64,000 nucleotides of DNA. Source: Podarcis liolepis (lineage: Eukaryota). The translations under genes and the position numbers were made by a program. The DNA lies in the NCBI GenBank assembly GCA_965112155.1, contig OZ218100.1. One strand, 5' to 3'. The notes under the pieces are model-generated. The model was not told the DNA's origin. It did no database searches and saw only the letters and a list, made by a program, of their open reading frames with translations. Below are positions 1-64,000 of the stretch, in pieces; the stretch's first letter is position 1; every line of letters begins with the position of its first letter.

Positions 1-86
1 ACTCACACCATAAATTCACCACAGTTTTACTTTGTGTATTGCAGTATTGTAACCTTGTTGGCTCCATGGTAATGCATGGGAGCATC

Positions 87-87
<1 letters not shown>

Positions 88-125
<38 letters not shown>

Positions 126-256
126 TTTATTATTTATACCCTGCCCATCTGGCTGGGTTTCCCCAGCCACTCTGGGCGGCTTCCAAAAGAATATTAAAAT
201 ACTGTGATGCATCAAACATTAAAAGCTTCCCTAAACAGGGCTGCCTTCAGATGTCT
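88..256 (-). mobile_element. L2-clade LINE, 5'-truncated 3' end with (TTA)n tail
   Basis: Reverse complement matches the 3' end of the longer copy at 15279-15846 (agacatctgaaggcagccctgtttagggaag...ggaagccgcccagagtggctggggaaacccagccagatggg). (TAA)n tail at 88-122. Confidence 0.9.
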
Positions 257-1474
257 AAACAGAACGTAACAGTTACTTCAATTACATTGTGTGTGGTGAT
301 CTTACATTATTCATTCTATATCACACAGTTATTTTAGTAAACTATTTTTTTACCAAAATGCTTTCAGGATCTATTTCACTGTGTCCCAAGGTGTGGTTTG
401 CAAAAGGGTTTCAAACGGTACATAGCAGAATTTTTAATTTTACTTTATCATAGTTTTCTTAGCTGCAGAAAACAATTTACAGATAAATTAGTATTATTAA
501 AACTACCCCCAATTTATCTTCGCCTGAGAAGGGCTATACCAGTAAGACTAAACTCTCAAAAGGGGTATGCGGTTATTTTTAAGTTTAGGAAACACTGATC
601 TATATTGTATTGACACTATCCTGAAAGGAAGAAAAAAATATAGTAGAGACTTGAATCAATGAGCGGTCCTTGTCTGCCATCCATACATCTGCTCCATTAG
701 TTGAAAAAGCATGAAATAAGTTTTAATCCTGAAAATCTCATTCCATATTTATTGGAGAACTGTTGTTTGCAATAGGCTGTTTGAATAATTCCAGTGTATT
801 GTGTTGTAGCTGCATTGTTGCGTACTGTAACTGTAGAATGGAGGGATTTAATTATTTTAAATACATTAATAAAGTAAATCACACACTAATGCTAGGTTGC
901 CTTTTCGTGCAGAGTTTTGTGCCTGGATGCAAATGCGTGCGTGAGTTATGTGCACAGTACTACTTGGAAAGCATGCAGGTCCATTTTATTTCATACTTTT
1001 TTTCTGTTGCATGGGAATAAGGCCTGATCCTTTCGCAATTGCTGGTCCTATGTTTCTGAAAGGGACCAAGCAACAAGCAATACAGGAGTGTGCTTCTCAC
1101 TACTGTTGGAATAGCACACGTATTTTGTATTTGTGTATCTAGGAGCGCAAAACAGTGCACGGAAACCACCAGGCATGCTCTCCATTTGCCCCAGCAAGGA
1201 TATGTAGATAAGTGCATGCCATCAGATTTTCGTTTCAGTTTACATATTTCACAGAATGCAGCTTGCCGGCAAAGATTTACCTTGAAATCTTGCAAAAAGC
1301 CTTGCCCTCACTGATGTGAGGATACGTTATTCTCAGCACCGTCTAATTTCACTTCCCAAGCACTAATTAAGTACATCGGAATCCGGAATAATCCCAAGTC
1401 AGTGGAAATCTATATAAAGGATGCATCAGTTTCCCAGGAAATTCCAGTGGAATATGGTTTTACTTGACAGATCC

Positions 1475-1870
1475 CAGAGTGGTAACCTTGTTAGTCTGTT
1501 GGAGGGAGGGAGAGAAACGCAAAGAGTTTCGCGGTGATTTAAGGACTTAAGAAATGCATTGTGGCTTGTGGCCCAAAGGACACTTCATCATTGTCAGGAG
1601 CTGCTGTGATCTGTGGACAGCTGCCCTGTGTGTTGTCACTGAACTACAGCTTCTCAGTGAAGCATGCTCAGGCCTTCTTAATATTATGAGCTCTGGCATA
1701 TTCCTGTTTGGCCCTGGCCTCTGGTTTGCTTCTCAACCGTGGCTCCTTGTTTGACCTTTGCTTCTGACTTACTTTTCTGTCCTCCTGACTACTGGCTTGT
1801 CCTATGGCTTCTGGTTCCTGGATCTTCCCACACTGCAGCCCACAGCCCAGCCGTGACAATCAGATATGTG
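1475..1870. mobile_element. Degenerate Penelope-like terminal repeat fragment, interrupted by a putative solo LTR
   Basis: cagagtggtaaccttgttagtctgtt...aaagagt...ttaaggact...cacttcatca[insert]gat resembles the reptile Penelope-like terminal repeat as I recall it. Related relics at 4616-4724 and 59829-59900. Confidence 0.45.
1592..1858. mobile_element. Putative degenerate solo LTR (267 bp)
   Basis: Begins TGTCA, ends TGACA. Flanked by ATCAT (1587-1591) and ATCAG (1859-1863), a 4/5 match to a 5-bp TSD. Removing it restores the host repeat. Confidence 0.55.
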
Positions 1871-1908
1871 AAATGGCCACCAAGTTGCTTTAAACCACTT
1901 TCATACTT

Positions 1909-2090
1909 AGGGACTGCATCTCAGTCACAGGGCAGGTGCTTTGCATGATGAAGGTTCTGTGTCACTAGCATCTCCAGGTAGGGCTGGCAGAGACTCCTGC
2001 CTGAAATCCCAAAGTGCTGCTGCCAGTCAGTGTAATCCGTACTGAGATGGATGAACCAGTGGTATGACTTGGCATAAACTTCCCATGTTC
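1909..2090 (+). mobile_element. tRNA-Ala(TGC)-headed SINE with CR1-type tail, degenerate
   Basis: ctttgcatg...aaggtt...gcatctcca head, then ggtagggctggcagagactcctgcctgaaa...ctgctgccagtcagtgta...ttcccatgttc. Same body as the copies at 17891, 32228, 37311 and 39983. Confidence 0.7.
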
Positions 2091-2326
2091 AGAATGGACA
2101 CCCTGTAGGTGTTTATTTACATGGTTGCTCTTTTCATCTGTAGCTGCTAGTTGTGAGTAGCTTTGTCCGTGATAACTAGATCTTTCATTCATTTCATTAT
2201 ACTGTACATTCTTATTTATTTATGCTCCGCTTAGGATTGTGAAACACTGCTGTCTCTTGGATTGCATGAACATTTGACCTTACTTTCTATAATAAAAAAG
2301 CTCCTTCCTCTCTGTATATATGATGC

Positions 2327-2480
2327 ACCTCTGTAGCACACCGGATAAGTGTGTCTGGCTGTTAACCAGAAGGTTAGTGGTTTGAGCCCACCCAGGGACA
2401 GCAATGAGCAGGATTCCTGCACTGCAGAGGGTTGGACTAGATGATCATTGAGGTTCCTTCCAACTCTATGATTCTCTGAT
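2327..2480 (+). mobile_element. SINE with tRNA-Asn(GTT) head (2327-2400) and CR1 3'UTR tail (2411-2480)
   Basis: Head aligns to vertebrate tRNA-Asn (ggctGTTaacc..aaggtt.gtggtt.gagcccacccagggac). Tail gattcctgcactgcagagggttggactagatgatc...ccttccaactctatgattct matches the CR1 3' end at 63862-63940. Confidence 0.85.
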
Positions 2481-2529
2481 GCTTAGATGGCCACTTCATA
2501 GGAAGCTGCCTTATACTGGCCTCATTCAC

Positions 2530-2780
2530 TTGTCATGCTAAGCCAAACCATGGCTTAGTGCAGATCCACAAGTGTGTGGGCTCCAGGAGAGATTATGGCT
2601 GTTTAGTTCCTCCTTAGTTGTTTTGCTTGCACTGCACTGAGTTAAGATGTGGCTTGACTTAGCATGTCATCTGAACCCAGGCTCAAGATTCAGCTGTCCT
2701 GAACAAACCATGAGCCATAAGCCACAGGACAAACCATGGTTACAGCTCATGGTTAGTCTGGAGTTCATGGTTAGTCCCTT
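2530..2780. repeat. Degenerate palindromic DNA-transposon-like (MITE) remnant
   Basis: Inverted segments catgctaagcca...tggcttgacttagcatg and repeated aaaccatgg/catggtt motifs. A similar relic lies at about 12868-12970. Confidence 0.35.
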
Positions 2781-4615
2781 ATCCTTTTCATGCCTGCATG
2801 TAAATTGACCACATTATTCAAGCATTATTTACATAGGATTCAGGTTGCTTGAACCCTACATCTCCACATGGATGGGCAGGCATAGAGGGAAGAGGAACTA
2901 CCATTCCTTATGATAGTTATCTGGATAGGCTGTTGTCCATTTCAGCCCAGATGTTAAGGCAGAGTTGTGGCTACCAAGTCTCATGCTTCTTGCTCCTCTT
3001 TCCCCCATAATATCTAGTGACATAAAATGTGTAATGTGACATGATAGAATTAAACATGTCTAGGCACAGTTCATGTGGTTGATTTCTCTGCAGGCAAAAA
3101 AAGAGAAAAGGATTGTGTACCCATGTACACACAGCATCTGCCCAGTCCCCAAAGTGGCTTTTCTTTATTAATAAAGAGGCTGTCAGGATTTCAATAAACA
3201 CACTTGCACATAACATTTAGCTAGGCCCTGAGACATCAAGCAAAGCCCAGGAGGTCTTCCCAAACATGCTTAACTAGGAGTAAGTCCCGCTGAACTCGGT
3301 GAACTTATTTCTGCATACTTATGTGTACATTCACACTGTACTTTGCAAGCTCATTTATGCCCAATTCAGTTTGTAGTTGTGGGCAATACTTTACCAGTGG
3401 CATTTATTGAACACTTCTGCGCTAGCATTTTATGATGCCACAGATAAAAGCTGGAAAATTGCTGAAGATAAGCACAACAGTAAAGAATAAGTTTCCAGCT
3501 TTGTCTGAGAAAAAAGTTGGCAGGTTGCTTACCTTTGATCTTAGGGTTTAATGAGTTCTAAGAGAAAGTGATGCACTCTGGGAAGAAGCTGGCCAGGGAT
3601 ATCTTGGGGCTGCTTTCATTATAGGGTGCTCTCTTGAAGGTCATCTTATGGTTCATTACAAAAGCTCGGGATTCTATATTTGCATTAAAGGATGGCTGAT
3701 CATACAAGAGAGAATACAAAGCCTTTTGATTAACACTGGTGATCAGATTTTTTTAAATTATTATTATTATAAAAAGATACCTTCTGGCTTACTCTCATAT
3801 CTCAGGTGGCTGACGTCGATGCATTTAGGAGAGCATTAATCGCCTAATTGCTATTAATATTCCTGTTTAAAGTAATCATACTATCATTTATATCAAATTA
3901 GAGCCATTCATTGCTGTCTGCCTGGAGATTAGTGGAAAATCTGCTGTTTGTTTGCAGAAATTCAATAGTTCACCTAGTCCAACTAGACTTAAAATCAAAG
4001 GACATTGCCCAGAAATCAAGGGAATGGAAACAAATTATTCCCAGAGCAGGAACATGTTAGTGTTTTCTGTGACATATTATCCTGTGCATAAGCTCTTAGA
4101 ACAATCTGTTTGAAACAGAAGTAAGTTTTATAGGTGCACAAATAAATTCCAGTCGCCCGGAGCCTGTCTCAGATTGGTGTGTGTGGTAGCATTGCACATC
4201 ATGTACTGGAAAAAAGAAGAGTGCATAGACAATGGAGAAGCAGGCAGAGCTCCAGGCTAACACTGTGGCGGCTTCATGTCTCTCTTGCATGGAACATGCC
4301 GATGTCAAAGCAAAATCAACTCAGAGCCCTGTGTGGACACACTAAATCACAGCACTTGCTCATGCTGTACATCTTTACTTCTATTTCCTCACCAGCCAAT
4401 GGTTAGTAGAATCTCAAATCTTTAGCATCTATGTGTTGAGTGCAAAGACCTGAAGGGGACTTCTGTGCACTGAGCATAAATGGAAGCCCGCATGGCAATG
4501 GAAACCGGAAGAAGGCTAATGTGTATTTTCAAATTCTGTATCTCAGTATCATTTTTTATTTCAATTCCACATCTTTTTCTTCATTCTCTACATCTCCTTA
4601 CCAACTAAGAATTTT

Positions 4616-4724
4616 CATCTGAGCAAGTGGACTCTAGTCCCTTAGACACTTTTGTTGCAGCGAATCGGTTAGGGCCCCTTAAGATGGGTGTTGTGCTCTT
4701 CTTCTTGCTGTTGTGTTTTGCAAC
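4616..4724. mobile_element. Penelope-like terminal repeat relic, opposite orientation to the 1475 copy
   Basis: catctgagcaagtggactctagtcc...ttagggccccttaagatg...gttttgcaaca is complementary to the 1475-1870 relic. Confidence 0.4.
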
Positions 4725-4794
4725 ATGTCATCATTCCACTTCAGTCGCTTTTCTGTGATGTCATCATTCCACTTCAGTCGCTTTTCTGTGATGT
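4725..4794. repeat. Perfect 33-bp tandem duplication
   Basis: atgtcatcattccacttcagtcgcttttctgtg at 4725-4757 and 4758-4790, plus atgt. Confidence 0.95.
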
Positions 4795-5011
4795 TTCCCT
4801 AATGTTATTGCATTATTATTTCTGTCCAGAAGGGCAGCAAGCCGCTGCCGCCAACCCAAACATTTGTGGTGTAAAAAAGTCACAGGATTTCAGCAGTAAA
4901 TTATTAGCCATGCACTGGCCGGAAGCAAAGCAGTATGACCTCCACAAAATGTTTGCAGGAGCAAAGAGTGTTGAAAGACTGGTTTTGTATAACTACCCCA
5001 ATGCCATCATC

Positions 5012-5238
5012 GGGGTATAGTGTAGTCATTAGAGTGTCAGACTACGACCTGGGAGACTAGGATTCAACTCCCCGCTGAAGTCCACTGGGCCATTCTTGGG
5101 TCAGTCATTACTTCCCAGCCTAACCTACCTCGAAGGGTTGTTGTGGATATTAAATGAGGACAGTGAGAACCATGTGTGCAACCTTGAGCTCCTTGGAGGA
5201 GGAGATGGACTATAAATGCAATTTAAAAAAAACAAATA
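5012..5238 (+). mobile_element. MIR/Ther1-related SINE (Squam3-like)
   Basis: tRNA-like head with A/B boxes (tagtgtagtcattagag...ggattcaactcccc), core cagcctaacctacctcgaagggttgttgtg, and L2-like tail ccttgagctccttggagga...tataaatg. Confidence 0.75.
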
Positions 5239-6276
5239 CATGAATCACAAGTGCAGATGATCATAAATGCAAAACAAAAATGACATCTAGGGGGGGGGGC
5301 TTAGTATTTGCAATGTCGCAAAGCTTTCTTCCTTTTTTAATTGCTGTAACAGAGGCAACCCACTGTGATTTTATTCCAGCCTTTTCACACAGTCATGTAT
5401 CTTGTGAACAGTACCCATCACACATAGCAACTGCTACAGGAACAAGCAGATATGGTAAATACCCATTGTCACCACAAGGGGCCTTGCCCAAAGGAAACAT
5501 TCACTGTGTGAAGCAAAGTCTGTTAATGAAATTTAAAAAGTAACCAGCAAATCGGCCCTTTTATGTATTAACTTTTTTAAAAGTGTGGTTGGGAGATAGT
5601 CAACTGTTGAGAAGTGTTTGATGACTTAGAGCATAAAACAGAGGCCGATCTGAAATACATGTGCACAAACTTGAATCAGTGCGATGAAGTGGAGCAAATT
5701 GAAATCAGGGCGGTGGTGGAGGCAGAATCCTGTACAGAAATCCTTTCAGCTGTGGAATAGACTCTCTAATGAGTGATGGAAACCCCTGCACTGGAGTATT
5801 TTAAAACCTTCACTGTGCAAAGCACTGGGGACCAAATCTGTACTGGTGGGTAGATGATGTAATAGGGTTTTTTTCTCCCCATCACTGTGATTCAATAAAC
5901 AATCAATCTTCAAAGGGCTAATCCCGTTACTCAGCAATTCCAGGTAAATAAGCCAAAGGCTGCATTCAGCAGGGACTGACACTCTGCATAGGAAGTATCA
6001 GGCTGCAGCTCCAAGTGCAGTATTTCCCCCTTGATTTCAGTTCATAAATTTGAAAACCTGAAGCTACTTGGTTTTTTAAGTAGTCACAACGCTGAGTCAC
6101 ACTTTATAATGCATTTGTATTTGCCATAAATACACGGGTGGCTGCTGCGATTGGCAAGTCTCAGGGGGAGATGAGTGGCTCCAATCAACAGTGCACATGT
6201 ACAGGGAGTTGTGATTGGATGCAGCTGCCTGTTGTATGCATAATGTATATTCACAGACACACGTTTCCCTTTCACA

Positions 6277-6460
6277 CAGAGCTTTCCAAACTTTTCATGT
6301 GGGTGACGCACTTTTCAGACATGCATCATTCTATGACACAGTAATTCAGTTTTACTAGCAACCCCGGGGGTTAAACTAACCCCTTTGCAGCCCTGGAAGC
6401 CTTCGCACAGCACACAGCCAACATGCTAACGTGTCACAACACACTGTTTGAAAAGCTCTG
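6277..6460. mobile_element. hAT-type MITE
   Basis: TIRs cagagctttccaaac / gtttgaaaagctctg. Flanks ctttcaca / ctttaggg are only a partial TSD. Confidence 0.6.
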
Positions 6461-7880
6461 CTTTAGGGTGTCAACTGATGCAAATATGTAGTCAATATAA
6501 CTGTTGCATAACGTGTGACTTGGCCTTCACAAAGATCCCCTTGAGCAGCAGGACTGCTTCAGAACTGTTTTGGGATCCTTGCTGACATCAGCTACATTCA
6601 TTTATAGTGATGATCCTTCCCTCATGCACAGCAATTTCCTTATTAATCTCCAGTTTCTTGGTATGCCATGATTTTCCCATTAATTCAGATGCAGCAAAAG
6701 TACAGTTTGCCTGCAAACCAGGATTAGACCTTGATGCAGATGGGAATTTTCATCCGGATGAAAGTCTGTGTTGCCAGCACAGTTAAAAGGCAGAGATGTG
6801 TCCACTGTATCACTGATTATGAGGATGATGGAAGACGTGATTATCAAGGTGGAAAGCAAAACATGAATTTGCAATGTATATTTTTTATGGCCATCTCTAG
6901 AATGTTTGATACTTTTTTTGCACAGTGAAAAAGCAAGAAAGAATCAAGTTGCAAAGCACATGAGAGAGTGCTTTGACGACACAACAATAATAGGGCATGG
7001 CTTCTTGTTAATTTGAACCTAAATTTAGTATTTAAAATCCAATAGCAGCACAAAGCAAACAGTTACATACAAAGGTCTCTCCCCCCCCCTTTTCTTTTTT
7101 TTAAAAAATCCTTCTCCTTCATTTTGGACATGATTATATTATCTCCAACTGCTTGCAAATCTTGTTATCCAAGTAATATATTTTGTACTGTCTGTTCCTG
7201 CGTAGGTCCTGGGGGACTGTGGAAAAATAACCATCATAGTGCCACTGCTGTAAGTAGACTGCAGCCAGATATGCCAGAAAAGAAAAGTCTGTTTCAATTG
7301 ATCTAGATCCTTTTCTATGAAGAAAATTAGGCTTGATTAAGACAGCTTCATTTTCTGTCTTGATCTTGAACATAGATTCTTCTCCTGTTGCAGTGTAGCA
7401 CCCATCCCTGACGCAGGGCAATGACTCAAAGAGCAACATCTTACATTAGATGTAGCTCCACTGGAAATAATCCACGGAGCAAATGCAAGAGTTTCATTTG
7501 TTTATTAGAGTAGCATTTACTACTTTAATAGCTGTGGACACTCTGCATGCTGTGATGGGGAGCTACTCATCAGCAAAGGGGTTGAAAATAAAACTGCCAA
7601 TACTAAAAGCCATTATGCAAATTTATTGCCTATTGCAGAGAAGGGCAGCCAAAATGATCGAGGGGATGGAGCAGCTCCCCTATGAGGAAAAGTTACAACT
7701 CTTAGGGGTTTTTTTTAGTTTGGGGGGGGGGAGACAAATAAGTTAGAGGAGTATAAAATTATTCATGGTGTGAGTAAAGTGGATAGAGAGAGGTTTTTCT
7801 CCCCCTCTTTTAAATCTAGAAAGCGGAACCATCCAATAAAACTTAATGTTAGAAGATTGAAGAAGGACAAAATTAAGCAC

Positions 7881-8402
7881 ATAGTATCATAGAATTGTAG
7901 GGGACGCGGGTGGCGCTGTGAGTTAAACTACAGAGCCTAGGAGTTGCCGATCAGAAGGTCGGTGGTTCGAATCCCCATGACGGGGTGAGCTCCCGTTGCT
8001 CGGTCCCTGCTCCTGCCAACCTAGCAGTTCGAAAGCACGTCAAAGTGCAAGTAGATAAATAGGTAGCGCTCCAGCGGGAAGGTAAACGGCGTTTCCGTGT
8101 GCTGCTCTGGTTCGCCAGAAGCGGCTGAGTCATGCTGGCCACATGACCCGGAAGCTGTACGCCGGCTCCCTCGGCCAATAAAGCGAGATGAGCGCCGCAA
8201 CCCCAGAGTCGGTCACGACAGGACCTAATGGTCAGGGGTACCTTTACCATTTTATCATAGAATTGTAGAGTTGGAAGGCACCCCCCAAGAGTAATCTAGT
8301 CCAACCCTCTGCAATGCAGGAATCTTTTGTCCAGTGGGAGGCTGAATACCACAAACAACCCTGAGATTAAGAGTCTCGTTGCTCTGCTGACTGAGCTATC
8401 CC
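7881..8402 (-). mobile_element. tRNA-Lys(CTT)-headed SINE with CR1 tail, split by a Sauria SINE
   Basis: Reverse complement gggatagctcagtcagcagagc..gagactCTTaatctcagggttg... followed by gattcctgcattgcagagggttggactagat...ccttccaactctacaattctatgat. Confidence 0.85.
7901..8252 (+). mobile_element. Sauria SINE (Squam1/POM type), full length
   Basis: gggacgcgggtggcgctgtg...ggttcgaatcccc...cctttacc tail. Perfect 16-bp TSD tatcatagaattgtag (7885-7900 / 8253-8268). Confidence 0.95.
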
Positions 8403-8754
8403 ACCTTCACACAGCTTATATTATTTTTATTTATTTATTTAAAAGTTTTAAAAGATGTTTGTAGGGTTTCAGCGGGAGCACCTGATGATAGGAAAACGTA
8501 AAAATGAATGAATGACTATGTGCATCTGCTGGCACCAGTACGCATCCATCCCTCTCAGTTGCTGCCAGTGTTAATGAACGGAGCAAAAGGCAGCCTCTCA
8601 TTAGAAGGTAGAGCAGATCTCAAAAGGCCCTCCGCTCTTACAGTCCTATAAGAATAAAGATTCGTCCCTGTGGGGGAAATCTCACTGAGGTTTCTCTGAG
8701 TTTTGTTTTCCTTCCAGAGTGCTTCATCGATTTCATGCTCTTATGAAATCTTCA

Positions 8755-8786
8755 TGTGCAGTATGAGGTATCTCTCATACTGCACA
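8755..8786. repeat. Perfect inverted repeat, 13-bp arms, 6-nt spacer
   Basis: tgtgcagtatgag-gtatct-ctcatactgcaca. Confidence 0.9.
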
Positions 8787-9058
8787 AACCTCATTATCTG
8801 TAAATGTCAGAATTATATTCATGTCAAAATGACATATCAGTGGTCCTTTTTTTAAAAAGAAAAATATTGTTAAAGAATAGGCGCTTTTTATCTTGGGAAG
8901 CTTGGGAAGAATTATAGACTTATTTGTGTACTTCTGTGATGAATATGTAGTTAGTACTACATTCCTACAACTGCTGTGGCTTCCTCCAGCAACTCCTGAG
9001 AATTGGAGCTTAGCAAATAACTTATAAACCGCCTTTTACATCGGTCTCAAGCTCATTT

Positions 9059-9383
9059 GCCCCAGCCACTCTGTGCAGCTTCCAACAAAATATCACATAA
9101 CAGAGTGAAACATCAGGCATTAAAAACTTCCCGATACAGGGCTGTCTACAGAAATTTGCATAATTGTTTATCTGCTTGACATCTGATAGGCAGGCATTCT
9201 ACAGGGCGGGTGCCACTACCAGGAAGGCCCTCTGCCTGGTTCTCTGTAACCTCACTTCTTGCAGTGAGGGAGCTGCCAGAAGGCCATCGGAGCTGGACCT
9301 CAGCGTCCTGGCTGAACGATTGAGATGGAGGCGCTCCTCCAGGTCTACAAGGCCGAGGCCATTTAGGGCTTTAAAGGACAACA
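9059..9383 (-). mobile_element. L2-clade LINE 3' fragment
   Basis: Minus-strand ORF FKALNGLGLVDLEERLHLNRSARTLRSS...RQRAFLVVAPAL is homologous to the 15279 copy. Confidence 0.9.
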
Positions 9384-9438
9384 TTCCTTGCCACTGAGAA
9401 CACCTGCACCTCCACTGACAGAACTGGATCTAGGAGCA

Positions 9439-9439
<1 letters not shown>

Positions 9440-9477
<38 letters not shown>
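9440..9477. repeat. (AC)n microsatellite
   Basis: Direct observation. Confidence 0.95.
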
Positions 9478-9479
<2 letters not shown>

Positions 9480-10100
9480 GCACCTGATCCTTTAGAGAGA
9501 GTGTCCCCATTGAGGGCTGGCAGCTTACCAGGCCCAGGAACCTCACATCAGGAAAATTCCCAAGTTTCATTCTAAAACCTGTTTAAGTCTGTAATGTAAA
9601 TATGTCCCAACAGACTGGAGCAGCCAGGCACTCTGTTCTCCTCTTTCACTGAAGGAATGGATCCTGACCTGTTGGTTAATGCCTGCAGGGTGGTGCGGTT
9701 CTCCATCATCACTGCAGCATATATGCTGGCGGAGCCTGAGACAAAACCAAAATGTGCACCAGGGATTGGCTCTGAACAAGAGAATACGTCATTTGACACA
9801 TGTAATTATCCTCTGTTGAAACAGCAATTGGCAAAGGTCTGCAGGGCGGTTTTGTTGTTCTGGTTTTTGCATTAACTTGGGTTTTTTTTAAAGAAAATTA
9901 TTATAAGGAATTTCTTTGCTTTGCATTTATAATTTCGCTTGCTTTTAAACGGAGATTCAGTGCATTCGGTAAGTGCTTGAGAAAATTGGCCTAACTTTGC
10001 TGTTGCTTCTGTAAGTGCCTCTCTGCTGCTACATCCTTGGCTGAAAAAATCACCACCATCTTTAATACTTCTTTAACTCCCTCCAGCATTTACTGAGTGC

Positions 10101-10132
10101 GCTGCAGGAGTCACTAATATGACTCCTGCAGC
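10101..10132. repeat. Perfect inverted repeat, 13-bp arms, 6-nt spacer
   Basis: gctgcaggagtca-ctaata-tgactcctgcagc. Confidence 0.9.
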
Positions 10133-10289
10133 ACAAATGTGCTACATGGTGCCTTGCTTATGTTATTGAGGCCTGAGCATGGGCAACAGCTGAAATGTTT
10201 TCCTAGAAACATGTAGCAAGCATATTAAGCCTCGTTGCATATATTTTATTTACCGGCTTTTAGTAGCCACCCTCACCAAAACCGTATTA

Positions 10290-10585
10290 CAGTGGTGCCC
10301 CGCAAGACGAATGCCTCGCAAGACGGAAAACTCGCTAGACGAAAGAGTTTTCCGTTTTGGAGGTGCTTCGCAAAACGAATCTCCTATGGGCTTGCTTCGC
10401 AAGACGAAAATGTCTTGCGAGTTCCTGCGGGGTTTTTTTCCTTCCCCCCCCCCCCTTTTCTAAGCGGCTAAGCCGCTTATCAGCTGATCCGATAAGCCGC
10501 TAATGGGCTTGCTTCGCAAGACGAAAAAACCGCTAGACGAAGAGAATCACAGAACGGATTCTTTTCATCTTGCGAGGCACCACTG
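10290..10585. mobile_element. Tc1/mariner (Tigger/pogo-like) MITE, family B
   Basis: TA-flanked. TIRs cagtggtgccccgcaagacgaa / ttcatcttgcgaggcaccactg. At least 7 internal copies of cgc(a/t)agacgaa. Confidence 0.9.
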
Positions 10586-10797
10586 TAGTTTGCCTCAAGC
10601 CAGGAATGTCCCTTATGTTCATGTTGTTGCTGACACTGAGTTGGTTCACACGTAAAACTTAAGCCTGGGATTCCCAGTGCACCAGAAGTTTTCATTGCTG
10701 TCCTGCCATTGTTCTGCTTGCAACAGGATTTCAGTGCCATGTTTGGACTCATATAGCGCTGTTATCCAGCCTTCTGCAGATGAGCATTCCCTTAGAC

Positions 10798-10935
10798 CAG
10801 GGTTTCCCAAACTTTGATCTCTAGCTGATTTTGAATTACAGTTCCCATCTGTTCTCTGATTCCTGATCCTGCTAGCTAGGGATGATGCGAGTTGTAGTCC
10901 AAAAACAGTCGGAGACCCAAGTTTGGGAAACCCTG
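10798..10935. mobile_element. hAT (Charlie-like) hairpin MITE
   Basis: TIRs cagggtttcccaaactt / aagtttgggaaaccctg. 8-bp TSD ccttagac / ccttggat (6/8). Confidence 0.85.
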
Positions 10936-10989
10936 CCTTGGATGGTCAATTGCATGGCTTGTCATAGTGCCCTTATTTACACCTTGCTA

Positions 10990-11333
10990 CTGTGGGTTAA
11001 ACCACAGAGCCTAGGACTTGCTGATCAGAAGGTCGGCGGTTCAAATCCCCATGACGGGGTGAGCTCCCGTTGCTCCGTCCCTGCTCCTGCCAACCTAGCA
11101 GTTCGAAAGCACTTCAAAGTGCAAGTAGATAAATCGGTACCGCTCCGGCGGGAAGATAAACAGTGTTTCCATGCGCTGCTCTGGTTCACCAGAAGCGGCT
11201 TAGTCATGCTGGCCACATGACCCGGAAGATGTACACTGGCTCCCTCGGCCAGTAAAGCGAGATGAGCGCCGCAACCCCAGAGTCAGTCACAACTAGACAT
11301 AATGGTCAGGGGTCCCTTTACATTTACCTTTAC
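10990..11333 (+). mobile_element. Sauria SINE, slightly 5'-truncated
   Basis: Colinear with the 7901 copy, with an (ACCTTT)-like tail. Confidence 0.95.
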
Positions 11334-12483
11334 TGCCATCTTGCATTACCTCCTTACACTTCTGCAGTGGCCTTCCCTGTAGTTCAGCCCCACCTGCTTT
11401 TACATCTTCGGTGACTTGCATAAGCCGATTTTAAGGGGAGCAGGAGGAGAGAGAAACAAGAAAGAAAGAAATGTAATGATGCAAATCCATTAATTTTTAT
11501 TAATACATCAAATTGCATTTGTACATTAATTTGAAAAATAATGTGGAGAACTACACTGCAAAGCGGCTCAGGAAAGGGTAATTCCCACATCTGAAATGTG
11601 CTGTTTCTGATATGGGTAGGCGCTGCAAAACGTTAGCAGGAGAAAATAGCTTCCATGTGGATCCACAGTTAAAATTTCGCTTCCAGCAGATTTTGGATGT
11701 TGACTGCAAGTGCTAAAAGACCATAGTATGGTGGCACCCTGAATGATATTTCTCCTCCAGCAAAGTGCTGGTTTTTTTCTTCTTGCTCTGCATATAGCCA
11801 TAACAAAAAGTGATATTTTGTAATAAACTACACCCTGAGTCGTCTCGGAGATGGCCTGTTTGGACTTATTTTCTGCCGCCAGCAGTGTACATTTTCTAAC
11901 CCTGAGCCCTATCAACATAACTTTCCTTTCTCTCTCCTTCCCCTGTTCCTTTTCATCCCCCCCCCCCATTTAGACAGTTTTTTTTCCCTTCAAAAAAGGA
12001 AACTTGCTATACAAACTAGTCTGGCTATCATGAGAACTCGAATTGTACAATTTTTAATGCCAAGAAAAGAATGCAAGGCAAAGGGAGGCGAGGTTTTGAC
12101 TTGTTCTCAGCATCAGAAAAGGTCAAGGCAGCAAAGATCGGGAGACTTGTGCTTTCTTAAAAGGCCCTGTAATTCCCAGGGGTATCTCTTCTTGACTCTT
12201 GAGTCGTGCCACTGGGACAAAGAGGGGAAACAAGCAAACTTTATAGCTCTCACCCATAGGATCACTCTTCCAGGACTAATAGATATGATTGAAGGAAATA
12301 TCTGAAAATATGCATCTGGGTGTGTGTACCTTAAGAGACTGCTGCAGACTTATAACCCGGTTGGGATAGTATTTTCCCATATGAAATCTTGAGCATATGT
12401 GACCTTTCAAATTTCGCTCAGTTGCTGCTTGCTCACCCTTTCTCCTGCTTGAAAGTAATTGCATTTCCAAATGATCAGTGACC

Positions 12484-12485
<2 letters not shown>

Positions 12486-12516
<31 letters not shown>
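12486..12516. repeat. (TG)n microsatellite
   Basis: Direct observation. Confidence 0.95.
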
Positions 12517-12523
<7 letters not shown>

Positions 12524-13181
12524 CTGGTTTGGTTGTGTAGTTACAAAGCCAGTGGGTCAGATGCGCAGGGGTGAAATTTGCAGTCGCTAATCCCTCCTGG
12601 TAGAGTGGAGAAGACACACGTCTTTTCTGTTCAGCGATAATAATAATATAATGATATAATATAATCTTAATAAAGGATTAATTAATTATAGTCATTAATA
12701 GTGTTTCCAAACAGCTTTGCTATTAAAATACTCAAGAGTGTGCGCAAAGCATATACGGAAAACTAAAGTCACATGTGTTTCATAAGAATGATGACAAAGG
12801 ATTAAACAGAGCACAGCGGCAGTGAACAAAATGAAAGACCTGACCAGTATCAGACGTAAACAGTAGTCTGGTTCATTTGTAATGTTAAGCTATGGTTTGT
12901 ATAACAAACCATTAGTTAACCATAGACTACTAAATAAACCATAGCTGGTTTTTCAAAACTTTGGTTTGTTTCCCAGCTGCTCTTGTCTTTGTAGCTGGAT
13001 GAGCATCTGGGGTGACACCCCCCCCCCATTGCATGTAGAGACACCGCCCAGCAGACAGGCAATTGGACTGTAGTTCAATACTGACCATGACAGAACCCTC
13101 TACCACACCAGAAGTCAGCAGCCTGGTTCAGGACTGGTTGTGTGACCCATATATTTTGGTGCTCAGACACCTTGCCTTCCA

Positions 13182-13183
<2 letters not shown>

Positions 13184-13214
<31 letters not shown>
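13184..13214. repeat. (AC)n microsatellite
   Basis: Direct observation. Confidence 0.95.
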
Positions 13215-13217
<3 letters not shown>

Positions 13218-13229
13218 TAAGGGGAGTCC

Positions 13230-13576
13230 CAAAGACAGTTGGATTGGGTCTTGTACACCTCCTTCCGGCAACTCCTGCAGCCAAGCTGGTGCCAAATGTA
13301 TTGCTTTGCTTCTCTTTGGACCACATCAGTGAGGCTGACAGGGGAGGGGTCTTGTCATCTGGGAGCCCAGGACCTCCATACACGCTGCCCAGGCTTGCAC
13401 CCCAGAGAGGTCACTTTGGTGCTGCTAACTCAGCAAAAAAAAGCATGGGAAGCAGCAGTTACGAGTTAGCAGTCTCTGCAGCCACATCAGGCGCTGTGAT
13501 TCTGCAATAGTTTGACTTCACCCACAGAGGCACACTCCACTGTCTCTCGAGACAGACAAATGCCGACAACAACAAA
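13230..13576 (+). mobile_element. Probable RTE-clade-derived non-autonomous element with (CAA)n tail
   Basis: Ends ccactgtctctcgagacagacaaatgccgacaacaacaa, resembling RTE-type 3' termini (hairpin tgtctctcgagaca plus a CAA tail). The 5' boundary is uncertain. Confidence 0.45.
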
Positions 13577-13705
13577 ATGAGTGAAACTTGCAGGCAAGCT
13601 CTAGAGGACTTTTCATGCACAGAATGCACTTGCGAATGGCAGGGAATATGAAGTCTGTGTATTGATCAGAGCTGATAAGAGCGTCTGCTCTTCCTAATCA
13701 ATACA

Positions 13706-13763
13706 CCTGGCCTGGCCTGGCCTGGCCTGGCCTGGCCTGGCCTGGCCTGGCCTGGCCTGGCCT
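13706..13763. repeat. (CCTGG)11 pentanucleotide microsatellite
   Basis: 11 perfect units at 13706-13760 plus CCT. Confidence 0.95.
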
Positions 13764-15260
13764 TCAGTTTCATCCAGTTCCAGCAACAAACCTCTGATGC
13801 CCAATATTTAAATCTGGATTTGGGCACAGCATCCCATGCAATCAATCACAGATCCATTACACTGATAGCCAATTTTGGCTGTTTTTCTATATACAGACAT
13901 TCACAATATTATCTCAGAAAATTTATACATGATCCCAAATGGAATTGGACATGCAGATGTCACTGTTGGTGCGAATAGCTCAATTTCTCATGCCTTTCAC
14001 TGTGTGTGGCAAATTTTAGAAGCCTACATTATGACTGAAAATGTGCACAATGCACATGTATTTAAAACTCTTCTGTGCTTGGCCAGCCTCACACCAAGCG
14101 AGGAAGGGAGCAAAGGCCCCAGCTGCTCTCACTCAGCATCATTCTGTTAAAGGCAATAGGTCTGTGCGGATGCACTGCGAAGGGCTAAGCCCAAACAGCC
14201 CATTAGATTTTGTGCACCTTGCATGTCCATCTGGCTCATTAAATTTCACTGCAGCCATAGCATCCAAATAGCCTCCCATTGCAGAAGAGGGAAAGGACAT
14301 TCTGGAAGCAACAGTGAAGGGCAAGGAAGGCACACCAACTGGTTAATTACATTGCAATGAGTGGATCATAGTTTTGCCTGTCACATTTTTCAGAATTCAT
14401 AACTGGGTGGGTTCCCCCCCCCAATCCTGAAACAGTTTCTGTCTTGTGACTTCCACAACTCAGCAGAAGTGGGGTTAGGTACCATTCTATTCATGTGTGT
14501 GCTGGGGGTAAGAGAATATCCAACAGCATAGGCAAAGTATGACGATCTGTTGAGGTTATGAACCCACCAGCTCTGATAAGTAGGTAACATGAATCACGGG
14601 CTGCTCGGTTGGCATGCAGAGAAGAAACGATTCCATCTTTCCTCCGTCTCTGGCTGAAGAGGTGCATTCCTGGGGAATGGTCCAACACCTTTCTCTGGGC
14701 GCCAGCCACCAGCCGTATCCAGCAGGCTTGCCTAATTATTGAGCTATGATTTCACAGCTCCTGAAAGACAGAGAGAAAACATCCTGTTTGGCCAAATGTT
14801 CAGTTCCTACACAGCAGATGCTCTTCTTGGGGGTGAAGCCACGTGATGGGGGCTAGGCGTCCTTCATCCTATGAAGGCTTTGTCTGATGGCGAGTCCATT
14901 TCAAGGTGTAGATTAGTCCAGTGAACTCGTGTTCGTTTCATTTGAAACAAGGCTGTCCTAAGTTCAGAGATTTATTAAGTCTTCATAGAGGTCAGCGTGC
15001 CATCTCCATCTGTGATAGGCCTATAAGCCAACATCCTGCTTGTTTGCTTGAACTGCAGGAGGAAATCAAGCAGAAAGCAAGATGCTTTCACTTCCTGTCT
15101 GTCTTCCTTCTGAGGAATCTGGGTGGGAAGGAAGGTTTAAACAAGTCTGAGTACCAGGCTTTCCCCTTTTCCTAGAGTACTCTACCTGTCCCTTCCCTCT
15201 CACCTTCCTCCTGAGAAAACCAAGCAGGAGGGAAAGAGATAACTCTGGGCATCTCAGGAC

Positions 15261-15812
15261 TAGGGATGTGAAGGAATATGCAATGCGCTCTACGTGGGGC
15301 TACCTTTGAAGGTGACTCGGAAACTACAACTAATCCAGAATGTGGCAGCTAGACTGGTGACTGGGGGTGGCCGCCGAGACCACATAACACCAGTCTTGAA
15401 AGACCTGCATTGGCTCCCAGTATGTTTCCGAGCTCAATTCAAAGTGTTGGTGTTGACCTTTAAAGCCCTAAATGGCCCCGGCCCAGTATACCTGAAGGAG
15501 CGTCTCCACCCCCATCGTTCTGCCCGGACGCTGAGGTCCAGTGCCGAGGGCCTTCTGGCGGTTCCCTCATTACGAGAAGCAAAGCTACAGGGAACCAGGC
15601 AGAGGGCCTTCTCGGTAGTGGCGCCCGCCCTGTGGAACGCCCTCCCATCAGATGTCAAAGCGATAAATAACTACCTGACATTCAGAAGACATCTTAAAGC
15701 AGCCCTGTTCAGGAAAGTTTTTAATCTGTGATATTTTAGTGTATTTTTGGTTTCTATGGAAGCCGCCCAGAGTGGCTGGGGAAACCCAGCCAGATGGGCG
15801 GTGTACAAATAA

Positions 15813-15849
<37 letters not shown>

Positions 15850-16205
15850 CTATTCAGTTCACATTTAAAGGAGAACCTTCCTAATTTGAACTTTCCAAAA
15901 CAATTTGCAAACCATCCTTTGAAATTTGAACTTCTATGAATTTAGCAATGCAGTAATCCATCCACATATGCACACGAGGACATGTATCAGGGTAAAGTGT
16001 GCATAAAATGCGCATTTAAAAAGAACATTTAAAATGCATTATATCAAGCACAAGCACATTAAAAATCATACATATTAGAGAAATTCGTACTGAAATGCTA
16101 GTGAATTTTCATAAGGACTTTAAAAAACCAGATGCGGAAGTGTGGAGAACTGAACTTAAGATTGGAAAAACGAGAAACTGAAACTGACAGATTTGCACAT
16201 CTGTA
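15261..16205. mobile_element. Old non-autonomous hAT-like element (TAGGG termini), interrupted by L2
   Basis: Starts tagggatgtg, ends gcacatctgta. The body at 15850-16200 is the reverse-complement homologue of 21320-21751. Confidence 0.55.
15279..15846 (+). mobile_element. L2-clade LINE, 5'-truncated: ORF2 C-terminus (stop 15729-15731), 3'UTR and (TTA)n tail
   Basis: Uninterrupted frame CNALYVGLPLKVTRKLQLIQNVAARLVTG...HITPVLKDLHWLPV...FKVLVLTFKAL, the hallmark L2 ORF2 C-terminal motifs. Confidence 0.95.
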
Positions 16206-16215
16206 TGCAGAGGTT

Positions 16216-16324
16216 GTGGTTGTTGTTGTTTAGTCCATTTAGGCGTGTCCGACTCTTCGTGACCCCATGGACCAGAGCACGCCAGGCACCTCTGTCTTCC
16301 ACTGCCTCCCGCAGTTTGGTCAGA
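16216..16324 (-). mobile_element. RTE-BovB LINE 3' end with (CAA)n tail
   Basis: Reverse complement translates LTKLREAVEDRGAWRALVHGVTKSRTRL (BovB ORF C-terminus). Perfect 11-bp TSD atgcagaggtt (16205-16215 / 16325-16335). Confidence 0.9.
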
Positions 16325-16989
16325 ATGCAGAGGTTAGGCTATGTTATTTAGCTTTTGTTTCTGATATGTTTGTGGCTATATAGGACAGTTAGTATTCATC
16401 CTTATTTGCTTCTGGGGTGTTTATATGTCTTCCCACTGGTGTTTCATTCATTCCGCGCTTTTCAGTGCATGTCCCCATCACTTTCTTAACAGCAGAAAGT
16501 CCATGGTATCGATTGGATGTGGATTTATCGTGCCAGGGCAACAGAGCCCTTGAATCCACTTTAACTGTGCAACCCTAAATGTACAGTGTGCACTTGAATC
16601 CCACTCCCAAAGTAATGGCGGTCTGGAAGCGACCTCAATACAAGAGGACAAATCTTCCTACATATCTGTTATTCCTTCAAACCTCCACTTATAAAAATCC
16701 TTTAAAAAAAAATTCCACTGAGAATTTGGGTCTGACCATTTAAGGACAAAACAGCTCTTTTCCTCTTGATCTATATTTGACTCTTCTTTTAAGATTCATG
16801 TGCTACTTCTATTCCATCCCCTAGCAGTTTATGTGCCAGAATTGGCATTAAAAATTAAAAAATGAGACTCCTAATGGGGTTGCAGGAGAATAGATCAAGG
16901 ATAATAGTGGAGAGACTGAGCCATAACTCTGAATTATCATTTGTATTCATTTATGTAAAACATTTCAGGTCTTTGTGCTCACAGTAATC

Positions 16990-16991
<2 letters not shown>

Positions 16992-17023
<32 letters not shown>
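16992..17023. repeat. (TG)n microsatellite
   Basis: Direct observation. Confidence 0.95.
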
Positions 17024-17025
<2 letters not shown>

Positions 17026-17418
17026 TGCACAGAGGGTTTTTTGTTTTTTTGAAGAAGTTGCAAAACACTATATTGGGGAATTAGCGTCCCACTTCAACAC
17101 ACGTGAGTGCAACCCAGATGAATTTTAGGAACCAGTGTCTCCAAGTTCACTTTTTATTTATTTTTAATGGATTCACATATTTTTCATCCACTTGATGTTG
17201 CTTGTTCAGTTGCAAATTACTCACTTTTTATAAGGTGGTATAAAAATAAAGTAAGTTAAATAATTCTCCATTCTACTCACATTTTTTTAATTGTTCCGCC
17301 CAGCGTATGGTATCAGTACATTATTCTGTTATGCTCTGTCTTTTTTTCACAATGCGCTTCCTATCTCACTGTGGTTCCTTTGCAAGGATGCTTCTACATG
17401 CATCCCACAAATACTTTG

Positions 17419-17795
17419 TTCATTCATTCATTCATTCATTCATCAATTTCATTCTTTCATCCATTCATTACATTTATATCCCACCTTTCCTCCAAGGAAC
17501 TCAAGCAGTTGTACATGTTATTTATTAATTAAATTTCTTTCTCAGCCTTCCTCCCTAAGGAGCCTGGGGTGGCAAACAACACAGTGCAATTAAAAATAAA
17601 ACGAAAACATATTAAAAACATTAAAGTGTGCAGGGTTATCAGGAACAGTACCTTTAAGCCATCCAATGCTTGGGAAAGAGGGATGTTAATAATGCTGGAG
17701 ACAAATGCACCTCAACTTGGGAGGGCACTGCACATACAGGGAGCCACCACCAAGGAGGCCTTGTCACACATTGGTGCCAACCAGGCAGCCCCTAG
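17419..17795 (-). mobile_element. (TTCA)n tail plus old L2/Squam3-type 3' ends, degenerate
   Basis: catttatatcccacctttcctccaaggaactcaag after (TTCA)n, and gggagggcactgcacatacagggagccaccaccaaggaggcc, similar to the L2 minus strand. Confidence 0.5.
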
Positions 17796-17890
17796 TGTCA
17801 AAATTACTTTCCATGTGTTGACTAGTGAAACTTTCACCCAGTCTCCCATTTTTTGGCTCTGTAAAATTAGCAGTCACATTGGTTACATAA

Positions 17891-18074
17891 AGGAAGGCTG
17901 TTGTTCAATGGAAGAGCGCTTGCTTTGAAGAAGGTCCCAGGTTCAGTGCCTGGCATTTAACTGCAGGACTGTGGAAGACTCCTTTAGGAAGCACTGGAGA
18001 GCTATTGCAGTGAGTGTAGACATAGGTGAAGCAATAGCTCAGCATGATTCAATAATGGCAGGCAGCTTCCTTTG
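17891..18074 (+). mobile_element. tRNA-Ala-headed SINE
   Basis: gaaggtcccaggttcagtgcctggcat...ctggagagctattgcagtgagtgtagaca...aggcagcttcct. Confidence 0.7.
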
Positions 18075-21000
18075 TAGTGTGTATCACAAGCTTCCTGGTG
18101 CCATTGCATAGAGGACCACACTTCACAGTTCAGTGTCAAATGTTATAACCCTGGGCCATAAGTTCACGCTTCCTTGAGTACATTAAATATGTTAGGTCAG
18201 GAGCATAAGAGTCCATCCATGAAATGCAGCGTAGATGCTACTTTATATTATCTCACCCAGCATAGTCCTTTCGGTGGCTACTCCTTTTTTACTACCAATC
18301 CGATGGATGTGCTGACGTAACAGGTTGGAGCAGGCATGCTGGAAGTCTGTGTGGCTTGGGCCTGGAATGCAACAGGGAGATGCTGGCGTTTGTGCTTCTG
18401 GTTGAGTTGTAGGAAGCCTTCCTTGCTTTGCAGACTTAATCCTGGAGGACAAATGAACGCTATTCATTTGTGTGAGGCTGGGATGGGCTTGCAAAGCTGA
18501 GGCTGTGTCATCTCTTCGCAGTTGTGCTGTCCAAGTGACCTTCGCTTCACATCGGCACATGCTAGGGAGCAGTTGTGAAGACGCAACGTGTGGCTGAGCA
18601 GCACGCATGCTGGAGGCTGTGTGGGACAGCTGTCAGGGCTCATTCGCCATGCCCTAGTGGAGAGCATATGTGCAATCCTAAGTTTGGTATTATTAATTTG
18701 TCGGCACAGTATCAAATCTATTCAAATTAGCCCTCCTCATTCGTTACCCCCAGAGATCTGAGCGAGACAGTGCTGGAAGAAGGGGGTTGACCTCATAACA
18801 ATCCAATGACAGAGTTGGAAGCCTAAACCTAAACTGAGAATTACGTTTGCGAATGTGATCTAGTCCTCTTTTGCTTTCTGCCTGCTGCCTGTAAGCCTGT
18901 TGGAGACAAGAGGAGCAGAGTGGAAATCACTGTGCAGCAGTGATTGCTTGGCAGGATGGAGAGGGTTGCTAATCAAGTGCTGAAAGGTGCATTGACCAAT
19001 AATCTTAGTTTGGCTGCTGCGTTTATTTGTGCTTTTTGACATGGGCTAAACCAGGGGCAAATAAAGGAACACTGAGTTGGATCAAATAGTTGCCTTTGGC
19101 GCCTACAGCACCTGCTGGATGACAGACGTTTAATTTATGTAGACATACAGTCACACAAAAATATAGCTATCTTAAAGCAATGTGGTATGAATCTCCCAAG
19201 TTGCAAGCAGGCAACTTTCCACAACGTAGCTGCAACTGAGTGCCATTAGCAGCACTTTTACTAGAAATTATTTAAAAGAAAGAAAAGATCTGCTTTGGGA
19301 TGGGAGGAAGAAAAGAGCCCCTTTGCAGTCTCCCTCTGATGTGCTGTAGCTAAATAGCAGAACCAGGAAGACCCCGCTTAGTGTGATATTCGGAGCTCAA
19401 AGGACAGATGGGGGGAGGGAGGTCGAGTAATGCTAGAGTTTGCACTTTGAAAGCCAAAATGCAGCTCCTCCTGCTCCTCCATTATGCTAGACAGGAGCAC
19501 TGTATTTATTAGTGCTGTCAAACCAAGCACAGCTTCTCAGAGACTTCCTGGCCAAAGGCCAGGGTCAGGCATGAGGAGAGAGATTTACGTTAAACAGAGG
19601 TCAGCCGTGCCGGCTGCAGCCCACCGCAAAGGGACGGGATGCATCAGAAGTGTCGCCTCAGCATTCTTTGCAGGGAGAGATCAATACCCCACTTTCCGCT
19701 GCCTCATCCTGCTAATGGAACCAATGTGATCCCTGTGCATTTCCTGCTCACTCTGGGATTGACTGATGGGGGCAAGAGAAGCACCAGGTGTCGTAGCAAA
19801 GCCTGGATGTTGGGAGCGGGGACGGACAAGGGAGGGGATGCTTCATCACTATTTGGCTGCAAGCCCATGTGCTGCAATTAGACAACTCAAAGGAGCAGAT
19901 GCTGTCCTTCCTGTCTTCTTGCATACACCCAAAGGCACAGAACTGTAGGGGATTTTACAGCCAGGCTCTATTTCGGTCTTCAAGTGGCTGATGACTGATA
20001 GGACTTGTAGTTCAAAACATCTGGAGGGCACCAGTAGTTGCAGAGGAAGAAGAAGCCTTCTTAACCCTGGTGAGTTTTAGTCTGAATGTGGCTGTTCTGC
20101 TCTGCAGGGAGTGAGGAACCCATTGAGGTGGTCAGCCCTTGGAGACTTGTGGAACGTGGTGGATTTCTGACTCCAGTGCTACAGTCTTCCTGTGAAGCTG
20201 CTCTAGTTGAGTGTATTTATTAATTACATTTTTATTCTACACTTCCTGCAAGCAGCTCAGAGCAGCATGAAAGGCTCTTGTTCTTGGCTGGCTGAAGCCC
20301 CCCCTGAACAAAAGCTCTCTTAGGAAGTGGGGGATACATTGCAACATTGGGTTGCAGTCCCTGTTTGTAACTTCACATCATTCCATCTGGCAGCGGTGAA
20401 GTCAGGGCGGCCTTGCTGTTGTTGTAATCAAAATATTATATATACTACCTTCAGAAACAGTGGTGTTCCCGAGGCAGGTCACAAGGAAAAAATGAAACAC
20501 AACGTTACAATACAATAACCAGCACTGGAAAAAACAGTAAAACAGCATAATAAAGCCACACACACAAAAAAGATCATAAAATGTGTCAGGTAAAATCCTG
20601 AGTGCCTTTAAAAACAGGTTGTCTTGCGCATTCATCATTTTCTAGAGGCTGTTCAAATTTCCATAGTTAAGCCCATAATACATGGGAAAGTTATTAGATA
20701 TGGTTGTTTTGGTGTGATTTTAGTGGGGGGTGCCTGAGCAAAAGTCCTCTCTCTTAATTTCCAAAAAAGAGAGAGAAAATAACTGTGTGAAGAAAGGCCT
20801 TAAGGAGTCAGCAGAGGGCAACAGCAAGGAAGTGAGGAAAAGAAAAGAAAAACCAATTTGTGGGCAAGTGTGAATTTGTGTAAAATACAAGGCAGATTCT
20901 TACTCAGAAAACTGACATTTCTTTTCAAGATAACAGAGAGCCTTCATTAAGTATTAGTGATATGTGCTCCAGTTAAGTATTTAATTATTTTTGAAACATT

Positions 21001-21235
21001 ATTTTACTGGACACTCATTATTATGCTTGCTCTCAGTAAGCTCCTTTGTATTGTGTTCATCCTACACCGCTGGCACACAGAGTGGCCGATTGTTACTAAT
21101 TTGCCTGGTTATAAGTGGGTAGCTCTAATTAAGAGTCAGTGCAAATGCCAGGAGAAGAGGATTACAAGGTTCTGTTATTTGATCTATGCCCCTTTTGGGA
21201 TGATCTGCTGATAATGCTCTTCCTATTTAGTGGGT

Positions 21236-21318
21236 GGGCTGCAGTCTTAACCCCACTTACCTGGGGGAAAGCCCCATTGAGTTTAGTGGGACTTATTTCT
21301 GAGTATACATGATTAAGA
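21236..21318. repeat. Short palindromic MITE-like repeat (related copies at about 3262-3338, 26793-26880, 41620-41670, 51255-51310)
   Basis: ggctgcagtcttaaccccacttacctggg...ccccattgagtttagtgggacttatttctgagta recurs in degenerate form. Confidence 0.45.
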
Positions 21319-21319
21319 G

Positions 21320-21751
21320 TAGGAGTAGGGAGGGAAGGCTCAGTTTTGCTTCTCTCAGTTTCTCCCCCCAATATTAAATTTAGTAATCTACATTTCTATG
21401 GATTTTTATTATTATTAAATGCCATCTAAATTCATCAGCATTTTAGTGTGAATTCCTCTTAATAAACACATTTTTGTATACAGTTTTGACCAATATATAC
21501 AATTATGCAAGCAGTTTCCCCATATATAACACATTTTTGTATGTCATTTTCATGAATAAGTGAATTTTGATGCACATCTTCCCAAAACATATGCATGTTT
21601 AAATACATTGGCTGGTTGGCAAACTGCACCGCAAAATTCAGGGAAGTGTGAATTTCGAACAATAGCTGTGTTTTAGTTTGTGTATTGGTTCAGAAAGTGT
21701 TAATTAAGACGTTTCTATTCAAGCAAAACCTAACAATTGCCCCTATCTCTA
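21320..21751. mobile_element. Old non-autonomous hAT-like element (same family as 15261-16205)
   Basis: tagg...atctcta ends. Internal AT-rich blocks are homologous, as reverse complement, to 15850-16200. Confidence 0.55.
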
Positions 21752-23094
21752 GATTGGAGCCTACTGGAAGAAGCAGAGCTGTACCTCCCTAAGGCCTACT
21801 TAAGAGATTCCTAATTTTCTTCCACCCGTTGCATCAGAAGTTGCATTATATAAGGCATTAAAAAGGCTTTTAAGACATCATTTTGTGCCATCTTCTATGG
21901 GACTAACGTGGCGACAACACCCTGGTGCCTGATACACTTTGCAAAGTACTATGGAAATAATACTGTCTCTCGCTTAAAATCTCTCTTTTACAGGGCTGTA
22001 CCTTACTGAAATCTGTGCACAGCCAGGGGTTTGTTTACTTAGAAAAAGCAAGCTTTGAAAGGTCATGCATCCTCCTGGCCTCGTAAAGCCCTCTATGTGT
22101 CACCATTCACTTTCACAATCTGGTGAAGGATTAGGGGTTGTGAACTGTTTTGTTTTAAATCTGATACACTCAGCAGAACTCTTAGGCCCGCTTCTTCCAT
22201 TTAATTTTGTGATTCCGCAGTCCAAGAAGATCGTTGCTGCACCCCTCTTTTCCCTTGTTTTTGCTGCTGTCATTTTATTTTATTTTTCCCCAGTTCACTT
22301 TAAGACAGAGTTGAGGAACCATCTACTCCGACTCTATCAGCATGGCCAATGCTCAGATAAGATGGGGGTTGTCATTCAGCAACATTTGAGGGGGTCACAC
22401 AGGACCCCCACAACCCTGCCTCAGGGCAACCCTGGCACCACGGCCAGCTCCTCTTTACCCCCCACTATTAAATCCCAAACAGCTTTCCAAACTCAACAAA
22501 ACCTTGCCTCTTCCCAGCCCTCCCTTGCAGCAGCCACAGCAGAAATTAGACATGTAACCCCTTTGTAAAACGTCGAAAGCAAACACCTCTCTGCAAGCAG
22601 AAGCCGCAGATCTTTTGTAGCACACCCACCCAGTGAAATAATATATTTACATTCTTGAGAAAATCTGTTTAGAAAAAGCTCCCTGGTGATATTTGCATGG
22701 TGACCCTCAAGCAGCAGGAAAGATAAGATCAACATACAAACAGCATTAAACAGATGTTTTAATTAAAAGTTCCAACACTGTATCACATTGCTAAACCTGC
22801 ATCAGTTCCTCGTTTGTTTAACTCCAAGGTGTAGAAGTTTTACCGAGACAACTTGCAAGAGTAGTTTCTATGGATTATATCCAACATTCCAGTGAAATGA
22901 GGGGGCTTATATGCACATATTTCAATGGGTCTCGTTTGGGTATGATTTAGTTGGCTATCACCCTATGGTCTTATGGAAAAAGTCAGCTATTAGGCAATGG
23001 ATGGGGTGGGTTGATTATGCTGGTGTGAGAAGTAAGCTCTTAAACTGTGGAAATCTTCGGGATTTCTGCCCCATGGAACATTCTGAGCATCATC

Positions 23095-23325
23095 TTCCCC
23101 CAATCTGTCCAGATGTTGTTGGACTCCCAGCTCCCATCAGCCCCAGCCAGCATGGACAATGATCAGGGAACATAGTTCAGTTGGTAGAGCATGGGACTCT
23201 TAATCTCAGGGTTGTGGGTTTGAGCCCCATGTTGGGCAAAAGAATTCTGCATTGCAGGGAGTTGGACCAGATAACCCTTGTGATTCTTTTATCTATGATG
23301 GGAGTTGTTGTTCTATGACATCTAC
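23095..23325. mobile_element. Old hAT hairpin MITE interrupted by a tRNA-Lys SINE
   Basis: tccagatgttgttggactcccagctcccatcagccccagccagcatggacaatgatca[SINE]gatgggagttgttgttc...catct. Confidence 0.65.
23166..23299 (+). mobile_element. tRNA-Lys(CTT)-headed SINE with CR1 tail
   Basis: Head at 23166-23238 aligns to tRNA-Lys-CTT (ggtagagcatgggactCTTaatctcagggttgtgggtttgagccccatgttgggc). Tail ctgcattgcagggagttggaccagat...ctatgat. Confidence 0.9.
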
Positions 23326-23728
23326 TGTGAGTAGCATTTAAGAGAGCTGCAAATAGTCCAGGGAAGCTTTCGGTTCCATGCACGTTCCTTTTTTCATAAC
23401 AGGACAAAAACTTGCAGAACCTGTTTCCTAGAGGCATAACCGGAATGTGTGTACAAGTGACTTGCAAGAGTTCAAAGCCCTGCTTCATCTCTTCCAGAAA
23501 TGTACCCGTTGTCTGTCTCCACGGCCATTCCTAAATCAGTATTCTTCCCCAGATCTGCTACTGTAAATAGAGACACCCCTTCATTGACCCAGAGACTTCA
23601 GATCAAGTGTGGGGAAAACCTTTGCTCTCCCTTCGCCCCGTGTTGGTAGACTCCCATCAGCCCTAGCAGGCATCTCCATTGTGAGCACTTTGGGTTGCTT
23701 CTATTCTTGCAGAAGCTCACCCTATATG

Positions 23729-24215
23729 TGTCAGGAATGAGCCAGCTCCAAGCAAAGGTTTGCAGCCAAATGCAGAAAACAGCCAGGAACAGGGAGGCTT
23801 TGATGTTAGACAGACAGGGGAGAGCCGGCAGCTGCAGAATTCGGCTCTTCCTGACCTTGACGGGCTAGCTGATAAGTAGCTGGGAGCAGGCTAGAACACA
23901 GCCAAAGCTCTCCAGAAGCTGAAATGGGCTCGAATAGACAAGGAGACAGTTCATCGGAAAAGGAAGTGGTTGGCACTAATCCAATCTGTCCTAGGAGTCG
24001 GTAAATGGGAGGGCTTCAAGACAGGAAGCAAAACGAGACACAAGGGGCGTTGGTTCAATATATTCTGTAGATACTGAAGAAGGATCATTTTGAGTAATGA
24101 TGCCGGAGGCTTTGTTAGAGCCGTCCAGAGCTATCTGTTTGTTTTTGCAATAAATCCTCCTTTTTAATTATCTACGCTTACTGTGTTATCAAGCTGGGAA
24201 CCTGGCCTCCTGACA
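23729..24215 (+). mobile_element. Solo LTR (487 bp) of an LTR retrotransposon or ERV
   Basis: Perfect 8-bp terminal inverted repeat TGTCAGGA...TCCTGACA, perfect 5-bp TSD ATATG (23724-23728 / 24216-24220), and AATAAA at about 24149. Confidence 0.9.
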
Positions 24216-24227
24216 ATATGCTTCCTA

Positions 24228-24422
24228 GGCTGTGTATACATCATGCAGTTCAAGTACATTTCAAGCACACATTTTCCCCTCAAGAATCCTAGGAACTGTA
24301 GTTTCCCCCCTCACAGAGATGCAGTTCCCGGCACCCTTGACACACTATAGTTCCCAGTGTTCTTTGAGGGAAGGTGAAAATGTGATTTGAATGTTCCTGC
24401 AACGTAGGGTGCGTACACAGCC
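24228..24422. mobile_element. Palindromic MITE, PIF/Harbinger-like
   Basis: TIRs ggctgtgtatacatc / ggtgcgtacacagcc, with inner inverted blocks aagaatcctaggaactgtagt / actatagttcccagtgttctt. Confidence 0.6.
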
Positions 24423-26496
24423 ACAGTGCTTGGGAATCCTGACATCTTACCTGTTACATCGTAATAGCTCTCTTATTTCTAGATTAAGAGGCTAGAGCAA
24501 ATGCGTGGGCCATACGTATAGCTGCAAATATGCTGGTTGTGGATGCCCTTCCTGAACAACCAGGGAGGGTCCCGAGTTACCATGGTCCTTTAGAGTGTGA
24601 AATAACTCTGTTGTGGCACAGTTGCTAGCACAGCTCTGTTTTGTTCAAGGCTCCGCAACCACCAAATTACGTGAACTAGGTTTTATTGCCATGGCAATGC
24701 TTTGAGCAAGGAACACAATCTGAGAAAATGAAATGTGAAGCATTCCTTTTGCAACGTAATTCCAACAATTTGCCTTGCTGCAAATTGTGCCCTGACTCGG
24801 GGATAGATGCGGTGCCAGTTGCCAATGTTTGCTGTCACTTGGATGCATTATGTAGTGAGTTCACCTAGGTAGACATGGCCATGCTCAGACGTGTGCATTG
24901 TTCTTCCCAAATGGGACATGAATGCCTAGCCACAAAGGAAAACCTGATGATGATGATGTTAATGGCATTGTTCCTATCATGCCGTGGTAAGATCCAACAT
25001 GAGAGAAGTGTTTTGGTTTTTTTCTGGGGGAGGGGAGCCAAAACAGTGCAAGAAGACCCTAGGTACACCTCCATCTATGGGTAAGTGATCCTAAACATTT
25101 ATGGCGGAGAATTTCATATAGCGTTGCTAGTTTGGGTAACAGCCAGCTGGTGTGCATGATTTACAAGGCTCACAAAGCCCCTTAGCCACCCCACCTCATC
25201 AATGCCTCTTTGGCTATGAGGTGTTGCAAGTGGTTATCCTTTTCACCCTTGAAAAGTAGGTAGAACTGAAGGAGGAAATTGGAAGAGTGACAATCTTTCC
25301 CACTTCCTCTTTCACCTCCATGTGTTTTCCAAGGGTTGTTCTACCCAGATTCCTTGAGAGAGCAATACATGTGCACTCTTTCAGTCTGCTGTGCGTGGAG
25401 GGCAGAACTCAGTGAGGGGAGTGAGAAGAGAGGGTAGCACTCACACCACTCACTCAAAAATCAATATGCGCGCATGGGTCTAAAAAGATTAGTGACCCCT
25501 GATTTATAGCCCTGTCCCATCTTCCGTTCTCCCACCATCTCACACCCTGTCTGGTGGCAGCCAGTTTCATTATCTAATAAATCATCTCTCCCCACTCTTA
25601 GTCGTCAAGCCCTGCTTTTATCAAATAAGATTTAGAAATCCAGGCAGGTATATGTGAATAGTGGTTGGAGTATCCCTATGCCGGTGTTAAGTCTTTTCTT
25701 TAAAGCCTTAATGTGTGTGAAAGTGCTTTAGAGAACAATGAGCAACCTCTGTGGCAAAAATATCTCAATAAAAGGAAAATTGCCTGTTTAAATGCTTGGC
25801 TTCTTGGCTTCCAAGACATCATTCTCAATACCTAACCCTTCTTCAGATATCATCAGAAGTGATCTTTGCTTCCATTAAAAGCACTTGGCTTTGCTTCAGA
25901 GTGAATTTGTTTCGACATAAAATAGAGGCTTAAGGCATTAAAGGGAAGCTAAAAGTTACTCTGTGTGAGCCTGTTGTTTTATTTATTAAGCTTCTGACTT
26001 GGATAAATCCCATTGCTATTAATTTTACTTTGTGGTTTCTGATAACTAAGTACTCAGGTTTCAAGAAGACCAGCTATTCCATCAGTCTCACAAACAATTT
26101 TTAAGTTGGGGTGGGGTGAGGAGATTCTTAGGCCAGCCTTCAGCTAAACTCTCCGAAGGGAATATGATAAAATCATTTTTTTTATTTTAAAAAATCAGTA
26201 TAAAATTGCTCCCAAAATGGACACAAGGCAAAACAACAGCATAAATGATTAAGATAAAAATCCCCTCCCCACCCCTTGATTGCCACCAGTATTTGGCATC
26301 ACTGTGTAGCTGTCTGGGTGTCTGTCCTGAGCATTAAGTAGCTCATTATAATTTCCCACTGAGCCCCTTCACAACATCGATCTGGAGCATTGTGGGGAAT
26401 TTAAACAGCAGCCAGGTGCAGCCCCCTAGTGCTGCTTGGATTGTTGCTGTTCACCACTGCCAGGTAAGCCCATAGTTATAGTCAGTTGATTTATTT

Positions 26497-26586
26497 AGCC
26501 CGGTAGCACAGTTGGTTAGAGTGTGGTTCTGATAACGCCAAGGTTGCAGGTTTGAGCCCTGTGTGGGACATGAGCCTCTATGATTT
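26497..26586 (+). mobile_element. tRNA-Ile-derived SINE head (anticodon reads GAT) with vestigial tail
   Basis: gcccggtagcacagttggttagagtgtggttctGATaacgccaaggttgcaggtttgagccctgtgtgggaca aligns to tRNA-Ile. It is followed by ctctatgatt, resembling the end of the CR1 tail. Confidence 0.75.
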
Positions 26587-26618
26587 ACTGCATTTACCAC
26601 AAATATGTAGTGCTAAGA

Positions 26619-26782
26619 GGGACACGGGTGGCCCTGTGGGTTAAACCACAGAGCCTAGGACTTGCCGATCAGAAGGTTGGCAGTTCGAATCCCCGTGACG
26701 GGGTGAGCCAACCTAGCAGTTCGAAAGCACGTCAAAGTGCAAGTAGATAAATAGGTACCACTCCAGCGGGAAGGTAAACGGC
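26619..26782 (+). mobile_element. Sauria SINE, 3'-truncated, with a 26-bp internal deletion
   Basis: Colinear with the 7901 copy except that ggtgagc is joined directly to caacctagc. Confidence 0.9.
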
Positions 26783-27579
26783 AGATGAAAAGTGCAGTGT
26801 TCCCCACATCTGCTTAGAAGAAAAGTCCTGTTTGATTCGATGGGGCTTACTCCCTGGTATCTGGGGTTAGGACTGCAGCCAGGCCAAACAATCCAAATCT
26901 GTGATCCACCAGGGTGTTTGGGCAGAAGGGAAGTTTCACTCTGGGCTGGACTGACACTGGATCTTCTGGATCTTGAGCCAGCCCTGCTGTAATAACATGT
27001 TGGCAATGGGCTTGATCCAAGGCCTCTTTGCCTCTTTCCAAGTTGTGCATTATTTATCTCTGTATTTAACACGCAGTAATGCTGAGCCACCCGCTTGGAA
27101 TCGAAATGCTCATTGCATCTGCTGAGCCCACACCTCGTCCGCTAAAACGGTTGCATGATACTCACCTGTGGCAATTGGCCAAACTCGACTACAGCTGTCA
27201 TTCTCTATTATGGAGCTGGTCCATTTAGTGCAGAAGGATAAGTTTTTACTTTTGCACCTGGTGGCCAAACTTTTTTTAAAAAAAGAATGAAAGACAAAGC
27301 AAACTCAAGAGCACCTGGTGCCATTGCTGTAGGCCTGGAGCAAACTGTGCTGTGGCTTTTTAGTCTGAGCTCCATTGCACTCCACCGCTGTGTTAAATAT
27401 AGGATTCCTGGATTTTGCCTGATGTGGAAGCCCGGAGCAGTTAAGACTGCAACATGTTGTGCTTTCAAACTGTCTAAATTGATATGTAATAAGCATTGGA
27501 TTCTTTTCTAAAAGTGGTTTGCAAAGGCCCAGGAGTGGAGGTGGCAATGATGGAAAATGTTGACTGCCCAGGATATAGA

Positions 27580-27820
27580 TCAGTGTTGGGGAACCTCTGT
27601 CCTGGGGGCCTCCCAGGTCTCTATCTGACCTACACTAGGACACACCACTCTCTGGCCCTTCTCTGCACCCTCCACAAGAGCTTTTGCCTGGCTGGAGTGT
27701 TTCCTGGAACTGTGATAGTGCCTGGGGTGGAAGATGAATGGGTGTAGAAACCTCAGAATTTTGTGCAGCTAGGATATGGTACAAAGGGGAAGATTCATAT
27801 CCTTTGACTTCCTCCACCCA
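27580..27820. mobile_element. Degenerate hAT-like element fragment
   Basis: Starts cagtgttggggaacct, a hAT-type terminus. No clear second TIR. Confidence 0.35.
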
Positions 27821-27848
27821 TAAGATAGAAGAGCCCTGCCTGGCTGTG

Positions 27849-28415
27849 TGTTGTGGGATGTAATCCACTGGGAGCAGTCAAGTACAACATTCCTTGTTTT
27901 CCTAGAGTGGACATGCAAGGGAATGTTCCTGAAACTTCCTGTTCCTCCTGGTCTGGATCATCCTTCCTTGCATGTGACTAGTAGGTGGGCGTGACCTTAT
28001 CTGACTTAACAAAAGGTCCAGTCACACTGCCACTGCTCTCTCTTCAATCTTCCCTTTTGTCCTGCGAATTTCCTGTACTGCTGGCTGCTAGCCAAGCAGT
28101 CTCCCCAGGTTGTCCCCCATATGGGGCAAACCTGAAGCCTACCTTCAGGGACCACACTGTTCTCTGCAAGATAGTGAGTAAAACTATTCTTTGTTACTTA
28201 TGAATAAGACTGTGGTGTGTTTATTCTTTTAGGAGGGGTTCAGGAATATTAGTATATTAGAACATATCTCAGTCTGGACAAGCCAGATTGAATTGCTTAT
28301 TGTCTTAAGAAGCTCACATGAGTTTGCAACCAGCTTTTTGCTACGTAAGAAGGGGAATGCACTCTGCTAAGTGAAGGAACTTGCTAGCGCAAGTTAGGAA
28401 GGATATTCATAAACA
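27849..28415 (+). mobile_element. Possible solo LTR
   Basis: TGTT...AACA ends, GC-box-like gggcgtg, a CT-rich block, two small hairpins and AGTAAA. No TSD found. Confidence 0.35.
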
Positions 28416-28660
28416 ATACATCCTCTCCTGCCACCCTCAACATTCCCACATGTGTTACTTAGCAACCAGAGTCAGGTGGCTCCAGATGCTTTGGTAGGGC
28501 AAGGCACTTCACCTGGGCAGCTGGACAATCTGCAGGTCTTGGCAGGGAGGTGTGGCAGAGGCTTCATAGGGGCTAAGCTGAAAAATGTCAGCTCTCCAAG
28601 CCTCACATATCGGGTGACTGTTACTGTCAGTCCCTCACCCAAATTTCTCAGAAGCAGCTA

Positions 28661-29020
28661 CAGCAATGGTTCCCAACTGGGGGGTCCAGGTAACCCACCC
28701 AGGGGGTCCATGGCAATACCCACCAACTGGGACATCACATTTTGGGGAGCCATGCTGTCAAGTGGGAGCACAGCACCCAAAAACATGTGAGATCGTTGCA
28801 CCCCAAAGCAGGTGTTTTGGGGCACCTTGCTCTTGCGCTGGCTAAATGACTCAATCAAGAGCTTGGCCTGGTTTTGCACCGGGACATATTGGAAGGTATG
28901 GTGGCACCATTCACCTAACAAAAACTACTTCGGAGCTATCAGCATTTTCAAAAGTAGGGGGTCCATGGCTTGGCTTTTGAAAAAACAGGAGGTCCACAGT
29001 ACTTCGCTAATTGGGAACCA
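28661..29020. mobile_element. hAT-type non-autonomous element
   Basis: Ends tggttcccaa / ttgggaacca, with a subterminal ggggtcca repeat. The right end recurs at 38889-38946. Confidence 0.65.
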
Positions 29021-29666
29021 GAGAATGTGATGCATGGCCAAATCCCCATCTATTAATTGCATGCCCTGGTGCAAAGCCATCCATCCCAAAAAGAAATTTC
29101 TGTATCGTTCTGAGGATTCATGTTGGATTGGGCAAGTGATGTGAAACGTGGATTATTTCAGCCATGGGTAAGTGCCCTTCTTCTCGTTTGCACAGAGAGA
29201 TGTGAACATCAAAGAAAAGCTTTACAGTATGTGCCTATTCACTACACTTTTAAACACATCCTTTATTGCAAAAGGTAATAACAAACAGGCTTATCAGTCA
29301 CCCTGGCAACGTACAGCGAGATGATTGAAAAACTGCTGGTTGCTGTATGGAGTGTTCTCCCCGCCAACTCACTTGGAAAAGTAATAAATAAACCTATATT
29401 TCCCGTGAAATCTTACAGGACGAGCACTATTCTCTTGATAATACTAGGTAATCCAGGATTAGAAGGATTCATTAAGTGTTGTAGTGTAGTGGTTATTATT
29501 ATTACTTCGATGCATTTCATTTCTATACCGCTTTATATTTTTAAGGAAAAGTCTCAAAGCGGTTTACAACACATTAAAACATCAAATAAAACAACCCAGA
29601 ATAAAACATCCCTGAAGGAAGTCACAAATAAAGAATACATTCAAAGCAACATAATTAACAGGAAAC

Positions 29667-29683
29667 TATTATTATTGTTGTTG

Positions 29684-29726
<43 letters not shown>

Positions 29727-29845
29727 ACTTGTATACCACCCTATACCCGCAGGTCTCAGGGCGGTTCACAGGATAAAATCACAATATAAAAATACATAAT
29801 AAAAATAAAAACAAGAACAACCTAATCACACACACCCTTTAAAAG
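29667..29845 (-). mobile_element. LINE (L2-type) 3' end, second subfamily, with (TTA/TTG)n tract
   Basis: Tract at 29667-29724, then cttgtataccaccctatacccgcaggtctcagggcggttcacag. Similar to 33646-33695. Confidence 0.6.
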
Positions 29846-30512
29846 ATTTTGAAATAAAACATTACGTAGGAGATCGGCTGCAGAATGCATATTTAATGCA
29901 GGAAAGTTAACCAAGGTTAGCCAGTAGAGCTGCAAAATGGGATTCCTTGGCACTCTCTCAGCCATGAGATTGCCGAATAGTAAAGCCATACTCACCCACA
30001 GTCACATGCCTCACCTTTGGCATGGTAATAAAAGTTGGGCTATCACACAGGACCACTGCAGAGGTCATTGAGAATGCCTTCAACTCTACAAGGCAGGGGT
30101 AGCCAACACGGTGCCCTCCAGATATTGCGCACTGCAACTCAAATCAACCCCACCCAGCACTGCTAATGGTCAGGAATGTTGAGAGTGAATGAAAACATTT
30201 GAAAGGCACTGTGTTGACTTCCTTTGCTGTGTAGAGAGCATCATGTGCCCTGACTGAACTCATTATGAAGTTCTATCACCTTTCAGGGGTTGGTGGGGAG
30301 TGATGATACACACATGTTGCGTTCAGTGATGAATCAAGTCTATTCTGGGTGGGGGGTGGGGGGGGAACAGAAGCAGTTGGGGATGCCTTTTCATACTAAT
30401 GACCACATGCCTCCACCCAATAAGGCATTTGTTGGGTACATAGAAGATTTGGCACAAATCTTTATTTTTAAAATTTAAATTTAAAAAACTGCAAGAATTG
30501 AATTAGCCAATA

Positions 30513-30738
30513 CAGTGGCACCTCGGGTTACATACGCTTCAGGTTACAGACTCCACTAACCCAGAAATAGTGCTTCAGGTTAAGAACTTTGCATCAGGAT
30601 AAGAACAGAAATCGTGCTCCAGCAGCATGGCGGCAGCAGGAGGCCCCATTAGCTAAAGTGGTGCTTCAGGTTAAGAACAGTTTCAGGTTAAGAACGGACC
30701 TCCAGAACAAATTAAGAACTTAACCTGAGGTACCACTG
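30513..30738. mobile_element. Tc1/mariner (Tigger-like) MITE, family A
   Basis: TA TSD. TIRs cagtggcacctcgggtta / taacctgaggtaccactg. Internal ttcaggtta repeats. Confidence 0.95.
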
Positions 30739-32227
30739 TACATGAACAAATAATTGAAAATTCCCAACAAGTAAGATTTCATAAAGGAAGAGAGAAGTTA
30801 ATGAAGATAAGATTTTATTAGGGTAACTGGAATTGATTTGCAACCTTTGGAACAGCTTGTATTAATCAGCTTGTACACTTGGAAATATTAGCATTTTGAT
30901 TGGAACAAGGACGCTTTTTCTCTTGGCAGTTTGAAATGTTCATCTTATCTGCCCAATTACTTGGAGCCTTCTTGTTAATTATTGATTGTATGGTAGTGCA
31001 TAGAGCATTATATTGTTTCCATGTGGTTGTTTACAGCGGAGGTGACCTGTACTTAAGCAGTAAAACTGCAACGTATGGGTTGGAGGGGTATTGCTCCTGT
31101 ATAGCTGTTGTTACACTACATGATAAGCCCCTAAGTGCTGGTACAGCACGAATTCCAGGCATTTGCTCTGATTTTCTTTCTTCATATCATAGACTTCATT
31201 GTGATTGATTCACACTGTACATTCAAAAAGGTTAACCTGTTTTGACATTAGTGGTGCCTAGCATGGTAGATGCTCCTTATCCTGGACCAGGGATGGGAAC
31301 CTTTGGCGCTCCAGATTTTGCTAGACTACTACATCCTATCATCCCTGACCACTTTGTTGACTGGCTGTGTCTGATGGAAGTTGCAGTCCAACAGCATCCC
31401 AGCCCAAGTCTAAAGATATTGTGCAGGACATTCTGTTTCTTTCCCTGCAACAAAAAGTGGTGAATGGGTAGCATCCAGCTTTATTATTTATTTGGTTAAT
31501 TATTCATTTAAAAGACTCAGGATACAGCTTTTCAGAACATGGTTTACAGGCACTAAAATATATTGATAATGATCAGTAAAGTACAAAAATTAGAATCCCA
31601 TTGCTATCATTGGCATAGACTGAAACAGGCTGAAATCTGCATTGAATGCATAGCCCAACCATTCTACCACCACAGCCTACCTCACAAATTTAATCAACCC
31701 AAAGATTTGTACAATCCTTTTAAAAAGTATCCCTTTAGAGCTCCTTTAAAAGGTGTTGGCAGTGGGGCTTTCCTGAATTGCCCCAGAACTGAGTTCCATA
31801 AATGCCTGCTCATTAAAATAAGCATCCACAGCGGAACATTTAAATCCCATATAGCTCCATTTCTGGGGAGTATAAATTGACCTGAAAATGACCTCAATAA
31901 TAATGCTAACAATCCATAGTTATGCCATGTTTAGTGAGTACAAATAATCACCATTTTTAAGGCTGCCAGTTTTACTGGGTTTCAGTAGAATATTACTCAA
32001 CCAATTCATCATTGGAGGCAATTTCTAACCAGTCAGGTAAGGATTGAGAGCTAAGGGCAAACTGGTTTGCATGAAGCGCTATTTTGGTTTCGGTGTGTTA
32101 CCATCATCAGCTCACAAACTCTGTGATGCGGGCCTATATTGCTATGTAAGCACGGGCAGCGTTCAGGGTTGGTTAAAGGACACAACAGGGAAGACAACAG
32201 GCCCTGGCTGAGTTTGTGCTGTAAGGT

Positions 32228-32540
32228 GGGGCTCTTGCTTAATGATAAAGTGGGTGCTTGTGATCCTAATGGCCCCGTGTTCAAACTTTGGCATCTTCAA
32301 GTAGCACTGGGAAAGATGTCTTGTCTGGTATTGCAGAGAACTGCTAGTCAGTCTAAAGAAGGGTTGAGGAACCTGTTATAGTACTCATCAGCCCCAGTCA
32401 GCATGCCAGTAGTCAGGGATTTGTTGGCGGGGGTGGACAGGAGTTCTGCAGAAACATGCAGGGCCAGTTGTTCCCTACCTCCGGTGTAGACATTGCCTCT
32501 GAGCTAGATGGATCACTAAGGTGGCTTTATATGTTCATAT
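32228..32540 (+). mobile_element. tRNA-Ala-headed SINE interrupted by an old hAT MITE (about 32359-32483)
   Basis: ggcatcttcaagtagcactgggaaaga...gagaactgctagtcagtctaaa[MITE]gtgtagaca...ctgagctagatggatca. Confidence 0.55.
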
Positions 32541-32859
32541 CTGCAGCCATACCTCCTGTTCAGTCAAAGGTTAGGAGAGAGATGCCAGTGAAGTAGCAGG
32601 GCACCCATTCTGAATTCTTTTTGCCACCGCCTTGTAAGTCTTTGGTACAATATTTCCTAGGTGAGCATCACAAATGTGAATAGAAAAAAAAGAGGGGAAT
32701 GCATTTGCTGCCTCATAGCAATCCATCAGCCTGAAAAGCTCCTCCTTTTTCTGTCATTCATCTTCCTGACACTGAAGTCTCATTTTGAATCTGGCTGCAT
32801 CGTATGGACAGCCCTTGAAATAATATGTGCGAGAGCTTAGATGGATTGGCTGAAGGGGC

Positions 32860-32886
<27 letters not shown>
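32860..32886. repeat. (GT)n microsatellite
   Basis: Direct observation. Confidence 0.95.
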
Positions 32887-32890
<4 letters not shown>

Positions 32891-33206
32891 AGATTAAATG
32901 AAAAGAACATGTTGTCCAAAGCATAGAGTGGAAAGAGCAGACTCTATTTTCCCCGGGCGTCAAGTCTGAAGTTCTGTGTGGAACTGGCAACCATTTCAGT
33001 TGGCTCATCATTACGTATTCCTCTGGAATTCATTGTTGTCACCATCATCCTGATAGGTCCTGCTTGCTGTGAGCTGTATATGTTTATTTTGCACTTACGC
33101 TTAGGGAATTTGCAGGAAATCACCTTGCCTGGCTAAGTCATAAACACACCCCTATTTCTATTTTATGTTAGGAAGAATGAGACTACTTTAGGGAAACTGC
33201 TTTGTT

Positions 33207-33209
<3 letters not shown>

Positions 33210-33270
<61 letters not shown>

Positions 33271-33280
33271 AACACAAACA
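33210..33280. repeat. Compound (CT)n(CA)n microsatellite
   Basis: Direct observation. Confidence 0.95.
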
Positions 33281-36178
33281 CAACAAGACAGATAAAACAT
33301 TACATCCTCTTTCCATGGTCTAATTCTTACTGAAATAGCAAACCTGTGTTTCAGCTGTACCGCTTTCATACTGCAGATGGGAGCTCATATGATTTATACA
33401 AAAACAAAACAAAAAACCAATTCCTTACATAAAGGAAACAAGCATGTGGGAGTATTCTTGGCTAGACCTTTTCTCCTTGCCTTTCTAAATTCCTGTGTGC
33501 AGGGGTTATTGTTATTTTAAAATTACGCAGCAATGATCAGTCAATCGCCTAAACCTTCATGTGCAGTCTTAAGTGGTGCAGCCGACACACAAAGGTTTTT
33601 CGCCTCAATGAGAACTAACGACAGATCCACACCATTCATTTCATTTTATTTATATACCACCCTTCCTCATAAAATCTCAGGGCAGTTCACAGAAGTACAT
33701 CCTCCCCCCCCCCCAAGGACCCTGGGAACTGACAACTGGCTTTGAGGTTTTCTGCAATCAAGCAGTATATAAATGTTACGAGTTAAATAAACTGTAGTTC
33801 TCTCTTTTCAGAGCTACAATTCCTGGCACTCTTAAGGAACTAGAGTTCGCAGAATTATATGAGGGAAGCCATGTGCTTTAAAGGTATCCTGCAGCTCTGC
33901 TTTCAGCCTTGGCTTGAACTATGGATCACTATGAAGACTCTCATTTTAAATACCCCTACTGTATGTAGGCTATAGGAGCTCTGATATATTGCTAGCAGTA
34001 ATGTTCTTAACTTTCAACAACAAAATAATAATCATACATATAGCTCCCTCACTTACCCCATGAAAGTATTTGGGCTCATGGCCACATCTTTGTGAACATA
34101 AGTGTGCACAGAACAATTTATTAAAGTGTTTAACATGTACATATGGACTCTCCTTAAGGGCATGGGGTGTTAACTCTTGCCCTCCCACACTCTTGCAGCT
34201 GAGCCATTGTCCCTTTAGTTCAGCCACAAGAGAAGGGATTTATACAGTACATAACTAGTTTAAGATGCTGCTCTTTTGTGATTCTCTGCTGCAGACTAGC
34301 ATAGCTGGGTGCCTCAGATCTGAGTCTAATGCACTGGGGGGGGGTGGATCTTGGGTTACTGTAAACAAAAAAACCCAGACATTTTGCCAAATGGTAAAAA
34401 TCTGCCCAGACGGAAATTTTAATCCTGAAAAAAGAGGATGTGTCCGGGGGAAAGAGGACATATGGCAACCCGATCAGGTTTAATTTATGTCAGGTTTCAA
34501 TCCTGCCTGTAACTCATGCTTCCTGTCAGGGGAGCTTAGTCACCTAGTTAACCACTTAAGGGAGGGACTAGTGTTGATTTCCTGACAGGAAAACACTTGG
34601 TGTCATCAGCTCAGGTGAACTCCCTCATTTCACACCGTGCCTCGTGATTTGTTTCAGAACAGGTTTGGGGGTTCAGCTCTGCTAAATCTTAGCTCACTTT
34701 TCAGGTTTGGATTCAGGGGAGAGGTTTAGCTGCCTCTCGGGATTTGACCGATTGCCATGCTGGGTGGTAAAGGATTTTCCCCTGGGTCATGTTGGCTAGA
34801 AACTTTGAGAGTTTGCAGCATTCCTTCGTAGCATATGGCGTGTTTCTCTGTTGCTTGAGTCATCCAGAGATATTTCCTCTGCGGAAAGGAACATTTCTGC
34901 AGCCAGCCACCTGCTTTCTTCATACGACACACAGGATTGGGCCGCTGCTGTGCTAAACTCTGTATTTGCTTAGTCTTCCATACAGATTAGATGGGGCTGA
35001 TGAGCACATTCTGCATATGGATGATGCTTAGACCCACGCTCGGAGGGGGGTGGTGGCATGCTGTCATATCCTAAGACTGCAGTTTGCCAAATGTGTGCCA
35101 TAACAGAAATGTGAGCATGCTGTAATATTCACAGGGACATTACTGGGGGTGGGGGGCAGAATGGCAGGTGTCACACACAGAAAAACATTACACCCCGGGA
35201 CCGCAGTTTTCTGTATGTGTGGATGCCACAACTCCCCGCTGGAGAATGGCCATCCGAATGGGGGATGGGGATAGGGTTTCCAGACCTCCACGCCTAAACT
35301 GGAGTCTCCAGGGACTCAGCTACGTTAGTAAAGAAAAAGCATTTAAAATGCATTATAACACTGTGACACCAGGTGGCGCTGTGGAGTTCCATCTTTCGGC
35401 AATGTGATTTCCCATTATGAGGTTTACAACATGTTTTCCTGAAACTTTTTTTGATGTTTCTAGATCCAGCCCTCGTTTGCTTACCTGCCCCCCTCCAGCT
35501 GGCAGGTAGAGGGCTTGAATCTCCAGGTGGACGAGAGTGCTTTCCTTTACTATTATTAAGGAGACTGTGTGTGCAGCTTGCAAGCTTCAGCCCAGCAGGA
35601 GTCAGCTGCCAATTATCGCATAGACTCTCCAGGGGTCATAGGAACATCTCCTTTAGCTAAGGTTTCTATTTTAATTTCAAAAAAATGACATATTTGCTCA
35701 TTTGTTAGACTTTCCGGGGGGGGGGGTAGTTGAATGACATGCTCTTTGCGACTGTGGTTCATACTTAATGTGTCATGGTTGATGACATCACTGGGCACCA
35801 CCCCTCATGACATCACCAGGGGCTGCCCAGAGTCTGGGATGCAACCCTTCAGGGAGAGAAATGGCAGCCACTTGCAGTAAGGAAGCATCATCAGCCTACC
35901 CACAAAATATAATTTGCCTCCACCCCTGAAATGTAAAAGATGGGAGGTGGTTGTGTCTGCTCATTCACCTCAGCATCCGCCTTTGGATTTGTCTTCCTGT
36001 GGTCTAAACATTTGGGCCAGCCAAAATTCCAGGTCAGCAACACAGCCCAAATGGCCCACCAACAGAGGAGGCTGCCTGTTGATCTCTATAGGATCAGAAT
36101 TGACTTTTTTTCTTGTGTAAGAATGAGGTATGCCTACCATTTTAACAGGGCATGGCAAATCTCAATCTGATATTTAGC

Positions 36179-36348
36179 TAGGGTTTCCATATGTCCGGAC
36201 CTAACTGGGATTCGGTCGTCGGAAACAGTGTCCAGGCAGAAATCGCTGAAACATCCAGGAAAATCTGGACCTATGGCAACCAATGACTGTAGTGTAGCTC
36301 AACAACTTCTGTGTCCATATTTTCACTTTTTGAAATATGGCAACCCTA
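36179..36348. mobile_element. hAT-type MITE (TAGGGTTGCCATAT termini)
   Basis: tagggtttccatat / atatggcaacccta, with an extra internal tatggcaacc. A related single end lies at 34400-34473. Confidence 0.65.
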
Positions 36349-37310
36349 CTTGTGCAGTATATGCTAGAATTCATATTTCCTATAGGGTCATGAATTGTAA
36401 TATTTGGCATTTTTTAAAAAATCAGTGTGCGCCTTCAACAGTGCACTTTCATTCTAGCCCAGGATTTCTCAGAAGTCTTGTTAGTTAAATTACATAGCTT
36501 GCAAGCTTGTAGTGTATGGATCAGATTCCTGGGTTTTAGAACAGTTCAGAATGGGGAACATTTTCTTGGAACTGAAAGACTGTGTAGAATCTGGAAGATT
36601 CAGCATCCACATCAGTTGAATTCCCATTGCGGTTACCAAACAATATGTGTTAACATGGAATGGGGGGAAGAAATGGAAATGTCACATCAACAAAAGTATG
36701 AAAACATTTGCAATTACTGTGTTGTGTTTCTGCTTGCGTGTTTCGTAATCCCTGAGTTGTGATCGGGAAAACCAGCCAAAAGTGGAAAGTGACTGCCAGG
36801 CATTGTTTTAATGACTCCTCCAACTCTTCCTCCCTCCCAGCCCCCCTCCACTTGTTTTAAACAGAGAATGTAAGTACAGTTGTCCCCTGCCAGATTATGT
36901 CATTATTGGACCTGGGTATTAATGGAGTGGTAGATTGAATGCAACTGATGGGCCAAATTCTACACTGGTAAATTTCCATGGATTGCTACACAGTTTGGAC
37001 TACTAAGAACCAGTACTTCCAAAAGTTCTTTTCATCCAGACACCCCAACCTACCTGAAACCCCTTAAAAGACTTTTTTTTTATATATTCCCCCTCCTTCC
37101 CATGATTACAGTGTAATCCTCTGTGTGTTTACTTAGAAGTATGTTTCATTAATGGGTCTTAAACTAGGGCACATTTGCAGCCACTCAATTTCTAGCTCAT
37201 CTAGAAATGCATCCTTTTAGTTCAGGGTTGAAGTATGAATTCTAATGATGAGAGGGTCGCATGGGATTGCACCAAGACATGTTGTACCTTCTTTGAGGAA
37301 GGGTCATAGC

Positions 37311-37482
37311 AACATAGGAAGTTGCCTTATAATGGTCCAGCTATCCCAGTATTGTCCACACTGACCAGCAATGGCTCTCCATGATATCAGATGGGGTACT
37401 TTTGCTACATGGAGACACCTGGGATTGAACCGGGAGCCTTTTACATGCAAGGAAGATGCTCTGCCAGTGAGCTATGGTTTCT
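37311..37482 (-). mobile_element. tRNA-Ala-headed SINE
   Basis: Reverse complement ccatagctcactggcagagcatcttccttgcatgtaaaaggctcccggttcaatcccaggtgtctcca...aaggcaacttcctatgtt. Confidence 0.75.
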
Positions 37483-37487
37483 TTTCA

Positions 37488-37522
37488 TACACACACACAC
37501 ACACACATACACACACACACAC
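37488..37522. repeat. (AC)n microsatellite, imperfect
   Basis: Direct observation. Confidence 0.9.
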
Positions 37523-38374
37523 AGCTAGCCCAACAATTAAATGTTACTGTCACCTGAACCAAGGTTTTGTTGAAAATATTTTAACAGGCTTTCAGTCTTC
37601 ATAGGCCCCCTATTTGTCTTCTTGCTCATGTTTCCTATTGACAGTAGCTGATCATGGAAAGGATGCTGACTGACTTCTTTGTGCCTTTGAAGAAAGAAGA
37701 GAAAGAAACCAGCTACTGTAAAAGCTGAACGTAATGAATGCTCTGATGCACCAAATGTCCTTGGCATATTTGGCTATGTTTAGCTCACTGATTATGGGTT
37801 CTGCTTACTCTGTACAGCCACTCTGTTCTTCTTCTTCTTAATCAGCAACCCTTGTCCATGTCTGCCTCCTTATAGCTTATTAAATGACTGCCGTGCGCTC
37901 CAACTCATCCTTAATTTTCAGGACCAGTCCTTGTTTCCCGGTACCTGTTCCAATTTTGTTTCTCTCTTACCTTTCGCAGAGGTTTGGCAGATAGCTTTTT
38001 AAAATATTGTTAGAGTATTATTTTAGAGCAGCCATTCTCGAGGTTTTAGCTGCACCTGAGACTCAGCAGGGAACTCTTCCCCCACCTGGTGCCCTAGAGA
38101 TGTTTTGGACTACAACTCCCATCAGCCAGTATAGGATGGGTGCAACTTCCTGCCAAACAGGAAGTAGCTGATGCCAAGGATGTCCTTTGTGAGTTGTAAT
38201 CCAAAACATCTACATGGTTCCAGATTCGCAACAGCTGCTCTAGAGCTTAAAAATCTGAAGAGATGGAAGGTACCTTTTTGTAAACCGCTTTGTGGGTTTT
38301 TCTTGAAATCAAGCAGTGTATAAATTCTATTAAATAAATAAAATAAATATCTACCTAATAAAAGTTGCTGATTA

Positions 38375-38600
38375 GACAGAAAGCCTTCTTGGTAGTGGCG
38401 CCCTCCCTGTGGAACGCCCTCCCTTCAGATGTAAAGGAAATGAACAACTACCAGACTTTTAGAAGACATCTGAAGGCAGCCCTGTATCGGGATGTTTTTA
38501 ATGTTTAATGTTTTAATATGTTTTATATGTACTATAAGCTGCCCAGAGTGGCTGGGGAAACCCAGCTTAGATGGGAGGGGTATAAATATTATTAGTATAT
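38375..38600 (+). mobile_element. L2-clade LINE 3' fragment
   Basis: Colinear with 15600-15846 (gccttcttggtagtggcgccctccctgtggaacgccctccc...gcccagagtggctggggaaacccagc). Confidence 0.9.
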
Positions 38601-38742
38601 TTTAAAAATGCAGCCATTCTATTATATGCACAGCTAGACCCACTGTGAGATCTAATATTCTAAATTATTTTTATTGAAAGATAAAGATTAATAGTCATAA
38701 GAATCTGCCTTACACTTACTCAGGCTATTGGTTAATCTAACC

Positions 38743-38879
38743 CAGGCTTCCTCAACCTTGGCCCTCCAGGTGTTTTTGAGACTACGATTCCCATAATCCC
38801 TGACCACTGGTCTTGCTAACTAGGGATTATGGGAGTTGTAGGTCAAAAACATCTGGAGGGCCGAGGTTGAAGAAGCCTG
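38743..38879. mobile_element. hAT (Charlie-like) hairpin MITE
   Basis: TIRs caggcttcctcaacct / aggttgaagaagcctg. Perfect 8-bp TSD atctaacc (38735-38742 / 38880-38887). Confidence 0.95.
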
Positions 38880-39164
38880 ATCTAACCCTTGGCTTGACTT
38901 TCGAAAAACAGGGGCTCTGTAGTACTTAGCTAATTGGGAACCACTGCTCTAGATTTTTAATTGTTGCAACTCCTCCACAGGTTATTTTTAGCTGAGCGGC
39001 CTTTGCAATATCTCTGTTCTTAAGCTGTTGGCACCGAATTTTATCTGTCATTCTTTTTCATGCACATATTATTTTGTTATAATATGTTATAATATAATAT
39101 GTTAAGCTTATTTCATCTTAAGAGATTTCTCTCTCCAGTTTTGTAGGGATCAAATATATAATTA

Positions 39165-39390
39165 CAGTGGTACCTCAGGTTAAGAACTTAATTCGTTCTG
39201 GAGGTCCGTTCTTAACCTGAAACTGTTCTTAACCTGAAGCACCACTTTAGCTAATGGGGCCTCCTGCTGCTGCTGTGCCGCCGGAGCACAATTTCTGTTC
39301 TCATCCTGAAGCAAAGTTCTTAACCTGAAGCACTATTTCTGGGTTAGTGGAGTCTGTAACCTGAAGCGTCTGTAACCCGAGGTACCACTG
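39165..39390. mobile_element. Tc1/mariner MITE, family A
   Basis: TA TSD, TIR cagtggtacctc. Opposite orientation to the 30513 copy. Confidence 0.95.
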
Positions 39391-39982
39391 TATTTCAAAA
39401 GAAGTCATTCACTTCTTATGTCTACTTTAACACTCTATGTTCATGATGATAACAATGTCAGCTTCTCGCAGTGGGAGGGGTGAAATATCCTCAGACAATA
39501 ACAATCAAATGGCAGGTGGGGGAGTTCTGCTGCTACCCCTTGTTCAGGTGTTATGCCCGAAAAGGGAATTGCAACACAACCAGGGACAATGGAGTGCCTG
39601 CACTGACTTCACCCACTGTGTCCCTGTCTGCTCCACCCTGACCTTTCTGCGTTGAGTGGGGAAGTCTGATGGGAGTTTCTGAATGCATTCAGCCAAGAAA
39701 TTGTCTTCAGCCAACGAACTCTGAGCCTTTCTGTGATAGGGTCAGAGTTGAAACTGTGTTTGCACTCATGCTTGCTCTTTAGCTGAGCCTGGAGGCACAA
39801 AATTCAATTAATTCCTCTCTGCATCTGTATCTCCTGACAACTTCTTAAACACACACACACACACTAGCTTATATTATACCGTAAAACATAGATGCCTCTT
39901 AACAGGGGCTTTGAGGTTTGAAACAGCCACCTGCTGGGACTTCACTCAGTTGGCATGACCATAGAGCTCAAGAGTTCCCTGG

Positions 39983-40176
39983 GTGGGCCCATAGCTCAAT
40001 GGGTTGAGCTCTAACTTTTCATGTGAAAGGTCCCAGGTTCAAAACCCAGATTCTCCAGATAGCAAATGATAAAGTAGCAGGGGATGTGAAAGACATCTGC
40101 CTATGAACCCAAAGAACTGCTGCCAGACAGAAGAGACAACACTGAGCTCGATAGATCTGGTATTAGGCAGTTCCTT
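39983..40176 (+). mobile_element. tRNA-Ala-headed SINE
   Basis: gggcccatagctcaatggg...aaggtcccaggttcaaaacccagattctccag...ctgctgccagac...actgagctcgatag...aggcagttcct. Confidence 0.7.
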
Positions 40177-41748
40177 AAAAGGTAGAAGAAATGCGCAGGC
40201 ATCTTCAGCCACTATGGCAAGCAGAAAACACTTCTCATTGGGGCCCCCCATTTTTGGTGCTTTGCGTTTTCTGTGTGGGTAATGAATTCTGGGGGAAATT
40301 GAATTGGGGCAATCTGGTTTACTGGGTAGGAAATTAAGAGCGGGGTGGAAATAAATTAATTTAAAATGACTACTTAGGGATGATCTTGCCATTAATGAAA
40401 GAGGGAAATGAAGGGGAATTAAGCTGATTTGAAGCAGGATCTGTTAGGGAATTAATTGTGGGTAAACTTAAGAGGAACTGATCTGGGGTAGGGTGCAAAT
40501 TAATTATGCAACTTATCCGGGCTGATTTGGATGGGAAATTAATTGGCTTATCTTCTGTGCAGTTAGGATTCTAAGTTTGCATCTATGTGTATAAATTAAC
40601 AAATCTAAATCTTATGCATGTTTGTTTCTAGGCATCAATTATTTTAAGTATACAGCAACGCTCTTGATGTCTAGATTCAGTGGGGGGGAAGGAAATGAAT
40701 GGGCAGGGGTGAAGTTGACCAAGTAGCCAAGGGGATCCCTGAAGACACTGAAGACACTGTGTCCATGGACCCCTTAGAACCTGGAACCAGCACTGGATCC
40801 TTGATGACAAGGGCAAAGGAGCAGGATTTGTGTGGGGAAAGAAGAATGAAAGAAAAGGATGCAAGAAAGTTCTGAGTGCAGGAGCATGCGAATGGGGAAT
40901 CCCACTTACTGCCCTCTGCAGCTGCATGTGTGCTAATTCCAAGACACAATTTTTAAGGCTCCTCTTGCAATTGATCACCTGGAAACTCCTTGGGCACCAT
41001 TTGGTGGAAAGGCAGGAAAAAAGTAAGCTTTTTTTTAAAAAAAATTGCTATCTTGCGTTCCAGAATTAGTAAGAGACAATGTGAACACTGTTACTAAGCC
41101 ATGCACAACATAGTTCAAGAGGGTGAATGGTAGTCTAGAAAATACTTCTTGAAATTCATCTCTCAAAAAAAGAAAAAGAGTGGAGGGAGGGGGACAACCT
41201 GTGGCCTAGGACAAGTATCTTAAACATGGAAGGCAGCCAGTCTAATTACTTACCTTGGTCCTTTGCCCAGAGTTTATTCCATGATACATCTAGGAGACAA
41301 ATGTTCTCATTTCAAGAAACTTTCTAGTATTTTTTCCATTCCTTGATGCAGAATAAACACACGCCAGAGGCTGCACAAAACCCAGGTGTAATTCTTATCC
41401 ATCCAGAGCGGAGCTGGAAAATATCTCAGCAAGGTATTAATTACTACTGCCTTGAGAAATAATTTGTGTAAATGAACCCAGCCATTTAAGCCCCAGACAG
41501 TGACAGACTACATAGGAAATGTTCGCCTTGCATCCAAAAGATGCTCAGGTTTGTGGTGAACGTCCAGAGAAGTAGAATCTCGGAATTGTAGACCGGCCTG
41601 GAACACCTCCCTGGGTGATCTGCTGCAGTCCCAAACATACTTTCCTGGGAGTAAGCGCCATTTACCACAGTGGAATGTATGTAAAGATGTATGAGTAAAG
41701 TTACTCAAGTATGCTTGGTGTGTAACAATGGGACTGGGTGGTCTTAAA

Positions 41749-41892
41749 GCAACGTTCCCCAACCTGGTGCCTTCCAGATGTTTTGGACTCCAATTTCCAC
41801 AAGCCCCAGCCAACACAGTTGATCAACATCTAGAGAATTCTCATCAGTCCCAGTCAACACAGTCCACTGGAGGGCACTAGATTGGGAAAGGC
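41749..41892. mobile_element. Degenerate hAT hairpin MITE (further relics at about 19995-20045, 30093-30228, 31288-31400, 38029-38236, 45260-45340, 59980-60048)
   Basis: ttccccaacctggtgccttccagatgttttggact...ctggagggcactagattgggaaagg. Confidence 0.65.
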
Positions 41893-42115
41893 CCCCCACC
41901 CCACACTTTTTTGGAGAGATTAGGGGGTTGTTTTAAATGCAAGGAACATTAGCTGGGGAATGAAACCAAATGTTTGGTGCCAATGAAGGCTTTGTTCCAA
42001 TGCCAATAGCACCTTCAGAGGACGGGCTTTCCACAGGACACCTGCTAATTGTCCGGCTAATTGTCAACCCCATCTCCACAGCTGATGCTATTTGCATTTT
42101 TAAAAACCACCTGTA

Positions 42116-42245
42116 TATAATAATAATAATGATGAATAATGATGATGATGATGTTTTATTTATATCCCGTTCATCTGGCTGGGTTTACCCAGCCACTCTG
42201 GGCAGCTTACAGCATATATAAAAACATAATAGAACATCAAACAAT
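42116..42245 (-). mobile_element. L2-clade LINE 3' end
   Basis: (TAA/TGA)n tail, then tttatatcccgttcatctggctgggtttacccagccactctgggcagctt. Confidence 0.8.
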
Positions 42246-44004
42246 TTTTAAAAAACAGAATATCTTAATGATGAAGACACTTTTATCGTCTCCTCTAGTT
42301 TAGCCTTCAGTTGATGCCTACAACAGAGCAGCACTGAAGAAAGGGCAATTTCATGCAAAATGTAGGATGTGTCTCTTGGAACAAACTAGACAGAGCAGAA
42401 GGAGGTCAGTTAAAAGTAACTGTGTGGAGGAGAAAGCAAACCAGATTGGGGCATTTTGCCAGTCTAAATGCCACCGCAAGCTGCCAATTTGCCCATGAAG
42501 GAAAACATACAAGCAGCCCCATAATATTCCCTCCCCAGTAATGTTAAATAGGAGAAGGAGAAATCATGATACAGCGTCATTGCATTGAGATTCTCCCACT
42601 CCATTCGCCTCCACTTTCAGGAGCAATTGATGCACTGACACTGCATCTCTATTTTCATTGTGTGGATGTTGCCAGGAGAGAAGGGAGGAAGAGATGTGAG
42701 GCTATTGCCCTTGGTGGTATCTACACCTTCAAACCTATTGTCTAGTTCTGTCCTTCCTGTCCTTTGTCCTTTAATATTGCCACATTATAGCCCTTGGAGC
42801 AGTTTTCTAAGCAATGCACCAATAGCTTATATTTAACTATGTGTCTGTGAACAAACGTGAGTGCTGTACTCATCTCACAGTCTTTGTAGCCTTTCCTGGG
42901 GAAATGCACTGTATTTAATACCTCTGTGATGCTTGCCTGATCTATTTCCAACTAGTCCTTGAAGTAAAAAAACAACTCAGCTTTTGTACTCAGTAGAGAA
43001 AACAACAGATCAGTTTTCCTTCTCACTGAGAATGCTGGTGCCTGTGCCTTTTACCAGTAAGGCCAGGTCCCAGGGGCAGCCTTCTCTCCCAGGTGATTTT
43101 CCTTTCTTTTCGCCCTGCTAGGAAAATGTGCCTCTTTCCTTTTTGCCTCCAGTGCTCTCACAGTCCAGCACTCTGACATACATTTACACTTCAGAGACAA
43201 AACTGCAGTAGGATAAACAAATCACCCTTTCTTGTTCCTTTGAACCACAAATGTTCCTCTGTGACCAAGAATAGCCCCAGCGCAAGCCCTCTCCAAATGC
43301 AGAAATAAAAACTGGCGGCATTGTCAAAACTTTGCTGCAGTCAGTGCCCTGTGGAATTAATCAATGGCAGAGGCAAGCTTCTTGGTGTCTTCCTCACCAT
43401 ACGCTTCGGATGTAAAATATTTTTAATGTGATAGCTGGGTCAGTTCTCTCCCCCTTTTTTCACCTCCCTTAAAGGCAGCCATTTTGCTGGAAGTCCTCTA
43501 GAAGTTGCTCCCTGGAAGCCCCTCGTAACAATGTCATTTTTCATGCGCAGACTTCTGTCATCTCATCTGACAGCGGCCTGTGGGTTAGCTCTCTGTTTTC
43601 ATTCAAGATTTCAAGTCCCGCTCCCCAAGGGAAATGATATGTTTTCTGTGAAGGGCAGCTACACTGTGTCTACACTGTGATTGCATCAGCACACATTACT
43701 CATGTGCTCCGCGCACACAGGCACACGCACATATGCATGGAACGGCACGGGAGCATCTGTTGCCAGCCTATCTGCATCGGCTCATGTGCCTCTGAATGAA
43801 GGAGCCACGGCAACATCACAAGCTTGGTTTGTTAGGTCAACAGGCTGAAAGCTCAGATCCACGCTGGGAGTGCTGGCAGGTGCTCCAGCACTTATCATAA
43901 TACGTTTCTAATGAGGCTGGTGAAAAGTGCCGTTTGTTTGTTATTCAGTTCCATGATGGCACTGAGCGGACACATTTTAATAAGAGCAGGTATTGCATTT
44001 CTTG

Positions 44005-44510
44005 CCAGCAGAGGAGCTGAGATTTGAAGAGCAAAAGGCCCTGCTTCAAATTCATATCCTCTATGATGGAGGCGGGGAGCCTTCAGTCCTCTAGAGCTGT
44101 GTTTCCCAAGCGTGGGTCTCCAGCTGTTTTTGGACTACAACGCCCATCATCCCTAGCTAGCAGGACCAGTGCTCAGGGGTGATGGGAGTTGTAGTCCAAA
44201 AACAGCTGGAGACCCAAGCTTGGGAAACATGGCTCTAGATGTTGTTGGACTCCAATTCCCATCAGCCCCAGTCAGTGTGGCCAGTTATCAGTGGTGGTGG
44301 TGGATGTAGTCCAGCAACATTTGCGGGAGGGAGCATAGGCTCCCCACTCTGTGAACTCATTAAGCAGCCACAGGGCAACTCACTATTCACGCAGCCTCAT
44401 CCGCCGTGAAAGACAGCATGCTATAGTGAGCGCATGACTCACTGGGTTGTTGTGAGGACTGAAAGGCAAGGGGAGAATATTGCCCTGCGTTCCTTAGGCT
44501 AAAAATGGAC
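44005..44510 (+). mobile_element. Old MIR/Squam3-like SINE containing an old hAT MITE (about 44067-44351), which itself contains a younger MITE
   Basis: Head-like ctgcttcaaattc...ctctatga|MITE|tgaactca...gggcaactcacta...cagcctca...gggttgttgtgaggact. Boundaries approximate. Confidence 0.45.
44097..44232. mobile_element. hAT (Charlie-like) hairpin MITE nested in an older MITE
   Basis: Near-perfect palindrome tgtttcccaagcgtgggtctccagctgtttttggactacaa...ttgtagtccaaaaacagctggagacccaagcttgggaaaca. TSD ctctagag / ctctagat. Confidence 0.9.
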
Positions 44511-47500
44511 CCACTTTACAGAACTGTTGCAAGGGAAATGCTCTGAGCAGTTAGGAAAGAACACATACCCTACAAATAGAAATAATTATTATTGAGTTTT
44601 TCGATCTCAAGTCGCCCCTTTCATTCAGTGTTTGAGCTGCAAGATGCTCTGGTCCCCCGTTTCCTGGCACCAGTGGACACCCCAGCCTTCTCTTCTTTCC
44701 CAGCACCAAAGTGCCATTCATCTTCACAGCAAGCCCAAATTCAAATATTATATTCCCCCCCCCCCAGCCACGCTCCTGCCAATATTGTTAGAATTATTAA
44801 TGGCAAGTAGCCGGGATTCCATAGCAAAGAAAGATAACAAACTCTTGAAGCATCCTGCCTCAGCAGCAGCAGGTGCCGCGTTTCATCTTCTTAAATAAGC
44901 GCTTGCCTTTATTATCTGGAGGTAATAACTGCGATCTTTGCAAAGATTAATTGACCTTTGTTACATTGTTGTCATGTTGAACTTCGCCGTGTCAAGGAAG
45001 ACGAACGGCTCAGGCCTCTGAAAGTGCAGCTAAAATAAAGTATACCTAATGTTTGGGAGGTTCTGTAGCGTTCTAAATGAACTTGTTTGTCTGATGGAAT
45101 ACCCCCCCTTCTTGCTTTGACACTGAGTCTTGCTATCTTGTTAGCATATGCTGAGCCTTATTATTCCAAAGGTTGGTGTTTGGCAGCTGGTTGTAGTGCT
45201 GGCACAACCGTACAGCTAGGAATGATCTATAAAGAGGTTGAGTACTGCTCCATCTAGAGTCGTGTTCCCATCATCCCTGATCATTGGCTATGCTGGCTGG
45301 GGCTGATGGGAGTTAGAGGCTACAGGTTGCTTGCCCCTGGTCTTTTCGGGCAAGCAGACTTTTACACCCTGCTTCTTCAGATCCTTTTCACTGGAGGTGC
45401 CAGACGCTCAACATGGGACCTTGTGCATACATTCAGAGAATGTGCTCTGCCACAGGGCTGTAGGACTGTCCTCTATCAAACTGGCCCTGGTCACTTTGCA
45501 GGACACTTGGAAGCAGCTTAGCAGACCTCTTGCCCCTTGCCATATAAAGAGGAATCGCTCTTGCACATAATATAAAACAAACACGCCTGCTTTTATCTGC
45601 CGAATGTTAAGAGTGCCTGGTGTTTCCCATATTTGGACATTACTGGTGAGGAGATTGATAGCTGCCCCTGGCACCATTGCAGTAAGCCTAGGAGGGGTGT
45701 GCAATTTTTAAAGCTATTTTCCTGCAAGATAACAGCAAGAGCTCCTGTGTGGGTTGGCAGGATGTGTGGGCTTCAGAGAACTGTGTAAAGCCCCCAAAGG
45801 AACGGTCTCCAGCCCAGAAACAATGCATAGAAACCAATGATCTTTTGCTAGCTTTTAGGATAAGTAGAGACCTCCTGTTTCAGTGTGTAGGAAGGCGTGT
45901 GTGAATAGACTCCTGTGTGGAACAAAAACCATTTCGTTACCCCTAAGGAAGTGCTAAGTAGTATAGGCTTTTAATTAAAAACAATGGAGCTATGAGTCAC
46001 CTTTAATGAAAGAAAATTTCACACATTTCCTTTTTCTTCTTTTTCGGCTTAAGATTGATACCATGTGCCAAATGATCTTTAAAGCTCCAGCAAAACACAT
46101 CAGACGTGACAAGGCCATAATATTCGCCATAGGAGATGAAAAATTCACTGAGCAACGAAAACATTTGAGACGCAGTACACTTAAGTCACTCACGTCTCCA
46201 CTATTATTGCGGATTGTAGTTGCTTTAGCCTCTAGAAACCCCTGCCCAAGACACAGGTTTTTGCTGTGTGGTACATATGGGGTGGTATTCCTTGTTCTCT
46301 GGTGTGTTTGCAAAAATAATTAAAAACACAACAATAAATTCTAAAGAAGAAGGGGGGAAGGCAGCACAACCAAATAAATAAATCATCTCAACGCCACCAA
46401 TAAATAAACATATTTAAAGAATCAGAAATCTAAAGGCTTAAGAAAATTTTATAAAGTTATTTACTCAGTATTGAAAATACCACAAAATAGACTTCAAGCA
46501 AATCTCTCTGGAGTGTGCATTACACAGCCAGGAAGCCGCCACCAAAAAGGCCCTTTCCCAAGAATTCATTTATTTATTTTCTACCTACATATCCTTTCTT
46601 TCCTCCAATTTTATCCTATCAACTCTGGCAGGAGCAACATAAATGGTAGCTTTCCGCCCACCAAATACAGTGAGCCTATGCAGGTTGGTGAACAAGCACC
46701 TCTGCCATATCCCAGTCCCCTCCAACAACTAACATCAAGAGGACTTAGGATCACTGCCTTAATTACTTTAAGCATATTGTGCCACTTGCATGTAGGGTTT
46801 GGTGCCGTTTTACCTTGGATGGCTGCATCATCCTCATCACCTTGCAGTCCTTTCTGAATTTATGCCTTCATTTCTGTGCATCTTCATGGCAATCGCAATA
46901 GTACTTACCATCTGCATAGCCCTTTCCAACGTTCAGAGCACCTTCATTATCTAATGGCAATTCAACAATTCTAAATGTGTGGTACACTCAGTTAGGTAGC
47001 ATTCCTGCTCACTGTTGAGACAGCAGAAGCAGAGGAACTCACAAAGCTGGCCGTACAACTCTGTGCAGTCTTGTAATTTCTACAAATTAGCAGCCAAATG
47101 CTGCAGTTTGTTTCAGCGGCTTTTAGCTGTCAGAATGCTGAGTTTATTATCCATAGGGTTTAGTGGTGAGTGTATTCATAGCCTCTTTTGAACGGTGCTA
47201 TCTGCAAGAGCTAGCGATTAATTGTCTACACCTGCAGCTCCCACTTATATCCCTCCATGCCTATGGACCTCGTGTGCATTTGCCTTTTCCCTAATGATGC
47301 TAAGCTGTCCGTGAACATTTTCTTTTTCTCAGATGTGCTAATGGTGCAGCTTTCATCACAGAGGTTAATTTAGCAGATACCTTGTAATGTAGCTTGGGTG
47401 TGCATGTGTGTTCTGACGGTTTATCTTTCAGCTTGGCTCAGGCCTGATAGTGCTTTATAGCGTAACATTTCTGCAGAAGTGAATAAAAAAGGGGGTGGGT

Positions 47501-47841
47501 GGGGAGATGCCCATTCCCCTGCAGCTAGACAGCTGATTTAAAGTTCCTTTGTGTTGATGGAGAAGAGCAGACAAGGAGGAAGAAGGAAAAGATAGCAGAC
47601 TGTGGAAGATTTTAGGGATAGCGTGAGAGGCACCAGGGAGAGAGTGGTTTTGTGTGGGGACACCCACACCCACACACCTGTGCCTACTTTGTATAGGAAT
47701 GTTAGTAAATGGGAAGGAAGGAATCAGAATCAGGAAAAAAATTGATGGCTTCAAATGGGTAAGCCTTAGCATAGGGCAGTGGTTTGGGCATTGGCATTAT
47801 TTTGTGGCATTCTGAGCATTCTGGTTAATCCAGTGTTCCAA

Positions 47842-47973
47842 NNNNNNNNNNNNNNNNNNNNNNNNNNNNNNNNNNNNNNNNNNNNNNNNNNNNNNNNNNN
47901 NNNNNNNNNNNNNNNNNNNNNNNNNNNNNNNNNNNNNNNNNNNNNNNNNNNNNNNNNNNNNNNNNNNNNNNNN
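47842..47973. other. Assembly gap (132 N)
   Basis: Run of N. Confidence 1.
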
Positions 47974-48256
47974 GGGCTGCCCCAGCCACTCTTGGCAGCT
48001 TCCAAAAGAATATAAAAAGCCCATGATACATCAGACATTAAAAGCTTCCCAATACAGGGCTGCCCTCAGTTGTCTTTGGAAGGTCGTATAATTGGTTATC
48101 TATTTGACATCTGACAGGTGTTCCACAGGGTGGGCGCCACTACTGAGAAGGCCCTCTGCCCATTTCCCTGTAACCTCACTTCTTACAGTGAAGGAACCAC
48201 CAGAAGGCTCTTGGAGCTGGACCTCAGTGTCCAGGCTGAACGATGGGGGTGGAGAT
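47974..48256 (-). mobile_element. L2-clade LINE 3' fragment running into the gap
   Basis: Homologous to 9059-9383 and 15500-15790 (ttccacagggtgggcgccactactgagaaggccctctgcc...ctgaacgatgggggtggaga). Confidence 0.9.
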
Positions 48257-50265
48257 ATACAGCGCTGAAGCCATTTAGGAGCCCTAGTGGGAGGAGAGTC
48301 TTCTCCCCAACCCCCAAATCAATGATTGTGCAGGCAGGCTGGGTCCCTTGAAATGAAGAAGAATCTCTCCCAGAAAGTGGAGCCAGCTGCTGAGATACAG
48401 CTGCAGCTCTTGTTTAAGGCTCAGTCTGAAGCTGACTGGTGCTGAAACAACATTTGAGTGCTCTTCTTATGGAAGTGCTAGTCTGTACGTTGCTGTCTAG
48501 GGTACTAGTGAAGCCTCCCCTTCTTTTCATACGGCTGAGTTTTTTGCTTGAAACAGAACAAGAGCAAGCAGATGTTTCCAATGGTGTGCCTTCTGAGGGA
48601 ATGGAAATACACCATGGAATATTTATTTTTATTGTGCATGAAGTAACTGCACAAGCTTTGCTTTTTTGCGACTTCCCAAAACTGTCTTGTGTACAAAGGA
48701 AACATAATGATTGGAATTGGCAGAAGGGCAATTTGTTTGTCTCTTTTGCTAACCGAAATGTTAATGTGATAATTGACTGCAGTAGTTATGGCTTACACTA
48801 ATAAGGAGACAAAAGCAATGAGCTTCTGAGCTTTATGGAGAGATGTGGCATTTTCCTCTTCTTTTTTAATAGCCTGTAAATATTCCTCAGAGAATTTGCC
48901 TTGTGTCGTTCACAAGAATTTCAAGCATCGCTTTCCCCCCAGAACTGCCCTTTCATTTTTGCTTCCCATTTAGGGAAATAAGAAAATACACCAGAATATT
49001 TAAGAGATATCCCTTCCACACTAGAGGATATTATTTAGCCATGGGAATTGGGGGCAGATTGGGTACTTGCAGGGGCAGTGCATCCCGTTTTGCCTCCTGA
49101 GGCGAAATGAGAAGTTGCTGTCCTACTGCCACAGCGTCCCTCACATGGGTCATCATCGGTGCCCGCAAAGCAGCAATGAAAATGGCGAGCCCCAGCAATA
49201 TCTCACAATATTTTGGTGAGATCTTGTGCAGCATCATCGGCTGCCACTGCAACAGCAGAGGCGGCAGGTACCACCTCTTGCAGTTCCACCACCTGAGGTA
49301 ACTACCTCAGCTCGCCTCATGTGGGCTAGGCCCGGGTACTTGTATTAAAAATGGTAGCACATGAGGTCGCTGTTATCAATGGGACGTTTGGCTGCCAGCA
49401 ACGACACCAATAGTTATCAGGTCAGAAAGTTCAAAGGCTATTCAGAATTGTTGTGGAGGTTTTATTGCAGCTGTAAACTTAAGTTTTCCAGTGGTTGTAC
49501 AAGTTCAAGGGGGAAGGCGTCAGAAAGTTGTTCATGGAAAGAAAATCAGCCTTGATGGAACAAACTCATCGTAATCTATATTTAGAAATATAGTTCTTGA
49601 GTCAACACAAATGACGACTCCCAGTAATTGCAGTGTTCCTCTCAGGGAAAAGGAAGCTCTTTCTGGAAGGCAAGACTTCTCTCCTGGGTCAGCCCTTATA
49701 TATATATAGAAGAGTACATTGAGGAACAAATTATCTAATCATCGCTTCTACACAGCTGCTTATTTTTGCTTGAAGCTACACCTGCAGGAGGAGCTGTTTT
49801 CAATAAAGATGCTCTGAAAAGTAACTGATTTTCATTTGTTTCGAAATCAGCTGGTTTAAAACAGCCCAGTCAGTTGCTGGGGCAGGAGTACGTAGTTGAC
49901 CATTGACGTTATTTTAATATGTTATGCCAGGAAGTGTGCCCTAGCTTCAGCTCATTTTGGTCAAGGTATTTCCTCAGGCTTAGTCAGGCAAGTTCAAGGA
50001 TTGCAGAGCTCTGCTCCCAAGGCCCAGGCGCTTCCCTAACCTGTTGGCTGTGTGGGAACCTGAGGGTACTACACAATTCCCAGGAAGTTTCAAATCAGCC
50101 TTTGGGAGCTCCTATACAGCCCTCAGTGAGCTGTGATTTAGTTTCTGGGACTTGGATTTTTAAGGGGGGGGGCATTTCAAAGGGCTCACTGGAAAAGTAG
50201 AAGGTGCTTTTCCCACAATAATTAAAGTAAAAACAAAACTGAAAAACTGTTCCTGTGAATCAGTA

Positions 50266-50866
50266 CAGTGGTACCTCGGGTTAAGAACTTAATTCGTTCT
50301 GGAGGTCTGTTCTTAACCTGAAACTGTTTTAACCTGAAGACCACTTTACCTAATGGGGCCTCCTGCTGCTGCCGCGCCGCCGGAGCACGATTTCTGTTCT
50401 CATCCTGAAGCAAAGTTCTTAACCCGAGATACTATTTCTGGGTTAGCGGAGTCTGTTAACCTGAAGCGTATGTAACCTGAAACATATGTAACCCGAGGAA
50501 AGGTAAAGGGACCCCTGACCATTAGGTCCAGTCGTGGCCGACTCTGGGGTTGCAGCGCTCATCTCGCTTTATTGGCCAAGGGAGCCAGTGTACAGCTTCT
50601 GGGTCATGTGGCCAGCATGACTAAGCCGCTTCTGCCAAACCAGAGCAGCACACAGAAACGCCGTTTACCTTCCCGCCCGAGCGGTATCTATTTATCTACT
50701 TGCACTTTGACGTGCTTTCGAACTGCTAGGTTGGCAGGAGCAGGGACCGAGCAACAGGAGCTCACCCAGCCGTGGGGATTCGAACCGCCGACCTTCCGAT
50801 TGGCAAGCCCTAGGCTCTGTGGTTTAACCCACAGCGCCACCCGCGTCCCAACCCGAGGTACCACTG
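50266..50866. mobile_element. Tc1/mariner MITE, family A, interrupted in its right TIR by a Sauria SINE
   Basis: TA-flanked cagtggtacctcgggtta ... aacccgaggtaccactg. Confidence 0.95.
50499..50849 (-). mobile_element. Sauria SINE, full length
   Basis: Reverse complement is colinear with the 7901 copy. 9-bp TSD aacccgagg (50490-50498 / 50850-50858). Confidence 0.95.
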
Positions 50867-51782
50867 TATAATAAAATCAAACAGTTGCCTATATAAATAC
50901 AGTTAAAACAATTGCATATATAAAAAACAATTTTTAAAAGCTAATTTTAAATATGAAAACAGTTCAAACAGTAACAGCGTGCACATCAAACCATTTCGTA
51001 TTGGAAAACGGATGACAACTGGGATAAGGATTTTAGGTGGTTTGTTGAATTAATAATAGATATGATTTAACAGCAATATCTGCGTTCCACATCCCAGAGA
51101 TGGTGTAAAGTGTGTATTTAGGTCTGCCTTGAGGGAATCACACCGACAAAATAGCCCCGCAGCTATACTCCTGAGTTCTGAGTGGCTCAACAAGAGCAAG
51201 TTGTATATATCCAATATTTAGAAAAGGGCTCTGTCGGCAATAAGAGAGTTTTCTTGACTCTACTCAGAAGTAAGCCTTATCGATCTCAGTGAGTGCATAT
51301 AACGATTGTGGCCTAAAGCAGATTTATACCATTGGCTGGTCTGTTTCCTCTATCTCCTGGCAAATATTCAGACCAGCGGAAAGGAAAACTCCTCTCCAGT
51401 GATTAGTTGTTCTGAATCTGTCTATTCAGTTACTAAATGTGTGGATCTGTTCTATGGTATGATTTCACTCTGCTTCGTAGCATGTGTCTACTAAACCATC
51501 CCGGTTCAGACAATATTTCCCAGCTTTATGAAATCAGGAAAGACTATTCATCCCTTGCTATTGTGCGTTTGAATTTATATGAAGTGGCATTGGAGCTGAG
51601 CTATGCTTTTGAATCTGTCTTTAAGAAGTCCACTTCCTCTCCCTCTTCAGCCACCCTCTGTGTGAGTCTGCCTCACTGACCCTCTCAGTAAGCCAATATC
51701 TTAAGCTGTGTTGGAATAAAGGTTGATATGAGGCCTTGGTTCACCTGCAGCAAAGCCACCTATGTGTCAGCCCTCCCCCCCC

Positions 51783-51786
<4 letters not shown>

Positions 51787-51835
<49 letters not shown>
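51787..51835. repeat. (AT)n microsatellite
   Basis: Direct observation. Confidence 0.95.
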
Positions 51836-51839
<4 letters not shown>

Positions 51840-51995
51840 TAATATCTTCAAACTGTCTTTGGAAAGTATAACACATGGCCATGTGCATCTGCCTGATTCC
51901 TAACTCTGAGGACAAACTTCCTATGAGTTAAACAGCACATGTCCCCTGAATCTACATACAAATAAACTTCCCTCAAGCTGTCCTAAAGTCAAAAC

Positions 51996-52430
51996 CACAC
52001 CATACATTTAAAGCATTGTTATATCACTTTAAGAGCCATGGCTTCCCACAACGAATCTTGGGAATTATGGTTTCTTAGGGGCCTCCTAACAATTCTTGGT
52101 GCCCTTAACTAACTGAAGTTCCCAGGATTCTTTGGGGGTCATGACTCTTAAAGACACAGTTCTTAAAGTGGTGTAACACTGCACTACACACACAGTGGTA
52201 CCTCGGGTTACATACGCTTCAGGTTACATACGCTTCAGGTTACAGACTCCGCTAACACAGAAATAGTACCTCGAGTTAAGATGAGAACAGAAATCGTGCT
52301 CCGGCGACACGGCGACAGCGGGAGGCCCCATTAGCTAAAGTGGCGCTTCAGGTTAAGAACAGTTTCAGGTTAAGAACGGACCTCCGGAACGAATTAAGTA
52401 CTTAACCTGAGGTACCACTGTATGGTATAT
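51996..52430. mobile_element. Palindromic Harbinger-like MITE interrupted by a family A MITE
   Basis: cacaccatacatttaaagc...catggcttccc...gaatcttgggaa / ttcccaggattctttggggg.catga...[MITE]tatggt. Related to 24228-24422. Confidence 0.55.
52193..52420. mobile_element. Tc1/mariner MITE, family A
   Basis: TIR cagtggtacctcgggtta, flanks CA/TA. Has an internal duplication of tacatacgcttcaggt and a short deletion. Confidence 0.95.
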
Positions 52431-53411
52431 ATGTGAGAGTTTGCCAGTTGTTTTGAGAACCGCAAAAAGCATGCTATATTGCTGATAACCAGAGCTCAAC
52501 TAAGTGGCTTCCTGCCTAAGTTGAACCCCTTGTCTTCTTTATTTAAGAAATTTATATCCCACCCTTTAACCAAAAAGGATCTCGAATATTATTATTATTA
52601 TTTAAAAAAACAGTTCCTTACTGCTGTACTTGTGAACTGCTGCCCTGTGCACTTGTTTATTCGGTGGTCTATGCATTGATTTGGGTCAGACATGGCAAGA
52701 GTGCTGCAAGAAATTCTTTTTCGGTCAATATAGAGGAATCCTTTCCCCTCCCTTGGCCTTGACTGCCAATAAAGGCAATTAACAGCCCTTGCTTATTTGG
52801 ATATATGGTTGTGGGAGTTCTTGGTGCCGTAGCAGTCCCCACAGCAGATGAAGTAAGTCAGAGGCATGGTTATTTACTAGCTAAAAATGCTTATGCTTCT
52901 GCGATTAGGTTTTCACATCCTCTGATGGCATTTTTTAAACATAGCCAGAGGAGTGGCATTTGGGAAGCCGTAGGACAGGTTCTCAGCTGCTATGAATCAC
53001 TGTGGCTTGTCTTAACTTTGCAGTTTTGCCATTTTCCTGTGTCTTCACTAATGGTTATCTTAGCATTGCTAATCGTGGCTGTAGGCTGGGAACAAGCTAA
53101 GTTGCTCCCTGCCCACTTAAGTGTAGTTCTCCTCTCCACTGTGGTATCAAATGAACGACAGTGCCAAGCCGGGGAGGGGGGTGGGACCTTCCCTAAATCT
53201 CTGTAAACCCCATATCTCTGAAAATATTCATAATTGGTATGCCACAGGTATAGAATACAACCTTCAATGCAGAAACCTTTCATCATCATCATTGCTAGTC
53301 CCTTGTTACATAGAGATCTCCAAGCAACTTATGTCATATTTAAAAACTTAAACATAAGTATATTATAATATTGACACATTTGTACAAAAATGCAAGCAAG
53401 TAAAAAATATA

Positions 53412-53637
53412 CAGTGGTACCTCAGGTTACATACACTTCAGGTTACAGACTCTGCTAACCCAGAAATAGTGCTTCAGGTTAAGAACTTTGCTTCAGGATG
53501 TGAACAGAAATCGTGTTCCGGCGACACAGCAGCAGCAGGAGGTCCCATTAGCTAAAGTGGTGCTTCAGGTTAAGAACAGTTTCAGGTTAAGAACGGGCCT
53601 CCGGAATGAATTAAGTACTTAACCTGAGGTACCACTG
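53412..53637. mobile_element. Tc1/mariner MITE, family A
   Basis: TA TSD. TIRs cagtggtacctcaggtta / taacctgaggtaccactg. Confidence 0.95.
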
Positions 53638-54105
53638 TACAAAACTAGCACAGGCAACCCAGTAGCTGCTGCAGCAAGCTTTAGCAGCACACAAACACAG
53701 GAAAACACATCATCATCGTCATAGCCCATCAAAAACCTGGGGGAAGAGAAGACAATTATTTTACCTGGAATCCAAAAGATGGCAGCAAAGATGCCAGGCG
53801 GACCTCATTAGGGTGCTATCCCTCATGGATCTCTCCCCCGCCCGCCCCTGGGTATAGTGCATTCCATCTTCCTAATATCACATTGGATGAGGAATTTTGT
53901 ATTTGTGAATCAGGAGAAGTAGTAGATACTGTGCATTATCTATTATATCATCATTTTTACCATAAACATTAGTTATTGCTCTGAGCAGCTTTTTAGGTCT
54001 CGCCATTCCACATTCACCAACGTGCTCAACAAATTGTGGGGGAAGATTGGTGATGGTGGGCAAGCTATCTTTCAGAAAAGAGAGTCCACCATTACATGAA
54101 CATTA

Positions 54106-54450
54106 CAGTGGTGCCTCGCAAGACGAAATTAATTCGTTCCACAAGTTTTTTCGTCTAGCGAATTTTTCGTCTTGCGAAGCACGGTGTCGGAAAAGTTTTG
54201 GAAAAGCTTCAAAAATCACCAAAAACCTCAAAAAAGGCTACCACACCGCGTTCTATGAGTTGCTCCTCGAAGTCAAGTCACAACTGTATTAACGGTGTTA
54301 AGAAAAAGGAAACAAACTTGCAAGACGTTTTCGTCTTGCGAAGCAAGCCCATAGGGAAATTTGTCTTGCGAAGCAGCTCAAAAACCGCAAAACCCTTTCG
54401 TCTAGCGAGTTTTTCGTCTTGCGAGGCATTCGTCTTGCGGGGCACCACTG
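54106..54450. mobile_element. Tc1/mariner MITE, family B
   Basis: TA TSD. TIRs cagtggtgcctcgcaagacgaa / ttcgtcttgcggggcaccactg, with repeated ttcgtct(t/a)gcg. Confidence 0.9.
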
Positions 54451-56624
54451 TACTTGGTCCAAGTCTAGCATTACCTGACCTACCTGTCATGCTCTCCAGC
54501 CTCGGTTCCTCTTCAAGCTCAGAGGAAGAAGGAGCCTCTCAGATATCTATTCCCACTCACATCAGTCCTGGCCAAAAGATACCGTTTACCATGCACCTTA
54601 GATTCAGAACACAAGGTGTCTGCATCATGTTGTGGCAACAGCCCTCTCTGGTGTGGGCGAGAGCACTCTAGCCAGCACTTTCCACAGTGCTCTGTTCAGA
54701 ATTCTGATAGATTCTGCCTGAATGTGATTTTTGCCCTGTCATTAAGTGCCTCTGTGCTGCAGTCAGTCCTCCTCCTATAACTAGCCATTTAACTGGCTTC
54801 CACTAGCATAATAGGGCAGTTGAAACTGTGCCGGTGGGAATGGATTGGCATCAGGGCTCAAACTAGTCCTCTGCAGGCTAGATACATGTATAGGACAGGG
54901 CTAGGGAGCAAACACAGCTTTGGCATCACAAGGAAGACATCTGTATTCGTCAGATAGGCAGCCATGTTGGTGCTGCTTCAGCTACTCTGTAGAATGCATT
55001 CAGACAGCTACAGGAGAAAGAACAAATCTTTTCAGAACAAGTTTCTCCTATTTGCATTCTTTCTACTATCTGCAGAGGGGCACCAAATAGCTTTCTACAA
55101 TGCCTGTTAAATTCATTGGCACTGCACTGTGTACTTGTGCTATGCTCAGTAGATCAAGGCATTAGGCCTTTATCCTTGAAAAGCAGCCCCATGAATATTC
55201 CTAGTAGAATTGCCGAGGTGAATGTCATTACTCATGGAAATTACAGATCTGAGGACTGGACACATGGAGTGTGAGGTCTTCAGGCTAGGAACCATGACTC
55301 TCTTTATATTTGCACAGCCTTGCACTCAGCTGGGTGGTTGTTGTTGTTGTTTGGGGTGGATCCTGATGTGATATAAATATGTAAGAAGAAGAAGAAGAAT
55401 CTCATACCAGACGTTTGCCAAGAAATTGAGTCTGACACTTCCCTGCTGTATGAGATCCATGTGTGTCTTCCTGCCACAATTATTTGGAACAGCTCCTTCA
55501 GGGTTCTCCACTTGCAGACTGCTGAATCTGAATTTCCCCCAAAGCACTGTCTAAATGTCTGCTGCACTAAGTCTTTTGCCCGTCAGATAATGGAAGTTTT
55601 AGGATTAGCATTTGCCGTTTGCAGAAGAAAATAACACAAGGCTTAAGTGGATATTAGTCGCCCACAGCTCTGCAATTTATAGCATACATTTTCATTTATA
55701 AACTAAGCCATTTATGTAGTTTTCTTTCTTTCCTTTTTAATAAAGAAATCCTCTATTAAGTAGGCAATTGGAAAAAACAAAAACAGCCCCCGCGTCTTAC
55801 ATGGAAGAAACTGGATTCAGCTTTGCAATGTTTACCATTTAAAAGTCAGCATGCACAATGATATTTAGAACAAGTCAAAGTTACAAATTGTGGTTGTGGG
55901 GTTCATGGGGATCCCCAGGGTAGTAGAATTACAATATGAACTTTATTTTAGGACTAAAATACAGTATTTCTTATTTAATATTGTTATTGTTGAATGGTTT
56001 CTTTAAATGTAAAGGTTCATGATTGTTCCACTCCATGTGTATGTCTTTAAGGGGCCAGAGCAAGGGCCAGAGCAAGATAACGAGACCAAGCTTTACAGCT
56101 GTGAAACATAGCAGGTGCTGCTGAGTTGTATTTGATTAAGGTGTGTCAGCATCTGGGTGTAGTATATAAGGAGCAGCACCTAGCTCTCCCATTACCCTGG
56201 GGGATGGGTTGGTGGTTGGGTCATGTTTGTTTGCTAATATATTTAGTGTAAATGGAGTTTTTGTTTTTCTTATTAAAACCTTCTTTAAGTGCTTTTTGAG
56301 TCCTCTCTTTTTAATGCATGATCTCCCCAGCAAGCTCTCTGCAGCGTTACTATACTGCAAAAAGCCAACATCTTTGGTTATGGGCCCAGCTGCTGAGTGG
56401 ATGACTGCATATTTTTGGACTCTGAGAAAGGTTTGAAAACTCCTTCTCCTGTTAGCGTAGTTTTTGTGGGTCTGTTACTTCCAGAATGATTCTGTTGAAG
56501 TACTCTGGATTATTTCTGAAATTTCTTCTTCAAAGGTCATCAACAGTATACCTGTACCATTAGAAAAGGACACTCACTTAATGAGGCCTAGTTCAGATAT
56601 TGGCCAGGTCCGCATGTAACATTA

Positions 56625-56958
56625 GTAAAGGGACCCCTGACCGTTAGGTCCAGTCGCGGACGACTCTGGGGTTGCGGCGCTCATCTCGCTTTACTGGCTG
56701 TGGGAGCCGGCGTACAGCTTCTGGGTCATGTGGCCATCATGACTGAGCCACTTCTTGCGAACCAGAGCAGCGCACGGAAACACCGTTTACCTTCCCGCCA
56801 GAGTGGTACCTATTTATCTACTTGCACTTTGATGTGCTTTCGAACTACTAGTTGGTCAGGAGCTGGGACCAAGGAACGGGAGCTCACCCCGTCGCGGGGA
56901 TTCGAACCGCCGACCTTCTGATCGGCAAGTCCTAGGCCCACAGCTCCACCTGCGTCCC
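56625..56958 (-). mobile_element. Sauria SINE with a small deletion in the head
   Basis: Reverse complement is colinear with the 7901 copy. Confidence 0.95.
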
Positions 56959-57801
56959 ATCGGAAAGACACTTAGGCCCTTGAAATACAACTACAGTTCA
57001 TGTGAAGTTGATCCCCTGTCAGTTCAAGAGATTTCAGCCCTGCCCTAGAAAGCTACCCAGGGCCGGGGTGGGGGCAAGATATAAGTTGTGCAGGCATGGT
57101 TGAATACCAACATGAGAGCTCCTTGACATGGATTGCTTGCCTTTTCCGCCAGTGGAGATTGCCTCATGCTTGTATGACGTTGCAACAAAATATGAATAGG
57201 TCCATCAGTGTTAATCAATCATCACTAAGATGCGTCTATATTTGATTGCAAAATTTTATTCCGCTGGCATGATTAAACAAGGTCTACAAAAGCATGGTTA
57301 TTTTAAAAACATCCCTGTGTTGCTTAATATGCCAGAAAGCGTTTTATTTTCATAGCCAGCTGTAACCAGCTGAGCACTGGTGAATCAAACCCATTTTCAA
57401 ACAAACTGAAGTTGATGCTTCCACCTGCGCAAATATAATCCAAAACAAAAAGATTTCCTTACACATGAACTGATCCCTCCAGAAGAACATCTGGCACCAT
57501 GTGCCATTTGGGTATTTTTATTCCACGTTCCCAGCAATACCTAGAAAAGAAAGCTTTTTCAGCTTAGACATCTGAAATGCGGAACATGACAAAAATATTT
57601 TAAAGCTGGAAATGTTGAGCTTTGAGTTTCCATTGAGCAATCAACACGTGGCCTTGTGGCTTTTGTGTTTCAGCAGTTTCAGTGCGTTTCACGAAACTGG
57701 TTGTGCGCATGGTTCGTGGTTCAGGTTCAGACTCCAGCAAATTCAGTAAATTGGGGGTGAGGTGGGTTCCTTATTCTTCCCTGGAAAACAAGGAACTAGA
57801 A

Positions 57802-57937
57802 CAGGGTTTTCCAAACTTGGGTCTTCAGCTGTTTTGGGGCTACACATCCCATCATCCCTGACCACTGGTCCCACTATCTAGGGAAGTTGGGAGTTGTAGT
57901 CCAAAAATAGCTGGAGACCCACTTTTGGGAAACCCTT
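57802..57937. mobile_element. hAT (Charlie-like) hairpin MITE
   Basis: TIRs cagggttttccaaa / tttgggaaaccctt. Perfect 8-bp TSD aactagaa (57794-57801 / 57938-57945). Confidence 0.95.
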
Positions 57938-60159
57938 AACTAGAAAAACTTGGCTCTTCCTTATGTTCTTGCTCTGCTCAATGCTTCCACCATGTTCAAC
58001 CATATCTTCACTTGCTGGTGCCAATTGCCACCACCATTTTGGCCATTGCTGCTATTGCACCACCTTCTTTTGCTGCAGTTGTTCCACTACGTTGATTTCT
58101 TTTGTTGTTCACTTCTGCCATGAAACATTACATTACATTGGCAGTATTCGTGCTGTACTAGGTAATCTTCAGCCAGGCCTTCATTCCTGAAGAGAGATGC
58201 ACTGGGGCTCAACCAATCTGAATGCCATGCATTAGCACTGCTGGTGGTATTTTCCAGCCTTCCTTCGCATTCCAATCCATGCAGCATAACACATAGCAAG
58301 GATTCCAAGGTTGTTTTTAAACCACTTCTACCATGAAATGTTTGATCATTGCTTCTTTTCTTTGTAAATTAAACCGAGCAAAAATGTTTGCCCCACCATG
58401 ATTGAAATCTGGAAGGGCTAGGCATGTTGTTTTAATAAACTTGTTTAAGAGCCAGATCCACCATGCAGGGAACCGGTTGGCCCTTTCCCTGTTATTGAAC
58501 AACATTCAGTCCTGTGACCAACTGGGCAGTTGTTGAACATATTGACTGATGCTCTTTGGCTGCAGCACTTATCCCCTGTTGCATAATACTGAGTCTTATT
58601 ATGTTTTCACTGTTGCCTTCTGAAGGTATTTTCTGAATCAGGAAGTGAACCAATGATTTCAAGGATTGTTACCCTAGGATAGTTGACTGTATAAACCTGA
58701 AAGAGCATATGAGAACTCATTTTTCCCGTGCTGAAGGAAGGAAAATAAATTGCCTTCATGTTGTTTGCAGACCTTGGAGCTGCTGGGAAGGAAAACAGAC
58801 TATTCTCTCTTTTTCCCATGGTTCAGTGTGTGGGAACCTACAAAAAAGTAACCATTTAGTAATAACAGAAGCCGTGTAACTCCTGCGGAAATTTTTTAGC
58901 TACAGTAACTAGCAGTGCTTCTTTCTAAAATGATGCCCGTGTGTTTTCATGATAATTTGACCTTCAAGTATTGTGTACAGAAGCAATTTTTACATTAAGC
59001 TTTATGCGACGCATATGAATGACTTTGACCCCACTTTTGTATAATAAAACAGAGTGGCTTCTTGCTGGGAAGTAAGTGGCTATAGATAGAAAGGGGCTAA
59101 TTCTAAGGTAGATTATCCCCAATTTGGCTAACAATTTCTTGAGTGAGTTCATTTTCCGAGCTGCTTTTCACATAAGGCGTTTTCTCTCTATTCTGAATCA
59201 AATTATTCTTTTCTTGCAAGATATTATTTGGTTTTAAGTACTTCACATCAGAGCTATTTGATATTATCTATGCTCTATCAGTAATTACTATCTATTGTTG
59301 TTTGCATGCTGTTAGAATACAGGGATATTATAAATCCTGCATACCACCAGAGAACATTTAAGTACCATTAAAAATCAACAGGATGTTTTTATCCCCAATT
59401 GAATTCAACAGGTTGTTATTTGAGCTTATCTGTCTGCAGGTTTTGCCCATTGTTATCTTCCATTGTTGGAAAGCATATATTTCTTCCAATCTACTCTCCC
59501 ACACAGTTGTTTAAATCCACAAAAATGTAACAGACAGTCAGATTTTGTGTGACAAAATTCCTACTATGGATTCCCATCCACGTAGGATAGAATATGTACC
59601 CGGCACATCATGATTCTATACACATCTTGCGTGAGATTGTTTTAATACGTCTGAAAATGCTGAGAAGCATCCATTGTCTTCCCAGTATGTATCTGTACAC
59701 CACCAAGAATAAATAAGTCACAACAAGATGATAAGCTCATCTTGCATAATTGGCACAGCTTGTTTGTTGTTTCCTGCAAACGGAATGCTTTCCATATAAG
59801 AATCTATTGCTATGTGTGGATATTCTTCCAGAGGGGTAGCTGTGTGAGTCTGTTACGGCATAATAAATTTTGCTGGCCTTCAAAATTGCCAGAAGACTTT
59901 CATAATGTGTGAAATTGCTCTAATGCTGCCGTGCTTCAAGAAACCTTAATCAGCATCAGCTGAGTATGTAAACTAGCCTGCAGGTGGCTGAGGCTGATGG
60001 GAGCTGTAATCTAAAAAATCTGGAGGGCGCCAGCTTGGCCAAGGCTGGTGTAAGCATGGTGGGCACCAGGTTCCAAAGAATGCACGTACAAAAAATAAGA
60101 AGAAACAATGATAGATGCTCCAAATTAATACCCATAAGTACTGTCTTAAAGTCTATACT

Positions 60160-60238
60160 CATAGAATCATAGAACTGTAGAGTTGAAAGCCACGACCCCG
60201 AGATTAAGATTGTCATGCTCTACCAACAGAGCTATCCC
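60160..60238 (-). mobile_element. tRNA-Lys-headed CR1-tail SINE with a large internal deletion
   Basis: Reverse complement gggatagctctgttggtagagcatgacaatCTTaatctcggggtcgtggc joined directly to tttcaactctacagttctatgattctatg. Confidence 0.8.
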
Positions 60239-61325
60239 AACACCTCACACACTGCTTTTAACTGTTGAGGATGCTTGCACCCATAATAATAGCCATTTTT
60301 ATCACCTGGACCTGTAACAAGTGAGGGAAGAAGGAAATCCATAGGTAGCAATTCCTGTTCAGTTTGGGCAGCCCTGCGAGTGGCTCCAGCCAGATTTGTG
60401 GTTTCCTTACTCCTTCTTCCCTAACCTACTTACTGAGCTACTAATGTCCTCTCACTGACGGGTCGACTTTCTGTTGTGGAATGACAGGCTGATAGTTGAT
60501 GCAGATCCGTATGTGACAAATGTCATCCTAATGGTTCTCACTCTGAATGATGTATCTGAACCTTAGCTGGCGGAGCTGGCAGCCGAATCAAGTTCCACCA
60601 ATAGTTTTTATTAAAGAATATAACCTGGAATAGTGTCACGCATAATGTAGAGATCATAATACTTTGTGGGCAAAAAGTGATACCTCTTGTATCTTGGACT
60701 TTTAAAGGGGGGGAATAAGAAGGTTTTGTGCTTATTGTGTTCTTAGCACGTTTATGGCTGCATTATTCCTAATACCGTTCAAGAGCCATCGTAAATGCAT
60801 GTAGAATGCCAAGCTCTCAAAATTTCATCACACGATAATGCCACAATAAAGTCTCCTTAATGCATACATAGTGTTGCTGCTCATTTCTTATGCTGATCAT
60901 AAGCAAATGGAGTTTCTGATATTCCGGTTCCTGAATTCCTTGATGATAATTTGGTCAGGTGTTTGGAGTGTTTGCATTGTGTTCAAACTGGGCAGAGCTC
61001 TGAGTGATATCATATGTTGCTGGGGTTGTAGATTGCTGTCATTGCTGTCATTACACCATCCAAGAACATGACACTCCACAAAGAACAGCTTTGGCAGGTT
61101 CCAGCCCCAAGGGATTTATAATCTAGAAACAGACACAAGGAAGTCCACAAAGGAAATGGAGGTAGGGGCAAGCATGGGGAGAACGTGCCATTATTGCAGT
61201 GACAGATACTGAGAGGATTATAGTTACAGTATATTATTGGAACTAAAGGGTTGTGCCAAAGCCCTCAAGGAAAACTGTGAAATATGCATTGTTTCCCACT
61301 AAGTCGTCAGCTAAAGTCCACTGAA

Positions 61326-61372
61326 ATCATACGAACATAAGAAGAGCCTGCTGGATCAGGCCAGTGGCTCAC
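61326..61372 (-). mobile_element. CR1 LINE extreme 3' end (different subfamily)
   Basis: aacataagaagagcctgctggatcaggccagtgg. Confidence 0.55.
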
Positions 61373-61588
61373 CAACTGGTTGAAGTTAGTCATGCCCATT
61401 GATTTGAGTGGGTCTCCTCTGAGTAAGGCTTAGCTGGATGCAACCCATTGTCATGACAAAAGCTGGGTGCACACCGTTTAGCTTTCTGTTTTCTATAGCT
61501 ATGTTTGGCAGTAGGGATGGGCAAATAGGTCTCTTTCTGGCTTGTTTCAGCATTGTTCTATAAGTCTATTCCATGCCAATTCTGCATT

Positions 61589-61743
61589 CATAGAGTAATA
61601 GAATCATAGAATTGTACAGCTGGAAGGGACCACGGCGGGCATCTAGTCCAACCCCTGCAATGCAGGAATCTTTTGACCAACGTGGGGCTCGAATCCATGA
61701 CCTTGAGATGAGGAGTCTCATGCTCTGCCAACTATGCCATCCC
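61589..61743 (-). mobile_element. tRNA-Lys-headed SINE with CR1 tail
   Basis: Reverse-complement head gggatggcatagttggcagagcatgagactc...gattcgagccccacgttgg, tail aagattcctgcattgcaggggttggactagatg...cccttccagctgtacaattctatgattct. It sits inside a TAGGG-type relic starting at 61512. Confidence 0.85.
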
Positions 61744-63861
61744 AAAGGGCTGTTGGTGTCTGTTAGGCACAATGGCTATTCATCTGCTATTATTATGCTT
61801 ACTAATTTGCACAGAGGTTCACACTTAAATACATGTTTTTAAATGTATTCTATATCAGAATACACATCCCTAAACCTGTTTTCTCTCAAAAGACATACTC
61901 CTAAAATGTGTTTTCTCTTAAGTATGATATATTTGAAACCAGGAACTGTGTTGAAAACACTTCAGAAGTGCAAAAGCCATTCGATAAATGGGGCTCTGGG
62001 GCTCACATTAGTCCAGGAATTGCAGATCAGATCAGTTCCTGTTGGAACTGACAAAGATCAAATTCCTCCAGCCTCCCTTCCTTGCCAGTACCAGAGCAAA
62101 GAAATGTCTCACCCTGTAAGAGTGTCTTTGCACTTCACAAAGCTGATGGTGTGTAGTCTGCCAGATTTCCTCTTAGATTTTGGTGTAGGTTTTTTCTCTT
62201 CTCCGTTTTTAGTGAGGAGGCTCATGAAAGAAATAGGTTTGGTTCGGTTTTAATCACCATTTGCACCCCGATCCATCCCCATTTTCACAAAAGGACATTT
62301 TTACACATGATTGTTTGTGCAAAAATGTGGATGGGAATTCTCAATTGAATGCATGTTCCAGGAGTCTGTGCATTGAATGCAGCGTAGATGGACAGCAGCC
62401 ACACTCAGGGGTGTATGCTGTGTACATTGTTCAAATGTGCACCTGATTTATGCCCTTCTATGGACCAGATCACCTTCTATGGACCAGAGTCTTCTAATTG
62501 CTTTGCCAATGCTGGATTCCTCATCTTACTGTTCTTTTTTTTTTTAAAAGAAAAAATATTGCACTGTGATTGCAGCGTAACCTTAATTAATGCCATTAAA
62601 CAAATAAACACCTACAGCAATCTTCAGGTCAAATAACAAGGGGTGAGATATAAAGTGGGGTGGGAACCAGCAAACTGTGAGCAGAAGGCAGGACTTTGCA
62701 ATGTCAAAGGAAGCCACCATTTTAGGCACAGCCGATAGGTGCACGGTCGTGCACACACGCATTGTGCCGAACCCAGAAGTGACACAAAAACATCACAAAA
62801 AGGGGTGGAATGGGGTGTTTGCAGGCTTTTTCAGTGGTGTTTCAAATATACACTATGTCACTCAAACACACGGTATCTTGCAACATAACCCCCATGTAAA
62901 TTGGGAGTTGCCTGTCCTTAGCGGTAGACGCTCTGTGTTGGGCATGGCCGAAAATGCCAGGAATGGTCAACTACTTCCTTTGGAGAATGCCAAGGGCTCA
63001 TTCATGGCTGGCTCCAGATTTAAGGCATCTCTGGGCAAAGTGCCCGCTGGTGAGCCCCCTTCTCTGCGGGAAGAAACGCAACCCACCCTAAATAAACCGT
63101 GTTGTAAAAGGGGCTTCCGTGTTCTGGCTCCATGTGGCCTGCATTAGGCACACTGGCCAGGCAGCTTCCTGCAGGGTGCGTTGATTCAAATAAAGGCCGG
63201 TTCAGTTATCGAGAAAAGGAAATCCAGAGCAGATTTAAATCACTAATTTAAATCAGCTTTCCCCTTTTGTAATTCGCAAACATTTCCTGAACAAGCATGC
63301 TTGCTTATTAGTTGCCAAGACATTTGAGGCATATTAGTTTTCAACTGAATCAAGCCTTTTTTAATATTACCTAGGAGTGCGCTCCAAAACCTCTTTTCGC
63401 ACAGCCCACACGCCTTGGCATTACAGGAATATAATTGCTTAGAGTCAAAAGGGCAGTTGTAAAATTAGTGGCGGTTTGTTTTTGCTCCTTCCATACACGT
63501 GCGAGGACACAGGAAGAAAGCCACTTATTTGAGGATTAAGGCCAGGATCCAGGAAAGTCGTAAAACATGTTCTGTAATGCTAAGAGGTAGTTAGGCTTGT
63601 CCCCCCCCCCCCTTCAAAAACAGCCCTCAAATACTACATGACAAAGTGCTTTTGAAACTGAGAGGAGTTTCATAAGCAGTTTTTTATATCTTGCTGTGGG
63701 GCAGGGGAGCACGCCAGTTAAAGGAGGGGGGCTAAAATTGCTCTGGCATAGCATAAGCCCCCCTGAATCCCCTTCCACAGCTTTTATGGATTCCAGCTCA
63801 ATGTACACATCAGCGGCTTGAAGCACCGCCGTTTCCCTGCAGCTGCATTTCAAGTTGTTTT

Positions 63862-64000
63862 AATAGAATCATTGAATTGTACGAGTTGGCAGGGACCCCA
63901 AGGGTCATCTAGTCCAAGCCCCTGCGATGTTGGAATCTAAACTAAAGCATCCATGACAGATGGCCATCTAACCTCTGCTTAAAATTCTCCAAGGAAGGAG
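63862..64000 (-). mobile_element. CR1 LINE 3' end: ORF2 C-terminus plus 3'UTR, continuing beyond the window
   Basis: Reverse complement translates PSLENFKQRLDGHLSWML* (stop at 63942-63944), then gattcc..catcgcaggggcttggactagatgacccttggggtccctgccaactc...attctat. Confidence 0.9.

Follow-up and report, generated by a model that had tools for sequence, protein, structure and literature searches.

Elements in which a tRNA-derived head is joined to the 3' tail of a CR1 LINE have been described in birds, in turtles and in a wall lizard. In passerines, two tRNA heads have been found on one CR1 tail, TguSINE1 (tRNA-Ile) and PittSINE (tRNA-Asp), and template switching has been proposed for them (Suh et al. 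2017, PMC5729268); the available sections of that paper also state the ATTCTRTG end motif. As far as those sections describe them, the passerine elements share with the ones reported here a tRNA head on a CR1 3' tail and an ATTCTRTG end; they also have a tail hairpin, which in the present elements is a prediction. On the other hand, they are bird elements with a CR1-X1 tail and two heads, whereas the present elements come from a squamate and have three (Lys, Ile-GAT and Asn). In the accessible part of PMC8044555, on ManaSINE1, PeleSINE1 and ApalSINE1 of birds, two tRNA-headed SINE families are described in one genome (manakin) and an Ile(GAT) head in trogon, and no Asn head is named there.

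In the part of PMC3747384 that was available, zebra finch and turtles figure among the hosts of tRNA+CR1 SINEs. The tortoise Pol III/SINE of the same source (tRNA-Lys + PsCR1) has a Lys head and a CR1 tail, as do the Lys copies reported here, the two being likened by description only and the former belonging to turtles. Among lepidosaurs, tuaCR1-SINE1a/b of the tuatara are tRNA-like, mobilised by CR1 and number over 10,000 elements (PMC7116210 and bioRxiv 10.1101/867069, both in part). In Podarcis sicula, a tRNA-derived SINE has been paired with a CR1-like LINE, according to the title of Fantaccione et al. (2004, Gene 339:189). The Lys-headed family of the window, that is, the whole 64,000-nt stretch of Podarcis liolepis DNA analysed here, is probably the P.s.1/SINE of that lizard and hence already known, although the two were likened by description only. 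The elements of the 2004 study are reportedly named P.s.1/SINE and Lucy-1, with a Lys head and one head type only.

The squamate families Sauria/Squam1, Squam2 and Squam3 are 190-350 nt long and have a body, in the parts seen of PMC10702118, PMC7983390 and PMC13295347, whereas the elements of the window measure about 150 nt and have none. Identity with each of the three was considered and rejected on these partial descriptions: Sauria has a Bov-B tail ending in ACCTTT, while the tail here is of CR1 type and Sauria-type copies stand separately in the window; Squam3 has 218-239 nt, a CORE fragment and an L2-derived end (PMC7983390), against about 150 nt, no body and a CR1 tail; and Squam2, compared by description, consists of head, body and LINE-derived region, about 190 nt or more (PMC10702118), against elements without a body. 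An Asn- or Ile-headed lizard CR1-SINE was not found in the literature searched, with Dfam, Repbase, SINEBase and most subscription papers outside the search, and none is named in the available parts of PMC3531059, PMC10058329, PMC11303007, PMC5381603 and PMC10670947. Judging from the accessible text of these sources, both the design and head swapping are already published (TguSINE1/PittSINE; for the design also the turtle Pol III/SINE and the tuatara elements), and the Asn and Ile families are new or under-described. Squamate SINE lists, in the portions seen, centre on Squam1-3, and at least two further CR1-tail families, Asn- and Ile-headed, appear to be missing from them.

The Asn-headed element and its relatives in the window

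At 2327-2480 lies an old copy of an element that has a tRNA-Asn head and exists in many copies (Table 1). The initial annotation, made from the sequence alone, had placed a tRNA-Asn(GTT) head here, which is confirmed by ARAGORN, calling 2327-2400 as tRNA-Asn(gtt), and by Rfam RF00005 with 39.9 bits (gathering score 29). Its statement that the CR1 tail follows the head holds, with the correction that an 11-nt linker (2401-2411) separates the two. ARAGORN calling 2327-2400 a tRNA also means that copies of this type inflate tRNA gene calls.

Table 1. Parts of the Asn-headed element, other CR1-tail copies and the CR1 end in the window
Feature	Position	Strand	Basis
5' copy of likely 6-bp target-site duplication (Asn element)	2321..2326	+	3' copy 2477-2482
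tRNA-Asn(GTT)-derived head with A and B boxes	2327..2400	+	ARAGORN, Rfam, comparison with tRNA-Asn genes
Asn-family linker, 11 nt	2401..2411	+	Read mapping
CR1 3'UTR-derived tail, predicted hairpin, ATTCTRTG-type microsatellite end	2412..2480	+	Similarity and profile searches
tRNA-Lys(CTT) head (8403-8326) and full tail	8254..8403	-	Similarity search
tRNA-Lys head and tail degraded in its 3' half	23166..23295	+	Rfam 35.4 bits, similarity search
tRNA-Ile head (26497-26570) with anticodon GAT, then 5 filler letters and some 10 nt from the tail end	26497..26585	+	Comparison with tRNA-Ile genes
tRNA-Lys copy with internal deletion, T-arm start joined to tail end	60155..60238	-	Tail profile
tRNA-Lys head and full tail	61590..61744	-	Similarity search
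CR1 LINE 3' end: last 18 ORF2 codons, stop 63944-63942, 3'UTR from 63941; runs off the window	63862..64000	-	

Compared with three full-length animal tRNA-Asn genes, the Asn head differs in 17-19 of 74 letters. The reference tRNA-Asn and tRNA-Ile genes (L001-L010) lie on stray animal-like contigs from species other than this lizard. The animal-type tRNA-Asn genes L006-L010 come from short contigs in the assemblies of five prokaryote genomes, where they are likely to be host contamination. The anticodon stem of the head contains two compensatory pairs relative to real tRNA-Asn genes, 2355/2369 and 2356/2368, with pairing kept; this count omits L006 (1-nt insertion) and L010 (partial duplication), and the shuffle control, of four rows only, gives no probability. 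The window's letter at 2355 is found in more than 85% of the mapped reads, all C>T places being accounted for among those listed, and at 2347 a C unlike real tRNA-Asn genes occurs in 58/71 and 62/69. The letters at 2355, 2356, 2368 and 2369 are likely to be those of the Asn family, the last three not being among the letter places listed. The simplest reading would be a variant tRNA-Asn gene as source of the head, as judged against reference genes of other species. The 3' copy of the candidate target-site duplication overlaps the last microsatellite unit; a 6-mer would recur in this way by chance in 0.9% of cases, a figure that is less telling given that four of its letters are common to the microsatellite.

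The tail at 2412-2480 matches 8324-8254, 61670-61603, 63937-63868 and 23242-23299 at 72-85% (E 2e-14 to 8e-6), with 77-83% identity to the CR1 end at 63862-63938, and a tail profile additionally finds 60203-60162 at E 1e-4. In the reversed window the best E of this profile was 1.1, against 1e-22 in the forward one. The tail motif has 6 matches in the window where 0.6 are expected; that at 3970-3985 is likely due to chance, and the weak tail matches at 3970, 30065 and 41624 were left out of the copy count. The origin of the tail in the CR1 3'UTR, close to the ORF2 stop, was corroborated inasmuch as the tail starts 4 nt after the stop; this CR1 runs on the minus strand, and the window includes no more than 18 of its ORF2 codons. 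We take 63862-64000 to be CR1 from its ATTCTRTG end and the look of its ORF2 C-terminus, 18 residues being too few for a family scan. The ATTCTRTG microsatellite stands at the end of the element and is also read in the loose ends behind 2475/2480. An equivalent stem is predicted in four of five tails, the Asn tail being no more stable than its shuffles (z -0.76). The tail pattern had no match in viral, metagenome or prokaryote-genome contigs, nor the Asn and Lys head patterns in viral contigs, and Pfam on 26 of the 78 long ORFs of the window gave nothing above cut-off.

Lys heads had been proposed at four loci with the same tail, and all four stand, with the 23166 tail degraded and the 60238 copy internally deleted; the head motif has 4 matches in the window against 0.02 expected, and the assignment to Lys is based on the CTT anticodon and Rfam. 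In the 60238 copy the deletion also takes the last third of the head, and its joint is likely to lie at a microhomology of 5-6 nt. A Sauria-type SINE (about 7901-8251, +) is inserted in the microsatellite of the 8403 copy, with a 16-bp duplication and the remainder at 7881-7900; as it lies inside the tail of the Lys copy, the latter is the older of the two. Next to the head, no target-site duplication was found for any of the four Lys copies. The Ile head at 26497, proposed to end in a vestige of the tail, does so, with the GAT anticodon and a remnant of about 10 nt. This head matches a real tRNA-Ile gene in 59 of 74 letters and the copy is flanked by an exact 7-bp duplication (9 bp with one mismatch) at 26487 and 26581, with a chance probability of 0.2%. 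It is a member of the Ile family with an internal deletion. Both the Asn and the Ile copies are flanked by likely target-site duplications.

Copy number and junctions in reads and contigs

Of the 24 runs listed, four were mapped on 2260-2559 at 80% likeness: two sets of raw reads, from a pair of related organisms (X24 and X22; 1,938 Mb each, about 1.3-1.6x for a genome of 1.2-1.5 Gb), and two of contigs (X1 and X15). The mapped reads are selected for likeness to the window's Asn copy, and its letters are thereby favoured. In the two raw-read sets, depth is 0-1 in the flanks, up to about 980 and 800 in the Asn head, 600 (X24) and 504 (X22) at linker place 2403, and 19,500 and 13,500 in the tail. 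The reads crossing the Asn junction correspond to at least about 310-460 copies for a genome of 1.2-1.5 Gb; this is a minimum, since reads had to resemble a single diverged copy to be counted. A segmental duplication or satellite with common flanks was considered for these copies, and the flank depth argues against it.

At 2403, 2404 and 2407 the linker of the window copy has letters other than those of the family majority, which occur in 91/83/83% and 92/84/87% of the reads. This agreement of 83-92% implies that the Asn junction was inherited and not made anew each time. Besides, contigs of two other organisms span the border between flank and head (X1 record 1, X15 record 9) and another (X1 record 8) spans head, tail and 3' flank, so the insertion is old and shared; no empty site, that is, a joint skipping the whole element, was found in the mapping at 2260-2559. 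The Asn and Ile families could serve as presence/absence markers for lizard phylogeny.

The reads that break off at the start of the tail fall into several classes. Before 2412 there are 6,486 loose ends (X24), in the majority a CR1 ORF2 end like that of the window, mixed with Lys heads; here the contig consensus differs from that of CR1 in 6 (X1) and 3 (X15) head-side places, and by eye all of these match the Lys head. Before 2413 there are 2,048 and 1,449 reads, together with 177 and 153 contigs, whose consensus reads as the 3' end of a tRNA-Ile head followed by a short linker; the agreement is 0.49-0.56, and the size of this Ile class is uncertain because it is mixed. Compared by eye, the window Ile copy matches this consensus in 19 of 23 letters and has all three of its departures from real tRNA-Ile genes, two of which are of CpG type and could be parallel changes. 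The possibility that the Asn- and Ile-headed copies were singletons is thus dismissed by the mapping: both are multi-copy with family-specific junctions, and they accompany a Lys family that is abundant. Before 2414 there are 3,952 reads; these are likely to represent another CR1 type, also abundant, that differs in its ORF2 end and has five distinctive tail letters. Since these letters (2421, 2423, 2439, 2444, 2456) are absent from the SINE tails of the window, the latter are grouped with the CR1 type at 63862-64000. Several families had been expected to co-exist on one tail, and three were found (Asn, Ile and Lys), their tails all belonging to a single CR1 type. Beyond the loose-end classes and letter places listed there are 800 and 9 more, respectively, so additional heads may be present.

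Origin of the three head types

There are three head types, each multi-copy, each with its own junction, and all with a tail from the same point of the CR1 3'UTR. That these elements are SINE families, whichever their origin, is close to certain. Their transcription would depend on the internal Pol III promoter of the tRNA head. The CR1 reverse transcriptase, for which recognition of the tail is predicted, would then insert copies of the SINE RNA elsewhere in the genome, with CR1 ORF2p acting in trans and priming where the ATTCTRTG repeats end the tail. The reading that we favour, and consider reasonably probable, is that of three SINE families driven by Pol III, mobilised by the CR1 type present here and related by head replacement, most likely through a template switch from the SINE RNA to another tRNA transcript.

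The junctions between head and tail provide a hint of such common descent. Those of Ile and Asn both end in GGGAC-R-GCTG, while real tRNA-Ile genes end in GGGCCA in 5/5 cases, and the TGGGCA of the Asn linker recurs where the 23166 Lys head ends. These overlaps comprise 4-6 letters and were noticed post hoc. AGCTG is also found at the CR1 stop codon, from which Ile and Asn could have taken it separately. The two CR1 types also diverge from each other at 2412-2414, so the common tail start may only mark the start of the conserved 3'UTR core.

The most serious alternative, possible although we hold it with some doubt, consists of three independent births: a 5'-truncated CR1 landed behind three tRNA genes, or the reverse transcriptase jumped onto them, and Pol III transcription ran through the fusions, which were then amplified; the linkers would be tRNA trailer or CR1. 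Both routes are named in the available part of PMC5381603. Such an origin agrees with the fact that the three linkers differ and with the two compensatory pairs of the Asn head, as in a real variant tRNA gene; moreover, no junction has the CCA of mature tRNA, and A58 is retained in the Ile consensus, both in line with a source that was genomic or a precursor. Nevertheless, the three tails would have to start independently within 1-2 nt of the same point and to come from one CR1 type though the second abundant type exists (3,952 reads before 2414), and the short overlaps that link Ile with Asn and Asn with Lys argue for relatedness. The three-head case lets head swapping, a principle already known, be set against independent birth.

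Head replacement could also have been serial. According to this more detailed and rather improbable version, a single lizard CR1-tail SINE exchanged its head at least twice in series (Lys, Asn, Ile), and at every exchange a small number of letters from the former head stayed behind at the junction. The head of the Asn elements would represent a tRNA-Asn variant not described so far, marked by its two compensatory pairs in the anticodon stem, and the GAT of the Ile head would go back to the reverse transcription of a precursor tRNA edited from A34 to inosine. If this were true, repeated RNA template switching would have left in the three families a record, not yet catalogued, of how SINEs are born.

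Very improbable, in turn, are recurrent chimeras without any SINE phase, in which the CR1 reverse transcriptase repeatedly switches to abundant tRNAs, as in U6-L1 chimeras. The involvement of several tRNA types and the internally shortened copies at 60238 and 26497, suggestive of a jumping enzyme, would be compatible with them, but 500-600 reads agree to 83-92% on one 11-nt linker; this and the family letters of the Asn head at 2355 and 2347, unlike real tRNA-Asn genes, point to few source copies, and for Asn this explanation is largely refuted. A chance encounter of a tRNA pseudogene with a CR1 stub, conceivable given the great number of CR1 3' ends (tail depth 13,500-19,500), is hardly credible, being refuted by the hundreds of reads that cross one Asn junction and opposed by likely target-site duplications that enclose head and tail together.

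Other repeats and features of the window

Another tRNA-headed element, at 37481-37310 (-), combines a head resembling tRNA-Ala(TGC) (Rfam 28.8 bits) with a body and a tail of another kind, and we presume from its appearance that it resembles Squam2. A remnant of its tail is present at about 2498-2525 (-), adjoining the Asn element. Sauria-type SINEs are represented by five copies (7901-8251, 10990-11325, 26619-26782, 50499-50850 and 56625-56959), the full ones being 85-92% alike, and one of them begins about 30 nt behind the Ile copy. Ending in ACCTTT, the Sauria-type SINEs of the window mark its host as a squamate, in keeping with a table of PMC13295347.

A palindromic MITE-like family occupies 10785-10935, 38748-38869, 44091-44228 and 57796-57936, three of the four copies giving sub-threshold Rfam matches to miRNA precursors. 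Two unclassified repeats are also interspersed: a young one of about 230 bp with 85-94% identity (30509-30742, 39150-39394, 50263-50498, 52201-52436 and 53409-53641) and an older family with 72-85% identity (92-256, 9049-9383, 15451-15849, 38374-38598, 42115-42254 and 47974-48255). An assembly gap of 132 N lies at 47842-47973.
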